Below are positions 1 through 64,000 of a DNA stretch of 64,000 bases, one piece after another. The position numbers and the translations under genes are program-made. This DNA comes from an uncultured Candidatus Saccharibacteria bacterium (GTDB lineage: Bacteria > Patescibacteriota > Doudnabacteria > UBA920), in assembly GCA_964631145.1 (NCBI GenBank), contig CAZVXT010000002.1:1140-65139 (forward strand), written 5' to 3'. Positions within the stretch are counted from its first letter, which is position 1, and every line of letters starts with the position of its first letter. Under the pieces are notes generated by a model that saw nothing but the letters and a program-made list of their open reading frames with translations, did no database searches and was not told the DNA's origin.

Positions 1-274
1 CAATACCAGAAATTTCTTTAGCCGCATCACAAAAACGTGCGTAATCTGCCTCCTCCGCTGTGTTTGTAGGTCTTTTTGAGAGGTCAGTTGTTCTAATAAC
101 CATCAATGATTTATTTGGAGCGTATTGATCAAGTAATTTCAAAATCCCTACAATTCGTTTTGAATCATATCGGTTGTGTTGCGAGAAATGAAGTCCTCGA
201 TACTTATCGTCAGAGATTCTTTTTGTAATAAACTCTAACGCTTTATTTCCTTGGTTAATATCAATTAATGCCAT
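1..274 (-). CDS. Hypothetical protein, 5' end only. ATG at 272-274 on the minus strand; the ORF runs open to the window start in a frame different from the upstream MTase. Possibly the partner (e.g. nuclease) of the methyltransferases.
   Basis: Manual translation of the reverse complement of 1..274 gives MALIDINQGNKALEFITKRISDDKYRGLHFSQHNRYDSKRIVGILKLLDQYAPNKSL... with no stop. It is not in the ORF track because it runs off the window edge. Confidence 0.3.
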   Translation of the reverse strand, partial: MALIDINQGNKALEFITKRISDDKYRGLHFSQHNRYDSKRIVGILKLLDQYAPNKSLMVIRTTDLSKRPTNTAEEADYARFCDAAKEISGI

Positions 275-1043
275 ATTCTTTGAGATTCTTTTTTGATAAT
301 TCTACATATTTTTTATCCATGTCTGAACACAGATAATTTCTTTGTAACCTGTTGGCGGCTACAGCAGTAGTACCACTTCCAACAAAACAATCCATAACCA
401 GGTCTCCTTTTTTTGAACTTGCCTTAATAATCCTTTCAACTAGGTCAAGAGGTTTTGGTGTTAAGTGACCCATCTTTTGTGTTTTACCGTTTACCTTTCT
501 TTTATGTCTTTCACTTGTTATGTGCCATACCTCGCCACAAAAACGACCCTCAGGGTTCGGAAACCATCTTTTACCATTTTTTAATATGCCTTTTTCTGCG
601 GCGTGTTGCATTCTTTCTGTCGATTCGTAAGGTATTCGAATATCGTTGTAGTTGAAAGTGTGCTTATTTGATTTTGTAAAAAAAAGTATTGTCTCCTGAC
701 CATTACTATATTTTTTCTTTGAAGCGCCCATACCGTCACGTTTATCCCAAGTTATCCAATTTTGAAATACCATTTTTTTTGAAACTAGATACTGCAAAAT
801 AAAAGCAGAGTTGTACGGCGTATTAAATACGTACAAACTTCCATTACTTTTTAATTTATCAATAACCAAATCAAGCCATGCGTAGGTAAAATCCAAAAAT
901 TCCTTTTGAGACCTGAAAGTATCCCAATCAGCCTTATGCATATTATAAGGTGGGTCAATTACAGCAAGATCAATAGAATTATTATCAACCTTTTTAAGGA
1001 AGTCGAAACAGTCTAGGTTGTAGATTTTATTAATTTCTAGCAT
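261..1043 (-). CDS. Beta-class DNA methyltransferase, N6-adenine type. Motif IV (DPPY) precedes a C-terminal motif I (FxGxG).
   Basis: Protein contains 'LAVIDPPYNM' (DPPY catalytic motif) near the N-terminus and 'DCFVGSGTTAVAA' (AdoMet-binding motif I) near the C-terminus. This order is typical of the PF01555 N6/N4 MTase family. Confidence 0.8.
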   Translation of the reverse strand: MLEINKIYNLDCFDFLKKVDNNSIDLAVIDPPYNMHKADWDTFRSQKEFLDFTYAWLDLVIDKLKSNGSLYVFNTPYNSAFILQYLVSKKMVFQNWITWDKRDGMGASKKKYSNGQETILFFTKSNKHTFNYNDIRIPYESTERMQHAAEKGILKNGKRWFPNPEGRFCGEVWHITSERHKRKVNGKTQKMGHLTPKPLDLVERIIKASSKKGDLVMDCFVGSGTTAVAANRLQRNYLCSDMDKKYVELSKKNLKEYGIN

Positions 1044-1045
1044 AA

Positions 1046-1876
1046 CTAGTCTTTTAATTTTAACTTAATAACCCTTTCATAACTTTTTGATATTTCGTAA
1101 CCTACATACTTTCTCCCTAACTCCTTTGCAACTTTAAGTGTAGTGCCTGAACCAGCAAATGGGTCCAAAACCGTTTCGCCAAAAAAAGTAAATAGTTTTA
1201 CACATCTCCTAACTATTTCCTCAGGCATAATTGCTGAGTGTTCTCCGAAAGCAATATCTCCCTTACCAGGGATCGGGATGTTCCATATTTGTTTCGTAAG
1301 TTCAACCCATTCTTTTTGAGTCAATTTACTTTTTTCTTTTATGTCTTTTGGAACATTATTTTCTGGTTGTCCATCTTTAACAAACACGGTAATAAACTCA
1401 ATTGTATTTTGGGCATAAAAATTACGTGGATATGGATAACTTCCAAACATTAACTTCTTTGAGGGATTGGTTCTATTCCAAATGTATACATCCATCAAAA
1501 AAAGACCTGTACCGTTCAAAATTGAATGTTCAATATCACTATTAATATTAAAAATATGTCTGTTGTAGTGAGTAATTAAATTCTTTTTTAACATCGGCAT
1601 TAACGGAGTATTAACAATTAATTTTCCGTTTGGCTTCAACACTCTTTCACACTCTTTCCAAACCGCTAACATTTCTTTAATATATTTTGAATAGTCAGAA
1701 ATATCTCCAATTTGTCCCTTGGCTTTTGCTGCTTGTTTTTTTTCTTGACGACCATCGAGAGAATAGTCTTTGATATTAAAATACGGTGGACTAGTTACGA
1801 TCAATTGCACAGAGTTATCAGGTAACTCCTTCATGTTTCTCGCATCCTTAAAAAATACTTTGTTGTTATATTCCAT
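1046..1876 (-). CDS. Beta-class DNA methyltransferase, N4-cytosine or N6-adenine type, with an SPPY motif.
   Basis: 'LIVTSPPYFN' (SPPY motif IV) is N-terminal and 'DPFAGSGTTLKVA' (motif I) is C-terminal. It lies 3 nt from the adjacent MTase and on the same strand. Confidence 0.8.
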   Translation of the reverse strand: MEYNNKVFFKDARNMKELPDNSVQLIVTSPPYFNIKDYSLDGRQEKKQAAKAKGQIGDISDYSKYIKEMLAVWKECERVLKPNGKLIVNTPLMPMLKKNLITHYNRHIFNINSDIEHSILNGTGLFLMDVYIWNRTNPSKKLMFGSYPYPRNFYAQNTIEFITVFVKDGQPENNVPKDIKEKSKLTQKEWVELTKQIWNIPIPGKGDIAFGEHSAIMPEEIVRRCVKLFTFFGETVLDPFAGSGTTLKVAKELGRKYVGYEISKSYERVIKLKLKD

Positions 1877-1880
1877 AAAA

Positions 1881-2087
1881 TTATTTTTTCAATTGCTTTT
1901 TTGCAATTTTCACATTTGAGGTTATTTGCAAAAAAATCTCAAGGTCTTTTTCATTAATTCTCCAATAGCCGACCTTTGATGCTTTTAATTTGCCCTCATG
2001 AATGTAGCGAAATACAGAGCGTTCACTAACACGGAGAACCTCTGCAACTTCTTTTGTATTAAGAAATTTTGTAGTCATATTTTTCAT
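1881..2087 (-). CDS. Excisionase / MerR-type HTH DNA-binding protein (Xis-like).
   Basis: 'LNTKEVAEVLRVSERSVFRYIHEGKLKASKVGYWRINEKDLEIFL' is a classic HTH_17/excisionase-family signature. The likely start is MKNMTTKF (ATG at 2085-2087), preceded by AGGAGG 7 nt upstream; the track ORF starts 15 codons earlier. Confidence 0.6.
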   Translation of the reverse strand: MKNMTTKFLNTKEVAEVLRVSERSVFRYIHEGKLKASKVGYWRINEKDLEIFLQITSNVKIAKKQLKK

Positions 2088-2150
2088 TTGGTCTCCTCCT
2101 TCCATTTTAACTTTTATGAAAACATATGTCAAAGTGTGTCATATTGTTTC

Positions 2151-2179
2151 TTGATTAAATAATACGGTGGAGTTATAAT
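2151..2179 (+). promoter_or_regulatory. Sigma-70-like promoter, TTGATT-17-TATAAT, driving the GC-rich RNA and cargo genes.
   Basis: ttgatt (2151-2156), a 17-nt spacer, then tataat (2174-2179). It is divergent from the Xis-like gene. Confidence 0.4.
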
Positions 2180-2186
2180 AAATATG

Positions 2187-2340
2187 CTACCCATAGAAAT
2201 TATCGTACCCGCATAGGGCAGACGCACGTTTTTTGTGTCCAACATAGTTGTGACCAAAGACGGGCAACTGTCCCTGCCACAACTACGCCCTTGCGGCGAT
2301 AGTCTCTGTGGGTAGCCAGGTCAACGGTTGCCCCTTTTTT
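2187..2340 (+). ncRNA. Candidate structured sRNA or cis-acting leader of ~155 nt. It is GC-rich, has a closing 12-bp stem, and ends in an intrinsic terminator.
   Basis: It begins 7 nt after the -10 element. The 5' gctacccataga pairs with the 3' tctgtgggtagc (G-U compatible), and tagttgtg pairs with cacaacta. It ends with gggcaac...gttgcccc+TTTTTT at 2326-2340. GC content is far above the ~33% surroundings. There is no ORF. Confidence 0.35.
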
Positions 2341-2396
2341 GTAATTAGTTAGGCGTACCGATAACTTGATTAATAATTAAAGTTATTCAAACGTCT

Positions 2397-2900
2397 ATGA
2401 AAAATATAATAAAAAATTTGGCGATTACATTTTTATTTGTCGCCATTATGTATGTTTTGTTTGCCTTTGAGAAAGACCTACTTCTTAAAATCGTATTTAT
2501 TTTATTCTTGATTTTTGTTGCAGATTGGATTTGGAGGGTTGTACAAAAAGAACGCATAAAAAATCCTGATTACGTTGCAAAACAGGTAGCAAAAAGTCTC
2601 AAAAAATGGAGAGAGGATGCTAAGTTTTGGATTGATAGACAGAACCCTGAATATATTCAAGCCAACAACCAATTTAATGAATTTGAATCAATATATTTCA
2701 AACTTTGGGAAAAGTTCCTTCATGACAAAAATAAACGACTTGAAATAGTTAGAGACTGGGCAACCTTTATCGAATCGCAGTTAAAAGCATTGGCTATTAA
2801 CTCAGACGACATAGATCCTGAATCAAAAAAGAAGTATGGCTATTTGCAAATAAGGATTGAGGAAATAAAAAAGCGTTTTGATAAGTTGAATAAGGAATAA
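2397..2900 (+). CDS. Hypothetical membrane protein with two N-terminal transmembrane helices and a cytoplasmic helical domain. It is cargo of the integrative element.
   Basis: 167-aa ORF. The N-terminus 'LAITFLFVAIMYVLFAF...IVFILFLIFVADWIW' is hydrophobic. No recognisable family. Confidence 0.55.
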   Translation: MKNIIKNLAITFLFVAIMYVLFAFEKDLLLKIVFILFLIFVADWIWRVVQKERIKNPDYVAKQVAKSLKKWREDAKFWIDRQNPEYIQANNQFNEFESIYFKLWEKFLHDKNKRLEIVRDWATFIESQLKALAINSDDIDPESKKKYGYLQIRIEEIKKRFDKLNKE

Positions 2901-2956
2901 TTTGCCCCAGGGCAAATGTTCGATAAATACTACGTAAAATAGTAAAATGAAGTGAT

Positions 2957-3841
2957 ATGGGTGCAGATTTAACCAAACCTAAATTAACCATTGCCGAAGT
3001 TTCTATGGGTTATACAAAACCTGTGGACCGTTCGGATCGAATGCTTATTGACCTTAAGCGTCTTTTGATTTTATTAAAAGATGAATCATTTTTTAACACG
3101 ATAGATAATTTGTGGTCAAAATTAAAACTCCCTGAGTTGGCGGCCCAGGAGGACTTGGAAAACAAAGGATTAGTAACCCTACCACATCGAGTTGGTATTA
3201 ATTCAAAATACTTAAATTCTATTTCAGTAGATGCTAGAGAGACGATCGAAAAAGAAGTTTATTCAAAAGTACTAAAGAAGTATGAATTGAGTTTTAATTT
3301 TTATCCTTTTATTGAATTTTATTTACTTTATCACTCACTCCTGAGGTTAAGAGAACCTATTTCGCCAGTACAGCCAAATCCCAAAATGTATAACCTATAC
3401 AAGAAATATCCTCTTGAGTTTTTAAGGAATCCTCACACGACAAGCGATATCAATTTTTTCATAATGAAAGCAAAAACAGCAATGTCTTTACATAAATACA
3501 AAGCAGATAAAGACGACCTTTCGCTATTGCGAGATTTGAAAACTATTCTACAAATTAACAAAAACAAAGAACGTGGCGGTAGTATTGAAAAAATAAATAA
3601 ATTCTTAATAGCCTTAAAATCTATCGAAGTTCATGGTAAGGAAATCGGTAGAGATTGTGATGGTAGAAAAGTCATAAACACATATGCAATGCTATCGGCA
3701 GATTTTATTCCATTGGATTTTGAACTGATACCAGGTAACAACCTTTCAATTTTTAAGAAAAAGCAAAAACTAGAATCTGATAACTTAAGAAAAGCAATAC
3801 AAAGAGCAGAAAAGTTAAAGAATAAATTACTAAAAAATTAA
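2957..3841 (+). CDS. Hypothetical cytoplasmic protein, cargo of the integrative element, with no recognisable domain.
   Basis: 294-aa ORF located 57 nt after the previous gene and on the same strand. A terminator follows at 3873-3898. Confidence 0.55.
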   Translation: MGADLTKPKLTIAEVSMGYTKPVDRSDRMLIDLKRLLILLKDESFFNTIDNLWSKLKLPELAAQEDLENKGLVTLPHRVGINSKYLNSISVDARETIEKEVYSKVLKKYELSFNFYPFIEFYLLYHSLLRLREPISPVQPNPKMYNLYKKYPLEFLRNPHTTSDINFFIMKAKTAMSLHKYKADKDDLSLLRDLKTILQINKNKERGGSIEKINKFLIALKSIEVHGKEIGRDCDGRKVINTYAMLSADFIPLDFELIPGNNLSIFKKKQKLESDNLRKAIQRAEKLKNKLLKN

Positions 3842-3872
3842 GTTCCACTTAGCGAATGAGCCGCTTGATATA

Positions 3873-3898
3873 ACTCCAGTATGAGACTGGAGTTTTTT
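3873..3898 (+). terminator. Intrinsic terminator.
   Basis: actccagt-atgag-actggag followed by TTTTTT. Confidence 0.6.
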
Positions 3899-4189
3899 CT
3901 TGTCTCAAGACGTCGGGTGCAAAGTGGATCTATTCCACTTCCGAGAAAAGGTCAACTGCACCCTGATCTCTATCGGAAGTGAAATAGGTCCATTTTCTAT
4001 TTCACCCAAATGACTAAAAGGTCGAAAAACATATGGTAAGCGATAAAGCACTACAAGAACTAAAAGAAGTATTCCAATTGGAAAAAGGATACATTCCTGA
4101 GGAAAAGGAATTAGTGCTTTATGCTACCAAATTATTAACCCTAATGGACCATGTCTTTAAGCCAATAAAAAAGGACTGGGTGCAGAAAC

Positions 4190-4726
4190 ATGAACAACAA
4201 CAAACAGGAAATAAAACCGAACCGTGATAAGCCTGGATACTCAGGTGGTAACACTTGGATTGATAGATTTGAAAGAAAAACTTTCAATGCAAGCGAATCA
4301 TACAAAAGGTTTGATAAATCCATTCTAAGAAAAAAAGATAAAGCTACTCGATTATTCATTGATAATGAATTTATTGAAAAAGGATATCTTGCTGCTTTAC
4401 CTCATCAAACAATATCCGTGTACATGGCACTTATTAAGCACTGCAACACTAAAACCCAAACAGCATTCCCTTCACATAAAACCCTACAAAGACTAGCTGG
4501 GATAAAAAACAAAAATTCACTGATTGCTAGCATCTCAATTCTTGAGGATCTGAACATAATTAAAGTCATAAGAAGTAAAGGAGGTGTGAATTGTTCGAAT
4601 CACTATGGGTTTGTAAATTCTGATTATTGGATAGGGATTAATCCTGCATATCGGTTCAAAAAATTCAGAATCAAACAGTATCAAAATAATAAAGATGAGT
4701 ATCAAAAAGATGATAGCAATGAGTAA
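4190..4726 (+). CDS. Winged-HTH replication-initiator-like protein (phage/plasmid DnaD/RepA-like HTH_36 type).
   Basis: 'ISVYMALIKHCNTKTQTAFPSHKTLQRLAGIKNKNSLIASISILEDLNIIKV' matches the pattern of phage replisome-organiser / replication-initiator wHTH domains. Confidence 0.45.
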   Translation: MNNNKQEIKPNRDKPGYSGGNTWIDRFERKTFNASESYKRFDKSILRKKDKATRLFIDNEFIEKGYLAALPHQTISVYMALIKHCNTKTQTAFPSHKTLQRLAGIKNKNSLIASISILEDLNIIKVIRSKGGVNCSNHYGFVNSDYWIGINPAYRFKKFRIKQYQNNKDEYQKDDSNE

Positions 4727-4810
4727 CAAAATTGATACTCTAACTAACCTAATGAAACTAACCGATTTAACTAACCGAAGTGCAAAAAATTTGCACTGTT
4801 TGGGAAAAAT

Positions 4811-5059
4811 ATGAGACCCAAATGGCTAGAGGAATATCAGAATAGAATCCTTAAAAAGTTCGAGTATCGAAACTTGAATGGAACTTTTGCTAAGGGAAAC
4901 CCAGGAGGTCCTGGCAGACCAAGAGTTGATTTCCTTAAGCGTGCTGGAATTTACCGCAAAGTACCTCTTGAGCATATGTCTCCTGAAATGAGAGAGATAT
5001 CACTTAGAGCAGAACGTGGTGATTACAAGGCACTCAAAATTATTAAAGACTCGTTGTAA
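4811..5059 (+). CDS. Small phage-like protein with a GNPGGPGRPR motif, possibly terminase small-subunit-like or DNA-binding.
   Basis: 82-aa ORF. A 'KGNPGGPGRPR' motif of this kind occurs in terminase small subunits and other phage DNA-binding proteins. Confidence 0.35.
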   Translation: MRPKWLEEYQNRILKKFEYRNLNGTFAKGNPGGPGRPRVDFLKRAGIYRKVPLEHMSPEMREISLRAERGDYKALKIIKDSL

Positions 5060-5247
5060 AAATTGCCCCAGGGCAACAAATAAACCGAGAAAACCGACAA
5101 ATTCATTCCCCCAAGGAAATCAAAATTTGTTCCCAGGAACAAAAATAAACGGTGAAAACGGACAAAATCACACAAAAGTCACTGGAGTTATGCCAATCCA
5201 CTAGACTTCTATTAAAAATTAAGGCATGTTCGTAATAAGAAAACCCT

Positions 5248-6909
5248 ATGAAAAACCCACAAGATAACACAATCAAATACTTTATTTACGCCCGTAAGTC
5301 GAGCGAGGATAAAGAAAAGCAGGTCGCCTCAATTGGTGACCAATTAGAAGTACTAAACAAGGTCGCAAAGCAAAACAAATTAAACATAGTAGAAATTTAT
5401 GAGGAATCACAATCAGCCAAAGAACCAGGCAGACCACAGTTCAATACCATGCTCGCACGAATTGCTAAAGGCGATGCTAATGGGATACTTTGTTGGAAAC
5501 TTGATCGGTTGGCTCGCAATCCTCTTGATGGTGGGCAAATAAACTGGATGGTGCAGAAAGGCATAATTCAAATTATTAAAACCAACGAGAGAGACTACTT
5601 CCCAAGCGATAACGTTCTCATGATGCAAGTTGAGCTAGGAATGGCGAACCAATACTTGCGAGACCTTTCAACTAACGTAAAGAGAGGTTTAGCAAAAAAG
5701 ATACGAGACGGCTGGCTACCAAGTCTTGCACCGATCGGATACTTAAACGATAGAACTAACGAAAAAGGAAACCGTACAATAATGAAAGACCCCGAAAGGT
5801 TTGATATTGTAAGGAGAATTTGGGACCTTGCACTTACTGGAACTTATACAGTCCCACAGTTATGGGAAATAGCCTACAGGGATTTAGGGCTAAGAACAGT
5901 TCAAAGAAAAAACAGTGGTGGTAGACCAATATCAAAAAGCGGAATGTACTCACTACTAACAAACCCTTTTTATTACGGAATGATTCGCTATCCTGAAAAG
6001 ACTGGCGAATTAAACCAGGGCAAACACGAACCAATGATAACGGTCCAAGAATTCGAGCGTGTTCAAGAGATAATGGGCAAACGTGATGCAATACGACCAC
6101 AAAAAGAAACCTTTGCTTTTACAGGGCTAATGAAGTGCGGAAGCTGTGGTTGCTCGATAACTGCCGAGAGTAAAGTAAAGAAATGCAAAAACGGGAATAG
6201 TCACTACTACACGTACTACCACTGCACTAAAAAGAAAGTAGACATTAAATGCGAGGAAAAGTGCGTTGAGGTTAGAAAGTTAGAAGTTATGTTCAAAGAG
6301 AAACTCGCAGATTTACAGATATCAGACGCTTTCAAAGCCTGGGCAATAAAACACTTGCATGAAGTAAGGACCGTGGAAGCAGACAGTAACAAAGTTGCGG
6401 TGAGCGCAGCCTCAAAGGAATTAACCAGCGTATTGGACCAAATACGAGCGTTATCACTTAACTACATGTCTCCGCAAAACATAAACAGATCAATAATGAC
6501 TGAGAGTGAATACCTTGAAATCAAAAACGATTTATTAAAAAAGAAAGGTGCTGCTGAGAATAGAGTTCAATCAACATCAAATGAATTAGAGTCATGGATG
6601 GAATTAAGTGAAAAAACTTTTAACCTCGCATACTATGCAAGCGTTTGGTTTGAAAATGGAACGAATGAGCAACGTAAAGCAATAATGTCTTGTTTAGGCT
6701 CGAACCTCACACTAAAAGACGGAAAAGTCCAACTATACCTGCATCCTTTCCTAGAAACGCTAATTGAAAACAAAAAATCAGTGAGTGTTGAAACGGTCCA
6801 CGCTCGAACCTCCAAAAAGTCAATGATACAAACACAAAACGCCGCTTTCGGCGACGTTTGTACTACTTGGCTCGGGAGCTGGGATTCGAACCCAGGACCG
6901 ATCGGTTAA
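5248..6909 (+). CDS. Large serine recombinase (phage-type integrase). Its 3' end overlaps tRNA-Asn.
   Basis: The N-terminal resolvase catalytic domain is 'YARKSSEDKEKQ...GDQ' with the catalytic Ser and 'LDRLARN'. A recombinase domain and a zinc ribbon 'CGSCGCS...YYHCTKKK' follow. The last ~14 codons lie within the tRNA sequence. Confidence 0.9.
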   Translation: MKNPQDNTIKYFIYARKSSEDKEKQVASIGDQLEVLNKVAKQNKLNIVEIYEESQSAKEPGRPQFNTMLARIAKGDANGILCWKLDRLARNPLDGGQINWMVQKGIIQIIKTNERDYFPSDNVLMMQVELGMANQYLRDLSTNVKRGLAKKIRDGWLPSLAPIGYLNDRTNEKGNRTIMKDPERFDIVRRIWDLALTGTYTVPQLWEIAYRDLGLRTVQRKNSGGRPISKSGMYSLLTNPFYYGMIRYPEKTGELNQGKHEPMITVQEFERVQEIMGKRDAIRPQKETFAFTGLMKCGSCGCSITAESKVKKCKNGNSHYYTYYHCTKKKVDIKCEEKCVEVRKLEVMFKEKLADLQISDAFKAWAIKHLHEVRTVEADSNKVAVSAASKELTSVLDQIRALSLNYMSPQNINRSIMTESEYLEIKNDLLKKKGAAENRVQSTSNELESWMELSEKTFNLAYYASVWFENGTNEQRKAIMSCLGSNLTLKDGKVQLYLHPFLETLIENKKSVSVETVHARTSKKSMIQTQNAAFGDVCTTWLGSWDSNPGPIG

Positions 6910-6942
6910 CAGCCGATAGCTCTACCGCTGAGCTACTCCCGA
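6868..6942 (-). tRNA. tRNA-Asn (anticodon GTT), 75 nt with encoded CCA.
   Basis: The reverse complement is TCGGGAG-TA-GCTC-AGCGGTA-GAGC-T-ATCGG-CTGTTAA-CCGAT-CGGTC-CTGGG-TTCGAAT-CCCAG-CTCCCGA-G-CCA. This is a canonical cloverleaf with a 7-nt anticodon loop and GTT at positions 34-36. Confidence 0.9.
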
Positions 6943-7067
6943 ATATTCAATTTTTTGATCCTTATTATATTACCAAACCTTTATATATTTTTCAATCCCT
7001 GTTTTAACATATGTAAAAAGTCAAATAAATGATATAATTATAATACAAAAAACAGTGTTGTATCGAA

Positions 7068-8876
7068 ATGAAAAATCAAAATTCATTCAAAAATAAAGAT
7101 ATTTTAAGTGGCGGTTTTACGATAATTGAAGTCGTTATTGGAATCGGTATCCTTATAATTTTACTTGTAGGAGTTTTGGGTGCATATAATTCTTTAACTC
7201 GTTCAACCTTAGGGGCAAGACAGCAGGCAATTATAACTTCATTAGCTGCTCAGAATAGTGAAATTATCAGGAATATGTCATACAGTTCTGTAGGGACTAT
7301 TAACGGTAACCCTAATGGAGTTTTGTCGGATTATAGCAATCCAACTAATGTTACGATTGAAGGTACGGTATATTCAACATATTATGAGGTGGCATATATA
7401 GATGACCCTGCTGATGGTACAATTTTGGCTGGAACAGATCCTGCTCCAAATGACTACAAACAAATAAAGATGTTTGTAAAGAATAATTCTACAAATGTAA
7501 TAACTCCTTTTATTACTAATGTTGCCCCAGCGGGATTAGAAGGACTTAATAATGCAGGGGCTTTAGTTATTAATGTTTTGGATTCTAACGGGCAAGCAGT
7601 TGCTAATGCAAATATTCATATCCAAAGTGTTGGAATATCTCCAGCAATTATTTTGGATCGTCAATCTGATTTAACTGGCAATTGGGTTGAAGTAGGGCTA
7701 CCGGCAGGAGCTAATGCCTATAATATCACTGTGACAAAAAATGGTTATTCTACTGATAAAACATACCCAATTACCTTAGGTAATCCTAATCCTACTAAAC
7801 CAGATTCAACAGTTGTCAATGGTCAGATAACTCAAATCAGCTTTGCTATAGATACGTTGGGTAATTTGACAATAAAGACTTTAAATCAAACTTGCCAGGC
7901 GATTAATGGAATAAATTTGAACGTTGCCGGATCAAAAATTATTGGTAGTACACCAACAGTTTTGAAATATAGCAATAATTTTACTTCATCATCCGGACAA
8001 GTTGCGTTAAATAATATTGAATGGGATACTTATACACCCACTTTATTAACTGGTCAAAGTTATATGGTTTATGGCTCATCGCCAATCCAGCAAATTACTG
8101 TTTTACCAAGTGCTTCCCAAACTTTTTCTCTAATATTAGGACCGGTGTCTACAAATAGTTTGCTAGTAATTGTAAAAGATTCGGCTACGAAGACTGCTTT
8201 AGAAGGAGCTTCGGTGAGATTGACTAATAGTAGTCCTAGCTACGATCAATCTAAAGTAACCGGCGGTAGTATTTGGCAGCAAACAGACTGGACAGGTGGT
8301 TTAGGTCAAGATAATTTTACCGATTCTACAAAGTACAAAACTCAAGATACTAATATTACCACTACTGGGGTGCCTAATGCATTGCGTCTTCAGCAGCTTA
8401 GTGGAAATTATGTTGCAAGTGGTTGGTTAGAATCGTCCAGTTTTGATACTGGTGCCTCAAGTAATTATACAACTATATCTTGGTCACCAGCATCACAAGT
8501 GGCAGGGGCAGTTGTTAAGTTCCAATTAGCTAGTAATAATGATAATACTACATGGAGCTATAAAGGTCCTGACGGAACCTCAGGTTCTTATTATACAATT
8601 GCGGGATCAAATATTGCTGCAGTTCACGACGGTGATCGTTATATTCGTTATAAGGTTTATCTATCAACTTCAGATACTACTAAGACACCTGTGTTAACAA
8701 GTATGGTGATAAATTATGTTTCTGGATGTTTTACTCCAGGACAAGTTATGTTTCCAAGCTTAACAGCTAATAATAATTATTCTGTTAATATTTCTTTACC
8801 TGGATACCAGGATAAAACAGTTAATAATTTAAATATTTCTGGAAATCAAACATTAGAAGTATTGCTTTCACAATGA
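7068..8876 (+). CDS. Large type IV pilin-like / pseudopilin protein with a prepilin-type N-terminus.
   Basis: The N-terminus is 'LSGG|FTIIEVVIGIGILIILLVGVLG': a class III signal, Gly followed by F at +1, Glu at +5, and a hydrophobic helix. It has 602 aa and is Thr/Ser/Asn-rich. Confidence 0.6.
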   Translation: MKNQNSFKNKDILSGGFTIIEVVIGIGILIILLVGVLGAYNSLTRSTLGARQQAIITSLAAQNSEIIRNMSYSSVGTINGNPNGVLSDYSNPTNVTIEGTVYSTYYEVAYIDDPADGTILAGTDPAPNDYKQIKMFVKNNSTNVITPFITNVAPAGLEGLNNAGALVINVLDSNGQAVANANIHIQSVGISPAIILDRQSDLTGNWVEVGLPAGANAYNITVTKNGYSTDKTYPITLGNPNPTKPDSTVVNGQITQISFAIDTLGNLTIKTLNQTCQAINGINLNVAGSKIIGSTPTVLKYSNNFTSSSGQVALNNIEWDTYTPTLLTGQSYMVYGSSPIQQITVLPSASQTFSLILGPVSTNSLLVIVKDSATKTALEGASVRLTNSSPSYDQSKVTGGSIWQQTDWTGGLGQDNFTDSTKYKTQDTNITTTGVPNALRLQQLSGNYVASGWLESSSFDTGASSNYTTISWSPASQVAGAVVKFQLASNNDNTTWSYKGPDGTSGSYYTIAGSNIAAVHDGDRYIRYKVYLSTSDTTKTPVLTSMVINYVSGCFTPGQVMFPSLTANNNYSVNISLPGYQDKTVNNLNISGNQTLEVLLSQ

Positions 8877-9505
8877 TAAAAAATAAAACTCGGCAAATAT
8901 TTAACAAAGGGTTTACTTTAATCGATGTGGTTATATCGGTTGCAATTTTTACTATGATTATTTCGGGAATCATTGCATTAACCTCATCGATATTAGTTGA
9001 TAGTAGTCGTCAAGCCATGACCTTATCTAATTCTGATCAGTCTCGTAAGTTAAGCTTTCAGATTATGCAAGAACTACGAAACGCTAACTATGGCAATGAT
9101 GGTTCTTATCCAATAGCTGGTGCTGATGATCAACAATTAATATTTTTTAGCAATATTGATAGTGATGTGCAAGTAGAGCGTATAAGATATTATTTATCTA
9201 ACGGAAAACTATATAGAGGGGTTGTAGAGCCAACAGGAACTCCACCAACTTATAATACAGCAAATGAAGTTTCTAGAGTTGTACAAAATGATGTAGCAAA
9301 CGGAAGTGTCCCTATATTTTATTATTATCCAGATACATACACTGGTACTGGTAGTGCGTTATCACAGCCTGTCAACTATACAAAAGTGAAATTAATAACT
9401 TTAAATTTACGTGTTTATACCAAAGTGGCAAAAAGCGCTTCGGATTATTTTACAATTCAAGCAAGTACAGCAATACGTAGTTTGAAAAGCAATATAGGAA
9501 GCTAA
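8873..9505 (+). CDS. Pilin-like (minor pilin / pseudopilin) protein.
   Basis: 'NKG|FTLIDVVISVAIFTMIISGIIAL' is a prepilin-like N-terminus with an acidic residue at +5 (D). It overlaps the upstream gene by 4 nt. Confidence 0.55.
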   Translation: MIKNKTRQIFNKGFTLIDVVISVAIFTMIISGIIALTSSILVDSSRQAMTLSNSDQSRKLSFQIMQELRNANYGNDGSYPIAGADDQQLIFFSNIDSDVQVERIRYYLSNGKLYRGVVEPTGTPPTYNTANEVSRVVQNDVANGSVPIFYYYPDTYTGTGSALSQPVNYTKVKLITLNLRVYTKVAKSASDYFTIQASTAIRSLKSNIGS

Positions 9506-10926
9506 TGAATATATTATTAAGCAAAAAATTTAAGCAAAATGGTTCTATTATAGTTTTTGAAGTGTTAATTATCTTTGTGTTTTCTGTAGTGATGCTGGCG
9601 GTAATGGCTATGGCAGCAGGGCAATTTAGAATTTTACGTTCGACTGCAGTTAAAGAACAAGCTTTTCAGATAGCCGAATCTGGTATTAATTATTACCAAT
9701 GGCATTTGGCTCATTTTCCTAATGACTTTAAAGATGGTACTGGGGCTGCTCCTTCTAATCAAACTAATTTTACAAACCCTTGTTATTTGCATTCTTATCA
9801 AGACAAAGATACTAACGCAACAATTGGTTACTATTGTTTAGAAATTACACCACCATTAGTAGGATCTACTATAGTTACTATTAAATCCACTGCTTATGCG
9901 GTATCTAATCCAAAAATTAAAAGAGTTATCACTTCAAGATATGGAATTCCATCTTTGGCTAAATATTCATTCTTAACTAATAGTGATGTCTGGATAGGTA
10001 ATACAGAATCTGTAGTTGGTGCTATGCATTCGAACGGAGGTATAAGATTTGATGGCTCATCAACCGGACCTACAACATCTGCTAAAACCACTTACACATG
10101 TCAGTCTTACCATGGGTGTAGTCCGGCTAGCACTAAAGCCGGGATATGGGGGAATGCTAACCAGGCAACTAAAAATTTGTGGTCTTATCCAGTGCCTAAT
10201 GTTGACTTTTCTGCTATGACTTCCAACTTAGCTTCTTTAAAAACTTCTGCTCAAAATGGGGGTTTGTACTTAGCTCCCTCTAATGCTCAAGGCTATTCTT
10301 TAGTATTTAATTCAAATGGAACTATCTCTGTTTATAAAGTAACTTCATTACGATCTACACCTACAGGTTATGATGTAAATAATGTTGCTCATAATGAAGA
10401 TTTGGATTATAACGCTCGTACCTTACTTTCTCAGGCTAGTATTCCAAGTAATGGAGTAATTTATATCGAAGATCAGGTCTGGGTGGAAGGAACCGTTGCA
10501 GGTCGTGCTATAGTCGCAGCCGCAAAATTGCCATACAATAGTTCTACTGCACCAAGTATTATAATTCCAAATAATATTAATTATACTGTTAAAGATGGTA
10601 CTGTATCGTTAGGATTGTTGGCTCAAAATAATATTTTAGTAAGTTATTATTCGCCCAATATTTTAAATATTGACGCTGCTTTAATTGCACAAAATGGCAG
10701 TGTGCAAAGATTTTACTATGCTAATGATGTGAAAACATCACTTACCACATATGGTACAGTTGCAAGTTATGGAACTTGGACATGGAATTGGTCCAGCGGT
10801 AATTCTATAGTTTCTGGTTATCAGTCTACTGTGACGACTTATGATTCTAATTTGTTGTACGCTCCACCTCCAAGTTTTCCTTTAGCTTCTAGTAGTTATC
10901 AGCAAATTAGTTGGGTTAGTAATTAA
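9505..10926 (+). CDS. Pilin-like large protein with an atypical prepilin N-terminus.
   Basis: 'QNGSIIVFEVLIIFVFSVVMLAVMAMAAGQ' is a G-hydrophobic-E pattern with the Glu at +6 rather than +5. It is translationally coupled to the previous gene by a 1-nt overlap. Confidence 0.45.
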   Translation: MNILLSKKFKQNGSIIVFEVLIIFVFSVVMLAVMAMAAGQFRILRSTAVKEQAFQIAESGINYYQWHLAHFPNDFKDGTGAAPSNQTNFTNPCYLHSYQDKDTNATIGYYCLEITPPLVGSTIVTIKSTAYAVSNPKIKRVITSRYGIPSLAKYSFLTNSDVWIGNTESVVGAMHSNGGIRFDGSSTGPTTSAKTTYTCQSYHGCSPASTKAGIWGNANQATKNLWSYPVPNVDFSAMTSNLASLKTSAQNGGLYLAPSNAQGYSLVFNSNGTISVYKVTSLRSTPTGYDVNNVAHNEDLDYNARTLLSQASIPSNGVIYIEDQVWVEGTVAGRAIVAAAKLPYNSSTAPSIIIPNNINYTVKDGTVSLGLLAQNNILVSYYSPNILNIDAALIAQNGSVQRFYYANDVKTSLTTYGTVASYGTWTWNWSSGNSIVSGYQSTVTTYDSNLLYAPPPSFPLASSSYQQISWVSN

Positions 10927-10931
10927 AATAT

Positions 10932-11318
10932 ATGAACAAAATTATCAGTTTAGCATTTGTTATTTTTATGTTCCCGAGCATAGCGTACGCTACGGCAAGA
11001 GTGCCAAGTGGACAAATGCCAAATTTACCACCATTGCAACAAATTGATTTTGGGGTGCAACCTAATTACAGTAATAATATTCAAACTGAGGATCAGGCTG
11101 AACAAAACTCTAGTACACAAACCCATTCTACAGAACAGTCATTTGATAAGCAAAATTTAGACAATGAAGGGGTGGCTGATGTCAAACAAGTGGTTGTGCC
11201 CAAAACAGAAACAAGTTCTCATAATTGGTTGACCTATTTAATTATACTCTTTTTATTAATGATTATAGGATTGGCTACCTTTTTGGTTTTTAAAAACTAT
11301 TCTAAAAATATTAAATAA
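10932..11318 (+). CDS. Secreted protein with a Sec signal peptide and a C-terminal TM anchor followed by a basic tail; pilus-cluster associated.
   Basis: The N-terminus is 'IISLAFVIFMFPSIAYA'. The C-terminus is 'WLTYLIILFLLMIIGLATFLVFKNYSKNIK'. Confidence 0.5.
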   Translation: MNKIISLAFVIFMFPSIAYATARVPSGQMPNLPPLQQIDFGVQPNYSNNIQTEDQAEQNSSTQTHSTEQSFDKQNLDNEGVADVKQVVVPKTETSSHNWLTYLIILFLLMIIGLATFLVFKNYSKNIK

Positions 11319-11358
11319 GTCTACTATAGAAACCATTTTATTAGTCAACTTATAAGTT

Positions 11359-11655
11359 ATGGTAATTATCAAGTTAAAATTTTATAAAATTATAATGCTA
11401 AGTTTGATATTTGTTGCAGGGCAATTATGGTTAAAACCTGTTTTAGCAGATAGTTCAGATAATATTCGATCACAACAAGCAAGTAGAGTGATAATAGATG
11501 AGACTGTAACTTCTCAACAGCAAGATGGCTCAACTAATATTGCAACTTTAATTTTTTCTGTGATTGGATCTTTGGGTTTGTTTGGCATTGCCTTTTTGGC
11601 AATTAGAAGTTTTTATAATAATTCTAAGCAGAATAAAAAACCAAATGATAATTAA
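11359..11655 (+). CDS. Small secreted protein with a C-terminal TM anchor and basic tail.
   Basis: A signal peptide is followed by 'LADSSD...', and the C-terminus is 'IATLIFSVIGSLGLFGIAFLAIRSFYNNSKQNKK'. Confidence 0.45.
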   Translation: MVIIKLKFYKIIMLSLIFVAGQLWLKPVLADSSDNIRSQQASRVIIDETVTSQQQDGSTNIATLIFSVIGSLGLFGIAFLAIRSFYNNSKQNKKPNDN

Positions 11656-12934
11656 GAACTTTATTCAATTAGCTACAACACCTGTCAGAAAGCAGGCTTT
11701 GTTAATTGCAGAAGCTGGATTAGAGGCAATTAACACGACCAGAATAATGCAAAGAGATTTTTCTTACGATGCTAAATCGGACACTTTGTATATTAAAGGA
11801 CAAAAGTTTGATTTATCAAAGTATAAGAGAGTTTTAGTAGTTGGCGGTGGTAAAGTGGTTGCAGAAGCTGCTGTGATTATCGAACAACAATTGGGTAGTA
11901 GATTGTCTGCGGGGTTGGTAATAGACTTAGTTGCTAGCAAGACTTCTATTATACAAGGCAGAATTGGCACTCATCCTTTGCCAAGTTCGGCAAATGTCTC
12001 CGCAACTCAAGAGATGATTTCTATGCTCTCGGAGTGCACGGAAAATGATTTGGTAATAGCAGTAATTGCGGGTGGTGGTAGTAGTTTGATGTGTGCTCCC
12101 GCAGAAATAACTTTAGATGAAGAGCGCCAGTTAACCAAAACTTTAATGCATAGCGGCGCAAGCATTATAGAAATTAATACTGTTCGGAAGCATATGAGTT
12201 TGATAAAAGGTGGTGGTTTGGCTAAGTTTGCCCATCCAGCTACAGTCATTGGTTTGATATTTAGCGACGTGCCTGGGGATGATTTAACAGAAGTGGCAAG
12301 TGGACCAACTTTTAAAGACGATTCGACTATAAATGACGCCATGGCAATATTGCAAAAATATAGTATTTTGCAAAAATGCAGTATGGATAGTTGTGGCTTA
12401 ACAGAAAGTCCAAAAGCTAGTCACTATTTTGATAAAGTTACTAATATTATGTTTTGTTCTGCCAAAGATGCTTTAAATGCAATGGTGGAGAAGTCAAAAA
12501 ATTTGGGATTGAAACCACGAATATGGCAAACCGCTTTTGAAGGCGAAGCTTCAGTCTTAGCTAAAACTATTTTGGATCAAGCAAAGCCAGGAGAATGTTT
12601 GCTTGCCGCTGGTGAAAGCGTAGTAACCATACCACCAGATGCAGTAGGGGGCAGTGGGGGGCGTAATCAAGAAATGGCTTTGTCGGCAATGACTTACATT
12701 GATGATAATGCGGTGTTTGCCGCGATAGCCTCTGATGGACATGATAATAGCGATGTTGCTGGGGCGATAGTAGATCTGCATACCAAGCGTCTAGCTCGAA
12801 AAACCGGAGTTAATGTGCAAGAATATCTAAAGAGGCACGATGAATATCAGCTAATGCTAGATTTATCTGCCAGCTTAGTTACTGGTTTGACCGGATCCAA
12901 TGTTTCAGATTTTATAATTTGTATTAAAGAATAA
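11645..12934 (+). CDS. Glycerate 2-kinase (MOFRL family).
   Basis: 'VLVVGGGKVVAEAA' and the C-terminal 'GGSGGRNQEMALSA' signature are characteristic of the MOFRL/DUF4147 glycerate kinase family. The start was chosen at ATG 11645 to avoid a 90-nt overlap with the upstream gene; the track starts at 11564. Confidence 0.65.
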   Translation: MIIKNFIQLATTPVRKQALLIAEAGLEAINTTRIMQRDFSYDAKSDTLYIKGQKFDLSKYKRVLVVGGGKVVAEAAVIIEQQLGSRLSAGLVIDLVASKTSIIQGRIGTHPLPSSANVSATQEMISMLSECTENDLVIAVIAGGGSSLMCAPAEITLDEERQLTKTLMHSGASIIEINTVRKHMSLIKGGGLAKFAHPATVIGLIFSDVPGDDLTEVASGPTFKDDSTINDAMAILQKYSILQKCSMDSCGLTESPKASHYFDKVTNIMFCSAKDALNAMVEKSKNLGLKPRIWQTAFEGEASVLAKTILDQAKPGECLLAAGESVVTIPPDAVGGSGGRNQEMALSAMTYIDDNAVFAAIASDGHDNSDVAGAIVDLHTKRLARKTGVNVQEYLKRHDEYQLMLDLSASLVTGLTGSNVSDFIICIKE

Positions 12935-12937
12935 TCT

Positions 12938-13900
12938 ATGAATATTACAACTTACGAGCTTTCTAAAGCTGATAATCTTTTTCTTAAAAATAATTTAAAA
13001 GGATCTGTTCTTCGTACTAATCAAAATGCTCTTATTAAATTAATTAAGCCAGATTTGTGGTCTGAAGGATTAATTGTTCATAGTGGCTCTCGAATTGGAC
13101 TTGATGTGCTTAAAAACTTACCTAATTTAAAATTCATATTAACCAGAACAGCTGGGGTTGATCATATCGATGAAAAAGCTTGTCAAAAATTAGGAATAAA
13201 GTTATTACATTTACCTGGTCAAAACGCACGCTCTGTAGCAGAGTTTGCAATGGGTTTGATTTTGACCACTTCTCGTCAGATCTTTGCCTCAGCAGCAGCT
13301 TTAAAAAAGCAATTAAAATTTCCAAAAGCAGTATATTACGGACATGAACTGCAAGGTAAGACTTTGGGTGTTGTGGGCACTGGTGCGATAGGAAAGAATC
13401 TTATTACTATCGCAAAGCTTGGCTTTGGTATGAATGTTATTGCTTTTGATGTTATGCAAGACAAGCAGGCAGAAAAAGACTTGGGTTTTGAGTACGTTAC
13501 ATTACCTGATTTGCAATCACAAGCAGACATAATTAGCTTGCATGCTCCATTAACCAAGCAAACTGCTGGTATGGTAAATGATGCATTTATTAATGCTTGC
13601 AAAAATGGATTGATTTTAATTAACACCGCCCGCGGCGGTTTGGTTAAAAGCTCTGCTATATTGAAGGCATTGCAATCCAAGAAAATGATTGGTTATGGTA
13701 CCGATGTTTTTGGAGAAGAATGTGGTCTTCGAGGACAAAAAATCACAGCTGCACAAAAAGCTCAGTTAGCTTTAGATAAAAAGTTGATCCGCCACCCTCT
13801 TGTTGTTGCTACTCCTCATATGGCGCATGCGACTGTTGACTCTAATGACCGCATAAATCAGCAAACAGTCAGCTTAATTTTAGATATAATTAAAAGCTAA
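12938..13900 (+). CDS. D-isomer-specific 2-hydroxyacid dehydrogenase (hydroxypyruvate/glycerate dehydrogenase-like).
   Basis: Contains the NAD-binding motif 'GKTLGVVGTGAIGKNL', 'DIISLHAPLTKQTAGMVN', and catalytic-region motifs of the D-2-hydroxyacid dehydrogenase family. Confidence 0.8.
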   Translation: MNITTYELSKADNLFLKNNLKGSVLRTNQNALIKLIKPDLWSEGLIVHSGSRIGLDVLKNLPNLKFILTRTAGVDHIDEKACQKLGIKLLHLPGQNARSVAEFAMGLILTTSRQIFASAAALKKQLKFPKAVYYGHELQGKTLGVVGTGAIGKNLITIAKLGFGMNVIAFDVMQDKQAEKDLGFEYVTLPDLQSQADIISLHAPLTKQTAGMVNDAFINACKNGLILINTARGGLVKSSAILKALQSKKMIGYGTDVFGEECGLRGQKITAAQKAQLALDKKLIRHPLVVATPHMAHATVDSNDRINQQTVSLILDIIKS

Positions 13901-14060
13901 GTTTTGCATATATCTTAACAATGCCCACAATAAATTAATACTCTAAAATATTTTTGTGGATAAGGCTTGTCGTACAATATTTAAGGCGCTTAAACTTTAA
14001 TGTTTAAGTGCTTTTTACTTTATTGAGTTCTACTATATCTAGCGTTATAATTTTAATAGT

Positions 14061-14076
14061 CACACTATATTTGGTG
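14061..14076 (+). promoter_or_regulatory. Candidate NrdR box (16-bp palindrome) ~25 nt upstream of nrdR.
   Basis: cACACTATATTTGGTGg matches the published NrdR-box consensus acaCwAtATaTwGtgt. Confidence 0.4.
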
Positions 14077-14100
14077 GCTGACAATATTAATAAAAATAAA

Positions 14101-14547
14101 ATGAAGTGCCCAAAATGCCTAAATTCGGACACAAAAGTTGTGGACTCTCGTCCTGTAGAAGACTTTGGAGCAATTCGTAGGCGTAGAGAATGCGAAAAAT
14201 GCGGTTTTAGATTTTCCACTTACGAACAAATCGAAATTTTAGATTTATCAGTACAAAAACGAAATGGCACCTGTCAGCCATATTCTAGAGATAAATTAGA
14301 AAGAGGTTTGCGAAGAGCTTTTCAAAAGCGAAATATAACAGATTTTATGTTTCGCAAAACAATCTCCGAAATAGAACAGGAAATTCAAAAGAAGTCTGGT
14401 TCTGGTCAAATCGCTAGTGATATTATAGGCGATATTGTAATGAAGACTATTAGGAAAGTAGATAAGGTGGCTTATATTAGGTTTGCCAGCGTTTATAGAC
14501 AATTTGAAGATATTGAAGAATTTAAACAGGCATTGTCTAAGTTATAA
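14101..14547 (+). CDS. nrdR: Transcriptional repressor NrdR.
   Basis: Contains the 'MKCPKCLNSDTKVVDSRPVEDFGAIRRRRECEKCGFRFSTYE' zinc ribbon followed by an ATP-cone. The start was set at MKCP (ATG 14101). Confidence 0.85.
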   Translation: MKCPKCLNSDTKVVDSRPVEDFGAIRRRRECEKCGFRFSTYEQIEILDLSVQKRNGTCQPYSRDKLERGLRRAFQKRNITDFMFRKTISEIEQEIQKKSGSGQIASDIIGDIVMKTIRKVDKVAYIRFASVYRQFEDIEEFKQALSKL

Positions 14548-14587
14548 TCTAATCAATTTAAAGAATTATTATTAAAAACCAAAATAC

Positions 14588-17500
14588 ATGTTTTATACCA
14601 AGCATACTCAAATCAAGAAGCGTAGCGGCGACGTTGTATCATTTGACCCTCAAAAAATTTATATTGCTGTCAGTAGAGCATATCAAGCTGTAACTAAACA
14701 AGAAAACCAACCTCTGTATCAAGAGGTAACCTTGGCTGTGTTATTAGAACTGGATCAAAATTATGCAGATAGATTGCCTAGTGTTGAAGATATTCAAAAT
14801 ATAGTAGAAAAGGAACTTATGGCAAAAGGCTTGTTCGATGTCGCGAAAGACTATATTATTTATCGCTACGAGCATGCTAAGCAGCGCGAAGAAAAAAAGA
14901 TTGAAACTCTAGAAAAATTAGTAACCATTGGTCTAACCATTACAAAGCGTAATGGCAATAAAGAAGTATTTTCTTCTGACAAGGTCCGCAAAACTTTAAG
15001 CCACTTTATCGGTGGTTATGAAAAAGAAATTGATTTAGACGCTGTTGTTACTCAGCTTGGTATGGAAATTTATGATGATATTACTACTGCCGAAATCGAA
15101 CGCGCTTTAATAATGGTGCTTCGCTCTTATGCCGAGCTAGACCCTGCGTATTCTTATGTTGCTGCAAGGGCTTTACTAAACAGAGCTTATAAGCAAGTTA
15201 TTGGTTTTGATAAAATTGACTTTAATAATTTGGATAATCAATTGCGCGATCAGCTTAAATTGAGTATTCAAAACGGTGTTGCTATTGGTAAACTTGATCC
15301 AAAATTGCTGCTTTTTGATATTGATAGATTGGCTGCTGCACTAAACCGTGAACGCGATAATTACCATACTTACTTAAGCGCTCAAACATTAATTGATCGT
15401 TACTTTATTTCTAATCCTGTAACTAAAGACTTGTATGAAGTGCCACAGTTGTTTTGGATGCGTGTAGCAATGGGATTGTCTTTAAATGAAGCAAATAAAG
15501 AAGAAGCTGCTATCCAATTTTATAGCATTATGTCTACTTTGCATTTTGTTCCATCTACCCCAACTTTATTTCATGCAGGAACTACTAGACCACAGCTTTC
15601 ATCTTGTTATTTAACAACCATTGAAGATTCTTTAGATCATATTTTTAAGTCTATTAGTGACAATGCACAGTTATCTAAGTGGAGTGGTGGTATTGGCAAT
15701 GACTGGACCAAAGTACGCGGTACTGGATCTTTGATTAAAGGTACAGGCGTAGAAAGTCAGGGTACTATTCCATTTTTGAAAATTGCTAACGATACTACAG
15801 TTGCAATTAACCGTAGCGGTAAGCGCCGTGGTGCAACTTGTGCTTACATGGAAACTTGGCACTATGACATTGAAGACTTTTTAGAACTTCGTAAAAACAC
15901 TGGAGACGAACGTCGCCGTACTCACGATATGAATACTGCTAATTGGGTGCCAGATTTATTTATCAAGCGTGTAAAGAGCGATGGCATGTGGACTTTATTT
16001 AGTCCTGACGAAACTCCAGATTTGCATGAACTTTATGGACAGGCATTTGAACGTCGTTACGAAGCTTACGAGCAAATGGTTGATGAAGGAAAGATTCGTA
16101 CTTTCAAGCGTATGCCGGCTAAAGATTTGTGGCGCAAAATGCTAACAATGCTTTTCGAAACTGGTCATCCATGGATTACTTTTAAAGACCCTTCTAATGT
16201 CCGCAGTCCTCAAGACCATTGTGGTGTGGTGCATAGCTCTAATTTGTGTACAGAAATTACACTTAATACTTCTGCGGAAGAAACTGCAGTTTGTAATTTA
16301 GGTTCTGTTAACTTGGCAAAGCATATTACCGGCGGTAAATTAGACATGGCGCGTTTACAATACACTGTTGCCACTGCAATGCGTATGCTTGATAATGTTA
16401 TTGACCTTAATTTTTATCCAACTATAGAAGCTCGTAATTCTAACATGAAGCACCGCCCTGTAGGTTTGGGTGTTATGGGCTTTCATGATGCGCTTTATAT
16501 GCAAGGTATTAATTTTGACAGCGAAGCGATGCTAGAATTTGCAGATCGTTGTGGTGAAGCTGTGGCTTATTATTCTATTTTGGGATCTTCTCAATTAGCT
16601 GCAGAACGTGGGAGTTATGCATCATTCCGTGGCAGTAAGTGGGATAGAGGATTGTTGCCATTGGATACTTTAGACTTGTATGAAAAAGAACGTGGTGTCC
16701 CAATTGATGTACCTCGCACTTCAACACTAGATTGGAGTATTGTCAGAGAATCTATTGCTAAATATGGTATGCGTAATTCTAACTGTATGGCGATTGCTCC
16801 AACAGCAACTATTTCTAATATTGCAGGAAGTATTCCTTCTATCGAGCCTATTTATAAAAATATTTATGTTAAGGCTAATCAAAGCGGAGATTTTATTGTT
16901 GTAAATGAATATTTAATTAATGATATGAAAGCTGCTGGTTTATGGAATCCTCAAATGCTTGCCATGCTTAAATATAATGATGGTAATTTGGCGGCTATCC
17001 CGGATATACCTCAGGAGCTTCGAGATAAATATAAAGAAGTGTTTCAAATAGACCCTCGTTGGTTGGTTAAAGCTGCTGCTTACCGCGGTAAGTGGATTGA
17101 CCAAAGCCAATCACTTAACATCTTTTATGGTGGCAAGAGTGGTAAGGATATTAATGATATTTACTTGTACGCTTGGGATATGGGCGTGAAAACTACTTAT
17201 TACTTGCGTACCATGGCGGCAAGCCAAGTAGAAAAGTCTACGGTTAATACTTCCGAATTTGGTAATACTCATTTACGCGGACAAAATATAGAAGTAGAAA
17301 CCATGGTTGTGACAGCTACAGAAAATTCTGCTCAAATAGTTGATGTTGTAGAAACTGTATCAGCGAGCTCTACAAATCCAGAACCTCAGATTCAAAAGAC
17401 TGTAGAAAAATATGAAGTTCCTGCTGTAACAGAGCAGCAGTCCACTGGTAATAATACTATCAAGGTAGAACCATCATTAAATGCTGGGATGGTAAATGGG

Positions 17501-17590
17501 GGATTTGCAGCAGCCGCGGCTTCAGTTCTTGGTACAGAGCAGTTTAAGGTTTGTAGACTTGACGATCCTTACTGTGAAGCTTGCCAGTAG
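14588..17590 (+). CDS. nrdA: Ribonucleoside-diphosphate reductase alpha subunit (class I) with an N-terminal ATP-cone and an unusually long low-complexity C-terminal extension ending in CxxC.
   Basis: It carries an ATP-cone N-terminus, catalytic-core motifs (e.g. 'NLCTEI', 'SNCMAIAPTATIS'), and the C-terminus '...CRLDDPYCEACQ'. A beta-subunit gene follows. Confidence 0.9.
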   Translation: MFYTKHTQIKKRSGDVVSFDPQKIYIAVSRAYQAVTKQENQPLYQEVTLAVLLELDQNYADRLPSVEDIQNIVEKELMAKGLFDVAKDYIIYRYEHAKQREEKKIETLEKLVTIGLTITKRNGNKEVFSSDKVRKTLSHFIGGYEKEIDLDAVVTQLGMEIYDDITTAEIERALIMVLRSYAELDPAYSYVAARALLNRAYKQVIGFDKIDFNNLDNQLRDQLKLSIQNGVAIGKLDPKLLLFDIDRLAAALNRERDNYHTYLSAQTLIDRYFISNPVTKDLYEVPQLFWMRVAMGLSLNEANKEEAAIQFYSIMSTLHFVPSTPTLFHAGTTRPQLSSCYLTTIEDSLDHIFKSISDNAQLSKWSGGIGNDWTKVRGTGSLIKGTGVESQGTIPFLKIANDTTVAINRSGKRRGATCAYMETWHYDIEDFLELRKNTGDERRRTHDMNTANWVPDLFIKRVKSDGMWTLFSPDETPDLHELYGQAFERRYEAYEQMVDEGKIRTFKRMPAKDLWRKMLTMLFETGHPWITFKDPSNVRSPQDHCGVVHSSNLCTEITLNTSAEETAVCNLGSVNLAKHITGGKLDMARLQYTVATAMRMLDNVIDLNFYPTIEARNSNMKHRPVGLGVMGFHDALYMQGINFDSEAMLEFADRCGEAVAYYSILGSSQLAAERGSYASFRGSKWDRGLLPLDTLDLYEKERGVPIDVPRTSTLDWSIVRESIAKYGMRNSNCMAIAPTATISNIAGSIPSIEPIYKNIYVKANQSGDFIVVNEYLINDMKAAGLWNPQMLAMLKYNDGNLAAIPDIPQELRDKYKEVFQIDPRWLVKAAAYRGKWIDQSQSLNIFYGGKSGKDINDIYLYAWDMGVKTTYYLRTMAASQVEKSTVNTSEFGNTHLRGQNIEVETMVVTATENSAQIVDVVETVSASSTNPEPQIQKTVEKYEVPAVTEQQSTGNNTIKVEPSLNAGMVNGGFAAAAASVLGTEQFKVCRLDDPYCEACQ

Positions 17591-17596
17591 GCGATA

Positions 17597-17713
17597 GGTT
17601 TACATTTTTCGATAACTACTTCGTTGTAAATTCCGTTCCTCGTTCGACGTAGTTATTACTACGTCTCACTCAGTACTCATTTACGCCTCGTATTTATTCG
17701 AAAAATGTAAACC
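17597..17713. repeat. Nested palindrome between nrdA and nrdB. A 15-bp perfect outer IR encloses a 12-bp inner IR.
   Basis: ggtttacatttttcg (17597-17611) pairs with cgaaaaatgtaaacc (17699-17713). The inner ataactacttcg (17612-17623) pairs with cgacgtagttat (17645-17656) with one mismatch. Confidence 0.5.
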
Positions 17714-17816
17714 TTAATGTATGCCTCAAACTATACAGTTTCATATAGAGAAAATTAATCAGAAATTATTTTTCATAAAGAGAAGTAAGATCAATAATTA
17801 GAAGACTATTAATAAA

Positions 17817-18851
17817 ATGCCAATTTCAAAAACAGATCAGAGAGTAAATATAAATGACCGCCGTATTATTAACGGTACTGATGCTGATGTAATTCAGCTA
17901 TATCCAATGAAGCATAAGTTTGCTTGGGAAGCATATAATGCGGGCAATGCTAACCATTGGTTGCCTACAGAAATTAGTATGCAAAAAGATATCGAGCAAT
18001 GGAAGTCTTCCGCAGTTCTTAGCGACGAAGAGCGCCGTGCCTTCGAAACAGTGCTTGGATTTTTTACCACAGCCGATTCTATCGCTGCGAATAATATTGT
18101 GATGGCAACATACAAGCACATCACTTCTCCAGAATGTCGCATGTATTTGCTGCGTCAGGCTTATGAGGAAGCCATTCATACTCATGCATATCAATATATT
18201 GTAGAGAGCTTAGCTTTGGATGAAGGAAAGATTTTTAATATGTATCGCGAAGTGGGGGCTATTTATGATAAAGCTTCTTTCGTTTTGACTTTTAATGAAG
18301 GTATTTTTGATCCAAATTTTAAAACAGGAACTCTTCAATCTGATCAAAAGTTCTTAGAAAACATTGTTGTCTTTTCTTTAATTATGGAAGGTATTTTCTT
18401 CTATAGCGCATTTGCTGTTATGTTTGGATTCCAACGTCAAAACAAAATGGTAGGTAGTGCAGAGCAAATCCAATACATCATGCGTGACGAATCTCAGCAT
18501 CTTAACTTTGGTATCAATTTGATTAATACAATCAAAGAAGAACAACCAGAAGTGTGGACTCCAGAGTTTCAGCAACACATCATTAACTTGGTTAAAGAAG
18601 CTGCTGTTATGGAATATACTTTTGCTCAAACTGTTTTCCCTAAAGGTATTTTTGGTATGAATGCTGAAGGTTTTAAGCAGTACATTGAACATATTGCAGA
18701 CCGTCGTTTAAATAGCATTGGCTTGTCAAGTCAATTTAATGTTCAAAATCCTTTCCCATGGATGAGCGAAGCTGTGGATCTTAACAAAGAAAAGAACTTC
18801 TTCGAAACTCGCGTTACCGAATACCAAACCGGCGGTACTTTAGATTGGTAA
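17817..18851 (+). CDS. nrdB: Ribonucleoside-diphosphate reductase beta subunit (class I, ferritin-like di-metal).
   Basis: Metal-ligand motifs 'EAIHTHAYQYI' and 'MRDESQHLNFG' are present, and the C-terminal tail has the typical R2 length. Confidence 0.85.
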   Translation: MPISKTDQRVNINDRRIINGTDADVIQLYPMKHKFAWEAYNAGNANHWLPTEISMQKDIEQWKSSAVLSDEERRAFETVLGFFTTADSIAANNIVMATYKHITSPECRMYLLRQAYEEAIHTHAYQYIVESLALDEGKIFNMYREVGAIYDKASFVLTFNEGIFDPNFKTGTLQSDQKFLENIVVFSLIMEGIFFYSAFAVMFGFQRQNKMVGSAEQIQYIMRDESQHLNFGINLINTIKEEQPEVWTPEFQQHIINLVKEAAVMEYTFAQTVFPKGIFGMNAEGFKQYIEHIADRRLNSIGLSSQFNVQNPFPWMSEAVDLNKEKNFFETRVTEYQTGGTLDW

Positions 18852-18866
18852 TATCCAGCTTAAACT

Positions 18867-18893
18867 AACCCCTAGATTTTTCTAGGGGTTTTT
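18867..18893 (+). terminator. Intrinsic terminator after nrdB.
   Basis: aacccctag-atttt-tctaggggtt followed by TTT. Confidence 0.6.
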
Positions 18894-18939
18894 AGTATAA
18901 TTGATAGGCTTTAGAGTTTAGCAATAAGGAGGTCTTATT

Positions 18940-19017
18940 ATGAAAATATTACAAAAATTTTGGGATTTGATTAATCCTTTAAACTGGTGCCCATTTAACT
19001 GGCGAAATATTTTTTAA
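18940..19017 (+). CDS. Candidate small protein of 25 aa, Trp-rich, with a perfect Shine-Dalgarno sequence.
   Basis: AAGGAGG (18926-18932) lies 7 nt upstream of the ATG. The product is MKILQKFWDLINPLNWCPFNWRNIF. A hairpin terminator follows at 19024-19058. Confidence 0.3.
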   Translation: MKILQKFWDLINPLNWCPFNWRNIF

Positions 19018-19036
19018 CAATAAAAAAGCGTTGACC

Positions 19037-19783
19037 TTACGGCAACGCTTTTATTTTTTGCAGTGAACCATTCTTTGATAGTAAACTTTTAATTTCCGGG
19101 TGTTTATTGAGATATTTTTTTAAAGATAAAGGAATAATATTTACCTGGTCAATTACTTTAAGATTAGGAAAGCGCGAGCTAATATATTTATTGAGGATTG
19201 AGTAGTGTGTGCAACCTAAGATTATTGATTTAATTTTCTTATCTATATTTTTTTGTATAATACTTAAGGCTTGCTGGTTCGCAAGCTTTTTATTTTTAAA
19301 TTCTATTATTGCAGCTAAATCAGGCATTGCTTGTTGTATTAAATTTACATCTCCCAGTTTTTTTTGGAGCTCAATTTGGTAAACATTGCTGCGAACCGTG
19401 CTTGGTGTTGCAAGTAATAGACAAGGGAAGTCATGTTGTGTAATATTTTCTATAGTCGGTACTATCACTCCTAATACCTTTTTATCAGGATGGTATTTTG
19501 GTAGCCATTGTTGCTGGACATACCTTAGTGCTTTAGCTGATGCGGTATTGCAGGCTATGATAACTAGTTGGCATTTATGCTGAAATAATATTTCTAAGTT
19601 ATTGATTACAATCCTTCGCAATTGTGTCTGGGTTTTATCACCGTATGGCAAATTTTTTGTATCTGATAAAAAACAGTAAGAATATTGAGGTAAAATCTTT
19701 CTTACTGCCTTTAAAATTTGCAAACCTCCTTTGCCAGAATCAAAGAATCCAATATTGTATTTATTGCTTTGCATTTTATTCAA
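19037..19783 (-). CDS. murI: Glutamate racemase.
   Basis: Contains 'IGFFDSGKGGL', 'NLPYGDK', 'VIIACNTASA' and 'ILGCTHYS', the hallmarks of MurI. Confidence 0.85.
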   Translation of the reverse strand: MNKMQSNKYNIGFFDSGKGGLQILKAVRKILPQYSYCFLSDTKNLPYGDKTQTQLRRIVINNLEILFQHKCQLVIIACNTASAKALRYVQQQWLPKYHPDKKVLGVIVPTIENITQHDFPCLLLATPSTVRSNVYQIELQKKLGDVNLIQQAMPDLAAIIEFKNKKLANQQALSIIQKNIDKKIKSIILGCTHYSILNKYISSRFPNLKVIDQVNIIPLSLKKYLNKHPEIKSLLSKNGSLQKIKALP

Positions 19784-20252
19784 ACAATTTATCCAAATCT
19801 TTGGTGTGATTAATGTCTGTAGTTTTAATCAATCTAATAAAGTAATGCTTGGCAAGCTGATTAAGTTCGTTTTCTATGTCTGGAGCAAGAGTGTAAGGGG
19901 AGATCCAGATGCTATTCTGCCACTTTTTAAACCCTAATGATACCAGTTTGGCACGGAGTACGGTTCGTACTTGGCGCTGAGCTTCTGGTATGTCAAAAAT
20001 TACTAGTTTCCATACACCATCTCGTTCTTTGGCAATAGTATGCAGCACTATTTCTGCTTCTTCTCCCAAACTGTAACGATCGTTATTAAATTCTGTAAAT
20101 CCAATACTGTTTAGTCTAAACAAAGTATCGTAAACTTGTTTTTTGCTGTAATCGGGTGTGAAAATTTTGTAAAGCTGGTGCAGCATTTGCGGACCATGCT
20201 GTTTTATATACATTAAAATTTTTTGAGATAGCTCTGAAAGTGGTCGAGACAT
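19776..20252 (-). CDS. PaaX-like regulator: an N-terminal winged helix fused to a Cas2/VapD-like domain.
   Basis: The N-terminus 'LSQKILMYIKQHGPQMLHQLYKIF' is wHTH-like. The C-terminus 'DGVWKLVIFDIPEAQRQVRTVLRAKLVSLGFKKWQNSIWISP' resembles the Cas2-fold core seen in PaaX-family proteins. Confidence 0.35.
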   Translation of the reverse strand: MSRPLSELSQKILMYIKQHGPQMLHQLYKIFTPDYSKKQVYDTLFRLNSIGFTEFNNDRYSLGEEAEIVLHTIAKERDGVWKLVIFDIPEAQRQVRTVLRAKLVSLGFKKWQNSIWISPYTLAPDIENELNQLAKHYFIRLIKTTDINHTKDLDKLFE

Positions 20253-20366
20253 AATATAAATTTAACTATTTGTATATTAACCATTCTATTTTTTTGGCGC
20301 AACTCTTTTTTTAAAGAAATCCACTATTCATTTGTGGTATAATTTATTAGAAAGTTAGTAGTAATT

Positions 20367-21179
20367 ATGGCAACTTCTAATACACTTATAATAAAATTTC
20401 CACATCGAATATCTTTGTCTCATGCTTCCAAGCTAACAGGCTATCATCAAGACTATTTAGGTCAACTTTGTCGTGTTGGTAGGATCAAAGCTACAAAAAT
20501 TGGAAGAAATTGGTACACTACCCAAGCTGAACTTCAAAACTTAGTTAGTCCTCAAGATTTTGATGTCTCTCAATTTGGCACAGAAGTCGAAATAGAAAAA
20601 CCAATTTATAGCATAGATGGAATTAAACAAAAAATAGAACCAGAACCAGAACAGTCAGTGTCTGCCGTTAGTAAGGTAGTTATTAAACCTATTGCTACAA
20701 CACAAACAGATCGAAAGCAACATCATTTACAAAGCCTTGTTAACAGAATTAAACTGGATCAATTGCAAGAGCGTATTGAGAGGATCGAAGGCGCTGTTGA
20801 GAAGCTAGAGAATGTTGTAAGTAAGCAAGACCAAACTTTGTCAGAACTTGGAACTAAGCACTTTGTTCCTTTACAACATCGATACTCTCCAAATCTAGAG
20901 ATTTTTATAAAAGATAGTCAAGGTATTAACGAGATGCTTATGCCTAAAAACCAGAATAAGATAATTGATCAAGATGAACATGATACTTGGTCTTTGCTAG
21001 ACTGGTTAAAATTTGTAGCTACTGCAGGATTTGCAGCAGTGGTGATGATTCTAATAATTTCTAGTATTACACACACAAGCAATCAGACATCAACTGCAAT
21101 ATATCAGAACCATAATATACTTTCAGGTAGTGTGGCTGGTGTGGTAGATGACTTGCAGGGCGGCATACAAAATAAGTAG
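20367..21179 (+). CDS. Membrane-anchored HTH protein: an excisionase/MerR-type HTH, a coiled coil, and a C-terminal TM.
   Basis: 'ISLSHASKLTGYHQDYLGQLCRVGRIKATKIGRNWYTTQAEL' is HTH_17-like. A coiled-coil stretch 'LDQLQERIERIEGAVEKLENVV' is followed by the TM segment 'FVATAGFAAVVMILIISSI'. Confidence 0.55.
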   Translation: MATSNTLIIKFPHRISLSHASKLTGYHQDYLGQLCRVGRIKATKIGRNWYTTQAELQNLVSPQDFDVSQFGTEVEIEKPIYSIDGIKQKIEPEPEQSVSAVSKVVIKPIATTQTDRKQHHLQSLVNRIKLDQLQERIERIEGAVEKLENVVSKQDQTLSELGTKHFVPLQHRYSPNLEIFIKDSQGINEMLMPKNQNKIIDQDEHDTWSLLDWLKFVATAGFAAVVMILIISSITHTSNQTSTAIYQNHNILSGSVAGVVDDLQGGIQNK

Positions 21180-21274
21180 GTTGTGGGTAATGTTGATGTT
21201 TTTTACAAACTTAGTGCTATAATTAATATATACGTAAAATAAAAACTAATATTTTATAAGAAAGGATTTTTTTA

Positions 21275-21856
21275 ATGTCAGGAGACATGAATAACAAACC
21301 TTTGACAGGCGATATGCCAAGTCAAATGCATAAATATGGTAATCGCAGTAACTTACCTTGGGTAATACTCGCAGTTATTATATTATTAGTCATCGTAGGA
21401 GCTGTGTTGTTTAGAGATAGATTATTCCCTAAATCAGAAATGATGGGTCAAAACTCTAAACAAGAAGAGAAGAGTTCTGGATACCAAGCTGTATTCTTAA
21501 CAAATGGACAAGTTTACTTCGGTAAATTATCTGATATGAGCGCTAGCTATGCAACCTTAAAAGATATCTATTACCTACAAGTTACTCAACCACCTCTACA
21601 AGGTTCTCAGAACGGACAACAACAGCAACAACAAAACCAATTAGCATTAGTTAAACTTGGTAATGAGTTGCATGGTCCAGTTGATACAATGAAGATTAAC
21701 AGAGATCAAATCTTGTTCTTCGAAGATATCAAAGAAGATGGTAGAGTTGTACAAGCAATTCGTGAATATCAAAAGAATCCACCACCTGCTAACAACAACC
21801 AAACTCAACAACAATCTACAACCCCAGCTACACAAACACCTACTGGAACTAAATAA
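21275..21856 (+). CDS. Hypothetical membrane protein with Gln/Thr-rich low-complexity regions.
   Basis: It has an N-terminal TM 'WVILAVIILLVIVGAVLF' and a poly-Q stretch 'QNGQQQQQQNQ'. A terminator follows at 21864-21886. Confidence 0.5.
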   Translation: MSGDMNNKPLTGDMPSQMHKYGNRSNLPWVILAVIILLVIVGAVLFRDRLFPKSEMMGQNSKQEEKSSGYQAVFLTNGQVYFGKLSDMSASYATLKDIYYLQVTQPPLQGSQNGQQQQQQNQLALVKLGNELHGPVDTMKINRDQILFFEDIKEDGRVVQAIREYQKNPPPANNNQTQQQSTTPATQTPTGTK

Positions 21857-21912
21857 TCAATTTAACCCCTTCATAGAAGGGGTTTTGATTTAATTAAGAT
21901 AACTTATAAAAT

Positions 21913-21940
21913 AAAAATCTCCGCATAAGCGGAGTTTTTT
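21913..21940 (-). terminator. Intrinsic terminator downstream of rplT.
   Basis: On the minus strand: aaaaaactccgc-ttat-gcggagatttt. Confidence 0.55.
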
Positions 21941-21941
21941 A

Positions 21942-22292
21942 TTATGCTGCTGCAACTTCTTTAACCATCTTATCAAATGCTTTTGGCATTCTGATTGCAA
22001 GTTCTGATAACATTTTTTTGTTAACAGTAATGCCTTGCTTTTTAAGGCGGTAAGAGAATTTGCTCCAGGTTGTATCGTTTTCACGAAGAGCTGCACCTAG
22101 TCTTAGTAACCATAATGCACGCATATCGCGTTTCTTAGTGCGACGATCTCTGTAAGAGTAAGAGTCAGCTTTTAAAAGAGCTTGTCTTGCTGATGCAAAG
22201 TTTGTAGAACGGCGGTTATCAAAACCTTTAGCTCTTTTTATAAGATTTTTACGGCGTTTGTGTGCTGCAACGCCACGTTTAATTCTTGTCAT
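21942..22292 (-). CDS. rplT: 50S ribosomal protein L20.
   Basis: 'MTRIKRGVAAHKRRKNLIKRAKGF...YRDRRTKKRDMRALWLLRLGAA' is a strong L20 signature. Confidence 0.9.
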   Translation of the reverse strand: MTRIKRGVAAHKRRKNLIKRAKGFDNRRSTNFASARQALLKADSYSYRDRRTKKRDMRALWLLRLGAALRENDTTWSKFSYRLKKQGITVNKKMLSELAIRMPKAFDKMVKEVAAA

Positions 22293-22295
22293 AGA

Positions 22296-22490
22296 TTATT
22301 TGTGAACAATTAAAGAGTTAATTCGACTGTTGTCTGTGCTTAGTGAAGTGTCACGGCGTTTGTTGGTTGTTACTTTGCCAGTTTCGCGAGAGTTGAAATG
22401 ATCTTGACCACTAACTCTGTGCATGACTTTTCCAGAAGCTGTTTTTCGGAAGCGCTTTGCAGTTCCTTGATGGGTTTTTGCTTTCGGCAT
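22296..22490 (-). CDS. rpmI: 50S ribosomal protein L35.
   Basis: 'MPKAKTHQGTAKRFRKTASGKVMHR' is the L35 N-terminal signature. The gene sits in the classic infC-rpmI-rplT order. Confidence 0.85.
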   Translation of the reverse strand: MPKAKTHQGTAKRFRKTASGKVMHRVSGQDHFNSRETGKVTTNKRRDTSLSTDNSRINSLIVHK

Positions 22491-22526
22491 ATTTATAAAA
22501 TTATTTTGTGAAATTAAAGTTATTTA

Positions 22527-23033
22527 CTACTTTGTAGGTGCAATGGTCATGCTTAGTGTGTTACCAGCTTTCTTTTTTTCAACTTCAACTCTATAGGGGA
22601 CAGTTAAAGCTGTAATAAAGGTTTCAAGCTGTTTTTCTGCAACACTGATAAATGCTTGTTCTCGACCACGCATGCGTAATTCTAGTTTTACCCAGTCTCC
22701 ATCGCTTAAAAATTCATCTGCCTTTTTGGATTTATTTTGAATATCTCCTAAAGCAATCTTTGTACTTAAGCGAATGGTTTTGACTTCAACTTTTTTGACC
22801 TTCTTTTTTTGCTGTTGTTCTAGCTTTTTCTGTTGATATTTAAATTTATCAAAGGCCATAAGTTTTACTACTGGAGGCTTTGCATTAGGGGAAATTTCTA
22901 TTAAATCTAGACCATGTTCTTCCGCAAGTGCGAGAGCTTTGTCTATAGAAATAATGCCTAATTGCTCACCTTCGTCATTTAATAGACGAACTTCCGGAGC
23001 AGTAATTTGTTTATTTATTCTTGTTTTAAACAA
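22527..23033 (-). CDS. infC: Translation initiation factor IF-3.
   Basis: Contains 'INKQITAPEVRLLNDEGEQLGIISIDKALALAEEHGLDLIEISPNAKPPVVKLMAF' and the C-terminal 'ELRMRGREQAF'. Confidence 0.85.
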   Translation of the reverse strand: MFKTRINKQITAPEVRLLNDEGEQLGIISIDKALALAEEHGLDLIEISPNAKPPVVKLMAFDKFKYQQKKLEQQQKKKVKKVEVKTIRLSTKIALGDIQNKSKKADEFLSDGDWVKLELRMRGREQAFISVAEKQLETFITALTVPYRVEVEKKKAGNTLSMTIAPTK

Positions 23034-23156
23034 TTTTTTGGGTAATTAATAACCATTAACTACGCTAAATTATAACTTTTATTAACAATTTTGTCAAAAC
23101 CTGTTTTTATGAGATAATTATTATAAAGATTCTGCAGTATTGTCTATAAAATATTT

Positions 23157-24563
23157 ATGTCGTTAGGCAATGCTCTCATTGATTATAGAAACAAAATGCA
23201 AAAAAAACCACTAGTTACTAAAATTGCTGAAGCGCCAGCAAGGGCTTTGGAAAATGCTGTTTTATCTAGCGAAAAAGCTTTATCAACCATTAACCGACCT
23301 TTTAAGCAGGTTGAAGGATTTTGGTATGCCCTCGGACCAGGATTAATTACTGGTGCTTCTGACGACGATCCAAGTGGTGTTGCTACTTATTCTCAGACAG
23401 GTGCAAAATACGGACTGTCTTTGTTATGGTTAGCTCCTTTAACATTTCCTTTGATGAGTGTGATTCAAGAAATGTGCGCCCGAATTGGTATGGCAACCGG
23501 TAGAGGGCTTGCAGCCAATATTAGGTTAAAATATTCAGCAAAGATTTTATATGTTTTAGCGGCAATGTTGTTTTTTACTAACACTTTCAATTTGGCTGCA
23601 GATATGGGAGCAATGGCAGAGGCAACAAAATTGATGTTTCCTTCTACTAATACAGTTGTAACGCTAGTTGTTTTTGCGATAGTAAGTTTGGGTTTGCAGA
23701 TTTTTGTTTCTTACTCTGGTTACGCTAAGGTATTGAAGTACTTAACTTTTGTTTTGCTTCTATATATTGCTACGGCACTTACTTTGCCAAATTTATCTTG
23801 GGCAAATATTTTTCACCAAACAATTTGGCCAAATATTACATGGAGTAAAGATTTGTTTATTATGATATGTGCTATTTTGGGTACAACTATATCTCCATAT
23901 TTGTTTTTCTGGCAGACTTCACAAGAAGTAGAGGAGCGTAAACAGCAAGGACACTTAAACCTTAAATTGCGTCATCAATCCTTAAAAAAAGAAGAAGTAA
24001 GTAGAATGCGCTTCGATGTTGTAGCTGGGATGTTTTTTTCAAATTTGGTCATGTACTTTATTATTGTTACTTGCGCCTCGGTATTATTTCCACAAGGTAT
24101 AGTAGTAGAAAGTGCTGCACAAGCTGCAGAAGCATTAAGACCATTAGCTGGAAATGAAGCTTATACCTTGTTTGCTTTAGGTATTATCGGAACTGGATTA
24201 TTAGCTGTACCTGTTTTATCTGGAAGCGCTGCATATGCACTAGCGGAAAGTTTTAAATGGTCCTCAGGTTTTAGTAAAGGACTTAAGCATGCGTATGCTT
24301 TTTATGGCGTGATTATAATTGCCATGCTGTTAGGGTTGTTATTTAATCTGTTTGGATTTAATCCAATAAAGATGTTAATTTACTCTGCAGTTTTAAATGG
24401 TATATTGGCTCCGGTAATAATTTATTTTTTGGTCAAAATTTCTGCTGATAAAGAGATTATGGGAAAATGGGTAAATGGTAAATTTGCCAACATTGTCGGA
24501 TCTTTAGTTTTTGTCTTAATGTCTCTTGCAGCAGTTGCTGCTATTTACTCAATTTTTATATAA
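23157..24563 (+). CDS. NRAMP-family divalent cation transporter with a non-canonical metal-binding site.
   Basis: 'GPGLITGASDDDPSGVATYSQTGAKYGLSLLWL' aligns to the NRAMP TM1 motif, but it has DDPSG where DPGN is expected. The TM6 segment 'GTTISPY' replaces the canonical A-x-M-P-H. The protein is 468 aa with ~11 TMs. Confidence 0.75.
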   Translation: MSLGNALIDYRNKMQKKPLVTKIAEAPARALENAVLSSEKALSTINRPFKQVEGFWYALGPGLITGASDDDPSGVATYSQTGAKYGLSLLWLAPLTFPLMSVIQEMCARIGMATGRGLAANIRLKYSAKILYVLAAMLFFTNTFNLAADMGAMAEATKLMFPSTNTVVTLVVFAIVSLGLQIFVSYSGYAKVLKYLTFVLLLYIATALTLPNLSWANIFHQTIWPNITWSKDLFIMICAILGTTISPYLFFWQTSQEVEERKQQGHLNLKLRHQSLKKEEVSRMRFDVVAGMFFSNLVMYFIIVTCASVLFPQGIVVESAAQAAEALRPLAGNEAYTLFALGIIGTGLLAVPVLSGSAAYALAESFKWSSGFSKGLKHAYAFYGVIIIAMLLGLLFNLFGFNPIKMLIYSAVLNGILAPVIIYFLVKISADKEIMGKWVNGKFANIVGSLVFVLMSLAAVAAIYSIFI

Positions 24564-24598
24564 AATAAAACAACCTAATTAGGTTGTTTGTAATTATA

Positions 24599-24889
24599 TT
24601 ATTGAAGTTCACCAACATAATACTTTTCTTGTTCTTTCCAGCAAAGCACTGCCGATTCTTGAGTATTACCTTGTCTAGGAACTTTCCATTCTTTGCCCTC
24701 CGACGCATATTGTCTGCTGTCATCTACACGGCAATTGTATAAAAGTTCGCCGTTTACATCTACTAAAGTATAATACTTCCCGACATAAGCTCCGCCAGGG
24801 AATCCTTCGTTGTAAGGAAATCCTGACATATCTCTTTTTCTAGTTAAGCATCGTAAATCCCAATTAGGACTTTTTTGTAATTCTGCCAT
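24599..24889 (-). CDS. Hypothetical protein.
   Basis: 96-aa ORF flanked by terminators; no recognisable motif. Confidence 0.45.
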   Translation of the reverse strand: MAELQKSPNWDLRCLTRKRDMSGFPYNEGFPGGAYVGKYYTLVDVNGELLYNCRVDDSRQYASEGKEWKVPRQGNTQESAVLCWKEQEKYYVGELQ

Positions 24890-24924
24890 AATGCTCCATT
24901 TGAAAAATGTTTAACCTTGATTTT

Positions 24925-25233
24925 TTAGTTATTTTTTAGGTAATAGGCACTGAATATTGCCAATCCATAGTAAGCAATGCCAAAAATTATAAATAGTGTT
25001 ATTAAATAAGAGGGCAATTCATAATATGTATTATAATAATATCCGGCAATTGCAACTGCGAATGCAATTGCTTCTATTACTATTCTTAAGGTGTTTTTTA
25101 TTTTTCCAGTAACGGCTAGTGTGCTTAATGTTATTAAGCTTATCGTAGCTAAATAATAGTTTAAGCTATAAATAGCCAAAAGTAATCCCATTACTCTAAA
25201 TAATACTACAGCAGTTGATGTAAATATTCTCAT
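24925..25233 (-). CDS. Small polytopic membrane protein.
   Basis: 102 aa with three hydrophobic helices and a Tyr-rich sequence. Confidence 0.45.
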   Translation of the reverse strand: MRIFTSTAVVLFRVMGLLLAIYSLNYYLATISLITLSTLAVTGKIKNTLRIVIEAIAFAVAIAGYYYNTYYELPSYLITLFIIFGIAYYGLAIFSAYYLKNN

Positions 25234-25447
25234 ATTTCCTCCATATTTTTAAAGACTTATTCAAATCCAAATATTCTTTGGATTTAATATCCTAACATTA
25301 TTTGACTAAAAAGTCAATGCTATTTATTTGGCATATTTTATTTTAATACCCTTGACAAATAGCTTAAAAAAACTTATTTTAATAAATCTGGAAGATTTGC
25401 TGAAAGGCAATTATTTTAGCAGATAAAAATAAATTTAGGAGGAAGTT

Positions 25448-26536
25448 ATGGAAACACATAAATCATTAGTATTGTCTATATATAATTCTATATTTGGCAA
25501 TGACAAAATTGAGGAAGACGACAAGGTTTGGAAAGAGTGGTCGGAGTTGCATGGTGAATATCATGATCTGTTAGATTTGATGAAAGCCGATGTGCGCGAT
25601 CAATTTAAGGCTCGTGCAGTATCCATATTATTGGCACCGGATTTAAATTATTTACCATTTAAATGGAAGGAAAAAATTTTTCGCGCTTCATCAAAAAACT
25701 ATTTATCTTTAATAGGTAAAATCCCGCTTGAGTTATTTTCAAGTGACTTATTGAGCTTTGCGACCCAATTATTATATGAAAATATTGGTTTTGTTAGAAA
25801 GCTTCCAGATGGAGAAACTAAAGATAAATTGTTATTTTACTATAACAGCTATATTATTTCTTTTCTTGGAGCAATTAAAGAACCTAATCCATATATTGGA
25901 GTTTTATTTGAATATTTTCAGATTAATGATATTTACCCATTTTGTGGGATGGATGATTCTTCTGGTTACAATCCGTTTGCCGATTTGTTAAGAGTTGAGA
26001 ATGTGTCAGAAAACTGGAAGAAGCTTGCTGACAAAAAGATGCGTGATGTTATTATGTCCGAAATTAATGCTGGTTGCGAACCTCGTGCAGATTGGGAAGT
26101 GGCATTAGATTGCTATGCTGATATAATTCAGCTTATGCTGCATTCTGATCATTATCCCTATAGTGACGCATTGTTTGCATCTCAGATCGAATTTATTTTG
26201 AGCTTGCCACAGATAGATGATCGAAAATTGTTTAACGAGTGGCATATTGAAAAAATTCTAAAACGTTTGGATGGAGAAGATAATAAGCAGCTTCGCCATC
26301 GTTTTGCAAGACATGTGGTTTTGGGAAAAAGCCCTGATAGTAATAGGTTTCCTGTATATAGCCCAGAAACCAAAGCTGCTGCTGAGCACATACTTGAAGA
26401 ATTTAAAGATGATGCCGAGCTTATAGCTATTTTGCAGCCTATATATAATGAAGGCTTAGAAAATATTCGCCAGAGTAATCTAAATCAAAAAAAGACCGCA
26501 GCAAAGAATGCTGCTGCCTTATCTAATATGAAATAA
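25448..26536 (+). CDS. Hypothetical cytoplasmic protein.
   Basis: 362-aa ORF. GGAGG lies upstream at 25437-25441. A terminator hairpin follows at 26559-26596. Confidence 0.55.
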   Translation: METHKSLVLSIYNSIFGNDKIEEDDKVWKEWSELHGEYHDLLDLMKADVRDQFKARAVSILLAPDLNYLPFKWKEKIFRASSKNYLSLIGKIPLELFSSDLLSFATQLLYENIGFVRKLPDGETKDKLLFYYNSYIISFLGAIKEPNPYIGVLFEYFQINDIYPFCGMDDSSGYNPFADLLRVENVSENWKKLADKKMRDVIMSEINAGCEPRADWEVALDCYADIIQLMLHSDHYPYSDALFASQIEFILSLPQIDDRKLFNEWHIEKILKRLDGEDNKQLRHRFARHVVLGKSPDSNRFPVYSPETKAAAEHILEEFKDDAELIAILQPIYNEGLENIRQSNLNQKKTAAKNAAALSNMK

Positions 26537-26649
26537 CGATTTATATAATCAAAAATAACAGCCGCAGATTGCTATCATTAGCAACTGCGGCTTTTTATTA
26601 TTCAAAAAACTATTAAGTCTTTATAATAATTTAAGTGGACATAATGTTA

Positions 26650-27138
26650 TTATGGTTCATCAGTCCAAATTACACCTACGCCAAATAAAACAATAGATAA
26701 TATACCCCAATAGAATACAATGGCGTTATGAGGGTAAACACTTATTCCTTGAGGCGCTGTAACTGATGAGGAATTATCAAGTAGTGTTTCTCTCAGCTTC
26801 ATTAAGACATTACTTTTTTCAAGTTGTGTTGCCTCTGGTTTAACTTGCTTTAATTCTTCTAAGGCTGATTTTAAATTGCTATACCAAAAACTAACATCTT
26901 CATCAGGTGCTTGCCACAAAACAGAAGTGTAGCCGCTAGTCATTTGTTCCTTTTCGATATAAGAAATAGCGGTCTCCATTTCTTTTGTCGCAATTTCTAC
27001 GGTGTTAGCATCACCGGCACGTTTAAGATACCCTTCACAATTACGATCAAAGACAAAATATGTTTGAATCCTGTATCCCGTCCATGCTAAGAATTACAAA
27101 AGCATTACTATTGTAAAAACTATAGCTTTAATATTCAT
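26650..27138 (-). pseudogene. Secreted/anchored protein gene interrupted by an in-frame TAA directly after its signal peptide. Either a pseudogene or a sequencing error.
   Basis: The minus-strand translation is MNIKAIVFTIVMLL*FLAWTGYRIQTYFVFDRNCEGYLKRAGDANTVEIATKEMETAISYIEKEQ..., all in one frame. The track ORF 26650..26979 (METAIS...) is its 3' portion. The C-terminus has a TM segment 'ILSIVLFGVGVIW'. Confidence 0.4.
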
Positions 27139-27419
27139 TATAATATTTCCTCCATTTTTAGAATACCAGCTTATGTTGACTAATGATATTAGTACATTTA
27201 CCTTAATACGTCAAGCATCGTTTAAATTAAAAGACCCAGCATTATACTTGCCAGGTCTTTGGTAAAAATTCAATCATCGTCTTTACTGCCGAAATGAGAA
27301 GTAGTCATTTTAATTATTTAATTTTTTATATATAAAGCCTTTACAAATATATTTATTTTATTTATAATTTATTTCAGAGTGCTTTTTACTCTAAAAATAC
27401 AAAATTTTAAGGAGATTTT

Positions 27420-27941
27420 ATGAAAAAAATGTTTTTGACATTTTCTGTGTTGTTTTTTGCTTGTTTGCTTGGGATGAGTTTTCTTTTGCCTATATCTAGT
27501 GCTTCAAATGATGGTGCAAATGGTTCGGCAAATGAAAAATTGAAATATGAAAAAGCAATCGTAGATCCTGATGGGTCCTTGGATGTCCCGGACGGTTATC
27601 GTAGAGTGCCGATCAATTTTACTGAAAAATCAGAAGCAAAAGCAAAAGATCAATGGTTGCAAGCTTATGGTAATATGGAAGGTTATTCTTTGGAAAAAGC
27701 TAAGAAAATTACCTTTATTGCAAAAAATGGAACAGCACCGTGTGCCTGTAGTATGTCTGGGGCGTGTTATGTTTATTACCCCAAAACTCGACAAAGTGCA
27801 GAGCATTGTGAACCAGACTGCAATACTGTATGTTTGACCGGAATGGCTTGCAAAAAACCGGAAGAAAATTTGGATAAAGCTCTTTCGTTGTCTTACGATC
27901 CGAAAAAGTATTTAAACCAAACAAACAACAACGTAGAATAG
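27420..27941 (+). CDS. Secreted Cys-rich protein.
   Basis: The signal peptide is 'MKKMFLTFSVLFFACLLGMSFLLPISSA'. The C-terminal half contains eight Cys (CAC, CY, CEPDC, CL, C). A terminator follows at 27963-27996. Confidence 0.55.
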   Translation: MKKMFLTFSVLFFACLLGMSFLLPISSASNDGANGSANEKLKYEKAIVDPDGSLDVPDGYRRVPINFTEKSEAKAKDQWLQAYGNMEGYSLEKAKKITFIAKNGTAPCACSMSGACYVYYPKTRQSAEHCEPDCNTVCLTGMACKKPEENLDKALSLSYDPKKYLNQTNNNVE

Positions 27942-27997
27942 TGTCATAAATAATTGAAAATTAAGGGTTTTTGCGCATTTTCAAAAACCCTTTTTTA

Positions 27998-28039
27998 TTT
28001 TGCCAAATTAAAAGCATCCTTAGAGGCTTTTTTGGTGGA
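27998..28039. repeat. Direct repeat copy A (~42 nt), a terminator-like element. Copy B is at 28535-28579.
   Basis: Copy A is ttttgccaaattaaaagcatccttagaggcttttttggtgga. Copy B is tttctgccaaattaaaagcagcctataaggctgctttttggtgga. They share the 16-nt block tgccaaattaaaagca and the tail tttttggtgga. Confidence 0.5.
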
Positions 28040-28171
28040 CATCATTTAAAAAATATAATTTAAATCTTGTAAATAAGCCTTTGATTAAATTTGGACAAAA
28101 CTGTATTAAAAATAAAAAGCCTAAGACTTTGTATGTCATAGACTTTGTTTTTGCTTTCTAGTGAACAGGAT

Positions 28172-28489
28172 TCAAAAATTCCAATTTAAATTTTGTGTTA
28201 CAGAAGCATCTAATTTATAAATTACTAATTCGGGCATTTTTCCAGAGTTAATGGTAACTCCTGGTCTTTGAATTGATTTTAGAATATCTTCCTCTGAAGA
28301 GGGGACCAGTTGGTAAGAATCTGGGCTGCCTACAAATTTGTATTCTCCGGTTTTTCCATTAACGAAGCTTCCATCCTCAAATTTTATTTCGCTATCATTA
28401 ATTTCTTTTAAAGGTTTGTCAGTAAAAATTATGACCGGACCTAGTTCTATAAGCTTAGCTGCGGCAATTTTTTGCATATTTTCCTCCAA
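28172..28489 (-). CDS. Hypothetical small protein flanked by the direct repeats.
   Basis: 105-aa ORF. Confidence 0.45.
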   Translation of the reverse strand: MEENMQKIAAAKLIELGPVIIFTDKPLKEINDSEIKFEDGSFVNGKTGEYKFVGSPDSYQLVPSSEEDILKSIQRPGVTINSGKMPELVIYKLDASVTQNLNWNF

Positions 28490-28534
28490 TTTTTAACTTG
28501 TGATATGACCTCAAACTTTAACATATTATATTGT

Positions 28535-28579
28535 TTCTGCCAAATTAAAAGCAGCCTATAAGGCTGCTTTTTGGTGGAG
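28535..28579. repeat. Direct repeat copy B.
   Basis: See copy A. It contains the hairpin gcagcctataaggctgc followed by a T-run. Confidence 0.5.
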
Positions 28580-28722
28580 TGAGTCGAGAGGGTTGGCAAA
28601 CTTTGATAAAGAGCATAACTATCTTCACTTGACATACATTAGCAAATATGCTATAATATGTCAAATACAAAAATCTGGTTTTGTGAGCCAAAAATACACT
28701 AAAATTTACTGGAGGAAATCAA

Positions 28723-29169
28723 ATGTTATATACTATTTTGGCTACTATCGCTTCAATCAATTCTTTCTTAGCTGTTATTCTTTTGCTGACTTTCTATTAT
28801 CTCAAGCTGAGATATGGAATATATGGGATGACTGAGAGAGTTAATCGGCTCGCCGGCACTCGTGCCATCGCTCTGGTTCAGATTTACGCCCATCTTTCGC
28901 TTGCGGTCTGGATTGCTTTAGCTCTTCCGTGGATAGATCTTTTCACGGTTCAAAAGCTCTCGTATTTCAAAGACGGAGGCGTGGACAGCTATCTCGGCTG
29001 GATGACGAGCAGACAGGCGAGCATTTACTTCGTGCTGATGTTCTTTAACATTCTCGGTGCGAAAGCTGCTCTGCCCGTTGGCGAACTTGCTTCTTTGCTT
29101 CGTAGAGGCAGAGTCCGCATGATGAAGTGGGGTATTTTCTTCGTTTGGAAGCCCGAAGAAGTGTCCTAG
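28723..29169 (+). CDS. Hypothetical membrane protein whose 3' two-thirds is markedly GC-rich; likely horizontally acquired.
   Basis: 148-aa ORF. From ~28840 onwards the sequence is ~50% GC against a ~33% background. A strong terminator lies at 29197-29233 (gaccgttc...gaacggtc + T6). It lies ~185 nt from the ssrA 3' end, a known island-integration hotspot. Confidence 0.5.
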   Translation: MLYTILATIASINSFLAVILLLTFYYLKLRYGIYGMTERVNRLAGTRAIALVQIYAHLSLAVWIALALPWIDLFTVQKLSYFKDGGVDSYLGWMTSRQASIYFVLMFFNILGAKAALPVGELASLLRRGRVRMMKWGIFFVWKPEEVS

Positions 29170-29353
29170 TATCCATGCGAGAATCATTTCGCACTGACCG
29201 TTCTGAACTTTCGAGTTTGGAACGGTCTTTTTTATATAAGATAAGTTAGTTTTACTCTCCCGCTATCTATCTCAAAAAAGACAATTTTGGTAAACTAAAA
29301 AACACCTATACAAAGATTGGTGTTTTTATCAAAAGGTTTAAACTTTTTTCATT

Positions 29354-29740
29354 TGGTGGAGATGGCGGGAGTTAAACCCGCGTCCAAAATTTCTTAACCA
29401 ATTTATTGTTCACAAGATTAGTTCGTTATTTTACTGCATGCCATTCAACGAACAACTAAGCATACAGTTTAAAATACTTCTTTTCGATATTGTTACGTAT
29501 TTCAAATAACAATATTATAGCTTCTATTGTCTAGCTAATCTTTACCCAAAGCAGAGGTAAAGGGCTAGTGCACGAACCAATGTTAGGCAAGTGCAGGTTG
29601 TAGGGTTGCATTAGAAAATGCAGCTACAACTTTGTTCCATGCGTTAGCACGTAAGATTGCTTGTAAGATTAATGAGCTTGCAAGCTGGCTCATCTTGCAT
29701 ATAAAGAGATTGTAAAATTCTGTCAAAATCCAACATCCCC
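29354..29740 (-). ncRNA. ssrA: tmRNA (SsrA).
   Basis: The 5' end GGGGAUGUUGGAUUUUGACAG matches the consensus GGGGcuGAUUcUGGAUUCGAC. The 3' tRNA-like end GGACGCGGGUUUAACUCCCGCCAUCUCCACCA contains the T-arm and ACCA. A candidate tag ORF ...ANAWNKVVAAFSNATLQPALA-UAA is present in the middle. Confidence 0.8.
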
Positions 29741-29800
29741 AAATTTTATGTTTGCAAGGTAATTACCCCGCAAAAATGTATTTTAAATATACGGTAAATA

Positions 29801-29829
29801 TTGACATTTGTCAAGGAGTCTGCTAATAT
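29801..29829 (+). promoter_or_regulatory. Consensus sigma-70 promoter, TTGACA-17-TAATAT, overlapping a TTGAC-ATTT-GTCAA palindrome.
   Basis: ttgaca (29801-29806), a 17-nt spacer, then taatat (29824-29829). The palindrome ttgacatttgtcaa overlaps the -35 element. The SD aagggagg lies at 29843-29850, before the ATG at 29859. Confidence 0.45.
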
Positions 29830-29858
29830 ATGACAAATTATAAAGGGAGGACAAAATT

Positions 29859-30533
29859 ATGTCATCAGATAGAATTATCTCTCAAATTAAATTTGAGAAA
29901 ATGTTTACCGCCAATAAATATTTTTTGATTGGTGCAAAGCTTAACTTAGCCTTAAAGGCATTGGAGTTTGGTAGAGAATATCATACTGGTCTTCGTAAAG
30001 ACGGCTCGCCAGAGTATAGTCATCAGCTTTCGCAGATGCTTTATCTGCAATCGCTCATTGGCTTGATGAAGCATCCGCAAGAAACCCTTGCCGCTGTGGC
30101 ATTGCACGATGTAAAAGAAGATTATGGTATTCAATCCAACAGAGTGCCGCCAGGCATGATGCCAGTTACTTACGAATTAATAGAAAAAGAATTTGGCAGT
30201 ATGGTAGCAGAATCCGTAGATTTGATGGATAAAAACCGCTTAGGCTCCAAAATGTCAGACGATCAATATTACGATCCTATTGCATTAAATCCAATTGCTT
30301 CTATTGTTAAGCCTGCAGATAGAGTGCATAACTTTTATACTATGGTCGGTGCATTTACCAAAGAAAAGCAAATTTCATATATGGAAGTTGGACGAAATTA
30401 TGTTTTGCCGCTCGTTAAAGCAGCCGGCAAAAACTTTCCTGAGCAACTGCCAGTGTATCAAAATTTAGGTTATGTTCTGAAGATGCAAATAGAATTAATT
30501 TCTGTAGGATTAGAAATACCAGCAGGAATTTAG
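29859..30533 (+). CDS. HD-domain (p)ppGpp hydrolase-like protein (SpoT/RelA-type HD, small alarmone hydrolase-like).
   Basis: 'RKDGSPEYSHQLSQMLYL', 'AAVALHDVKEDYG' and 'KPADRVHNF' align with the SpoT HD-domain motifs RKSGEPYIIHPL / ALLHDVIEDT / KLADRLHNM. Confidence 0.55.
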   Translation: MSSDRIISQIKFEKMFTANKYFLIGAKLNLALKALEFGREYHTGLRKDGSPEYSHQLSQMLYLQSLIGLMKHPQETLAAVALHDVKEDYGIQSNRVPPGMMPVTYELIEKEFGSMVAESVDLMDKNRLGSKMSDDQYYDPIALNPIASIVKPADRVHNFYTMVGAFTKEKQISYMEVGRNYVLPLVKAAGKNFPEQLPVYQNLGYVLKMQIELISVGLEIPAGI

Positions 30534-30580
30534 TTTACTTAAAGGCGTATAATTTACGTCTTTTTATTTTTATAAAAAAT

Positions 30581-31114
30581 TTGTTAGGGTGTATAATTAA
30601 AGTAACAATTAAAACATTTATTATGTTCAAGGATTTAAAACATAAAGCATTTGTGCCTTGGGTATTATTAATTATCCGGGTGTATGTTGGCTGGACATGG
30701 TTAGAAGCAGGATATGCTAAAATTACTAGTTCGGCGTGGGTGGGAAGTAATGCAGGAACTGCTCTGACTGGATTTTTAAAAGCATCCCTAGCTAAAACAT
30801 CGGGCGAGCATCCAGATGTGCAAGCTTGGTATGTATGGTTAATTCAGCATATTGCTTTGCCAAATGCGGCTGTATTTTCTTACTTAGTTTCGCTTGGAGA
30901 ATTATTTGTGGGCATTGGATTGATTTTAGGAATCTTCAGTTTGTTAGCGACTAAGTTTGGATTGTTTATGAATTTTAATTATTTGTTAGCTGGTGCAGTA
31001 AGTATTAATCCGCAATTAATTTTGCTAGAGTTAATATTATTGTGGGGTGGTAAGCGTACCGAAAAATACGGCTTAGATTATTTTAGACATAAGCATTTAA
31101 ATAAAAAGGATTAA
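30581..31114 (+). CDS. DoxX-family membrane protein.
   Basis: It has four TMs and a DoxX-like N-terminal segment 'WVLLIIRVYVGWTWLEAGYAKI'. Confidence 0.5.
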   Translation: MLGCIIKVTIKTFIMFKDLKHKAFVPWVLLIIRVYVGWTWLEAGYAKITSSAWVGSNAGTALTGFLKASLAKTSGEHPDVQAWYVWLIQHIALPNAAVFSYLVSLGELFVGIGLILGIFSLLATKFGLFMNFNYLLAGAVSINPQLILLELILLWGGKRTEKYGLDYFRHKHLNKKD

Positions 31115-31168
31115 TATATAATTTATATTAGGGTTATTTAAAATTTAACAAAAATCTGCAACAAGTAA

Positions 31169-31251
31169 GACATATGGTATTCTCACTAGTCCTCGCTCTA
31201 TTATATAAATTCAAAAATAGAACTGCGGAATTCGTTCGAATACTATATGTC
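31169..31251 (+). repeat. Conserved structured terminator-like element, copy 1: a long hairpin with a 14-bp outer stem, a conserved internal core, and a T-run.
   Basis: The outer stem is gacatatggtattc / gaatactatatgtc. The core is tcactagtcctcgctcta-[AT loop]-atagaactgcggaattcgttc. It is followed by tttcttttt. Copy 2 is at 38157-38244. Confidence 0.5.
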
Positions 31252-31277
31252 TTTCTTTTTATATCTGTCTTCTAGTA

Positions 31278-31305
31278 AAAAACCCGGCATAAGCCGGGTT
31301 TATTT
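31278..31305 (-). terminator. Intrinsic terminator for the minus-strand gene 31306..31722.
   Basis: cccggc-ataa-gccggg flanked by A/T runs. Confidence 0.55.
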
Positions 31306-31722
31306 TTACTTCTTTTTTGACACTGCCTTTTTTGCAGTTTTTGCTGCCTTGGCTACTTTTTTAGTTGCCTTTGGTAATACTTTTTTTACAGAGTTTTTAG
31401 CAGAATCAAATTGATCTTTAATCGCATCCCAATTAGACTTTAACTCGCTAGTCACCATCACTAATTCTTGAGTGTCGATATTCTTGATGTCTTTATAATT
31501 TTTGGAAATAGTGTCTACGATTTTGTTATAAGAACTTTTAGTTGCTTTTTGGGTTTTGTGTAATTCTGCAACCACATCGTTTTGAAGATCTTTAGCCCAC
31601 TTGCTAATCTTTTTTCTATTTTTAGCATTTTTGCCAGTAAGTAAATATACACTAGCTGCTGCGGCTGCAAGAGCGGTTAATCCTACACCTGCCGCGATAA
31701 TTTGTTTTTGTTGTTTCTTCAT
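31306..31722 (-). CDS. Hypothetical Lys-rich protein with an N-terminal TM/signal segment.
   Basis: 138 aa. The N-terminus is 'IIAAGVGLTALAAAAASVYLL' and the C-terminus is KKxAK-rich. Confidence 0.45.
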   Translation of the reverse strand: MKKQQKQIIAAGVGLTALAAAAASVYLLTGKNAKNRKKISKWAKDLQNDVVAELHKTQKATKSSYNKIVDTISKNYKDIKNIDTQELVMVTSELKSNWDAIKDQFDSAKNSVKKVLPKATKKVAKAAKTAKKAVSKKK

Positions 31723-31726
31723 AAAA

Positions 31727-32008
31727 TTACTTTCTTTTCTTATTTTTAAATATTTGCTTGAGGGACATGTTTTTTATAAAGCCCAGAATAGTTGAAATAC
31801 TAACTCCTTTTTCTTTGATATTGTTTCTTAATTCGCTTAAATCTTCCGAAACAATTTCAGCACCACGCTTGGCAGTATGTAAAACAGTTTTAATAGTCCT
31901 TAATAGGTATATTAAATAGAGTAGGGCAATAATAATTAATGCTGAAATAAGCACTATTGCACTGCCTGTGATTATAAAAAATAAGTCAGATATTGATAAG
32001 CCATTCAT
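31727..32008 (-). CDS. Small membrane protein.
   Basis: 93 aa with one TM 'IITGSAIVLISALIIIALLYLIYLL'. The stop and start are 4 nt from the neighbouring gene. Confidence 0.4.
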   Translation of the reverse strand: MNGLSISDLFFIITGSAIVLISALIIIALLYLIYLLRTIKTVLHTAKRGAEIVSEDLSELRNNIKEKGVSISTILGFIKNMSLKQIFKNKKRK

Positions 32009-32023
32009 AAAGTAATTATACCA

Positions 32024-32578
32024 CTATTTATCTAGATATCTCTTAAATAATTCTTCTAGAACAATTTGATACTGTTTTCGGATATTTTCATCGTAACCAA
32101 TTTCTATAACCTCATCATTAAGATTGGTGGCATTACTTGTCCAATTATAAGATCCGCTAAAGTAAGATTTTTCTGTTACTAAAGTTTTGATATGCATTAT
32201 TGCACTATGATCTTGAAATCCAATAGGAATACCAGCTTGTTGCAACTCTTTGATAATCGCAGCTTGTTCTTTAATTTGAGCAGTTTGATCTTTGTCGACA
32301 ACTCCTTTTATGGTTATGCCTCTATATTTTGCTCCTAGCAAAGCATCTTTAATATCTTGCCGAGTAAAAGTATAAATAGCAAAATAAATAAATTGATCAG
32401 CGTTTTGAATTTCTTTAATTAGCTTTTGATTGGCTTGTGTTTGCTGATTATAGTAAACCCGTACCGCGGGTTTGCTGTAGGAAATTGGTCTGTATACCCA
32501 CGAGTAATATAGCTGTCCAATAGTTGCTATAAGTAGTGCGATAATTACAAAATAAATAATGTCTTTATATATACGCAT
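32024..32578 (-). CDS. Phospholipase D / Nuc-like single-HKD-domain protein with an N-terminal TM.
   Basis: 'MHIKTLVTEKSYFSGSYNWTSNA' fits the HxK-x4-(D/E)-x5/6-GSxN (HKD) motif. The N-terminal TM is 'IIYFVIIALLIATIGQLYY'. Confidence 0.5.
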   Translation of the reverse strand: MRIYKDIIYFVIIALLIATIGQLYYSWVYRPISYSKPAVRVYYNQQTQANQKLIKEIQNADQFIYFAIYTFTRQDIKDALLGAKYRGITIKGVVDKDQTAQIKEQAAIIKELQQAGIPIGFQDHSAIMHIKTLVTEKSYFSGSYNWTSNATNLNDEVIEIGYDENIRKQYQIVLEELFKRYLDK

Positions 32579-32636
32579 GACTTAATTATATTACATACTT
32601 TTCAAGTTTTAATAAAACAGACCAATGCGATCTGTT

Positions 32637-33068
32637 TTATACAAGCTTTTTAATTTCTCTTTTAGTATCTCTGGTTTTGATATATTCTCGTTTGTCTTGC
32701 TTTTTGCGACCTCTACCAATACCAATTTTAATCTTTACTAAATTTTTATTTCCAATATAAATTTCTAATGGCACAATAGTAAAGCCTTTATCTAGTCCTG
32801 TAATTTGATTCAACTCTTTTTGGGTTAAAAGCAATGTGCGGGTGTGAGTCGGGTCGTATCCTTCAGCTGGGGCATATTTATACTGACCAATATGGGTATT
32901 TATTAGCACCACATTGTTGCCATTAATTTTGACATAGCTTCCAGTTAAAGAAACATTGCCTGATTTTGCAGCCTTAACTTCGGCACCAGACAACATTAAA
33001 CCGGCATCATAGGTGTCCTTGATGTCATAGTCTAACCTTGCTCGTTTGTTGGTAGCTAATATCTTCAT
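32637..33068 (-). CDS. smpB: SsrA-binding protein SmpB.
   Basis: Contains 'NKRARLDYDIKDTYDAGLMLSGAEVKAAKSGNVSLTGSYV' and 'DPTHTRTLLLTQKEL', which are SmpB hallmarks. Confidence 0.85.
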   Translation of the reverse strand: MKILATNKRARLDYDIKDTYDAGLMLSGAEVKAAKSGNVSLTGSYVKINGNNVVLINTHIGQYKYAPAEGYDPTHTRTLLLTQKELNQITGLDKGFTIVPLEIYIGNKNLVKIKIGIGRGRKKQDKREYIKTRDTKREIKKLV

Positions 33069-33147
33069 ATATGTATTTTACCAGTTTGAAAAAGCTTTTC
33101 AAATGATATATAATTGCTTAGAAATTTATATTAATAAAGGAGGTTTT

Positions 33148-33294
33148 ATGTCTTTAAAGAAATCTTTATTATTTAAAGAATTGGGAGAACAGCTTAGAAT
33201 ATTGTTTAAAAATATTATGAAAAATTCGGAAAATACCGATTATATTTATTCAGTTTTGAAGCATCTTAAAGTTTTAAATAAAAATCTATCTTAA
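33148..33294 (+). CDS. Candidate small protein of 48 aa with a strong SD.
   Basis: AAGGAGG (33137-33143) lies 4 nt before the ATG at 33148. The product is MSLKKSLLFKELGEQLRILFKNIMKNSENTDYIYSVLKHLKVLNKNLS. The track shows a longer form starting at 33046 that would overlap the smpB start. Confidence 0.35.
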   Translation: MSLKKSLLFKELGEQLRILFKNIMKNSENTDYIYSVLKHLKVLNKNLS

Positions 33295-33335
33295 AATAAA
33301 ACAGTCGCTAGTTTTTTAAGCGGTTGTTTTTATTT

Positions 33336-35711
33336 TTATTGCTTGCTGCTAAAGTTTTTCAAAGCGTTATTATCTTTTGTTGCCCCTAATATATAATAAA
33401 GTCTATTATTCTCTGTAAATGCGTATCCGTGCTCGTATATTCCTTTGATATTAAATTGATAAACATCTTTATTATCAATTTTTTCTTGTGTGATATTAGA
33501 GATATTGCTTTGTGAAGATAAGAAGTTTTTAAGTCCTTCCATATTTGCTCCCTGAGCTTGATATGTTTGAATGTCTATAACTCCATTTGCAGCCTGAAAA
33601 GTTACTTCATTAGCAGTTTGTTTGGTAACTTGCCAATCTTTTGGTTTATCAAAAGAGAATTTTAATTGGTCATTATTGTAATTTTCTACTTGAGGTTGGT
33701 TATCAGTTTGCGGTGCGGTTAAGTTTTGATTACTTGTATTGTTTGAATCTGATGGTTCTTGTCCTCGTAAAAATTCAATTGAATTTCTTGGATCATCTGA
33801 TGAACCGGTGACTACTATTTCTGGGTTAGAAGAATTTTTGTCTTTGGAGTTTTGGCTAGCAATTATAACCCCACCAATTATCACTGCTGCTAACAGAATT
33901 CCTAAGTATAATTTTGCTCTAGATTTTTTTGTAGGTGTAGGAGTACTGGTGTTGTCGTTTGATAGTGGCTGTGCCAGAGGAGTGTAAGAATTGCTCCCAC
34001 TGTTATTTTCTTCAGCATCAGTTTCTGGTCCTTGTTCTTCTGGATGCAGATTTTGGTTATTGGATAATTGGGTAGATACTAATATGCCCAAAACAATAAA
34101 GATAATGCCATAGACCATTACTGTTTTATTAGCATCTACAATACCTTGTTGGGTAATTTGCTTTAGCTCGTTAGTAATAGTTTGAGGTAGTGGGTTATTG
34201 TTGGTGCTAGCATTGCCTCCAAAAGATATATCAGAAATATTTTTGGATACATTTTGCTCAATGGTAGTCTTTGCTTGATCAGGAATTATTTTGCTATCTG
34301 CGATGCTGGTGTTAACATTGCTTGTTAAAGCTGAAAGAAGAACAGCTCCTAATATAGCAGATCCCAATGTTTGCCCAACCATACGTAAGGTATTGTTTAC
34401 TCCAGAAGCTTCACCTGCTTCTTGAGCAGAAACTGCTGACAAAGTAATGTTGCTAACTTGAGCCATAATTAGCCCCATGCCAAAACCAAAAATAATAAAT
34501 CCTGGAGCTAGGTGCCATGCAGTAGCATCAACTTTTAAGCTATAGATTAAAACTAAAAAAGCAAGAGCGCTAAGGCTTAAGCCAATTTGTACTAATCTTT
34601 TTGGTTTGATGTATTTGATTAAGACTGCAGATAGAGGTGCGGCAACTAAAAGAGCTAAGGACATTGGTAATAGTGTTAGTCCTGTGTGTAGAGCATCAAG
34701 TCCACGTACTGCTTGCAAAAATACTGGTATGGTAAAGAACAATCCAGATTGTCCTAGTGCTAAAATTGCTGTTGTTGCCGAGCCAACCACAAATTGTTTG
34801 TTTCTAAATAGATTTAAAGAGAGTAGAGGAGTGGATCCTCTGTTTTCGTAGTATCGTTCCCAAAACATAAAGCCAGCTAAGATAATCAAACCTAGAACGA
34901 TAAACAAAGGTGTGGCAGAAAGACTGCCTAAATTAAGAGTGTGGTGTAAAAATACCAATTGTTCTTTAGCCTTAAACCACCCAAAAGTAGATGCTTGGAT
35001 AAATCCAAAAACAATAGATAATAAACCTAAAGAGGATAATAAAATTCCAATAAAGTCGATTTTTGATTTTGTACGTAGTTGATGATTTTCTTTAATTAAT
35101 AAAGAGCCAATTAAAACTAAGGCTACTACTAAAATATTAATTCTAAAGCCCCAGCGCCAGCTATAATTGGTTGTTAGCCAGCCACCCAAAATTGGACCAA
35201 TTGCAGAAGAGGCCGCTGCGATTCCACCCCATACACCAAAAGCTACGGCACGGTCTCGTCCTTTATAGTTAGTAACCAATAAGGAAGCTGTTGCAGGCAT
35301 CATTAATGCTGCCCCAATTCCTTCTACTATAGCTTCGCCGGTTATCATAAAGCCAATGCTCTTACTGATAGAAGCTAAAAAAGATCCAATAGCAAAAATG
35401 ATTGCACCGATCACAAACATTTTTTTGCGACCAAAAAGATCGCCAAGTCTACCACCGGTAATAGTAAATGCAGCAAGAATTAATGAGTAGATTGTAATTA
35501 CCCATTGCATGCTGTGTAGATTAGTATTTAGATCTTTGATGATTGTTTTAAGGCTGACATTTAGCAAAGTTGTATCAATAACAATAATTGCTAATGCCAA
35601 GCTCAGCACTACTAAACCAGCCCATTTTTTAACAAAAGGCTGGTTGCTCATATTAATGTGCTCTGGTTGCTCATTTTGATCTGATTGAAGAATTGAATTG
35701 TCTACGTTCAT
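33336..35711 (-). CDS. MFS transporter (DHA2/EmrB-like, 14 TMs) with a ~300-aa C-terminal extracytoplasmic extension.
   Basis: 'GRLGDLFGRKKMF' and 'WRWGFRINI' are MFS motifs, and multiple TMs are present. The C-terminal 300 aa is hydrophilic and Asn/Ser/Gln-rich, and follows a final TM. Confidence 0.8.
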   Translation of the reverse strand: MNVDNSILQSDQNEQPEHINMSNQPFVKKWAGLVVLSLALAIIVIDTTLLNVSLKTIIKDLNTNLHSMQWVITIYSLILAAFTITGGRLGDLFGRKKMFVIGAIIFAIGSFLASISKSIGFMITGEAIVEGIGAALMMPATASLLVTNYKGRDRAVAFGVWGGIAAASSAIGPILGGWLTTNYSWRWGFRINILVVALVLIGSLLIKENHQLRTKSKIDFIGILLSSLGLLSIVFGFIQASTFGWFKAKEQLVFLHHTLNLGSLSATPLFIVLGLIILAGFMFWERYYENRGSTPLLSLNLFRNKQFVVGSATTAILALGQSGLFFTIPVFLQAVRGLDALHTGLTLLPMSLALLVAAPLSAVLIKYIKPKRLVQIGLSLSALAFLVLIYSLKVDATAWHLAPGFIIFGFGMGLIMAQVSNITLSAVSAQEAGEASGVNNTLRMVGQTLGSAILGAVLLSALTSNVNTSIADSKIIPDQAKTTIEQNVSKNISDISFGGNASTNNNPLPQTITNELKQITQQGIVDANKTVMVYGIIFIVLGILVSTQLSNNQNLHPEEQGPETDAEENNSGSNSYTPLAQPLSNDNTSTPTPTKKSRAKLYLGILLAAVIIGGVIIASQNSKDKNSSNPEIVVTGSSDDPRNSIEFLRGQEPSDSNNTSNQNLTAPQTDNQPQVENYNNDQLKFSFDKPKDWQVTKQTANEVTFQAANGVIDIQTYQAQGANMEGLKNFLSSQSNISNITQEKIDNKDVYQFNIKGIYEHGYAFTENNRLYYILGATKDNNALKNFSSKQ

Positions 35712-35858
35712 AAAATATAGTTAACGAATTTACATTATACTGTTTTTAAGCATATAAATCAAATCTTGAATTATTATAATTTAACACCCATTATTGGAGT
35801 TTCATAAAATAAAAGACCGTTAAAATTAACGGTCCGAGAAAAGTTTATTTCTCATTTC

Positions 35859-36287
35859 TTATAATCCCGGATCGTTTGTGCCCGGGTCTTCATAAAACAT
35901 TAAAAATATTTGCAGTAGCATAGGGACTGATTTTTTCAACTCAGCTTTTGTTGCCGGAATATTTTGAAATTTTATTTCGACTTGATCATAACCTGCAAAA
36001 AATATCATGCCGGTAAAATCATGATCTGTCATTAAACTTTCCGCTGTGTCTTTGGCTGCAATAACCGGTTGACCAGTTTTAATATCCAGCACAACGTAAA
36101 CTGATTCGCCAGCATCGGTAAAAGGTTTTGAAAATTTAACACTCAGTTTGTTTGGTGTATCGAAGTTAAAAGTTGCCGTAACATCATTTGGCATGACGTA
36201 GGTTTCGTCGTTTGCGTAAGCAAAAGAAGTGGTAGTTAAAACCAACATGGCGCACGCCATGACTAAAATTTTAATGTATTTTTTCAT
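35859..36287 (-). CDS. Secreted protein with a signal peptide.
   Basis: The signal peptide is 'MKKYIKILVMACAMLVLTTTSFAYA', and the protein is 142 aa. A terminator lies at 35808-35834. Confidence 0.5.
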   Translation of the reverse strand: MKKYIKILVMACAMLVLTTTSFAYANDETYVMPNDVTATFNFDTPNKLSVKFSKPFTDAGESVYVVLDIKTGQPVIAAKDTAESLMTDHDFTGMIFFAGYDQVEIKFQNIPATKAELKKSVPMLLQIFLMFYEDPGTNDPGL

Positions 36288-36383
36288 TGGTCCTCCGTTC
36301 TATAATAGAACTTATATTTCTAACATATTTATTATTATTTGTCAATATTGGGATAAAACTAAAATATTTAGTATAATTTAGCT

Positions 36384-38120
36384 ATGAAATTTTATATTGG
36401 ACAGTTAATTTCTGAGGCTATTAAACAAATTAGTCCTGAAGAAAGCGAAGCGATTTTATCTGCTGCTACTTTTGATGTGTCTTATCCAAAACCAGAGTTT
36501 GGTGACTATGCCAGCAATGCAGCTATGATGCTTTTCAAAAATTTTAATGTAAAACCTGCCTCAAACCCCGCAGAATTTGCCAAGTTGATTGCAAAAACTG
36601 CTTTTGAAATTGATAAAAATAAGACTTTTTCTAAAATTGAAAATGCAGGCGGTTTTATTAATTTTACTTTAGCTAATAGTTATTTGCTTTTTAATTTAAA
36701 TCAAATTTTAGAACAGAAAAATAATTTTGGACTGCAAGAAAAAAAGGATGGTGAAAAGATTCTATTAGAATATTTTCAGCCTAATGTTGCCAAGCCTCTT
36801 CATTTGGGTCATTTGGAAAATGGAATTTTTGGTGACAGCTTATTTAAGTTGTTAACAGCGACTGGTAAAATCGTTGAATCAGATACTCATCTAGGGGACT
36901 GGGGAACTCAGTTTGGTCTTTTGTTATTGGCTTTCAAAATGTGGGGAGATATGTCAGTTATCGAGCAGGATCCTATTGTTGAACTTAATAAATTATATGT
37001 AAAAATTAACCAAGAAATTGAAAGCAATCCCGGGCTTCGAGAACAAGGAAAAGCTGAATTTGTAAAGTTGGAGCAGGGTGATCAGCAAAACTATGATCTA
37101 TGGCAAAAATTTAAGGAATGGAGCTGGCAAGAATACGATTTTATGTATAAAGAGGTTGGTATAAGGCAAGCTGATCACGATTTCCCAGAAAGTTTTTATA
37201 TAGACTTGATGCCAAAAGTGTTAGACATGCTTAACTCAAAAGGTTTGCTTGTTCAGTCTGAGGGTGCACAAATTGTCAATTTAGAACAGTTTAATTTGGG
37301 TATTGCTGTTGTGGTAAAGTCCGATGGTGGTACAACATATCTGCTTCGCGATTTAGCCACTTATATTCACCGTAAAGAAATGGGTTTTGCTAAACAGTTT
37401 TATGTAGTTGATGTGCGCCAGTCTCATGCCTTGGCTCAGACATTTAAAATTTTACAGTTGTTAGGTGTTATTGATAATAATTTTGAAGCCAAACATATTG
37501 CTTACGGATTTTTAAAATTACCTGATGGTGCAATGAGTACTCGTAAGGGTACTGTTATCGGTGCCAAAGAGTTATATGAGGATGCGAGAGCTGCGTCTCT
37601 AAAAATTGTAGAACAAAAGAATCCAGATCTAGAAGATAAAGAAAGTGTATCTAAAATAATTGCAAATGCAGCGATAAAATATTTTATTTTATCGCGCAAT
37701 CTAAAAAACGATATTATTTTTGATAAAGAAAATTCTTTATCGTTTGAAGGAAACACTGGTCCTTATTTGCAGTATACTCATGCACGTATTTGTGGGATTA
37801 CCAGAAAGGTGGGGATAGAAGCTTCTAATATAAATCCTAGCTTTGATCAAATCAATACTAGCGAACAGTTAGTACTGAGAAAGCTACAGCAATATCAGGC
37901 AGTTGTTAATTCTGCGGCAGATAATTTCTTGCCAAACACCTTATGTTCTTATTTATTTGAATTGTCTCAAGATTTTAATAATTTTTATGAACATAACTCT
38001 GTGGTTAATGCTGATTCGGAAGGTTCAAAACAGCTTAGGTTGGCTATTTCTGTAGCCACTGCACAAGTTATAAAAAATGGTTTGGACTTATTGGGTATTA
38101 CTGCTCCACAACAGATGTAG
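36384..38120 (+). CDS. argS: Arginine--tRNA ligase.
   Basis: Contains the class I HIGH motif 'PNVAKPLHLGHLENG' and a C-terminal DALR anticodon-binding region. The length of 578 aa is consistent with ArgS. Confidence 0.9.
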   Translation: MKFYIGQLISEAIKQISPEESEAILSAATFDVSYPKPEFGDYASNAAMMLFKNFNVKPASNPAEFAKLIAKTAFEIDKNKTFSKIENAGGFINFTLANSYLLFNLNQILEQKNNFGLQEKKDGEKILLEYFQPNVAKPLHLGHLENGIFGDSLFKLLTATGKIVESDTHLGDWGTQFGLLLLAFKMWGDMSVIEQDPIVELNKLYVKINQEIESNPGLREQGKAEFVKLEQGDQQNYDLWQKFKEWSWQEYDFMYKEVGIRQADHDFPESFYIDLMPKVLDMLNSKGLLVQSEGAQIVNLEQFNLGIAVVVKSDGGTTYLLRDLATYIHRKEMGFAKQFYVVDVRQSHALAQTFKILQLLGVIDNNFEAKHIAYGFLKLPDGAMSTRKGTVIGAKELYEDARAASLKIVEQKNPDLEDKESVSKIIANAAIKYFILSRNLKNDIIFDKENSLSFEGNTGPYLQYTHARICGITRKVGIEASNINPSFDQINTSEQLVLRKLQQYQAVVNSAADNFLPNTLCSYLFELSQDFNNFYEHNSVVNADSEGSKQLRLAISVATAQVIKNGLDLLGITAPQQM

Positions 38121-38156
38121 TTTGATATTTAGCGTAATCACTAAGGTAAAATAAAA

Positions 38157-38244
38157 AGTATTTGATAATATTTTCACTAGTCCTCGCTCTATAAATAAAT
38201 ATATAAATAGAGCTGCGGAATTCGTTCAAATATTATCAAATACT
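38157..38244 (+). repeat. Conserved structured terminator-like element, copy 2. Its outer stem covaries with that of copy 1.
   Basis: The outer stem is agtatttgataatatt / aatattatcaaatact, a different sequence from copy 1 with the same geometry. The core tcactagtcctcgctcta-[AT loop]-atagagctgcggaattcgttc is conserved. It is followed by ttttt. Confidence 0.5.
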
Positions 38245-38689
38245 TTTTAAAAGATTGCAAAAAAAGAAGCCGCTGCGATATTTATTTGATCGCTAGCGGC
38301 TTTTGTCTACCCATTGGTAGACTGCGTCGAATTAGACAAGCGGTATTTCCGTATGCAGACTGTCTGCACTGTGCCCAATTGCACCGGCATCCGTTTGGCG
38401 TATCTATAGCCGGCAGTGTTCGCGGGCGAATCCGCTTCTCTTTTTATCGAAAGGGAACGTGGTTACAAGGAGCATTATAATCGCCGGCTAATATGGCGGC
38501 ATCTTCGCCGATCTTGTACCACATATTAGAATTTGTTCCCCCTTCATCGAAGGAAATATAATATCATAATAACAAGGTTTTGTCAACTGTGTATTGAGTT
38601 CTTTGAGAGAATCTATTTTATATAATCCAAAAAATAAAAAATTGTCACGATGGTAAATTTATTGTAAAATTAAGAAACTATAATTAAAT

Positions 38690-41680
38690 ATGTCTGATAT
38701 ACATATGAATACACAAGAATCAGAAACAAAAGCACCTGTTTCTAATAATCCAGATTTTGCAAAACTAGAACAAGAGGTTTTGGAAGGTTGGAAAAAAGAC
38801 AAAATTTTTGAAGAATCTCTTCATAAAACTAAAAACGGTAAGCCTTATATTTTTTATGATGGACCACCGTTTGCTACGGGGACTCCGCATTATGGACATT
38901 TATTAGGATCTACTGTTAAAGACGTTTTTGGGCGTTACCAAACTATGAATGGACGATTTGTGCGCCGTGTTTGGGGTTGGGATTGTCACGGTTTGCCAAT
39001 CGAAAATATAGTAGAGCAAAAATTACAAATTTCTGGCAAGAAGCAAATTGAAGAACTCGGCGTTGATAAATTTAATGCAGAATGTCGTACTAATGTTTTA
39101 ACTTATGTAGATGCATGGGGTGATATGATCGAGCGCATGGGTCGCTGGGTTGATTTTGACAATTCTTACAAGACCATGGATACCAAATTTATGGAAAGTG
39201 TTTGGTGGGGTCTAAAACAAATTTGGGATAAAGGATTGATCTACGAAGATAATAAAGTTTTGATGTATTGTAGCAGGTGTCAAACACCGGTTAGCAATTT
39301 TGAAGTGGCAATGGACAACAGTTATAAAGATGTCACCGAAAACTCTGTCTTTGTAAAATTTAAATTACTGTCTCGCCAGCGCATTGTAGATGACTTAATT
39401 GATGATAAAACTTATGTATTGGCTTGGACTACTACTCCATGGACTCTGCCTGGTAATACTGCGCTAAATATCGGCGGTGATATTGCCTATGTTATGGTAG
39501 AAAATAATGGCGAAAATTATATTTTAGCCAAAGATAGACTAGAAGTATTAGAGGGCGAGTACGAAGTTAAAGCAGAATTTACAGCTAGATCTTTGGAGGG
39601 TTTAAGCTATGAACCTCTCTATGCCGGAGTAATTGATAATCCAGATGGGACTGCTCATAAAATTTATATTGAAGATTATGTTACAACAGAAGACGGTACT
39701 GGTGTTGTGCATAATGCAGCGATGTATGGTGAAGAAGATTATGAAGCAGCAAAGCGCCGAAATCTTCCAAAGCAACATATATTGGATAACTCGGGAAATT
39801 ATACAGATCGTGTTCCAGAATATTTGCGAGGTTTGTTCTTTAAAGATGCAGACAAAGTCGTTTTAAAAGATTTGCAAAGTAAGCAGTTGGTTTACAAAAT
39901 TTTTGCTAATACTCATAGTTATCCTCACTGTTGGCGATGTAGTACTCCTTTGTACTACAGTGCTTTGCCGGCATGGTTTATTAATATTCAAAAGATAAAA
40001 TCTCGTCTATTAGAATTAAACCAAAATATTAATTGGTATCCAGGTCATTTGCGCGATGGACGTTTTGCCAAATCTGTAGAAACAGCTCCGGATTGGAATA
40101 TTTCTCGCAACCGTTATTGGGCAACAGCGTTGCCATTTTGGAAGTGCCAAACTTCTGGATGTAATAATCAAGTTTGTGTGGGTTCTGTTTCTGAACTAAA
40201 ACAGAAGTCGGTAAACTTTGATGAAGTTTATCCTAACTATCAAGCAAATAACCTAAACGCATTGGATTTGCACAAGCCATACATTGATCAAGTAAAGTTG
40301 TCTTGTGAAAGTTGTGGCGGCAAGATGAGTCGTGTTCCAGAAGTTGTAGATTGTTGGGTAGAGAGCGGCTCTATGCCTTTTGCGGAGCTTCATTATCCAT
40401 TTGAAAATCAAGAATTGTTTGCCAGTCGTTACCCAGCAGATTTTGTAGCAGAATACATAGCTCAAACCAGGGCGTGGTTTTATGTTATGCATGTAATAGG
40501 TACGATTATCTTTGATAAAGAGCCATTTAAGAATGTGGTAACAACAGGTAATATTTTGGCAGAAGATGGTAGTAAAATGAGCAAGAGTAAAAAGAATTAT
40601 CCTGACCCACAATTATTGATTGATAGCTATGGTATAGATCCAATGCGTTTTTACATGATGTCTGCTCCGGTAATGAATGCTGATGATCTTAGTTTTTCTG
40701 AAAAAGGTGTTGCAGAAATTAATCGCAAGTTGTCATTGATTTTATTTAATGTATGGCAATTCTTTAGAATGTATTCTTCAGAAAAAGTTAGTTTAGCCGA
40801 ACCTTCAGCAAATCATGTGTTGGATCAGTGGGTTTTAGCTCATTTAAAGCAAACCCAAATTGAAGTTACTAAACAATTAGATGCTTATAATACTGTCAAA
40901 GCATGTCGTGCTATCCAAGATTTTGTCACTCAACTATCTACTTGGTATGTGCGTCGCAGTCGCGATCGCATTAAGCAAGGCGGTGAGGCTGGTAAGCAAG
41001 CTTTACAAGTATTTGGTTATACGTTAGTTGAACTGACAAAGTTACTCGCTCCAATAATGCCTTTTATCGCAGAAAGATTGTACCAAGATTTAACTGGTAA
41101 TAAATCTGTTCATTTAGAGTCATGGAGTAAGGTTGAAAGTTTTGATCAGCAGTTATTGCAAGATATGGAAAGTATGAGATCTTTAGTCGAGTTAGGTTTA
41201 TCTCTTCGTAAAGAGCATAATCTTAAACTTAGACAGCCTTTAGCGGTATTACAATACGCTTTGCCTGATAGTGCAAATATATCTGATCAACTAAAAAATA
41301 TTCTTTTAGAAGAATTAAATGTAAAAGCTGTGAAGTTAATAGATGTCGATGTTGAAGATGGTTTTGTAGAAAAAGCTGATAATGGTATGGTGGTTAGATT
41401 AGATACAAAATTAACCCCAGAGTTAGAGCAAGAGGGGTTAGCTAGAGAAATTGAACGCCAGATTCAAGATCTCCGCAAGAAGAGTGGTTTGAAAATTGGA
41501 CAACAAGTTGTGCTTTATTACAATTCTTCTGATGAAGACATTGCTGCTGCTCTAAGTTTAGTAGACAAACAAAAAACTTTTATTACAGATATCAAGGTTG
41601 ACCCAGAAGTTGAAGCTGATTACGAAGCTCAGGTGGTTGTAAACAGTAAACCTTTATGGATTGGATTGAGTCTGGTTTAA
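38690..41680 (+). CDS. ileS: Isoleucine--tRNA ligase (type 2, lacking a C-terminal zinc-finger extension).
   Basis: 'PPFATGTPHYGHLLGS' is the HIGH motif, and 'GSKMSKSKKNYPDP' is the KMSKS motif. The editing domain is present. The protein is 996 aa. Confidence 0.95.
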   Translation: MSDIHMNTQESETKAPVSNNPDFAKLEQEVLEGWKKDKIFEESLHKTKNGKPYIFYDGPPFATGTPHYGHLLGSTVKDVFGRYQTMNGRFVRRVWGWDCHGLPIENIVEQKLQISGKKQIEELGVDKFNAECRTNVLTYVDAWGDMIERMGRWVDFDNSYKTMDTKFMESVWWGLKQIWDKGLIYEDNKVLMYCSRCQTPVSNFEVAMDNSYKDVTENSVFVKFKLLSRQRIVDDLIDDKTYVLAWTTTPWTLPGNTALNIGGDIAYVMVENNGENYILAKDRLEVLEGEYEVKAEFTARSLEGLSYEPLYAGVIDNPDGTAHKIYIEDYVTTEDGTGVVHNAAMYGEEDYEAAKRRNLPKQHILDNSGNYTDRVPEYLRGLFFKDADKVVLKDLQSKQLVYKIFANTHSYPHCWRCSTPLYYSALPAWFINIQKIKSRLLELNQNINWYPGHLRDGRFAKSVETAPDWNISRNRYWATALPFWKCQTSGCNNQVCVGSVSELKQKSVNFDEVYPNYQANNLNALDLHKPYIDQVKLSCESCGGKMSRVPEVVDCWVESGSMPFAELHYPFENQELFASRYPADFVAEYIAQTRAWFYVMHVIGTIIFDKEPFKNVVTTGNILAEDGSKMSKSKKNYPDPQLLIDSYGIDPMRFYMMSAPVMNADDLSFSEKGVAEINRKLSLILFNVWQFFRMYSSEKVSLAEPSANHVLDQWVLAHLKQTQIEVTKQLDAYNTVKACRAIQDFVTQLSTWYVRRSRDRIKQGGEAGKQALQVFGYTLVELTKLLAPIMPFIAERLYQDLTGNKSVHLESWSKVESFDQQLLQDMESMRSLVELGLSLRKEHNLKLRQPLAVLQYALPDSANISDQLKNILLEELNVKAVKLIDVDVEDGFVEKADNGMVVRLDTKLTPELEQEGLAREIERQIQDLRKKSGLKIGQQVVLYYNSSDEDIAAALSLVDKQKTFITDIKVDPEVEADYEAQVVVNSKPLWIGLSLV

Positions 41681-41685
41681 AATAT

Positions 41686-41714
41686 AAAAAACTTCCCAAA
41701 CGGGAAGTTTTTTA
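41686..41714 (+). terminator. Intrinsic terminator after ileS.
   Basis: cttccc-aaac-gggaag followed by TTTTTT. Confidence 0.65.
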
Positions 41715-41775
41715 TATTAAGACGCATCACTCGATAAAATTTATAGTTACATAACTATTTTGATATAATATACAT

Positions 41776-42480
41776 ATGCAAGCTAAAGATTTAATGACAA
41801 CTAAAGTAGTGACCGTGACTCCAGATACTCTTGTAAGTGAAGTGGCAGAAATCATGCACAAGTATCATTACAGTGGGTTGCCTGTTGTAAATGCAGATAA
41901 TCATGTTTTAGGTACGATCTCAGAAAGAGATTTTATTACTTCTGATTCTAATTTATACTTACCAACATATATCCAGATGCTTTCCAATATGGATTATGTT
42001 CAAGGTGCACATAAAAAATTGCCTTATGTGGTAGAACAGGTTGTTAATGCTAAAGCTAAAGATATTATGAATCAAAGTGTCCCTTTTGCTAGACCTGACA
42101 CTAGTATAGAAGACTTGGCTCGTATGTTTGGTGAGCAAAGAGCAAATCCTATACCAGTTACAGATAGCTCTAATCTATTGTTGGGTATTATTTCTCGTAG
42201 TGACCTGATTAAATTCTTTTCTCCATCAGAAGTAAGATCTACTTATGTCCCAGATACTCGACCTATCCCAAAAGAAAGATTAATTGATACTCAAGTTAAA
42301 TTTACTGAAAGCCATTTTTTAAAAAACTTTGCTTATATTGCAAAAGCCAAAGCAAATATTTGGTTAACAGCAACAGTTGTTTTGGTTTTGGTGGCATTTT
42401 TAGCAGGTGTGTTTTATGTCGCAGATCCTTTTGTTTTTGGTAAAAGCAATACTCCAAGCTCGCAAACAAAAAAACCATGA
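41776..42480 (+). CDS. CBS-domain pair protein with a C-terminal TM anchor.
   Basis: Two CBS motifs are present ('DLMTTKVVTVTPDTLVSEVAEIMHKYHYSGLPVV' and 'DIMNQSVPFARPDTSIEDLARMF'). The C-terminal TM is 'WLTATVVLVLVAFLAGVFYV'. Confidence 0.7.
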   Translation: MQAKDLMTTKVVTVTPDTLVSEVAEIMHKYHYSGLPVVNADNHVLGTISERDFITSDSNLYLPTYIQMLSNMDYVQGAHKKLPYVVEQVVNAKAKDIMNQSVPFARPDTSIEDLARMFGEQRANPIPVTDSSNLLLGIISRSDLIKFFSPSEVRSTYVPDTRPIPKERLIDTQVKFTESHFLKNFAYIAKAKANIWLTATVVLVLVAFLAGVFYVADPFVFGKSNTPSSQTKKP

Positions 42481-43196
42481 TGGATTTAAACTGCCAAGGT
42501 TTTTTGATTAAGCAACAAGATTTAGGCGAAGCTGATAAGCTTTGCACTTTTTTTACGCTCGAAAATGGAAAGTTTAGAGCCGTTGCAAAAAGCGTGAAAA
42601 AAATGCAAAGCAAGTTGGCGGGAAGTTTGCAATATGGACAATTGATCTCTCTCCAAACTGCAGGGAGATCCTCGCTTCCGACTATTATTGGTGCTTCGGT
42701 TTTAGAAAGTTATGATTCACTTCAAAACAATTATTTGTGTAGTTTAATATGGTTTGCTGTTGCAGAGATCATAAATATTTTGGTTGTAGATGGGCAAGAG
42801 CAGGAAAGACTGTTTAACTTTACGAAGGTATTTTTAAACAACCTTAACAATATAGATCAAAAAAAACAAGCTATGAATTTGCTAACTTGGTTTATAATTA
42901 TTGCCCTAGATTTAACCGGCTTTGGTATTAAGCAGTTAGAAAATCCGGCTCAGCAGATTTATTTTAGTTTAAGTGCTGGAGGTTTTGTAAATTCCTATGA
43001 AGATGGGGGAGTTTTGATAGATAAAACTGATTATCAAAAGTTTATTTCGCTTTTAGATTACAATAATTTTCACCCAGAAATTTTGTTTTCTATTTCGCTT
43101 TTACAACTAGTCGTCAAATTTACTGAATTTCAATTTGATAAGAAGCTAAAATCATTAAATATATTGCTATCGTGGTATAATGATAATAAAGAATAG
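42477..43196 (+). CDS. recO: DNA repair protein RecO, lacking the zinc-finger motif.
   Basis: The N-terminal OB-fold pattern 'GFLIKQQDLGEADKLCTFFTLENGKFRAVAKSVKKMQSKLAGSLQYGQLISL' parallels E. coli RecO '[50 protein letters not shown]'. Confidence 0.55.
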   Translation: MMDLNCQGFLIKQQDLGEADKLCTFFTLENGKFRAVAKSVKKMQSKLAGSLQYGQLISLQTAGRSSLPTIIGASVLESYDSLQNNYLCSLIWFAVAEIINILVVDGQEQERLFNFTKVFLNNLNNIDQKKQAMNLLTWFIIIALDLTGFGIKQLENPAQQIYFSLSAGGFVNSYEDGGVLIDKTDYQKFISLLDYNNFHPEILFSISLLQLVVKFTEFQFDKKLKSLNILLSWYNDNKE

Positions 43197-43215
43197 TAAT
43201 TAGTTTTCATATCTT

Positions 43216-45024
43216 ATGGCTGATTTTGAACCACAAGAAGTAAAGGGTCCTAGCAAAAATCCTACACAAGAAAATATAATAACACCAGCTGAGCCTTCAG
43301 AGTTTTCTTTGCCTGTTAGTAGAGCTTCTAGAATTAAGCAGTTTTACTCTGATAATAAATGGTATGTTTGGGCAATTATCGCTGGGCTATTAATTATCGC
43401 TGGTTTGGCGGTATATGCTTTTTATCCACGTAAAGTAGAGCGCACCCAGGAAGCAAAAGTACAGATTGATATAAGTAGTCCAGAAACAGTAGCTACTGGA
43501 GGAGAAGTGGTTTATAAAATTCGAGTTCAAAACAATGACAGTGCTAAGTTGACCGATATGCATTTGGAATTAGTTTATGATACTGGCATGTCGTATGTTA
43601 CAAGTAGTCCTAAGTCAGAAAATTTATCAGGCACGCAGTTTAATGTACCAGATTTATCAAGTGGACAAAACGCAGTAGTGATTGTAAAAACTTTGGCTCA
43701 AGGCAATGTAAATGATCAAAAACGTTTAGTGGTGAGGTTAAATTATAGATTTGAAAATTTCAACTCTCCTTTTGTTACAGAGCAATCTTCAACTGTTCGA
43801 TTAATTGCTGCTGATGTTAATCTGGATATCAATGGACCTGATAAGGTGAATAATGGAGATACGGTAAAATACGACATCTTCTACCGAAATAATTCTAAAA
43901 AAGATATTGATAATGCAAGAATTCAACTAACATATCCAGAAGGTTTTAGTTTTGATTCTAGTACACCGCAACCATCATTGGGTAATAATATTTGGAATGT
44001 GGGCTCTATAAAATCTCAAACAAGTGGAAAGATCTCACTTCAAGGTGTATTTAAGGGTGCAAAGGCTGGTCAAAAGTCCGATTTCAAAGCAGAATTTTTG
44101 GTTATTGATGACAGTGGAAATTTTTACACTCAATCCAGCGTTACTAATGAAATTGAAATTCAGGATCAACCATTAGTTGTAGAACAAAAATTTATTGACA
44201 ATAATGGGGGTATTGTAAAACCCGGTGATAGTGTCACTGTCGAAATTAGCTTCCGAAATAATACTTCAATAGCTAATACAGGCGTTCAGCTAGTTGCTCA
44301 AATTGACTCTAATAGTGTTGTTGCTTCATCTATTCAGGCAGAATCAGCTTATGTTCAAGATAAAACTATTACTTGGAATGGGTCTTCATTAGGAATCTTA
44401 GAAAGCCTTAACTCGGCAGATGAAGGCAAGGTGCGATATACGTTTACAGTTGCAAACCCTGCAAGTAAACTTGATACTAATATTACAATTAGTAATAAGA
44501 TTAAAATTAAATCTAATCAAAATACTACATTTATAAACGGCTCTCCAATTTCGGTTAAAGTTTCTAGTCCGTCGACAATGTCCGGTAAGGCAGAATATTC
44601 TTCTGGTCAAAACCCTCCTCAGGTAGGAAAATCTTCTAGTTATAAAGTTGCTTTATCTTTAACAAATTCTAGCAATGATTATCGAGAGGGTGTTGTGATC
44701 GCATATGTTCCTGTTGGTGTGACATTAGATGCTGCTACAATTTCTAATCAAGAAAAGAATTTGGTTAAATATGATTCTTCTACAGGAAAACTGGTTTGGT
44801 CCTTAGGCAAACTTTCTGCTTATAGCGGGGTAGGACAATCTCCAAGAACGTTAACTTTTAATGTTAAATTTACACCCGGAAGCAATCAGGTAGGAAAAGA
44901 AGTTGTATTATTAAAGACAATAACATTTACAGCTAAAGATGATTTTACCGATCAAAATATTAACCTTGATACGCAAGATTTAAGCTCTGATACTGGCAAT
45001 GGAAATGGACGAGTGATCCAATAA
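43216..45024 (+). CDS. Cell-surface protein with an N-terminal TM and repeated beta-rich (DUF11/CARDB-like) domains.
   Basis: It has a TM 'WAIIAGLLIIAGLAVYAF' and recurring ~100-aa segments, each with a 'G..V.Y.I...N' pattern. A terminator follows at 45029-45060. Confidence 0.5.
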   Translation: MADFEPQEVKGPSKNPTQENIITPAEPSEFSLPVSRASRIKQFYSDNKWYVWAIIAGLLIIAGLAVYAFYPRKVERTQEAKVQIDISSPETVATGGEVVYKIRVQNNDSAKLTDMHLELVYDTGMSYVTSSPKSENLSGTQFNVPDLSSGQNAVVIVKTLAQGNVNDQKRLVVRLNYRFENFNSPFVTEQSSTVRLIAADVNLDINGPDKVNNGDTVKYDIFYRNNSKKDIDNARIQLTYPEGFSFDSSTPQPSLGNNIWNVGSIKSQTSGKISLQGVFKGAKAGQKSDFKAEFLVIDDSGNFYTQSSVTNEIEIQDQPLVVEQKFIDNNGGIVKPGDSVTVEISFRNNTSIANTGVQLVAQIDSNSVVASSIQAESAYVQDKTITWNGSSLGILESLNSADEGKVRYTFTVANPASKLDTNITISNKIKIKSNQNTTFINGSPISVKVSSPSTMSGKAEYSSGQNPPQVGKSSSYKVALSLTNSSNDYREGVVIAYVPVGVTLDAATISNQEKNLVKYDSSTGKLVWSLGKLSAYSGVGQSPRTLTFNVKFTPGSNQVGKEVVLLKTITFTAKDDFTDQNINLDTQDLSSDTGNGNGRVIQ

Positions 45025-45128
45025 CATAAAAACACCTCTTAAACTAAGAGGTGTTTTTTTGATTGACTATTTATTGTATTTGTATTAAAATAATAAGCTT
45101 TAAGCATAAAATTTTAGGAGGAAAAATT

Positions 45129-45779
45129 ATGTGGTATTTTTTAGCTTTCATGTCAGGGGTTGTCTTTACTTCGGCAATATTTTTTGCTATTAAATCAAAA
45201 AGAAAAAATGAGATTATTAAAGCGATAGAGAAATTAGATCAGCCGGATCCAAATGATTTCGTTAACCCAGATTTTAATATGGAAGAACCTCTGCTGTTGG
45301 TGTGGAATTTATTTAATCGTGAATATAAAATGAAAAGATTTTTTTCTTATAAAATATTTGATGATAACAGAATCAATTGGGATATGTTGGCTACTTTAGA
45401 GACTAGGGAAATTGCTCGATGCGAAAATTTTGACTTAGCAGTTGTAAAGAATCATATGGATCGTGCAGTGTGTGCTATGGCTAGATCGGGTTTTAGTTTG
45501 CACGAATATCAATCAATTTACAATGAAGCCTTATATTATTATATTCGCCAACAGATTAAATATTTTGAAAAATTTGATTTATCCGAAGATAATAGCAATA
45601 AAAAATCTACCAAGATTGATAACGCTACTATGAGGCAAATTATTGGAAATATTAATTTGATGACTGGTGATGATAATTACGGTCTTGATCAGATATACAA
45701 ACATTTTTCTGTAGAAAACTATAAAGAAACGCTCCGTGATATTATTGGCATGCTCAAAAAAGCTCAACCACAAATATGA
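45129..45779 (+). CDS. Hypothetical protein with an N-terminal TM.
   Basis: The start was set at ATG 45129, where AGGAGG lies 8 nt upstream; the track ORF starts at 45063. The N-terminus is 'MWYFLAFMSGVVFTSAIFFAI'. Confidence 0.5.
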   Translation: MWYFLAFMSGVVFTSAIFFAIKSKRKNEIIKAIEKLDQPDPNDFVNPDFNMEEPLLLVWNLFNREYKMKRFFSYKIFDDNRINWDMLATLETREIARCENFDLAVVKNHMDRAVCAMARSGFSLHEYQSIYNEALYYYIRQQIKYFEKFDLSEDNSNKKSTKIDNATMRQIIGNINLMTGDDNYGLDQIYKHFSVENYKETLRDIIGMLKKAQPQI

Positions 45780-45871
45780 TTTATTAATCCAGGCAGTTAT
45801 AAGCTTGGATTTTTATTTTGTATAAATAGCTAATAAAAAACTACTAGATGCAATCTAGTAGTTTTAATTTT

Positions 45872-47095
45872 TTATGGATGGATAATTCCTTTAATTCTGG
45901 AATCGTCTATATCTAGTACGCGGTGAGTAGTAATAAACAATCCTTCATAATTCCATTCGCTAATATAAACTTGGTCGCCAACAACTTTTTCTATATAAGC
46001 AACGTGTCCATATCTGCGATTTTCATTTGTTACTAAGATGGCTCCAGCGGCAGGGTTCTTATCTACAGTGGCACCGTATGCCTTAGAGTTTGCAATCCAT
46101 TGGTTAGCGTTTCCGCCCCATTTAATACCTGCAACTTTTCTTGCAACATAATCTGTACAATATCCAGCAGCAAATTTATGGTTTCCGCTAACGCTTTGTG
46201 CTTTAGGAATGGCTGGTTTAAATTTAGCCGGAGTTTGTTGTTGATTATCAGTTGGCTTTTGTGGCTTAGGTTTTTCTTGAGGAAGGCTGCCACCAGGAAT
46301 TATTAAGTATTCGCCCAAATCAACGTTATCTTCTTCATCTTCTAAACCGTTATACGAAACTATTTTTTTGATATCAGCGTTATAAGTTTTTGCGATATCA
46401 GTTAAAGTTAAGTTTGGGTTACTGTATTGAACAACGATACCATCAATAGGGGGTATTATTAACTGCCATCCAGGCTTTAATGCATTATTCGGTAAGCTGT
46501 TAGTTTCTCTAATTGTTTTTGGAGTAACTTTAAACTTTTCTGCAACAGTGTAAACAGTATCAAAAGGTTGTGTCTCATAAACTTGAACTTGTCTACTAAC
46601 TAACTTTTGTATACTGTCTGGATTTGATTTACTTATCCCACTATCGTCAATAGTTGCTTCTGCGATCAAGTTGTTTTGTTCTGTAGAAGATAAGACTTGG
46701 TTAAAGTCACTTGCTTCTGCTTGAGAGAAGATTCCTTCAGAGCTGATAGTGGTTCTGATAGAATTTTGTTTATCAGCTAACTGAGGGTTTAAGCTTTGGT
46801 GTCCTTGCAAAAAATTATTTGCTAAACTTTTATCCAAATAATCTATTTTAGATTTTATTGGGTTAAATGCTATTAAGTTTGAAATTGCTACTACGGCAAC
46901 AATTGCAATAACTAATAATTCGCTAGAAAAGTTTAAACCAAAATCTAAAATATCGAATTTATGTTTTACCTGAACTGATGGGTAATGATTAGTGTAAGCT
47001 TTGCCTAAAAATGGTTGCTTACGTTTTATCAAATGCCAAATCTTTTTAAAATAATATTGGATCATAAACCAATATAATTTTATTTGTTTGTACAA
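45872..47095 (-). CDS. Peptidoglycan hydrolase with an N-terminal TM, two LysM domains and a C-terminal CHAP domain.
   Basis: The LysM-like segments are 'YTVAEKFKVTPKTIRETNSLPNNALKPGWQLIIP' and 'LTDIAKTYNADIKKIVSYNGL...GEYLIIPG'. The CHAP segment 'GYCTDYVARKV...YGHVAYIEKV' carries the catalytic Cys/His. Confidence 0.75.
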   Translation of the reverse strand: MYKQIKLYWFMIQYYFKKIWHLIKRKQPFLGKAYTNHYPSVQVKHKFDILDFGLNFSSELLVIAIVAVVAISNLIAFNPIKSKIDYLDKSLANNFLQGHQSLNPQLADKQNSIRTTISSEGIFSQAEASDFNQVLSSTEQNNLIAEATIDDSGISKSNPDSIQKLVSRQVQVYETQPFDTVYTVAEKFKVTPKTIRETNSLPNNALKPGWQLIIPPIDGIVVQYSNPNLTLTDIAKTYNADIKKIVSYNGLEDEEDNVDLGEYLIIPGGSLPQEKPKPQKPTDNQQQTPAKFKPAIPKAQSVSGNHKFAAGYCTDYVARKVAGIKWGGNANQWIANSKAYGATVDKNPAAGAILVTNENRRYGHVAYIEKVVGDQVYISEWNYEGLFITTHRVLDIDDSRIKGIIHP

Positions 47096-47442
47096 ACGAG
47101 ATAATATTTTTTTATAGTGCGTTATATTTTGACCTTTTCATTGAGAGGTAGTTAAGATAGATAATCTATATTAACAGATTAATAATTCCCAATGATTATC
47201 GATAATAAAATCTACAGAAACTCTAACCCTCTTATCTGTAACTTTATTAAAGATTTTAAGTAAAATAATCAATGACTTATCAAGTGTATCAAGCATTTAG
47301 AACCCAAACAAGGGTTTTTGTGGATACGTTTTAATTAGACCCATATTTGAGGCATCTTTTATTTAAATCCGCTTAAATAAAGCAAAAAATAGCTTATTTT
47401 AACCTATGATTTACTCTATATATTAATGTTATAATTTACTTA

Positions 47443-49557
47443 ATGAACTTAGATATTTTAAATCAACCACAACGACAAGCCGTTACTGCAGATCTTGGTC
47501 CGGTTTTGGTGTTGGCAGGAGCTGGCAGCGGCAAAACCAGAGTTTTGACATACCGAATTGCTTATTTAATAGAGCAGGGTATGATGCCTGCAGATAAAAT
47601 TTTGGCTGTAACTTTTACAAATAAGGCAGCCAAAGAAATGCAAACAAGGATTAATAAATTGCTTACTTCAAATAAAGTTATTAAATCTGCCGGTCAACCA
47701 TCTCTTGGTACATTTCACTCTATTGGCGCTCGTATACTTCGCCACGACATTGCAAATCTTGGTTATACTCCCAATTTTGTTATTTTTGATTCTGATGATA
47801 CCAAAAAAATATTAGTAGATATTTTAAAAGAGTTAGATGTTCCAAAGCAATATGGACCAGGATTATTTAAAGCGTATATTTCTGGTGCAAAAAATTTGTT
47901 ACAATCTCCATCTCAAATGGATTTGGGGCTTGAAGGTAATTTCCATAACATGGTACAAGAGGTTTATATCCGTTACCAAAATTTTTTGGTCAGACAAAAT
48001 GCATTAGACTTTGATGACTTGTTAATGCTACCTATTAAATTATTTGAAAATTTTCCAGAGGTTTTACGCAAGTATCAAACTAAATGGCAGTATATATTGG
48101 TAGACGAGTATCAAGATACAAACCAGGCTCAATATATGTTTTTGCATTTGTTAGCAAAAAATAAAAATCTTTTTGTGGTTGGTGATGATGCTCAGAGTAT
48201 TTATGGTTTCCGGGGAAGTAATATTGCTAACATTTTAAATTTTGAAAAAGATTTTGGCGGAAGCTTAGTAATTAAATTAGAACAAAACTATCGTTCTACA
48301 AAAAATATTTTAGCTGCAGCTCAAAAAGTTATAGAACTTAATAGCGAACAGAAACCTAAAAGCTTATGGACAGATAATAATAGTGGTGAGAGGGTAATTA
48401 TTAAAGAGGCTTATGATGGTCGTGATGAAGCTAGATATGTAGCAAAGAAAATTATTAAACTATCAAGCCCCGATCTTGATAATGAATTAGAGTATGAAGT
48501 GGAGCAAGAATCTACAAGCTCTTATTCCATTCTCGATCATTTTCTAAAAAAGAATAATCAATCATATGGCTCCGGCAGCTTTTTACAGTTACCAAGTAAT
48601 CATTCAAGTTTAAAAGAATTTGCTGTCTTGTATCGAACTCATGCTCAAAGTCGCCAGTTAGAAGAAGTTTTTATTAGTGCAGGAATACCTTATCAGATTA
48701 TCGGGGGCGTAAAATTTTATGAGCGACGTGAAATTAAAGATGTGATTTCATTTTTGCGCCTTATATCTAATCCTCAAGATTTGTTATCTATTAAAAGAGT
48801 AATAAATCTGCCTCCGCGAGGACTGGGTCCAAAAGCGGTAGACCAAATTTCTAATTTTATCTTGTCATTGCCTAATGGATTGTCTCATGGTGAACTAGCG
48901 ACATATTTACCAGGGTTGGGTTTACCTGCAAAACAGAAAACTTCTGTAAATGATTTTTTTGCCACCTTACATAAATGTACTATTATCCCAGCAGAAGCAA
49001 CATTATCAGAGTTGTTAAAAGTGATATTAAAACAGTTTAATATAGAGTCAATATATACCGATGGTACTGATGATGGAGAGAATCGCAAAGAAAACATTAA
49101 AGAACTAGTAACCGTTACGGCAAAATTTGATAACCAAAATTGGCAAGAGTCTTTGCCTGTATTTTTGGAAGAAGTTGCTTTAATAACAGATTTAGATACA
49201 ATGGGTGAAAAAGGTGATAGTGTAACCATGATGACTTTGCATGCGGCTAAAGGTTTGGAATTTGATACAGTATTTTTTGTTGGATTGGAGGAAGGTATAC
49301 TCCCTCACAGTCAAAGTTTATTAAGCGCTAGTGATTTGGCAGAAGAAGTTAGATTGGCATACGTTGGTTTAACTAGAGCAAGGCAAAGACTATTTTTATT
49401 ATATGCTCAGAGTAGGCAAATTTATGGAAGCACTCAGGCGAGCACTCCTTCAAGAATTTTGCAAGCTCTGCCTAGTGATGCAGTTAAATATGATGGACCT
49501 GTAAATAATTTATTATCTTCCTCAGAAGATGGAGAATTAAGCTACGAACCGTTTTAA
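47443..49557 (+). CDS. pcrA: ATP-dependent DNA helicase UvrD/PcrA.
   Basis: 'LNQPQRQAV', the Walker A 'GAGSGKTRVLTYRIAYL', and 'TFTNKAAKEM' are present, along with the UvrD-family motifs through VI. Confidence 0.9.
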   Translation: MNLDILNQPQRQAVTADLGPVLVLAGAGSGKTRVLTYRIAYLIEQGMMPADKILAVTFTNKAAKEMQTRINKLLTSNKVIKSAGQPSLGTFHSIGARILRHDIANLGYTPNFVIFDSDDTKKILVDILKELDVPKQYGPGLFKAYISGAKNLLQSPSQMDLGLEGNFHNMVQEVYIRYQNFLVRQNALDFDDLLMLPIKLFENFPEVLRKYQTKWQYILVDEYQDTNQAQYMFLHLLAKNKNLFVVGDDAQSIYGFRGSNIANILNFEKDFGGSLVIKLEQNYRSTKNILAAAQKVIELNSEQKPKSLWTDNNSGERVIIKEAYDGRDEARYVAKKIIKLSSPDLDNELEYEVEQESTSSYSILDHFLKKNNQSYGSGSFLQLPSNHSSLKEFAVLYRTHAQSRQLEEVFISAGIPYQIIGGVKFYERREIKDVISFLRLISNPQDLLSIKRVINLPPRGLGPKAVDQISNFILSLPNGLSHGELATYLPGLGLPAKQKTSVNDFFATLHKCTIIPAEATLSELLKVILKQFNIESIYTDGTDDGENRKENIKELVTVTAKFDNQNWQESLPVFLEEVALITDLDTMGEKGDSVTMMTLHAAKGLEFDTVFFVGLEEGILPHSQSLLSASDLAEEVRLAYVGLTRARQRLFLLYAQSRQIYGSTQASTPSRILQALPSDAVKYDGPVNNLLSSSEDGELSYEPF

Positions 49558-49558
49558 T

Positions 49559-50383
49559 ATGAATATAGAAACCTTAAAACAAAAACTTGCAGATTTTGGA
49601 CTTAGCCCAAATAAAACATATGGGCAGAATTTTTTAATGGATGAAATTGTCTTACAGGATATGGTTGATGAAGCTGAAGTTAATAAGGATGATATAGTTA
49701 TTGAAGTTGGTCCTGGTATTGGCAACTTAACTTCATTTTTAATTGCTAAGGCAAAGCAAGTTATTGCTATAGAAAAAGACGATCAATTTGTATCTGTTTT
49801 AAATCATTTAAAAAATAAAAATAAAAATTTCAATTATCAGTTATCCGATATCTTGCATACAGATATTGCAAATTTAGTAGGGGAGTCAAAATATAAAGTT
49901 GTAGCAAATATTCCATACTATATTACAGGTAAGATAATTCAAAAATTTTTATCTTTAAACAATAAACCTCAAAGTCTAACTTTGTTAGTTCAAAAAGAAG
50001 TGGCACAAAATTTAAGTGCTCCAGTAGGCAAATTAAACTTGTTAGCTATATCGGTTCAATTATACGCTGATGTAAAAATGTTAACGGTTGTTCCTGCTAT
50101 GAAATTTTACCCAGCACCGAAAGTTGATAGTGCTGTTGTGCAAATTATTTTGCATGATCACTCTAAGTATGTAAATTATGATGAAAAGAAGTTGTTCAAG
50201 ATTTTGAAAGCTTGCTTCTTAGGAAAGCGAAAACAACTTCATAACACTTTAGTTAATAATTTAAAATTAGAAAAGACTGTGGTAGAGACTGTATTAGATG
50301 AATGCAATATATCAGCCAACTCTCGTCCTCAGCAATTATCGATTGATCAATGGATAAATTTATCAAACAAAATTAATTTATAA
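49559..50383 (+). CDS. rsmA: 16S rRNA (adenine1518/1519-N6)-dimethyltransferase.
   Basis: 'YGQNFLMDEIVLQDMV' and 'VIEVGPGIGNLT' are KsgA/RsmA hallmarks. The start is 2 nt after the pcrA stop. Confidence 0.9.
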   Translation: MNIETLKQKLADFGLSPNKTYGQNFLMDEIVLQDMVDEAEVNKDDIVIEVGPGIGNLTSFLIAKAKQVIAIEKDDQFVSVLNHLKNKNKNFNYQLSDILHTDIANLVGESKYKVVANIPYYITGKIIQKFLSLNNKPQSLTLLVQKEVAQNLSAPVGKLNLLAISVQLYADVKMLTVVPAMKFYPAPKVDSAVVQIILHDHSKYVNYDEKKLFKILKACFLGKRKQLHNTLVNNLKLEKTVVETVLDECNISANSRPQQLSIDQWINLSNKINL

Positions 50384-50401
50384 TTTTAGATAATCAAATT
50401 T

Positions 50402-50494
50402 AAAACAAGATTGAATTTTTTGCAACACTTCCAGAACTCTATTATTAAAATTATTTATAGAGTGAGGATGAGTTTAAAAATTCAATCTTGTTTT
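50402..50494. repeat. Perfect 19-bp inverted repeat separated by 55 nt, in a convergent intergenic region. Possibly a bidirectional terminator or long hairpin.
   Basis: aaaacaagattgaattttt (50402-50420) pairs with aaaaattcaatcttgtttt (50476-50494). Confidence 0.5.
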
Positions 50495-50614
50495 TTATAT
50501 TTTATAAATATAAGATGCAAAACTGCGTACCAGAGATTTTGTCTATAATTATTCTGGAGATGGTTTGGTTAGAACTGTAAAAATTGTTACTTAAATATTT
50601 CGTAATAAGTTGGT

Positions 50615-51109
50615 TTAATATATCAACTTAACTTTATCTCCAACTCTAACATTATTTTTTTGACTCCAATTTCCGTTTACTTCTAAAACATAATCTATCT
50701 CAGATGGGGGATAGAAAACAGGAAGTTGATTGAGTGGAGTTTTGATGTCTGGAGCTGCAACGTTTTGATTTATAGAAATAATTACATTATCCTTAATCCA
50801 AATTAAATCTAAATTAAAGTTCATTTCTTTCATCCAAAACCCAGGAGTATTATTTGCATCTTTTGTAAAATCAAAAAGCATTCCGGCGTCATCATTTAGT
50901 TTGGATCTATTTGATAACCCTTGCTGTTTTTGTTTATCTGTCACAGCTAACTCAACGTTTAATATTTTTGAATTTATATCTAACTGTTTGACATATTTTG
51001 AGCTTGAGATTTTGGTTTGTTCAGTGGCTTGTGATGCGTTTAAGTTTGCTTGATTACTGCATCCAGAAGCCAAGAAAATCAGGCAGAGTAGGGGAAGTAT
51101 TTTTTTCAT
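50615..51109 (-). CDS. DUF192-family lipoprotein.
   Basis: The lipobox is 'LLCLIFLASGCS'. The C-terminal 'GFWMKEMNFNLDLIWIKDNVIISI...YVLEVNGNW...VGDKV' matches DUF192/COG1430. The start was set at MKKILPL (ATG 51109); the track ORF starts at 51325. Confidence 0.55.
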   Translation of the reverse strand: MKKILPLLCLIFLASGCSNQANLNASQATEQTKISSSKYVKQLDINSKILNVELAVTDKQKQQGLSNRSKLNDDAGMLFDFTKDANNTPGFWMKEMNFNLDLIWIKDNVIISINQNVAAPDIKTPLNQLPVFYPPSEIDYVLEVNGNWSQKNNVRVGDKVKLIY

Positions 51110-51206
51110 AAATATAACTTGATTTTTTTGTTTAAATCTGCTATAATTATAATATAAAGTGATAGATTTCTGAAATAAAAACCAAAAAACAACTAAATAA
51201 ATTGCA

Positions 51207-51575
51207 ATGTACAGTAAGTTTGAAAAAAATAAACTTATTAAAATAGCTACTTTTGTAGTGCTTTTTTTGTTGTCAATACAAATAATATCTTTTCCAAAAT
51301 ATACATTGGCTGCTGTTTTGAGCAAGCCATTTGGGGGAGTAATTATATCGTATGTTCCTTCAACACCGCTATGTCCAGTTCCTCATACTTTGATCTATGA
51401 TTTTAAAACAAGGTTGTCATTTGGGATTGCTGTTTTGCCATCGTCTGTAGTTTATGCGTATGCAAATTTATTTAAGCCTGGTACATTTGTTTTGGGTAAA
51501 GCTGGTACAGTAAGCATTACATGCGCATTGCCATATTTAATTTATCCAATTATACAAGTAGGTACTTCTAAATAA
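51207..51575 (+). CDS. Small membrane/secreted protein, the first gene of the T4SS-like operon.
   Basis: 122 aa with an N-terminal TM 'IATFVVLFLLSIQIISF' and a second hydrophobic stretch 'FGIAVLPSSVVYAYA'. Confidence 0.4.
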   Translation: MYSKFEKNKLIKIATFVVLFLLSIQIISFPKYTLAAVLSKPFGGVIISYVPSTPLCPVPHTLIYDFKTRLSFGIAVLPSSVVYAYANLFKPGTFVLGKAGTVSITCALPYLIYPIIQVGTSK

Positions 51576-51580
51576 AAAAA

Positions 51581-52276
51581 ATGAAATTATTTATTGAAAA
51601 ATTAAATAATGCTGGTTTTAATAAAAACCATTTCCAATTAATTGGATTGGCAATGATTGTTTTTGTCATTCTAATTTTTGCTAAATCAGAAATTAGTTTG
51701 AAGTCTCTAGTTACTCAAGCCGATTCTAAACCGGAGATACTTACTTATGAAGATGCTTTAAAGCAAGTATCATCTAATAATAAAGTTAACTCAGATCAGT
51801 TTAATAAAGATTTGGAAAATCAATTTGCTCTTCTTGATAGAGGGCAAGCAGATGGAAAGGTGTTAGGAGAGGCGATTGGGATTGGTGCAATTCCAGATTC
51901 TTCTGAGTTAGCTGTGCCCGAAGCTTTTAATGAATATCCGGTTGTAACTTCAAATGATAATTCTTCAGTTGCAATTGCTAATTATCAAAATGCCATTACG
52001 AATATCGAAGCAAGATATGGCACAGTAGAGATGTTGGCGGATTTAAATTCGGATGATAAGCAAATGATAAATTCTAGTTTGGCAAAGTGGAAAAATTTAT
52101 TATTAGAAATTTCAAAAATAAATGTTCCATCTAGTTTGGCAGAAAGCCATAAAAATAAAATCGTATACTACTATGCAATTATGAAAACCGGAGAAGTGTA
52201 TGCAGGGCAACTAGATGAATCTAAATTATCGTATTACTTAAAAATAATGTTAAGCTACGCAAATAAGGTGCAGTAA
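51581..52276 (+). CDS. Bitopic membrane protein: a short cytoplasmic N-terminus, one TM, and a ~190-aa extracytoplasmic domain. Possibly a VirB8-like scaffold.
   Basis: The TM is 'LIGLAMIVFVILIFA'. The topology and size match VirB8/TcpC-like components, but the assignment rests on architecture only. Confidence 0.35.
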   Translation: MKLFIEKLNNAGFNKNHFQLIGLAMIVFVILIFAKSEISLKSLVTQADSKPEILTYEDALKQVSSNNKVNSDQFNKDLENQFALLDRGQADGKVLGEAIGIGAIPDSSELAVPEAFNEYPVVTSNDNSSVAIANYQNAITNIEARYGTVEMLADLNSDDKQMINSSLAKWKNLLLEISKINVPSSLAESHKNKIVYYYAIMKTGEVYAGQLDESKLSYYLKIMLSYANKVQ

Positions 52277-52277
52277 A

Positions 52278-54269
52278 ATGAAAAACAAAAATAAAAAAAT
52301 TCAAAAAATAATTGCTAGCTCATTATTATTACTTGTAATGTTGCCAACTTTTGTATCTGCTCAAAGTTTGCTTGGAGGATTGGATACTGTACCTGTTAAT
52401 GATGGGAGTCTTAATTCTAAGTTTGGATTTGACCAAGGGGCTTTGGGAGGGACAGTTGGCACTATCGTTAAAATAGCAGACCAGATCAACAAGATTAAGG
52501 CAGGGCTATCTTCAGTGTGTGCTAAAACAATTGAAGCCTTGGGTACTGCTACAGATGTGAGTGATTATATTTCTAAAGCACAAAATAATCCAGCTTTCTG
52601 GCAACAGATTTTAGGTGGCAGTGCGGTAGAGGCTACAACTATTACAGTTCAAATCCAATTTTTGAATGCAACTTTTGCGTGTGTTAAAAATTTTAATGAA
52701 AGCTTAAAGGATGTAAAGCCTGGAACTTTTGAAGAGTCTCAAAACTTGCAAAAACTTATTACTCACTACGGAGATATACAAACTCAATTGAGTGGGAAGA
52801 TTGAAAGCTTAAATGCGAGAGCGAGTGCAAGCTGGAAAGATGTGTTAAAAGCTGTGATGGTTAAAATGATTTTAACCTTGAACAAAAATTTAACTACAGA
52901 ACTAGTGAATGGTTTAGTTCAGAAATACAGAATAGAGGACTACTTGGCATATGGAGATGCGGTAGCTACTCAGTTGTATTCTATGAAATACATTAATGAA
53001 AATTATTCTGGTGATGCGCGTACTCAAATGATGTTGCGTTCTTTAGTACAAAGCCAGAAGTTTCCAGAAAAAGCAGCGACTGCGATGACCTTTGCAAATC
53101 AAATGGCACAAGAGCAGTTAAATAAATCTTGCGATGGTGTAAAGGATATAGAATCATCAGATACAGAAAGTTATCTAAGATGTATATCAGCATATGGACA
53201 AGCAGAAACTAGCCCCGCTTATCAATACATGCAAGCTTTAGATAAAACTTCTGTGGTATTAGCAGCTGCAAAAAATAGTACTGCGCAAGAAATTGCAACT
53301 AGTAATGGTTTTGCACCGCCTCGCGATTGTAGTGGGTCTGTTGCAGCGCAGCAACAAATTGATAGTAGTTATGATCAGGCAGTAAGTGATTTGGAAACTG
53401 CAAAAAGAACTACAGAGCTATTGTTAGATGCTTATACCAAAAACCCAACTCCTGCTCAAGAGGCAGAGTACAATAAAGCTTTTGCCGCAGAGCAAATTGC
53501 AGAAGACAAATTAAACAATTTAAGCAAAAACACTAAAACCCCTGTCATAGATATTTGTAAAGCAATTACCGCACCAAGCAATTTTGTTTCTGATCAGATT
53601 AATAATTTCTTAAAACAACATTTGGATCAAGCTTCCCAATTAAAGAGTGATAACTTGCCATTTTATGCAAACTTCTTAAGCGACGTTGCAAGTAACTTTT
53701 TAACCAACTTAATTGTGGGTGGAAAAAGCACTGGTCAAGTATTTAAGGAAGCTGGTTATCAGGCATTAGGCGGCACAATTGTGGCATTGTCTGACGCTCA
53801 AAAGCAAGCTGCTAAAAATACAACTGGTCCAATTACTCCAGGTAAAATAACCGAAGGGTATGTAAAGATTTATGCTAGAGAAGTGGTTAATAGTGATTTG
53901 ACCGGTGATAATACCACTACTTTAAGTGCTGGCAAGAACTATGCGATCGTCGTAGACTTTAAAGACTTGGTTAGTACTGGTGACGCTAACTATACACCAG
54001 TAAGAATGGTTGTTAGCGGAGTAGCGGGCGGTCCGTTAAACTTTGATATTAGCTCTGCAGAATTGAATAGCGGTACTGTCACTTTTGATGTGAGTAACGC
54101 TACAAAATCCTTTACAGTTAAAGTTTTGTTATATTCTAAGTTGGCTGGTACACCAGAAAACTTAATTAGAGCTGAAGGTTGGAGTCAAAACTTTGGAGTT
54201 GGGGTTGTACAAGGCGTAAGTACTGTAAGTTTTTATCCACGCGGTACTTTTGCCCCTAGAGGGAATTAA
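52278..54269 (+). CDS. Large secreted protein of 663 aa in the T4SS-like operon.
   Basis: The signal peptide is 'IIASSLLLLVMLPTFVSAQS'. It starts 1 nt after the previous stop. A terminator hairpin lies at 54301-54332. Confidence 0.5.
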   Translation: MKNKNKKIQKIIASSLLLLVMLPTFVSAQSLLGGLDTVPVNDGSLNSKFGFDQGALGGTVGTIVKIADQINKIKAGLSSVCAKTIEALGTATDVSDYISKAQNNPAFWQQILGGSAVEATTITVQIQFLNATFACVKNFNESLKDVKPGTFEESQNLQKLITHYGDIQTQLSGKIESLNARASASWKDVLKAVMVKMILTLNKNLTTELVNGLVQKYRIEDYLAYGDAVATQLYSMKYINENYSGDARTQMMLRSLVQSQKFPEKAATAMTFANQMAQEQLNKSCDGVKDIESSDTESYLRCISAYGQAETSPAYQYMQALDKTSVVLAAAKNSTAQEIATSNGFAPPRDCSGSVAAQQQIDSSYDQAVSDLETAKRTTELLLDAYTKNPTPAQEAEYNKAFAAEQIAEDKLNNLSKNTKTPVIDICKAITAPSNFVSDQINNFLKQHLDQASQLKSDNLPFYANFLSDVASNFLTNLIVGGKSTGQVFKEAGYQALGGTIVALSDAQKQAAKNTTGPITPGKITEGYVKIYAREVVNSDLTGDNTTTLSAGKNYAIVVDFKDLVSTGDANYTPVRMVVSGVAGGPLNFDISSAELNSGTVTFDVSNATKSFTVKVLLYSKLAGTPENLIRAEGWSQNFGVGVVQGVSTVSFYPRGTFAPRGN

Positions 54270-54478
54270 GAACTTTAAAAACATAACAATAAAAACCGCT
54301 GATCATATAATCAGCGGTTTTTCTTATAAAAGATTTTTTAGATTGAAGAGTATATTTTTTGAATTTTCAATCCTTAAAATTGATTTTAAATTATATAAAA
54401 TTTAATTTGGGTTTTACACATCTAATATGGTATAATTATTTTAAGTTTTGAGATAAATTTTACCAAAATTTTAAGACC

Positions 54479-57400
54479 GTGAATCAGAAACAAACATCAA
54501 AATTACACAATAAATTTAGAAACAAATTTTTGATTTTTAAGAAGCCTTTACTCCTATTTTTGGCTTTTGTTTTGTTAATGCCGATTGTTATAACATTGAC
54601 AAACACTGCAAAAGCCGGGGCTTCTTTTAATTTTTCAGAAAGCGGAACTTTATCTGACGAATCAAAGACAGGAAATTGCCCTGTTAACAAAATGCCTTTT
54701 AAATCTGTGATTGAAGTGAATAAGCCTCAAAATGCAGGTGGACTGCTTTCTAATAGCACTTTTACTACAGGTATCAATCAGGATTTGAAGTTTTATGTTA
54801 GCATGGAGGTGACAAATAATACTGGAATAAGAGGTGCGGTAGATAGTGTATCTGGTGGTGCGGCAAACTTTCAAACGATAGTTGATAACTGTAAGGCTCA
54901 GGCAGAAGCTGGCAAGATTAACCTAAGGGCAGTTATAGATTATAAAAGATTTACAGTAGCTGGTAATAACCCTTATATTGCTGCTGGTCAATTGCGTACC
55001 CCAGCAGTAACAATGACTTTTGGGAATGGTAAATTAGAAGCCAATTTAACAACTAAAATCCCAACTTCAAGTTTGGGTGGAGCTATTGTTGGTGACAATA
55101 GTCCTAGTTCGACAGGTGATAGAATAATTGTTTCATTTGAGGTCACTGCAAATGTAGGGACTACTTGGAATCGAAATATTAGTGGAACTGGAATAACTGG
55201 ACTACTTCAAAAGGCTAATGTAAATGATGAATCTGTAACTCAGGCTGTAAATCAATCTAAAGAAGTTGGAACTAGTACAACTGTGGATTTGCAAGACGTT
55301 GCAAAATCTTTAACTTTGGATAGTACAAAAGATAAAAAAGGATTTGAAACAGTTTATAGATACGCTGAAGATCAAAAGGATACAGATTCTGCAAGGCAAG
55401 GTAAAATTCAAATTCCGTTTTATTTAAGCTGGAAAGGTACTGGATCACCTCCGTTGTTAAATTCTCCTTTGATTAGGCAACAAGACGCTCTTTTTAAAGG
55501 GGCTTTAGATGGCTTCTACTTGGGTATCTCTAAAGAGTATAAAAATGACAAATCAACTCCGCAATGTGGTAGTACTATCACGGATTTTTGGTGTACTTCA
55601 TTAATTTTAGATCAGGCTCCAAAACAAGCTAGAGAATTAGATGTTCAAGACACTTTGAATTTATCTTATGCAAATATATCTGCTTTAGACACAGATACCG
55701 CAGCTGCTTCTACTGCAACCACCAAACCAAAGTTGGTCAAAAAAGCCGTTGCTTTGCCTATGGTATCAGTTAAGGCAAGCAATGATAATGCAGTAATGAC
55801 TAATAATTCATCTGCTATTACTATCGAAGTTTATGCAACCTTTGAAGATTTGAAAAAAGCTTGCCAAGAAGCAGATGCAAATGCTGATTGTTCTAAACCA
55901 GAAAATTTATATTACGGACATAAATATACAGAAGTAACAACTACAGGAGCCCAAGATTCTAAAGATACAACCGCTAAAACTTTAATTGATTTTCTTCGTC
56001 GCGTTGTTGTTGATATTACATTGCTGCTTACAGGATTAATTTATAAGATTTTTTCATTCATTTTAGTCCCAGTATTAAAAGCACTCTTAAGTATTCATCC
56101 ATATGAAGATAAATTTGTAGATTTTATCTACCCTGGTTGGGTTATTATTAGAAACCTGACTAACATTGCATTTATCATTGCCCTTCTTGTTATGGGGTTA
56201 AAAGTTATGTTTAGACAAGAAGGGGTAGGTAATAGCCAAGGGTTTTTAGTTCGCCTAATTTTAATGGCATTGTTAGTTAATTTTAGCTTAGTTATAGGTC
56301 AAAGCGTGGTAGCCATAGCAGACACGGTACAGTCTCAATTTTTACCAGAAAATAATAAGGTACTCGAAGTTCTGGGTCAGAAATTAATGGTAGACCCTGT
56401 AATTATATTTAGAGATAGCTTAAATGACCCTAATAATAATTTTTCTGAAACCCCTGCTGCAAGTGATATTTTTAAACCAATAGTTTTGTTGGTGTTATCT
56501 ATAGCTTCATTTTTTGCTTTTGTTGCATTAGCTGGTCTTATCTTTGTACGTATTATTATGCTTTGGGTTTTGTATATGGTTTCGCCATTTGCATATTTTG
56601 GTAGACTCCTTAAAGAAACGCAAAAGTATGCTGATCAATGGTGGAGTGAATTTATAAAGCAGACCATGACAGTACCAATACTCGCTTTCTTCTTAAATAT
56701 CACAGCTTTAATGGCAACTACATTTGCTGTTCGCACAGGAAGCTCTGTAACTGTTTCTCCGGCAAACGAATATCTGCTTGGCGGTATTACTGGAGATTTG
56801 GCAACTTTTACCATCACAGTTATTTCTCATTTTGTTGTTTTGATATTTTTGGGCGCAGGAATGGTCTATGCAACATCTGCTGGAGGTATTGGCTCTAAAG
56901 CGGTTGTTAAATATGCTAAGAAAGGGTTTGATAACTTTACTACCAGACCTGCTAAATGGGCATATAATCAAGCTAAAGATTTGGGTAAGTATGGAGTTAA
57001 ACAAGGCAAACTATTTGGAAAAGACGCTGCAAATACTTTTTACGAACGCAATATCGCTGGTGGTATGCTTGACCTTAAAAAATGGAAAGATAATTGGAAG
57101 TCTTCTGTTGCAGAAACTACTAAAAGACGAAAAGCAGAGAGATTGGCACGTAATGCTCAAAAGCTTGGACCTGGAAACTTATTGCCTAAAGATGCGACAA
57201 GTTGGGCTGAGTTAGGTAAAAATTGGAAACAAGCTGGCAAGTATTTAGCAGCAAAAATTAAAGGACGTGGACCTGATGGCTTATTAAATAATGCTAATAA
57301 ATTCCAAGAAGCATCTCAGATATTAACAGATAATGATCGTGCTGCGTTAATGAGCAGATATGCAAATCATGTAAGTGACAAAGCAGATATTGATCATGAA

Positions 57401-58597
57401 AAGTATTTATTAGAAGATCACGGTGCTATTACTATTGAAAGAGCAACAAAATATAAAGATAATCTCCAAAAAATGGCAGATTCTGCAGACAAGCAGGCTA
57501 AAGATTTAGAAAAAGGTATGCAGAAAAAAATTAATAATGGCACTATTGATGCTAATGGAGAAGAAGCGACTAAGACTAAAAAGAAAATAGCTGATTTAAG
57601 ACAAGATGCACAGCAGTACCAAGATGGGGCTAAGAATCTTGACGCTGCTATTGGTAGAAGTCAGGCTGCAGGCAGCAATGAAGTATCATTAGAAAATAAA
57701 AATGTAGATTTAAATTTGGTCAGCCCGGTATTAAAAGTTGATCAATTATCTATAGACTTAGAGGATGATAGTAAAAAAGCAGCTAAAGTTATCAAAGCAG
57801 ATAAAGAATCTATAGATCTGGATGATAAACGTCGAGAGCAATATGGTATTCAACATATTACTGAAGATCAACAGAAAGATTTTAGGAGGCAAAGTGATTC
57901 TTATCGAGATGAAGCTAAGAGTGTAAATATGGTCACTTCAAAAGAAGGTCAAGCTGCACTTAATATACTTAAGAAAGATGCAGCAGAAAAAATTGAAAAA
58001 ATTGATGATGTGGATGGATTAAAAGAAATTTATAAAGAAGCATTGGCTAAAAATAACTCCGCGTTGGCAGCTGCCATAGCAGAAAAAATGGCTAAAATAG
58101 GTGGATTGGATGACTTGCTTAAGATGAGGGGATTTGATAATAACCTTAAAGATTTTCAAAGATTTATTGATCAAGAGTTTAAAAACTTGGCACCTCAGTT
58201 AAGGTTGCAATTAGGATCGCAAATTTCTTATATTGCTAAAGGTAATGGAAATGCTGTGTTAGGAAATGCAACAACATACGAATATAATAAAGGCACAGGA
58301 GAGGTTGTTGTTAATTGGTCTCAAGAAGGATTGGCTAGTAAAAAGTTGGATGCTAAGCAAAAAAGCGATCGTCCAGATGTTGCTTCTAAGTATAAAAAGA
58401 CAGATATTTCTAAAGAAGCTGGGGGACTATGGTATTTGAACCAAGGTTTTGTGGATGCTATGAATAACTGGAATCCTGCTGCAGTAGACAACTTTGTTAA
58501 GGATGCACCAACTTCATTAGTGAAACATATATTGGACTCGAAAGGTAGCGAGCAAATCAAAACTAGTGTGAAAAATATTTTAAGCAGCGTAGTATAA
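54479..58597 (+). CDS. Giant VirB6/TrbL-like polytopic membrane protein of 1372 aa. It has an N-terminal ~480-aa exported domain, a central multi-TM channel-like region, and a ~570-aa charged coiled-coil C-terminal domain.
   Basis: It has a GTG start and a signal/TM 'LLLFLAFVLLMPIVITLTNTAKA'. At least 7 hydrophobic helices span residues ~500-800 (e.g. 'VVDITLLLTGLIYKIFSFILVPVL' and 'PIVLLVLSIASFFAFVALAGLIFVRIIMLWVLYMVSPFAYF'). The C-terminus is Lys/Glu/Asp-rich. Confidence 0.5.
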   Translation: MNQKQTSKLHNKFRNKFLIFKKPLLLFLAFVLLMPIVITLTNTAKAGASFNFSESGTLSDESKTGNCPVNKMPFKSVIEVNKPQNAGGLLSNSTFTTGINQDLKFYVSMEVTNNTGIRGAVDSVSGGAANFQTIVDNCKAQAEAGKINLRAVIDYKRFTVAGNNPYIAAGQLRTPAVTMTFGNGKLEANLTTKIPTSSLGGAIVGDNSPSSTGDRIIVSFEVTANVGTTWNRNISGTGITGLLQKANVNDESVTQAVNQSKEVGTSTTVDLQDVAKSLTLDSTKDKKGFETVYRYAEDQKDTDSARQGKIQIPFYLSWKGTGSPPLLNSPLIRQQDALFKGALDGFYLGISKEYKNDKSTPQCGSTITDFWCTSLILDQAPKQARELDVQDTLNLSYANISALDTDTAAASTATTKPKLVKKAVALPMVSVKASNDNAVMTNNSSAITIEVYATFEDLKKACQEADANADCSKPENLYYGHKYTEVTTTGAQDSKDTTAKTLIDFLRRVVVDITLLLTGLIYKIFSFILVPVLKALLSIHPYEDKFVDFIYPGWVIIRNLTNIAFIIALLVMGLKVMFRQEGVGNSQGFLVRLILMALLVNFSLVIGQSVVAIADTVQSQFLPENNKVLEVLGQKLMVDPVIIFRDSLNDPNNNFSETPAASDIFKPIVLLVLSIASFFAFVALAGLIFVRIIMLWVLYMVSPFAYFGRLLKETQKYADQWWSEFIKQTMTVPILAFFLNITALMATTFAVRTGSSVTVSPANEYLLGGITGDLATFTITVISHFVVLIFLGAGMVYATSAGGIGSKAVVKYAKKGFDNFTTRPAKWAYNQAKDLGKYGVKQGKLFGKDAANTFYERNIAGGMLDLKKWKDNWKSSVAETTKRRKAERLARNAQKLGPGNLLPKDATSWAELGKNWKQAGKYLAAKIKGRGPDGLLNNANKFQEASQILTDNDRAALMSRYANHVSDKADIDHEKYLLEDHGAITIERATKYKDNLQKMADSADKQAKDLEKGMQKKINNGTIDANGEEATKTKKKIADLRQDAQQYQDGAKNLDAAIGRSQAAGSNEVSLENKNVDLNLVSPVLKVDQLSIDLEDDSKKAAKVIKADKESIDLDDKRREQYGIQHITEDQQKDFRRQSDSYRDEAKSVNMVTSKEGQAALNILKKDAAEKIEKIDDVDGLKEIYKEALAKNNSALAAAIAEKMAKIGGLDDLLKMRGFDNNLKDFQRFIDQEFKNLAPQLRLQLGSQISYIAKGNGNAVLGNATTYEYNKGTGEVVVNWSQEGLASKKLDAKQKSDRPDVASKYKKTDISKEAGGLWYLNQGFVDAMNNWNPAAVDNFVKDAPTSLVKHILDSKGSEQIKTSVKNILSSVV

Positions 58598-58600
58598 ATT

Positions 58601-59605
58601 ATGAACAATGAAGAACTATTAAAAGATGCTTTACAAAGATTGAATGCCAAAAGTGCAGTCGAGCTTTTAAATATGTCTGAAAAAAATCCAAGCATGAACC
58701 TGGATAATATTACTAAGATAAGATTATCTTATGTAAGGATGAATAGTCTTTCGTTGAACAGGCTTACAGATTTGATGCAGCAATCCATTTTGCAAAGCTA
58801 TACTCTGCCAGATTTTCTATTATCAGAAAAAATAGAAACATTTGCAGAGCTGTTATTTGATCCAGAGCAAGAAATTGAGCTTTACGATCGTATAGGATTT
58901 ATTTTGAGCGGCAGCACTGAACGCGTGGTAACGCAAAGTATTACTATTAATGGTAAGGCGGAAGTTGCTACAATTAGCAATTTTATTGCTGACTATATTA
59001 ATACCTTTAATGAAGTTGACCGAGATGCTTTAACTCAACTTAAATATATTAACAATTCTCCTAATGTTAAAGATTTATTAGAAGTTCAGAGAGCTGTAAT
59101 CAAAGATTTGCTTAAGCTATATGATAAAGCTGAAGATATGGTAGTAATGTGGCAAACTCTTCCTACTGTAGAAAATCCAAAACAAATTGAAGAGTTGTTT
59201 GATATACAAGATTATTACCCAGGAATAGAAAAAGCAGAAGAATCAACTGGTTCTAAGGATGCATTTAATGATCAGAGTCAAAATCAAAATGTAATAAAAG
59301 AAGAGCCGGCTAAGGCTGTTGTGCATCAACGCTCAGAACAGCCTGTACTTCCAAAACGTGTTGTCCAACCTATCCCAACAAGGGTAAATGAGCCTCGTGT
59401 TATAGAGGCTTTGACTCCTCAAAATAAAACAAGTACCCCAGCCATGGATGTCTTACGAGCAAATTATTCTCCAAAAGGAATTATGCAGAGCAATGGTACT
59501 AATATAAAAATTAAAGATGAAGTAGACAGATTACAGGAAGATCAAAAAAAATTTGCTGATATTCAAAAAAAGTTAGATGAATTAAAGACTAGAAAGTCTA
59601 AATAA
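58601..59605 (+). CDS. Hypothetical T4SS-operon protein.
   Basis: 334-aa ORF located 4 nt after the previous gene, with a charged C-terminal coiled coil. Confidence 0.45.
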   Translation: MNNEELLKDALQRLNAKSAVELLNMSEKNPSMNLDNITKIRLSYVRMNSLSLNRLTDLMQQSILQSYTLPDFLLSEKIETFAELLFDPEQEIELYDRIGFILSGSTERVVTQSITINGKAEVATISNFIADYINTFNEVDRDALTQLKYINNSPNVKDLLEVQRAVIKDLLKLYDKAEDMVVMWQTLPTVENPKQIEELFDIQDYYPGIEKAEESTGSKDAFNDQSQNQNVIKEEPAKAVVHQRSEQPVLPKRVVQPIPTRVNEPRVIEALTPQNKTSTPAMDVLRANYSPKGIMQSNGTNIKIKDEVDRLQEDQKKFADIQKKLDELKTRKSK

Positions 59606-59613
59606 ATTTTGTT

Positions 59614-60408
59614 ATGAACGAATTAAAAGTTCGACAATTAAAACAGCTGATAAATATTAGTACCGTGTTAAGCCCTCAAGAAAAACAAGAATGGCTTGGT
59701 CTTTTAGAATTGATGAATGATAAACAACTTACTGAATTAGAGCATATATTGGTGCCTAAACCTGCTGTAGAGCCTAAAGTAGAAACAGGTGAAGTAAAGA
59801 CACCGTCTTTAAGCCATATTTCTAGTTTGCCAAATAAAGTGACTATTCCTCAAAACTTTATTAAGTCCACAATTCCTATTAAAGAATCTACTACAGAACC
59901 GATAAAAGTTGCTGTAAATCCTTTAGAAGAAAAACAAAAACAAGCTATCATTAGCAATGAGTCAAATATGGCAGTTGCAGATGGGAAAAATATTGAAGTT
60001 TCTGCTGGGGTGCAACCAAAAAAACAAATTTCAATAATTAGAACTCCTCCTAAAACACCTGATATTAAAGCTGATTTAAATAATATCGAAAGAAATAATA
60101 CAGATATCCCTGAGGTTATACCACCTCCTGCAGAGTTATCAATCGAAGAATTAGAAAATTTATCAGTATCAAATCTAAGAAATTGGGGAGCAAAAGCATT
60201 TATAAAAGTCTTAAGTAAAACAGCATCTGTATATGGTTATTTTGTAACATTGCAAGAATTTGAAAAGAGCCAGTTATATAAAGATTATTTAGAGTATGGT
60301 AGAACCGGCTTGATGATGAATGGTGATTCTAATAAATTAAAGTTAACTCATTCGGAATTTGAGACAATCATAGATTCTATTGCTGCGATGCAGGTTAATA
60401 AGACTTAA
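59614..60408 (+). CDS. Hypothetical T4SS-operon protein.
   Basis: 264-aa ORF. Confidence 0.45.
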   Translation: MNELKVRQLKQLINISTVLSPQEKQEWLGLLELMNDKQLTELEHILVPKPAVEPKVETGEVKTPSLSHISSLPNKVTIPQNFIKSTIPIKESTTEPIKVAVNPLEEKQKQAIISNESNMAVADGKNIEVSAGVQPKKQISIIRTPPKTPDIKADLNNIERNNTDIPEVIPPPAELSIEELENLSVSNLRNWGAKAFIKVLSKTASVYGYFVTLQEFEKSQLYKDYLEYGRTGLMMNGDSNKLKLTHSEFETIIDSIAAMQVNKT

Positions 60409-60454
60409 AATGGTATAATTATTAAGGAGATGTTTATTTAAATTATAAGTAATT

Positions 60455-60901
60455 ATGCAGTTTCCTGTACCACAATTTACAGATGTAGAGGATAAAATTA
60501 TTGCCGGACTTACATTTAAGCAGTTTGGTATTATTTTTGGTGCCGCAGTATTTACATTTGTTATTTATGTTATAACTAAGAACATTCCTATTACCATAGG
60601 CTTTGGAGTATTAACTGGACTTCCTTCATTGGCATTAGTATTTGGTAAGCTCAATGGTAGACCTTTGTATGCTAGCGCCGGAGCATTTATTCAATATTTA
60701 TTTGGCGCAAAAGTGTATACATATCATAAAGCTGGATACAAAGAAGTAGAAATAAATACAGAGATACCTAAAGCAAAACCGGAAGTAGAGAAGATAGATC
60801 GATCTCCTTTAAAGTTGAAAGAACTAACTTATGCATTAGAACAAGGCAGAGAAGAAGAAAATAAAATTTTAGATATTATTAATAAAGATAAGCAAAAATA
60901 G
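60455..60901 (+). CDS. PrgI-family / VirB3-like small membrane protein.
   Basis: 'DVEDKIIAGLTFKQFGIIFGAAVFTFVIYVI' matches the PrgI-family N-terminal motif (..EDKIIgGLTlRQ..). It has two TMs and sits immediately upstream of the VirB4 module, as in Gram-positive T4SSs. Confidence 0.55.
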   Translation: MQFPVPQFTDVEDKIIAGLTFKQFGIIFGAAVFTFVIYVITKNIPITIGFGVLTGLPSLALVFGKLNGRPLYASAGAFIQYLFGAKVYTYHKAGYKEVEINTEIPKAKPEVEKIDRSPLKLKELTYALEQGREEENKILDIINKDKQK

Positions 60902-60906
60902 CTTAC

Positions 60907-61587
60907 ATGGCAGAAAAGAAAAACCAAAACCAAGGACAATCTTCAACTCAAGAATTTTTACAAGTTTCGGAAATTAGAGATAATATTATTATCTTAAAAG
61001 ATGGAACTCTGCGTGCTGTATTAGCTGTTTCTAGCACTAATTTTGATTTAAAGAGCGAAGAAGAACAAAATGCTTTGATTTATTCATATCAGAGATTTTT
61101 AAATTCGCTTGAGTTTAGTATTCAGATTTTGATGCAGAGTCGAAAAATGGAAATTGCTGACTACACAGAAAAGCTTAGGCAGATTATGGATAAGCAGACA
61201 ACCGAGCTTATGAGAATGCAAACCGCAGAATATATAGATTTTATAGATAGGCTCGTAGAATCTGCAAATGTCATGAATAAAAGTTTTTATGTAGTCGTTC
61301 CTTATGATATGAGCGTAAATCCAGGAACAACAAGCTTTTTTAGTAAATTATTTGGAAGCGGTAAAACAAAAGAAATCGAAGATAAAAGAGTAAATCTAGA
61401 AACGTATGGCAAGCAGTTAGACGAACGCGTTACGACAATCGAAAATAATTTAGCAGGCTGTGGTTTAAAAGTTATGAGACTTCAAACAGGGCAATTGATA
61501 GAGTTAATTTATAATTCTTACAATTTTAGTGCAGGTCCTTCTATAGATGCTAGCCAGCTTTCGCAAATCAATATTAAAGCACAGTAA
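60907..61587 (+). CDS. Protein resembling the N-terminal domain of Gram-positive VirB4 (PrgJ/ConE/TraE). It is encoded separately from the ATPase.
   Basis: 'VSEIRDNIIILKDGTLRAVLAVSSTNFDLKSEEEQNALIYSYQRFLNSLEFSIQIL' resembles the N-terminal segment of VirB4-family ATPases. Its stop lies 2 nt before the ATPase ATG. The combined length (226+614 aa) matches a full VirB4, with the Walker A at a position equivalent to residue ~490. Confidence 0.45.
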   Translation: MAEKKNQNQGQSSTQEFLQVSEIRDNIIILKDGTLRAVLAVSSTNFDLKSEEEQNALIYSYQRFLNSLEFSIQILMQSRKMEIADYTEKLRQIMDKQTTELMRMQTAEYIDFIDRLVESANVMNKSFYVVVPYDMSVNPGTTSFFSKLFGSGKTKEIEDKRVNLETYGKQLDERVTTIENNLAGCGLKVMRLQTGQLIELIYNSYNFSAGPSIDASQLSQINIKAQ

Positions 61588-61589
61588 TT

Positions 61590-63434
61590 ATGGGACTATT
61601 TTCATTAAATCAAACTGATTTAGATAAAAAAAAGGCGGAGTTAGCCAATTTAAAAGGGCAAATTTCTGCTGATCAAAAATTATCTGAAGTTGAAAAAGAA
61701 TATCAGGAAGGTATTACACAGCTTCAAGATTTGTTAGCCCCAGCTTCTTTAAAGTTTACTGGTTCTTCTTTCGAATTAAACGGTAAGTTTGGACGCAGCT
61801 TTTTTACTTTGGCTTATCCTAGATTTTTATCTTCCAATTGGCTTTCATTTATTATAAATTCTGAAAGTGCTTTAGATGTATCTATGTTTATCTACCCAAT
61901 AGATTCTGAGATTGTTTTAAAAAAGCTAAAGTCAAAAGTTGGAGAGATTGGCTCGCAGATCATGATTGAGCAAGAAAAAGGGTTGGCTCGCAACCCGATG
62001 TTGGAAACTGCTTATCATGATGTTGAGGATTTACGTGACCAATTACAGCAAGGTACCGAGCATTTCTTTAGATTTGGATTGTATTTTACTTTGTATTCCG
62101 ATAGTTTGGAAGAATTAGATAAGAACTCAAAAATATTAGAAAGCGCCCTTGGGGCTAAGTTAGTTGTAACTAAGAGAGCAATGCTTGCAATTGAACCAGG
62201 CTTTAATTCAACATTGCCTTTAGGACTTGATCAGCTAAATGTTGCAAACAACCTCAATACAAGTCCTTTATCAACGACATTTCCTTTTGTATCTTCTGAT
62301 TTAACTGGTAATGATGGTATTTTGTATGGAGTTAACAGGCATAATAATAGTTTAATTTTGTTTGATCGTTTTCAGATGGAAAATGCTAATTTTGTGGTTT
62401 TTGCTAAGTCCGGTGCAGGAAAAAGTTATGCTGTAAAACTAGAAATTTTGCGATCTTTAATGTTAGGTATAGAAATTATTGTCATAGATCCAGAAAATGA
62501 ATATCAGCATTTAGCCGAAGCTGTAGGTGGTACTTATATAAATATATCTTTAAATTCTGATTTTCGTGTTAATCCATTTGATTTGCCAATCGGTATTGCG
62601 GATGAAGACCCTGCAGATACTTTACGAAGTTCTGTAATTAACTTGATGGGCTTGATGGGGCTTGTATTGGGTAAGCTTGATCCTTCAGAGGAAGCAATTT
62701 TAGATAAAGCTATTTGGCAAACTTATGCTAAAAAAGATATTACCGAAAATACTGATTTTAGAAGTGCAGAAATGCCAATTATGAGCGATTTAATTGAAGT
62801 GCTTTCAGGTATGGTAGGTGGAGAAAGTTTGGCTCTTAGATTAGGTAAATTTACTGAAGGGACTTTTTCTGGATTGCTAAATCAACAAACCAACGTGGTT
62901 TTGCAAAATCAACTTTTGGTCTTTTCTATTAGAGATCTTGAAGATCAACTTCGTCCAATAGCTATGTATATTATTTTAGGACATATTTGGAATGTTGTTA
63001 GAAGTGAGCTTAAAAAGCGTATTTTGGTTTTGGATGAAGCCTGGTTGATGATGCAGCATGAAGATAGCGCTCGTTTTGTTTTTGGTATCGCCAAGCGTGC
63101 ACGTAAATACTACCTAGGTTTAACAACTATTACTCAGGATGTGGCGGATTTTATGGCTAGTCCATATGGAAAACCTATTGTTACCAACTCATCCATACAG
63201 CTATTATTGAAGCAAAGCCCTGCGGCAATTGATGTTGTTGCAGAAACCTTCTTTTTGACTGAAGGTGAAAAATATTTATTACTCGAGAGTGATGTTGGTG
63301 AAGGGATATTTTTTGCTGGATTAAAGCACGCAGCAATAAAAATTTATGCTTCTTATGTCGAAGATCAAATTATTACTACTGATCCAAAACAATTATTAGA
63401 AATAGAAGCCAGTAAAGAAGACTTTAATAATTAG
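61590..63434 (+). CDS. VirB4/TrbE/CagE-family type IV secretion ATPase (C-terminal 614 aa).
   Basis: The Walker A is 'FVVFAKSGAGKSYAV' and the Walker B is 'RILVLDEAWLMM'. 'TITQDVADF' and a CagE_TrbE_VirB-like region lie upstream. Confidence 0.85.
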   Translation: MGLFSLNQTDLDKKKAELANLKGQISADQKLSEVEKEYQEGITQLQDLLAPASLKFTGSSFELNGKFGRSFFTLAYPRFLSSNWLSFIINSESALDVSMFIYPIDSEIVLKKLKSKVGEIGSQIMIEQEKGLARNPMLETAYHDVEDLRDQLQQGTEHFFRFGLYFTLYSDSLEELDKNSKILESALGAKLVVTKRAMLAIEPGFNSTLPLGLDQLNVANNLNTSPLSTTFPFVSSDLTGNDGILYGVNRHNNSLILFDRFQMENANFVVFAKSGAGKSYAVKLEILRSLMLGIEIIVIDPENEYQHLAEAVGGTYINISLNSDFRVNPFDLPIGIADEDPADTLRSSVINLMGLMGLVLGKLDPSEEAILDKAIWQTYAKKDITENTDFRSAEMPIMSDLIEVLSGMVGGESLALRLGKFTEGTFSGLLNQQTNVVLQNQLLVFSIRDLEDQLRPIAMYIILGHIWNVVRSELKKRILVLDEAWLMMQHEDSARFVFGIAKRARKYYLGLTTITQDVADFMASPYGKPIVTNSSIQLLLKQSPAAIDVVAETFFLTEGEKYLLLESDVGEGIFFAGLKHAAIKIYASYVEDQIITTDPKQLLEIEASKEDFNN

Positions 63435-63442
63435 TTATCAAA

Positions 63443-64000
63443 ATGTCAATTGAGGATAATAATGCAATAACTGATAATTCTGTGGTAGAATCTCCAAATA
63501 ATTCTGGAGATTCTTTTGTAGACGACTCTGTAGATTTAATAGATAATCAACCTTCTGGACAGAAGGGGTTTTATGATATTGATACACAAAATCCAAGTAA
63601 GTGGGATATGGCTAAAGCTGCCGCATTTAGAAAGACTAGGCAAAAGTTGATGCGTGCTCCTATGGAGAAATTAGGAGAACAAGTGTTGGGTGATAAGTCA
63701 GGATTTTTGGATGGGCGCGAAACCCCCAGAGAAAAAGCTAAGGAGATTGCTCGTCAAAAAGCCCGTGATTTTGCTAAAAATAAACTAGCAAACAAAATTG
63801 GTAATGAGGGGATTAAAAAAGGTTTAGAAAAAGGATTATCTAAAGGAGCAAGTAAGTTAGCTAAAGATGGGGCAAAAAAACTTGGGAAGGAAGCTGGTAA
63901 AAAAGTTGCAGAAGAAGGCGTAAAGATGGCTGCTAAAGGTACTGCTCAGGCAGCTACCAAAGGGCTTCAAAGCATTATTTCTGGAGCAGCGGTTGCTTCT
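63443..64000 (+). CDS. Hypothetical protein, 5' part only. It has an acidic N-terminus and a Lys/Ala/Gly-rich repeat region, and runs off the window.
   Basis: It is open from ATG 63443 to the window end. The product begins MSIEDNNAITDNSVVESP... and continues ...KGLEKGLSKGASKLAKDGAKKLGKEAGKK... Confidence 0.4.
   Translation, partial: MSIEDNNAITDNSVVESPNNSGDSFVDDSVDLIDNQPSGQKGFYDIDTQNPSKWDMAKAAAFRKTRQKLMRAPMEKLGEQVLGDKSGFLDGRETPREKAKEIARQKARDFAKNKLANKIGNEGIKKGLEKGLSKGASKLAKDGAKKLGKEAGKKVAEEGVKMAAKGTAQAATKGLQSIISGAAVAS

Follow-up and report, generated by a model that had tools for sequence, protein, structure and literature searches.

A VirB6-like protein with large N- and C-terminal extensions, probably a subunit of a chromosomal Patescibacteria T4SS

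The T4SS of Patescibacteria is built from a gene set comprising VirB4, TrsD, PrgI/VirB3, VirB6 and pilins; a relaxase is absent in most cases. Relatives of the protein described below align with the MPF-T VirB6/TrbL profile and not with PrgH-type profiles (PMC12102498). For Southlakia epibionticum ML1, Wang et al. 2023 (PMC10633639) describe the system as essential, including a TrbL/VirB6-like protein of 1088 aa, SEML1_0013, whose gene was classed as essential at the later time points of the Tn-seq experiment. That VirB6 proteins can carry large additional domains is an established concept. As defined in PMC12857230 and PMC7648143, citing Alvarez-Martinez and Christie 2009, an extended VirB6 protein has at least five hydrophobic helices and at least one large hydrophilic domain beside or within the TrbL/VirB6 domain. 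Some of these proteins have a putative signal peptide (PMC7648143, PMC12857230). The solved homologue, TrwI/VirB6 of R388, has seven long helices, only two of which lie in the membrane (Mace et al. 2022, PMC9259494).

Here, we have analysed a window of 64,000 nucleotides (the whole stretch of DNA under study) and suggest that one of its genes most likely encodes the VirB6-type subunit of a chromosomal Patescibacteria (CPR) T4SS, in the extended VirB6 form. The ORF listing and translation show an uninterrupted frame at 54479-58597 (+) encoding 1372 aa. It begins with GTG, the first start downstream of the preceding in-frame stop; an alternative in-frame start, TTG, is found at codon 18, and the hydrophobic segment still lies after it. 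The N-terminus consists of a basic n-region, with 7 K/R per 22 residues, and an 18-residue hydrophobic stretch, followed by AKA|G at residues 44-47, where A46 is near-invariant in an alignment of 43 family sequences. These features agree with the GTG start and signal-like N-terminus proposed in the initial annotation, and we read residues 1-46 (54479..54616, +) as a cleavable Sec signal peptide. Behind it follow a putatively extracytoplasmic, beta-rich and Cys-containing N-terminal domain (residues 47-497; 54617..55969, +), a VirB6/TrbL core of seven long helices (residues 498-805; 55970..56893, +) and a Lys-rich C-terminal domain classed as all-alpha (residues 806-1372; 56894..58594, +). Kyte-Doolittle hydropathy peaks at about residues 23, 515, 555, 588, 668(-708), 732 and 774.

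The gene is separated by a 209-nt gap from the gene of a secreted protein upstream. A terminator-like scan found within this gap a 14-bp perfect stem-loop at 54291..54322, with A and T runs on either side and no strand assigned, which is possibly a transcript boundary or an attenuator. Promoter-like matches in the AT-rich gap region were no more frequent than in shuffled sequence, and we therefore claim no promoter upstream of the VirB6-like gene.

The core identifies the protein as VirB6-like. Pfam TrbL (PF04610) aligned over profile positions 2-214 of 215, at scores of 18.6 bits for the whole protein and 21.8 bits for the isolated core, both below the curated cut-off of 25.9; 10 of 17 family cores matched the same model, with a best E of 4.1e-7. 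The Pfam search returned no second family for the protein, the NCBIfam search returned no family at E<=0.1 and no conjugation VirB6-type model, and the core profile matched none of the PDB sequences at E<=10. The AF2 model of the core has seven long helices (498-538, 545-577, 583-621, 627-649, 660-708, 715-751 and 770-829) with pLDDT of 70-87, and Foldseek matched it with a probability of 1.00 to R388 TrwI/VirB6 (7o3v_F/G/J, 8rt9_F, 8rtd_L), at a target-normalised TM-score (TMt) of 0.46-0.55 over ~280-300 columns. Since the mean pLDDT of the model of the N domain and core together is 62.8, the model behind this match is of medium confidence. The 43-sequence alignment contains 30 invariant core columns. 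The core thus combines a VirB6/TrbL profile match of sub-threshold score with seven predicted helices folded as in TrwI, and with VirB3 and VirB4 encoded nearby the VirB6-like identity first assigned to the protein holds. The accompanying count of at least seven transmembrane segments is probably too high, since seven long helices do not all have to span the membrane, as the two of R388 illustrate (PMC9259494).

The resemblance to TrwI (PDB 7O3V, 8RT9) extends to its being encoded with VirB3 and VirB4, but sequence identity is 11-14%, and the R388 system is that of a diderm with VirB5 and VirB7-10, plasmid-borne and conjugative. As only 261-272 residues are modelled in the matched TrwI chains, TrwI has neither of the extensions found here. 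The extended VirB6 proteins known from Rickettsiales (Anaplasma VirB6-1 to -4, Rickettsia RvhB6), like TraG of the F plasmid, have a TrbL/VirB6 core with large hydrophilic regions on its N- or C-terminal side (PMC7648143, PMC12857230). Their hosts are diderms. In Rickettsiales the extensions are rich in repeats and reportedly exposed at the surface; the C-domain of F TraG acts in mating-pair stabilisation and entry exclusion. Pfam, NCBIfam and Foldseek detected no sequence or fold similarity between their extensions and those of the present protein.

The initial annotation regarded the protein as unusual, and this view does not survive comparison with its relatives. An exhaustive search recovered 9088 cluster representatives with E<=1e-3, of which 243 had E<=1e-30; in the species-genome collection, relatives are encoded on 279 candidate stretches. 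All 80 of the 279 that were listed come from Patescibacteria or from unclassified-bacterium MAGs. The taxon labels at hand are Saccharibacteria and Doudnabacteria. In a family set of 152 sequences, with a median length of 1173 aa, nearly all are collinear over the three parts; the N extension reaches at least 200 aa in 140 and the C extension at least 300 aa in 144. Judged from these sequences, the build in three parts is typical of the family, and the protein belongs to a large, already catalogued family. With an N domain of ~450 residues and a C domain of 567 residues around the core, it has the build of the extended VirB6 proteins already described (PMC12857230, PMC7648143), so the architecture is not a new type either.

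The gene stands first in a conserved block. It is followed by two genes for soluble proteins with no family match, one of 334 aa (58601..59605, +), the next operon gene, recognisable in 27/81 loci, and one of 264 aa (59614..60408, +), in the same position in 62/81 loci. Next come a PrgI/VirB3-like gene whose product has two transmembrane segments (60455..60901, +; PF12666, 32.6 bits against a cut-off of 27; 61/81 loci) and a gene for a TrsD or VirB4-N-terminal-like protein (60907..61587, +; 60/81 loci), which matches NCBIfam TrsD at E 7.4e-10, below the curated cut-off, and has PF26593 TraC-like on record. The last is the VirB4 ATPase (61590..63434, +), with NCBIfam conju_CD1110 at 350 bits against a cut-off of 325 and the Pfam TraG P-loop; its identity is 64-90% across 58 related loci, with the single exception of L051 (57%). 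Immediately upstream of the VirB6-like gene, the secreted 663-aa protein (52278..54269, +) has a signal-like N-terminus, no family match and the same position in 56/81 loci, and is probably part of the same system. The block as a whole is kept in ~60 of the 81 loci fetched from Patescibacteria genomes.

Thus VirB4, TrsD, PrgI/VirB3 and VirB6 lie close together, as in the Patescibacteria T4SS, in a Patescibacteria genome and in a chromosomal, non-mobile context. Among the neighbours scanned, no protein matched the pilin models PF18895 or PF04956, and no pilin gene was identified in the window. A secreted hydrophobic protein of 122 aa at 51207-51575 is a candidate pilin by size only.

Among the closest described proteins is SEML1_0013, which we compared by its published description. 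In the account of the ML1 system (PMC10633639), it is likewise long (3267 nt), with a membrane core structurally matched to TrbL/VirB6 and helical domains after it (CesA-like 516-630, ARM-like 806-1085), and its gene is chromosomal and accompanied by PrgI, a TrsD-like protein and VirB4. According to the same account its core begins near residue 156, so that any external N domain would fall well short of the ~450 residues of the present protein, and an NTF2-like gene and a second T4SS-like protein of 998 aa stand between SEML1_0013 and PrgI, where the present locus has the 334-aa and 264-aa soluble proteins.

The N domain differs from the rest of the protein in several respects. Residues 47 to ~500 are T/S/N-rich and contain all six cysteines of the protein; across the family, the N domain has 6.4 cysteines on average and the tail 0.07. 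The N domain shares 14% identity with relatives, against 53% for the core, which, on these alignments, makes it the fastest-evolving part of the protein. In several relatives, phmmer matches to the N domain were limited to its first ~100 and last ~60-100 residues, and in a few, parts of the centre matched too. The invariant residues are C138, R294, C363, C372 and C471, and the conserved cysteines suggest that the domain is stabilised by disulfides. AF2 predicts a beta-rich fold for it, at pLDDT of 40-78. The large exported N-terminal domain of the initial annotation is borne out by the signal peptide and by the beta-rich, Cys-containing residues 47-497; cleavage of the signal peptide would leave this domain outside the cell. 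Its rate of evolution greatly exceeds that of the remaining operon, and for this reason we consider it most likely to be a surface-exposed part of a wall-spanning structure or a host-contact module.

The C-terminal tail is of a different kind. Residues 811-1372 contain 13.5% K, 9.3% D and 5.3% E, with a net charge of +15 and no cysteine. The AF2 model (mean pLDDT 81.3) shows a basic juxtamembrane segment, four helices of ~30-36 residues arranged in hairpins, and a small alpha/beta end (~1151-1372), which is more conserved and has the motif KNN..LA.AI.KKLAK.G around 1188-1208. The tail is conserved among the ~50 closest relatives, and tblastn finds it only fused behind a VirB6 core. Of the Lys/Glu-rich coiled-coil domain first proposed, the large size and charge stand, while the composition is Lys/Asp-rich and the hairpins and alpha/beta end form no single long coiled coil. 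Foldseek, which had been proposed for both terminal domains, gave only weak matches to arrestin/VPS26-like and pilin-like beta-sandwiches for the N domain, and for the tail no PDB or viral match at E<=1e-3.

On which side of the membrane the tail lies depends on the topology of the core. We favour an Agrobacterium-type five-span topology, with helices 1, 2, 5, 6 and 7 in the membrane, which would place the Lys-rich tail in the cytoplasm. We regard as unlikely, but still worth weighing, that the same VirB6 homologue is anchored as in R388, with helices 1 and 2 spanning the membrane, helices 3-7 forming an external dome and the 567-residue tail extracellular. In that case the two extensions would form a stalk or cap that spans the wall, replacing VirB5 and the outer-membrane core, which are absent in a monoderm, and release of the tail might be conceivable. 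The long helical hairpins of the AF2 tail model would suit such an arrangement, as VirB5-type stalk proteins also use this shape. The R388 cryo-EM structure, in which alpha1 and alpha2 alone of the seven helices are in the membrane (PMC9259494; PMC12857230), points the same way: because its helices 3-7 are periplasmic, a tail attached to that topology would be extracellular. However, over the family the 37 residues past helix 7 average 6.4 K/R and 2.6 D/E, a strong positive-inside signal, and the acidic loops 613-660 and 752-773 agree with five spans (family mean net charges: N-tail +4.3, loop 613-660 -2.8, loop 752-773 -1.4, first 37 tail residues +3.8). Moreover, the conserved cysteines are in the exported N domain, with the tail almost free of them, Foldseek found no VirB5/TraC-like match to the tail (best E 0.14), and cytoplasmic partners are at hand in TrsD/VirB4 and the two soluble operon proteins. 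The charge bias thus favours a cytoplasmic tail without establishing it.

The initial annotation had placed the protein with ConG, TcpH and PrgH, and it is conceivable, though very improbable, that the gene belongs to an integrated Gram-positive conjugative element and serves DNA transfer. TcpH (pCW3) and ConG (ICEBs1), the MPF-FA proteins of 700-900 residues, are likewise from monoderms; behind a polytopic N-terminal region they carry additional sequence that is largely unstructured or hydrophilic (PMC12857230). They are encoded on conjugative elements that also supply a relaxase and a coupling protein. To our knowledge, MPF-FA VirB6-like proteins have no large N-terminal exported domain. The best VirB4 model is that of the CD1110 family, from a Firmicutes conjugative element, and a serine recombinase and methylases are found elsewhere in the window (0.3-7 kb), but the recombinase is 47 kb distant from the block. 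Neither a relaxase nor a coupling protein, beside virB4 or elsewhere, turned up among the ORFs scanned at 33-64 kb and in the next 10 kb past the window (L001), and neither NCBIfam conjugation VirB6-type models nor PrgH/TcpH/ConG-type profiles matched. The block lies between housekeeping genes, with PcrA and KsgA upstream and a DnaB-type and a RecG-like helicase downstream. KsgA is also upstream in ~55 block-keeping loci, PcrA too in most, and the syntenic flanks (PcrA, KsgA, DUF192, LysM-CHAP) are found in most of these. VirB4 is 86-90% identical where PcrA is merely 60-66%, which fits a core cellular function. Because the block and the upstream KsgA/PcrA are kept together across loci, we assign it to a vertically inherited chromosomal Patescibacteria T4SS and not to a Gram-positive conjugative element. 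That the long ORF is a frameshifted or chimeric assembly fusing genes for secreted, membrane and charged proteins, the artefact the initial annotation had warned of, is hardly credible, since the identical 1372-aa product is recorded in NCBI and in Logan assemblies, at least two contigs carry it and the contig shown occurs in 3 samples, the order of parts is the same in nearly all of the 152 family sequences, and tblastn matches to the tail invariably come immediately after the core, within a single gene.

How such a protein could work in the Patescibacteria T4SS is suggested by analogy with R388. The core would be a pentamer seated within and above the membrane, in the middle of a VirB3/VirB4 ring, and could serve as the pilin-recruitment platform and as a gate for substrate passage. 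A cytoplasmic tail adjoining VirB4/TrsD and the two soluble operon proteins would be favoured as a docking platform, which could make up for the absent adjacent coupling protein. The protein's large additional domains are genuine, but ordinary for its family. A further reading, which we put forward as rather improbable, is that both extensions represent functional innovations tied to the epibiotic lifestyle: the ectodomain, hypervariable and braced by disulfides, would be a host-specific contact or wall-spanning tip, and the fold-orphan, strongly basic tail a built-in substrate receptor. This reading is drawn entirely from where the two parts lie, their charge and evolutionary rate, and the lack of a neighbouring T4CP. 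If this were true, the tail would replace the missing coupling protein and bind the protein or nucleic acid moving between parasite and host.

The core of the 1372-aa VirB6-like protein (residues 498-805) is, on its AlphaFold2 model, a VirB6 homologue at the level of fold and a remote one by sequence. The only Pfam match is TrbL/VirB6 (PF04610), at 18.6 bits with the full-length sequence and 21.8 bits with the core alone, both below the cut-off of 25.9 bits. The alignment nevertheless covers profile positions 2-214 of 215, and 10 of 17 family cores also match the profile (best E 4.1e-7). The NCBIfam search with the protein gave zero matches, and PDB sequence searches with the whole protein and with a core profile returned nothing useful. 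We modelled residues 1-830 from a 16-sequence alignment (mean pLDDT 62.8, with 70-87 in the core), and the core was predicted as seven long helices: 498-538, 545-577, 583-621, 627-649, 660-708, 715-751 and 770-829. Foldseek against the PDB matched this model to the TrwI/VirB6 chains of the R388 stalk (7o3v_F/G/J, 8rt9_F, 8rtd_L) with probability 1.00, a target-normalised TM-score of 0.46-0.55, ~280-300 aligned columns and 11-14% identity. It is from these matches that we take the core to be a VirB6 homologue; its link to TrwI is visible at fold level only and not through PDB sequence searches. The VirB6-like identification made in the initial annotation was right.

The gene itself is a single uninterrupted ORF at 54479-58597 (+), with 1372 codons and a stop. 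As had been noted, it starts with GTG, the first start codon past the upstream stop, the alternative being a TTG at codon 18. The signal-like N-terminus was also borne out: seven Lys/Arg within 22 residues are accompanied by a hydrophobic stretch of 18 residues and by AKA↓G at 44-47, with A46 nearly invariant among 43 aligned relatives, and we read residues 1-46 as a putative cleavable Sec signal peptide. In a Kyte-Doolittle scan, the remaining hydrophobic segments fall between ~505 and 805. Residues 47-~500 are rich in Thr/Ser/Asn and hold all six cysteines of the protein, while the tail (811-1372) has none and carries a net charge of +15. The initial annotation had described the protein essentially correctly, except that the tail is Lys/Asp-rich (K 13.5%, D 9.3%, E 5.3%) and not Lys/Glu-rich.

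The rarity implied in the initial annotation was not upheld. The word-indexed homologue search was unreliable: queries with the N domain (47-497) and with the tail alignment recovered nothing, the query itself included, and the whole protein recovered only itself and two distant relatives. We therefore relied on an exhaustive phmmer search of residues 1-1200 against 1.84 billion cluster representatives, which gave 9088 proteins at E ≤ 1e-3, of which 3415 reach E ≤ 1e-10 and 243 reach E ≤ 1e-30. The alignments begin near query residue 440-500 and extend through the tail in some 50 of the closest relatives. Among 152 family sequences (median length 1173 aa), at least 200 residues precede the core in 140 and at least 400 in 63, and at least 300 follow it in 144 and at least 450 in 131; the hydropathy layout is alike in most of the 60 inspected. 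Scanning one genome per species turned up 279 candidate stretches coding for a relative, and every one of the 80 loci listed comes from Patescibacteria or unclassified-bacterium metagenome-assembled genomes (MAGs), labelled Candidatus Saccharibacteria, Doudnabacteria, Shapirobacteria, Patescibacteria group or plain "bacterium". In this large family the gene is an ordinary member and no discovery in itself. Some MAGs have two different VirB6-like loci (L004 and L012 in one, L021 and L026 in another; L-numbers name single loci fetched from Patescibacteria genomes), the extra one lying on a short contig alongside the gene for the upstream secreted protein. Either they are paralogues, or mixed strains have broken the assembly at the variable VirB6-like gene.

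Patescibacteria are already known to carry such systems. VirB4, TrsD, PrgI/VirB3, VirB6 and VirB2-like pilins are widespread in the phylum, usually chromosomal and without relaxase, and for the VirB6 homologues the profile that aligns is MPF-T VirB6, not PrgH (PMC12102498). The VirB6 homologues of the phylum are already catalogued, in a survey without discussion of their size or extensions. In S. epibionticum ML1 the T4SS cluster is essential for epibiotic growth (PMC10633639). Its VirB6-like gene SEML1_0013 (3267 nt, with a TrbL/VirB6 structural match) encodes a membrane region at ~156-445 and helical domains reaching residue 1085 (PMC10633639 supplement), and came out as essential at the later time points (PMC10633639). 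An "extended VirB6" subtype, marked by large hydrophilic regions at the N- or C-terminal side, is already established, and the working of its extra domains is stated to be unknown (PMC12857230; PMC7648143). Gram-positive homologues have 700-900 residues in MPF-FA and ~300 in MPF-FATA (PMC12857230), compared with 1372 here.

Downstream of the VirB6-like gene and on its strand, 58601-60408 encodes d334 and d264, soluble proteins of 334 and 264 aa without family match, which make candidates for cytoplasmic partners of the tail. They lie between the VirB6 gene and that of PrgI/VirB3 (two transmembrane segments; PF12666, 32.6 bits, cut-off 27), and genes for a 226-aa TrsD-like protein (NCBIfam TrsD, E 7.4e-10; PF26593 on record) and a 614-aa VirB4 (61590-63434; NCBIfam conju_CD1110, 350 bits, cut-off 325) follow on this strand. 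A 209-nt gap with a 14-bp perfect stem-loop precedes the VirB6-like gene; a promoter scan told little in DNA so rich in AT (58 sites versus 53.7 expected). Three conserved upstream genes (51207-54269), none with a family match, encode a 663-aa secreted protein (u663), a 231-aa bitopic protein of VirB8-like architecture and a 122-aa secreted hydrophobic protein, a pilin candidate by size only. Farther upstream are DUF192, KsgA, PcrA/UvrD and a LysM-CHAP hydrolase (45872-47095, -), then RecO, IleRS and ArgRS; the hydrolase could be a VirB1 analogue that opens the cell wall.

By tblastn across the 81 fetched loci, u663 is conserved in 56, d264 in 62, PrgI in 61, TrsD in 60 and VirB4 in 59. KsgA lies upstream in ~55 loci, most of which also have PcrA and DUF192 and many LysM-CHAP. 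The 45872-63434 neighbourhood (DUF192/u663/VirB6/d264/PrgI/TrsD/VirB4) is syntenic across species in ~55 related loci. The locus is a vertically inherited chromosomal system rather than a mobile element, and the Gram-positive conjugation frame in which it had first been placed does not hold for a chromosomal locus with flanks so conserved. That the window (GC content 30-38%) is chromosomal follows from its tmRNA gene (29354-29740, -), NrdR and the class I ribonucleotide reductase large and small subunits (14008-18851, NrdR included). Elsewhere, 261-6942 looks like an integrated element or its remnant at a tRNA: it has two N6/N4 DNA methylases (261-1043 and 1046-1876, -), an HTH protein (4190-4726) and, overlapping a tRNA gene (6871-6942, -) with its 3' end, a large serine recombinase (5248-6909). 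A secreted or pilin-like gene cluster at 7068-11318 encodes, among others, a PilX_N-type pseudopilin domain (9505-10926) and a protein with a CarboxypepD_reg domain; it probably supplies the minor pilins of a type IV pilus. GC skew is negative in the first 2 kb only and positive after, with the cumulative skew climbing steadily; a strand-bias switch may lie close to the window start, be it an origin or terminus of replication or the border of the inserted element.

Within the operon, the rates of change differ greatly. Identity to the window protein in the closest genomes is 86-90% for VirB4, 63-70% for TrsD, 60-66% for PcrA, 51-65% for KsgA, 52-64% for PrgI and 36-47% for the alignable part of the VirB6-like protein; over loci L002-L019 the ranges are 85-90% for VirB4, 57-66% for PcrA and 51-65% for KsgA. 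The VirB4 ATPase is far better conserved than the housekeeping genes, but its operon partner VirB6 far less so. Broken down by part and averaged over 42 relatives, identity is 53% for the core, 19-28% for the tail and 14% for the N domain.

Despite this divergence, C138, R294, C363, C372 and C471 of the N domain are invariant in the 16-sequence alignment, with Y293, W318 and C462 almost invariant, and as judged by alignment the N domain is homologous across the family. In several relatives phmmer aligns no more than the first ~100 and the last ~60-100 residues of the N domain; in a few, parts of its centre align as well. Foldseek of both extensions, as proposed in the initial annotation, gave weak matches for the N domain and none at E ≤ 1e-3 for the tail. 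The N domain, modelled as beta-rich (pLDDT 40-78), gave weak matches (E ~1e-3 to 2e-2) to arrestin, VPS26, Spo0M and TXNIP, which are two-lobed beta-sandwiches, and to a Gram-positive shaft pilin. At such pLDDT and E values we dropped an arrestin/VPS26-like or pilin-like assignment, and the model weakly suggests a beta-sandwich-like domain and no more.

The tail (806-1372), modelled from the 16-sequence alignment, reached a mean pLDDT of 81.3, far above the model of N domain and core. It is predicted to comprise a basic juxtamembrane stretch of low confidence, four helices of 30-36 residues in a hairpin arrangement, and a better conserved alpha/beta end bearing the motif KNN..LA.AI.KKLAK.G. 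Foldseek gave nothing at E ≤ 1e-3 against the PDB (best 0.14, generic SMC/exportin long helices) or against viral models (generic long-helix proteins only), and the tail is therefore left without a fold; a VirB5-like reading was rejected, as the fold searches lent it no support. In all fetched loci the tail stands directly behind a VirB6 core and never elsewhere, and the window has no other VirB6-like gene and no free-standing tail domain.

Averaged across 43 family sequences, the net charge is +4.3 for the N-tail, -2.8 for loop 613-660, +0.35 for loop 711-728 (2.7 K/R on average), -1.4 for loop 752-773 and +3.8 for the first 37 tail residues, with 6.4 cysteines in the N domain versus 0.07 in the tail. 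Agrobacterium VirB6 reportedly has its N-terminus outside, five spans, a large external loop and its C-terminus inside (Jakubowski et al. 2004), and this is the topology that the charge and cysteine pattern fits best. The spans would be helices 1, 2, 5, 6 and 7, with helices 3-4 as the external loop; the N domain would then be external and the tail cytoplasmic. An external tail with R388-type two-span anchoring is unlikely, but stays a live rival because in the R388 structure the membrane holds helices 1 and 2 only and the remaining helices are periplasmic (PMC9259494; PMC12857230), and because surface exposure is reported for the C-termini of some extended VirB6 proteins (PMC7648143); against it, the charge pattern across the 43 sequences favours the five-span reading with the tail inside. 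Counting the AlphaFold2 helices as spans was rejected, as six core spans give a parity that clashes with the charge pattern, and so was 660-708 as a hairpin, which would place the acidic loop 613-660 inside.

By its homology with R388, the core would most likely form a pentamer centred in the VirB3/VirB4 ring and act in pilin recruitment and substrate gating. The N domain, which we place outside because of the signal peptide, cysteines and charge, may extend the base through the wall of a monoderm without VirB5 and VirB7-10, or may contact the host, a role suggested by its evolutionary rate. More speculatively, the tail, if cytoplasmic, could dock VirB4/TrsD, d334/d264 or substrates in this system, which has no coupling protein next to it. 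For the system as a whole, both effector delivery and host-macromolecule uptake have been suggested. The role of the Patescibacteria T4SS is described as completely unknown, and the system as essential for epibiotic growth in one tested species (PMC11665869). The apparent rate contrast between VirB4 and VirB6, the size and variability of the putative ectodomain and the conserved fold-orphan tail are not discussed in the T4SS literature cited here. VirB6 is the centre of T4SS-type machines, and a fast-evolving external domain in the VirB6 of this family, a conserved ~560-residue tail without known fold and the identity contrast among VirB4, PcrA and VirB6 may aid the design of experiments in cultivable Saccharibacteria.

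What the first reader, a model, noticed from the sequence alone, without database searches (positions are those of the whole stretch)
60907..63434. VirB4 encoded as two adjacent ORFs (N-terminal 226 aa + ATPase 614 aa) with tight coupling
The 226-aa protein has the sequence character of the VirB4 N-terminal domain (LKDG...DL.SEEEQ...YQ.FLN...F.IQI). Its TAA stop lies 2 nt before the ATG of the ATPase ORF, which is in another frame. The ATPase Walker A is at residue ~265, whereas full-length VirB4s carry it near ~430-490, so the first ORF supplies the missing N-terminus. This is either a genuine split VirB4, which would be mechanistically interesting for membrane/VirB3 docking, or a frameshift (pseudogenisation or sequencing error).
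Basis: partly seen in the sequence, partly recalled or inferred. Interest (0 to 1): 0.6.

Follow-up and report, generated by a model that had tools for sequence, protein, structure and literature searches.

The report
Two-gene VirB4 ATPase, a known arrangement
The motor ATPase (VirB4) of this ultra-small bacterium's type IV secretion system really is encoded as two separate genes, but this is the normal, conserved and already published arrangement in its phylum and in some Gram-positive plasmids, not a sequencing error or a dying gene.

Summary
ORF1 (60907-61587, 226 aa) ends in TAA 2 nt before the ATG of ORF2 (61590-63434, 614 aa), which lies in another frame.

The "genuine split" reading is right and the "frameshift or error" reading is refuted.
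- ORF1 has thousands of stand-alone homologues of about 205-250 aa in Patescibacteria (CPR).
- In 73 of 80 species-representative genomes it is followed by the ATPase gene. It is never fused there.
- Junctions range from a 4-nt overlap to more than 500 nt, and all three frame offsets occur about equally.
- In about 12 species an unrelated small gene sits between the two ORFs.

ORF1 and ORF2 match adjacent, non-overlapping parts of full-length VirB4 models. The ORF1 model matches only the R388 VirB4 (TrwK) among solved structures. A CPR lineage (Colwellbacteria type) carries the two parts fused, and that fused model aligns end to end with TrwK.

Firmicute plasmids (pGO1/pSK41 TrsD-TrsE, pXO1, Geobacillus) are split at the same point.

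The arrangement is published. TrsD homologues next to VirB4 are the commonest T4SS component in Patescibacteria (Microb Genom 2025), and ORF1 belongs to Pfam PF26593 "TraC-like". Verdict: real but ordinary, low interest. The secondary re-fusions are a small extra.

The parts
54479..58597 (+). Context: 1372-aa polytopic membrane protein, VirB6/TrbL-like. It is the first gene of the tightly packed block that ends with ORF2.
   Evidence: Weak Pfam TrbL/VirB6 match, E 1.7e-3, residues 567-790. The same gene order occurs in the closed CPR genome CP064996.1.
58601..60408 (+). Context: two ORFs of unknown function (334 aa and 264 aa) between the VirB6-like gene and the PrgI-like gene.
   Evidence: No family match. 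Counterparts of 327 and 347 aa occupy the same position in CP064996.1.
60455..60901 (+). PrgI-family (VirB3-like) membrane protein, 148 aa, ending 5 nt before ORF1. Proposed membrane partner of ORF1.
   Evidence: - Pfam PrgI, E 1.2e-7, 32.6 bits against a cut-off of 27.
- Hydrophobic stretch at about residues 15-66.
- A PrgI-like ORF lies just upstream of the ORF1 homologue in at least 74 of 80 species loci.
- The pairing persists where the ATPase gene is elsewhere.
60907..61587 (+). ORF1, 226 aa. Stand-alone TrsD-like / 'TraC-like' (Pfam PF26593) protein, the detached N-terminal sub-domain of VirB4. Soluble, with no transmembrane segment.
   Evidence: - NCBIfam matches to the N-terminal parts of three full-length VirB4 models and to TrsD/TraD.
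- PF26593 is precomputed for the identical protein.
- AlphaFold model with pLDDT 81; its only specific PDB matches are TrwK/VirB4 chains.
- No hydrophobic segment: maximum 19-residue Kyte-Doolittle hydropathy average 0.95.
- 72 invariant columns among 16 homologues, extending to the C-terminus.
61585..61592 (+). Junction TAA-TT-ATG: ORF1 stop, 2-nt spacer, ORF2 start, frame offset +2. This spacing would permit termination-reinitiation coupling.
   Evidence: - Sequence read directly.
- No Shine-Dalgarno-like motif upstream, but only 5 of 33 long ORFs in the window have one.
- No terminator-like site between the ORFs, and the promoter-like matches in 54000-64000 do not exceed the shuffled expectation.
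61590..63434 (+). ORF2, 614 aa. The rest of VirB4: the second half of the N-terminal domain (about residues 45-250) plus the RecA-like ATPase domain.
   Evidence: - NCBIfam CD1110-family VirB4, 350.1 bits against a cut-off of 325, model positions 159-728 of 752.
- Pfam P-loop_TraG E 8e-25; CagE_TrbE_VirB and the C-terminal third of TraC_F_IV (model positions 290-375 of 375) in residues 63-213.
- PDB matches: 4AG5 VirB4 C-terminal domain E 2e-44; TrwK residues 301-735 aligned to ORF2 140-563.
62403..62426 (+). Walker A motif AKSGAGKS (ORF2 residues 272-279).
   Evidence: Pattern search. The equivalent G460/G462/K463/S464 are nearly invariant in the fused homologues.
63021..63038 (+). Walker B motif ILVLDE (ORF2 residues 478-483).
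   Evidence: Pattern search. D667/E668 are nearly invariant in the fused homologues.

Best explanation
The two ORFs are the two pieces of one VirB4 ATPase, naturally and stably encoded as separate genes in a chromosomal type IV secretion system of a Patescibacteria (CPR) bacterium.

**Shown**
- ORF1 is homologous to the first ~150-200 residues of full-length VirB4.
- ORF2 is the colinear remainder: the second half of the N-terminal domain plus the Walker A/B ATPase domain.
- The split is conserved across the phylum and shared, at the same breakpoint, with TrsD/TrsE-type Firmicute plasmids.
- Some CPR lineages carry the two pieces fused.

**Inferred**
- The two polypeptides are made from one operon, possibly with translational coupling across TAA-TT-ATG.
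- They associate non-covalently to rebuild the VirB4 N-terminal domain.
- ORF1 is the part that contacts the PrgI/VirB3-like membrane protein encoded just upstream, tethering the ATPase hexamer to the membrane channel. In the R388 system VirB3 wraps the VirB4 N-terminal domain.
- ATP hydrolysis by ORF2 then powers assembly and/or transport by the T4SS. That system is essential for epibiotic growth in the one CPR species tested.
For: **Colinearity**
- In three independent full-length VirB4 models ORF1 and ORF2 match adjacent, non-overlapping segments: CD1110 positions 8-119 then 159-728; Mbov_0397 93-233 then 263-893; TIGR00929 18-174 then 216-724.
- Against real fused Gram-positive VirB4s, ORF1's family profile maps weakly to residues 26-155 (8 bits or less, in an 11-sequence search). 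ORF2 starts at residue 198 or 216.

**Structure**
- The ORF1 model (pLDDT 81.3) has 14 top PDB hits, all TrwK/VirB4 chains (probability 0.96-1.0). Everything below has probability of at most about 0.2.
- The model of the fused CPR protein P0343 aligns end to end with TrwK (query-normalised TM-score about 0.6, 800-889 aligned columns, E down to 5e-27).

**Conservation of the split**
- The best 120 relatives of ORF1 are all 225-239 aa.
- A second CPR group gives more than 7,800 stand-alone relatives; the 120 listed are 206-247 aa.
- There are 3,464 clusters at 50% identity.
- In 80 species loci none is fused. Junctions run from -4 to +691 nt, with frame offsets 21/23/29.
- Unrelated genes are inserted between the two ORFs in about 12 species.

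**Natural fusions**
- At least 115 clusters of fused 775-807 aa proteins (Colwellbacteria type) carry PF26593 plus P-loop_TraG.

**Same breakpoint in Firmicutes**
- ORF2 residues 39-49 align to residues 28-32 of the S. aureus TrsE, Geobacillus and Planococcus ATPases; for pXO1 the BLASTP alignment starts at ORF2 43 = residue 42. Each of these follows a TrsD-like gene.

**Link to PrgI**
- A PrgI-like gene lies immediately upstream in at least 74 of 80 loci.
- It stays paired with the ORF1 homologue in Peribacteria, where VirB4 is not nearby.
- In R388, VirB3 wraps the VirB4 N-terminal domain (PMC9259494).

**Literature**
- TrsD homologues are the most abundant T4SS component in Patescibacteria: 1,664 of 2,272 lie next to virB4, and the homologue in S. 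epibionticum is essential (PMC12102498).
Against: - No experiment or complex prediction here shows that ORF1 and ORF2 bind each other or PrgI. That step rests on homology, the natural fusions and gene order.
- The ORF1-to-VirB4 match is remote. Sequence E-values are 4e-10 to 7e-4 against family models, with no sequence hit in the PDB. Foldseek gives a query-normalised TM-score of only 0.35-0.44 and E of 1e-3 to 4e-2.
- ORF1 residues ~132-226 cover only about 40 positions of the fused Firmicute models, so this part is expanded or divergent.
- The fused model has moderate confidence (pLDDT 72.8, pTM 0.55).
- Translational coupling cannot be obligatory, because many relatives have long spacers or an intervening gene. 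In the Gracilibacteria-type loci the ATPase gene is not within 4 kb.
Confidence: 0.85

Rival explanations
1. A recent frameshift, pseudogenisation or sequencing/assembly error has broken what is really a single virB4 gene.
For: - The ORFs are 2 nt apart in different frames.
- Fused versions exist in another CPR lineage.
- Two 600-aa relatives of the fused type (P0408, P0504) begin inside the last helix of the ORF1-type domain, so they do look like broken or miscalled fused genes. Such artefacts therefore exist elsewhere.
Against: - ORF1's C-terminus is conserved in sequence and position in all close relatives.
- 73 of 73 species loci with both genes are split, using many different junctions and all three frame offsets (21 are in-frame with an intervening stop), and some have whole genes inserted between them.
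- A closed genome, CP064996.1, has the same split with a TAATG overlap.
- Two independently recorded contigs carry the identical protein.
- ORF2 has its own ~45-residue N-terminal leader that the fused proteins lack.
Confidence: 0.01
2. A single fused VirB4 is produced from the two ORFs by programmed ribosomal frameshifting or stop-codon bypass at the junction.
For: The ORFs are adjacent with a very short spacer, and ORF2's frame is open for 4 codons upstream of its ATG.
Against: - There is no conserved slippery sequence or frame relation. Offsets 0, 1 and 2 occur 21, 23 and 29 times, and spacers run from -4 to more than 500 nt.
- ORF2 always has its own start codon.
- The genes are unlinked in Gracilibacteria-type genomes (PMC12102498).
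Confidence: 0.02
3. ORF1 is an independent accessory protein (a TrsD-type paralogue derived from a VirB4 N-terminus) with its own role, and ORF2 alone is a functionally complete, naturally short VirB4.
For: - TrsD is treated in the literature as a separate component with no assigned function.
- ORF1 homologues can be encoded away from virB4.
- Some carry long disordered C-terminal tails of 100-220 aa.
- ORF1 evolves faster than ORF2 in the same genomes (65-68% against 83-90% identity).
Against: - ORF1 and ORF2 are complementary, not redundant. They cover adjacent segments of full-length models with no overlap.
- The fused CPR proteins contain each segment exactly once and align with the whole of TrwK.
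- ORF2 lacks the equivalent of roughly the first 160-200 residues of full-length VirB4.
Confidence: 0.1

Closest known systems
TrsD + VirB4 pair of Patescibacteria T4SS (Quinonero-Coronel et al. 2025, Microb Genom, PMC12102498; essential locus of Southlakia epibionticum, Wang et al. 2023, PMC10633639)
   Same: - Same gene pair, order and context: VirB6-like, PrgI/VirB3-like, TrsD-like, VirB4.
- Same phylum.
- The nearest relatives are 59-75% (ORF1) and 83-90% (ORF2) identical.
   Different: Nothing substantive. The paper lists TrsD as a separate component with remote homology to the VirB4 N-terminus, and its main text does not use 'split', 'truncated' or a TrsD-VirB4 'fusion'. The fused Colwellbacteria-type genes and the shared breakpoint are described here, not there.
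TrsD/TraD + TrsE/TraE of staphylococcal pGO1/pSK41-type plasmids, and the PrgI / small protein / DUF87 ATPase trios of pXO1, Geobacillus and Planococcus plasmids
   Same: - Same three-gene module and the same breakpoint: the ATPases begin about 28-42 residues before the point where ORF2 residues 39-49 align.
- In a small neighbour-joining tree the split Firmicute ATPases and the CPR ATPases form one clade (bootstrap 100) that excludes two fused Firmicute VirB4s.
   Different: - Only 23-31% identity.
- The Geobacillus and pXO1 small proteins have a hydrophobic N-terminal stretch that looks like a membrane helix (judged by eye, not computed) and longer C-termini (304-318 aa). The Planococcus protein (344 aa) has a weak PrgI-like N-terminal region instead. 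ORF1 is soluble and 226 aa.
- They sit on conjugative plasmids rather than on a chromosome.
- ORF1 scores 39 bits against the NCBIfam TrsD/TraD model, whose cut-off is 200.
Full-length (unsplit) VirB4: TrwK of R388 (PDB 7O41/8RTD), CD1110/PrgJ-type VirB4 of Gram-positive elements, and Colwellbacteria-type CPR VirB4
   Same: ORF1 plus ORF2 (840 aa together) cover the same domains in the same order. The fused CPR homologue models as a TrwK-like fold over its whole length.
   Different: - One polypeptide instead of two.
- The fused CPR forms have a ~20-residue linker where the split form has ORF1's ~16-residue tail plus ORF2's ~45-residue leader.
VirB3-VirB4 fusion proteins and SCO6880-family proteins (other fusion/fission states of the same N-terminal module)
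   Same: - They show that the VirB3 / VirB4 N-terminal / ATPase modules are recombined in different ways.
- PrgI, ORF1 and ORF2 hit successive parts of the SCO6880 model: positions 11-80, 243-297 and 404-477 of 477.
   Different: These matches are weak (E 7e-4 to 0.04) and the architectures differ. No VirB3-VirB4 fusion was found in Patescibacteria by the 2025 survey.

Membership tests
VirB4-like conjugal transfer ATPase, CD1110 family (NCBIfam NF045971) | Whole-protein score at or above the curated cut-off (325 bits) | tested here: met
   ORF2 scores 350.1 bits, E 2.5e-104, on model positions 159-728 of 752. The first ~158 model positions are not in ORF2.
VirB4 (general) | RecA-like C-terminal ATPase domain with Walker A and Walker B motifs | tested here: met
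   - AKSGAGKS at residues 272-279 and ILVLDE at 478-483.
- Pfam P-loop_TraG E 8e-25.
- PDB 4AG5 VirB4 C-terminal domain E 2e-44.
VirB4 (general) | Complete N-terminal domain (TrwK residues 15-400) on the same polypeptide as the ATPase domain | tested here: not met
   The domain is divided. ORF1 carries the first part and ORF2 residues ~45-250 the second. Together the two ORFs cover it; neither does alone.
VirB4 family, TIGR00929 (VirB4_CagE) | Score at or above the curated cut-off (643 bits) | tested here: not met
   ORF2 scores 113 bits and ORF1 24 bits. This is a remote relationship to the proteobacterial-type model, as expected for monoderm-type VirB4.
TrsD/TraD family conjugative transfer protein (NCBIfam NF041427) | Score at or above the curated cut-off (200 bits) | tested here: not met
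   - ORF1 scores 39 bits, E 7e-10, on model positions 5-146 of 201.
- ORF1's family profile finds S. aureus TrsD at 19.6 bits.
- ORF1 is a homologue, not a member by NCBI's threshold.
TrsD/TraD family (functional definition) | Small stand-alone protein encoded between a VirB3-like gene and a short VirB4 ATPase gene | tested here: met
   The window order is PrgI-like, ORF1, ORF2. The S. aureus order is membrane protein, trsD, DUF87 ATPase.
Pfam PF26593 'TraC-like' | Match to the family model | tested here: met
   The hit is precomputed for the identical protein P0001 and for all listed homologues. The local Pfam copy does not report this model, so the match could not be recomputed here.
Patescibacteria T4SS locus (Quinonero-Coronel 2025) | VirB4 with TrsD, PrgI/VirB3 and a VirB6-like gene nearby, on the chromosome | tested here: met
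   All four are in one same-strand block, 54479-63434. Housekeeping neighbours (RadA, RecG) and synteny with closed genome CP064996.1 indicate a chromosomal location.

The most novel reading that the evidence does not exclude
The break point is an evolutionary hinge. One old fission is shared by pGO1/pXO1-type plasmids and CPR. At least two secondary re-fusions followed (the Colwellbacteria type, and P0385 with its long P/A-rich linker). In Gracilibacteria-type genomes the pieces are fully unlinked.

This would mean the detached N-terminal sub-domain is a functionally autonomous adaptor that stays with PrgI/VirB3, and whose copy number or timing can differ from that of the ATPase. For example, it might decorate only the VirB3-bound 'central' VirB4 subunits. 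CPR and pGO1 systems would then be natural split constructs for dissecting how VirB4 docks to the membrane.
Probability: 0.25. Interest if true: 0.45.

Novelty: already known. Interest (0 to 1): 0.22.

Why it matters
It settles an annotation question. The short "hypothetical protein" before virB4 in CPR genomes is the missing front end of VirB4. Neither gene should be flagged as a pseudogene or "corrected" into a fusion.

For T4SS biology it matters modestly. The CPR system is essential for the epibiotic lifestyle. A naturally two-piece VirB4, with natural fused controls in Colwellbacteria, offers a ready-made handle for testing which part of the N-terminal domain binds VirB3/PrgI and how the ATPase is recruited to the membrane.

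It does not reveal a new kind of system.

Tried and rejected
**Searches that gave nothing**
- A sequence search of the ORF1 family profile against PDB chains found only chance hits to thymidine kinase (E about 1). The link to TrwK needed the structure model.
- The local Pfam scan of ORF1 gave only sub-threshold noise (MCU; TraC_F_IV at E 0.05). PF26593 is not reported by the local copy.
- Foldseek output gives no target residue ranges. The part of TrwK matched by ORF1 is therefore inferred from colinearity, not read off.
- A complex prediction of ORF1 + ORF2 + PrgI was not possible with the single-chain tool. The natural fused homologue was modelled instead.
- An Rfam scan of the GC-rich spacer in L039 gave nothing meaningful.
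- The promoter/terminator scan of 54000-64000 showed no excess over shuffles and no terminator-like site between the ORFs.

**Arguments dropped**
- Lack of a Shine-Dalgarno motif before ORF2 as evidence for coupling. Only 5 of 33 long ORFs in the window have such a motif, so its absence says nothing.
- P0408 and P0504 (600 aa) as "split forms inside the fused clade". They start inside the ORF1-type domain's last helix, so they look like truncated calls of fused genes.

**Limits of the tree**
- The neighbour-joining tree has 30 sequences and an arbitrary root on one fused Firmicute protein. It suggests, but does not prove, that fusion is secondary.
Full report
**1. The observation**

The window holds ORF1 at 60907-61587 (226 aa, ATG start, TAA stop) and ORF2 at 61590-63434 (614 aa). 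They are separated by the dinucleotide TT, and ORF2 is in the +2 frame relative to ORF1. In ORF2's frame the nearest upstream stop is at 61575-61577, so only 10 nt are available for any frame-fusing indel. Walker A (AKSGAGKS) lies at ORF2 residues 272-279 and Walker B (ILVLDE) at 478-483.

**2. Local context**

The two ORFs close a tightly packed same-strand block:
- a 1372-aa VirB6/TrbL-like membrane protein (54479-58597);
- two ORFs of unknown function (334 and 264 aa);
- a 148-aa PrgI-family (VirB3-like) membrane protein (60455-60901), which scores 32.6 bits against a Pfam cut-off of 27;
- ORF1, then ORF2.

Intergenic gaps are 2-46 nt. No terminator-like site lies between ORF1 and ORF2, and the promoter-like matches across 54000-64000 do not exceed the shuffled expectation.

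The window is 34.6% G+C. It is identical to part of a metagenomic contig whose downstream genes include RadA and RecG. The closed 943-kb genome CP064996.1 has the same order, including those housekeeping neighbours. The locus is therefore chromosomal, in a Patescibacteria (CPR) bacterium. Its nearest species representatives are MAGs labelled Doudnabacteria, Saccharibacteria or Patescibacteria.

**3. What the two proteins are**

ORF2 passes the curated threshold of NCBIfam's CD1110-family VirB4 model (350 bits against 325), but it matches only positions 159-728 of 752. ORF1 matches positions 8-119 of the same model.

The same adjacent, non-overlapping pattern holds for two other full-length VirB4 models:
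- Mbov_0397 family: ORF1 at 93-233, ORF2 at 263-893.
- TIGR00929: ORF1 at 18-174, ORF2 at 216-724.

ORF1 also matches the TrsD/TraD family (E 7e-10), far below that model's cut-off.

Against real proteins, a profile of ORF1's family maps weakly (8 bits or less) to residues 26-155 of fused VirB4s from Paenibacillus (789 aa) and E. faecalis (799 aa). ORF2 begins to align at residues 198 and 216 of those proteins.

Against solved structures, ORF2 residues 140-563 align with TrwK residues 301-735. The TrwK N-terminal domain is residues 15-400 (PMC9259494). The break therefore lies inside the N-terminal domain, not at its border with the ATPase domain.

**4. Structure**

An AlphaFold2 model of ORF1 built on 58 homologues has mean pLDDT 81.3. 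Foldseek against the PDB returns 14 top hits, all chains of TrwK/VirB4 from the R388 cryo-EM structures:
- probability 0.96-1.0;
- E from 1e-3 to 4e-2;
- query-normalised TM-score 0.35-0.44.

Every hit below these has probability of about 0.2 or less. The match is specific but remote.

ORF1 has no hydrophobic segment: its maximum 19-residue Kyte-Doolittle hydropathy average is 0.95. The upstream PrgI-like protein has a hydrophobic stretch at about residues 15-66.

**5. Genuine split or error?**

ORF1 has 755 relatives in the 90%-clustered protein collection, and the best 120 are all 225-239 aa. Querying with a distant relative from Gribaldobacteria finds more than 7,800 further stand-alone proteins; the 120 listed are 206-247 aa. 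At 50% clustering there are 3,464 clusters. The C-terminal motif YNSYNF.AGP.IDASQL and the stop position are conserved.

In 80 GTDB species-representative loci:
- 73 have the ATPase gene downstream, and none is fused;
- 11 junctions overlap (ATGA or TAATG), 36 have 1-40 nt, 10 have 41-130 nt and 16 have more than 130 nt;
- frame offsets 0, 1 and 2 occur 21, 23 and 29 times.

In about 12 species the spacer holds an unrelated small gene, either a TIGR02436 four-helix-bundle protein or a TIGR04256 GxxExxY protein. In Altimarinota, Peregrinibacteria, Peribacteria and Gracilibacteria loci the ATPase gene is not within 4 kb. This agrees with the published exception for Gracilibacteria.

These facts exclude a sequencing error, a recent pseudogene and programmed frameshifting.

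**6. Natural fusions**

Two of the best 150 cluster representatives are long proteins (P0343, 797 aa; P0385, 898 aa) that contain the ORF1-type domain followed by the ORF2-type protein. P0343 lies next to a PrgI gene, close to dnaA, in a MAG.

Its relatives form at least 115 clusters of 775-807 aa, many labelled Colwellbacteria. Each carries both PF26593 and P-loop_TraG.

In the alignment the fused proteins join "YN.YNP" (the end of ORF1's domain) to "APA.." (ORF2 residue ~50) through about 20 residues. The split form instead has ORF1's short tail plus ORF2's ~45-residue leader.

A model of P0343 (pLDDT 72.8) aligns with whole TrwK chains over 800-889 columns. The TM-score is about 0.6 on both normalisations and E reaches 5e-27. 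ORF1 plus ORF2 therefore equal one complete VirB4.

**7. Relation to Firmicute systems**

The module PrgI / small protein / DUF87 ATPase is also found in:
- Geobacillus pGspE55-1 (318 + 636 aa);
- B. anthracis pXO1 (304 + 699 aa);
- a Planococcus plasmid (annotated TrsD, 344 aa, + 623 aa);
- a pGO1/pSK41-type S. aureus plasmid (TrsD 227 aa + ATPase 670 aa).

ORF2 residues 39-49 align to residues 28-32 of the TrsE, Geobacillus and Planococcus ATPases, and ORF2 residue 43 to residue 42 of the pXO1 ATPase by BLASTP. The breakpoint is therefore the same.

A small neighbour-joining tree of the ATPase part (30 sequences, 565 columns, 100 bootstraps) shows:
- all split Firmicute proteins grouped with CPR (bootstrap 100), apart from the two fused Firmicute VirB4s;
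- the fused Colwellbacteria clade (100) as sister to split Gribaldobacteria (87), inside otherwise split CPR.

This suggests one old fission and later re-fusions. The sampling and rooting are weak, so this is inference.

**8. How it probably works**

The shown points are the homology, colinearity, conservation, natural fusion and gene order set out above. The rest is inferred:
- The two products assemble non-covalently into a VirB4 protomer.
- ORF1 is the piece that meets PrgI/VirB3.

The second point rests on two observations. In R388, VirB3 wraps the N-terminal domain of the central VirB4 subunits, and that domain also mediates the central-outside dimer. A PrgI-like gene immediately precedes the ORF1 homologue in at least 74 of 80 loci. 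It stays with it in Peribacteria, where the next gene is dnaK and no VirB4 is near.

The TAA-TT-ATG junction would allow termination-reinitiation coupling. That cannot be essential, given the long spacers elsewhere, and Shine-Dalgarno motifs are rare in this genome anyway (5 of 33 long ORFs).

**9. Comparison with what is known, and novelty**

Quinonero-Coronel et al. (2025) report TrsD as the most abundant T4SS component in Patescibacteria:
- 2,272 homologues, of which 1,664 lie next to virB4;
- remote homology to the VirB4 N-terminus, for which they cite the 2014 classification of T4SS classes by VirB4 phylogeny (PMC4027160);
- the homologue in S. epibionticum is essential.

Pfam has a family for the domain (PF26593, "TraC-like"). 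The finding is therefore a correct rediscovery of a published, phylum-wide arrangement.

That paper's main text does not contain the words "split" or "truncated", and its only use of "fused/fusion" concerns VirB3-VirB4. Three points established here therefore appear to be small additions rather than a new kind of system:
- the explicit two-piece reading;
- the breakpoint shared with pGO1/pXO1-type plasmids;
- the fused Colwellbacteria-type genes.

**10. Verdict**

The split is real, conserved and functional-looking, and it is already known in kind. Interest is low (0.22). Confidence is about 0.85 that the two ORFs are the two halves of a working VirB4. The assembly and PrgI-docking steps are still only inferred.

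Noticed in passing
L033 4642-5052, L041, L046, L048, L051, L052, L060, L065, L068, L069, L071, L038 (spacer between the ORF1 and ORF2 homologues): In about 12 species a 120-140-aa gene is inserted between the two VirB4 pieces. It is either a TIGR02436 four-helix-bundle protein or a TIGR04256 GxxExxY protein. These small genes seem to colonise intergenic spots in CPR genomes.
   Followed up: partly
L039 4642-4845: The 203-nt spacer between the two genes has 53% G+C in an otherwise AT-rich genome. It has no convincing ORF and no meaningful Rfam match (only a sub-threshold CRISPR-repeat hit, E 0.35). It remains unexplained.
   Followed up: partly
P0343 (L089 544-2937) and relatives P0390-P0508; P0385: - Colwellbacteria-type CPR encode a fused, full-length VirB4 (775-807 aa, at least 115 clusters).
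- P0385 (898 aa) is a second fused type with a ~100-residue P/A-rich linker.
- A small tree suggests these fusions are secondary.
   Followed up: partly
P0253, P0267, P0291, P0306 (relatives of ORF1, 406-443 aa): Some stand-alone ORF1 homologues carry long (about 170-220 aa) P/Q/A/T-rich, apparently disordered C-terminal tails. Others (P0252, P0359) have similar N-terminal extensions.
   Followed up: no
L080 3243-6739 (Peribacteria); also L077-L079, L081: The PrgI-like and ORF1-like genes stay adjacent, but the next gene is dnaK and no VirB4 ATPase lies within 4 kb. The PrgI-ORF1 link is thus tighter than the ORF1-ORF2 link.
   Followed up: partly
L008 4689-7307 and L059 4680-8006: The ORF2 homologue's reading frame runs on to 872 and 1108 aa in these two species, instead of about 615. 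It may be fused to the downstream gene. Not examined.
   Followed up: no
P0408, P0504 (600-601 aa): These close relatives (77-88% identical) of the fused proteins start inside the last helix of the ORF1-type domain.
   Followed up: no
L085 1181-2215 (Planococcus plasmid 'TrsD', 344 aa): The first ~90 residues give a weak PrgI match (E 0.024), ahead of the TrsD-like region. This may be a VirB3-TrsD fusion, with the ATPase remaining separate.
   Followed up: partly
window 54291-54322: An uninterrupted 14-bp-stem hairpin (AAAAACCGCTGATC...GATCAGCGGTTTTT) flanked by A/T runs, terminator-like on both strands. It lies about 150 nt upstream of the VirB6-like gene and probably marks the start of the T4SS transcription unit.
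   Followed up: no
window 29354-29740 (-) and 6871-6942 (-): A tmRNA gene (108.6 bits) and one tRNA gene are the only Rfam matches above gathering score in the window.
   Followed up: no
window, whole: Only 5 of 33 long ORFs have a Shine-Dalgarno-like motif within 20 nt upstream. Nearly all large genes are on the + strand.
   Followed up: partly
window 51207-54269 and 63443-64000 (L001 301-3363 and 12537-13622): Three ORFs upstream of the VirB6-like gene (122, 231 and 663 aa), and the 361-aa ORF that starts 8 nt after ORF2 and runs off the window, have no Pfam match. They are syntenic in the relatives and may be further T4SS parts.
   Followed up: partly
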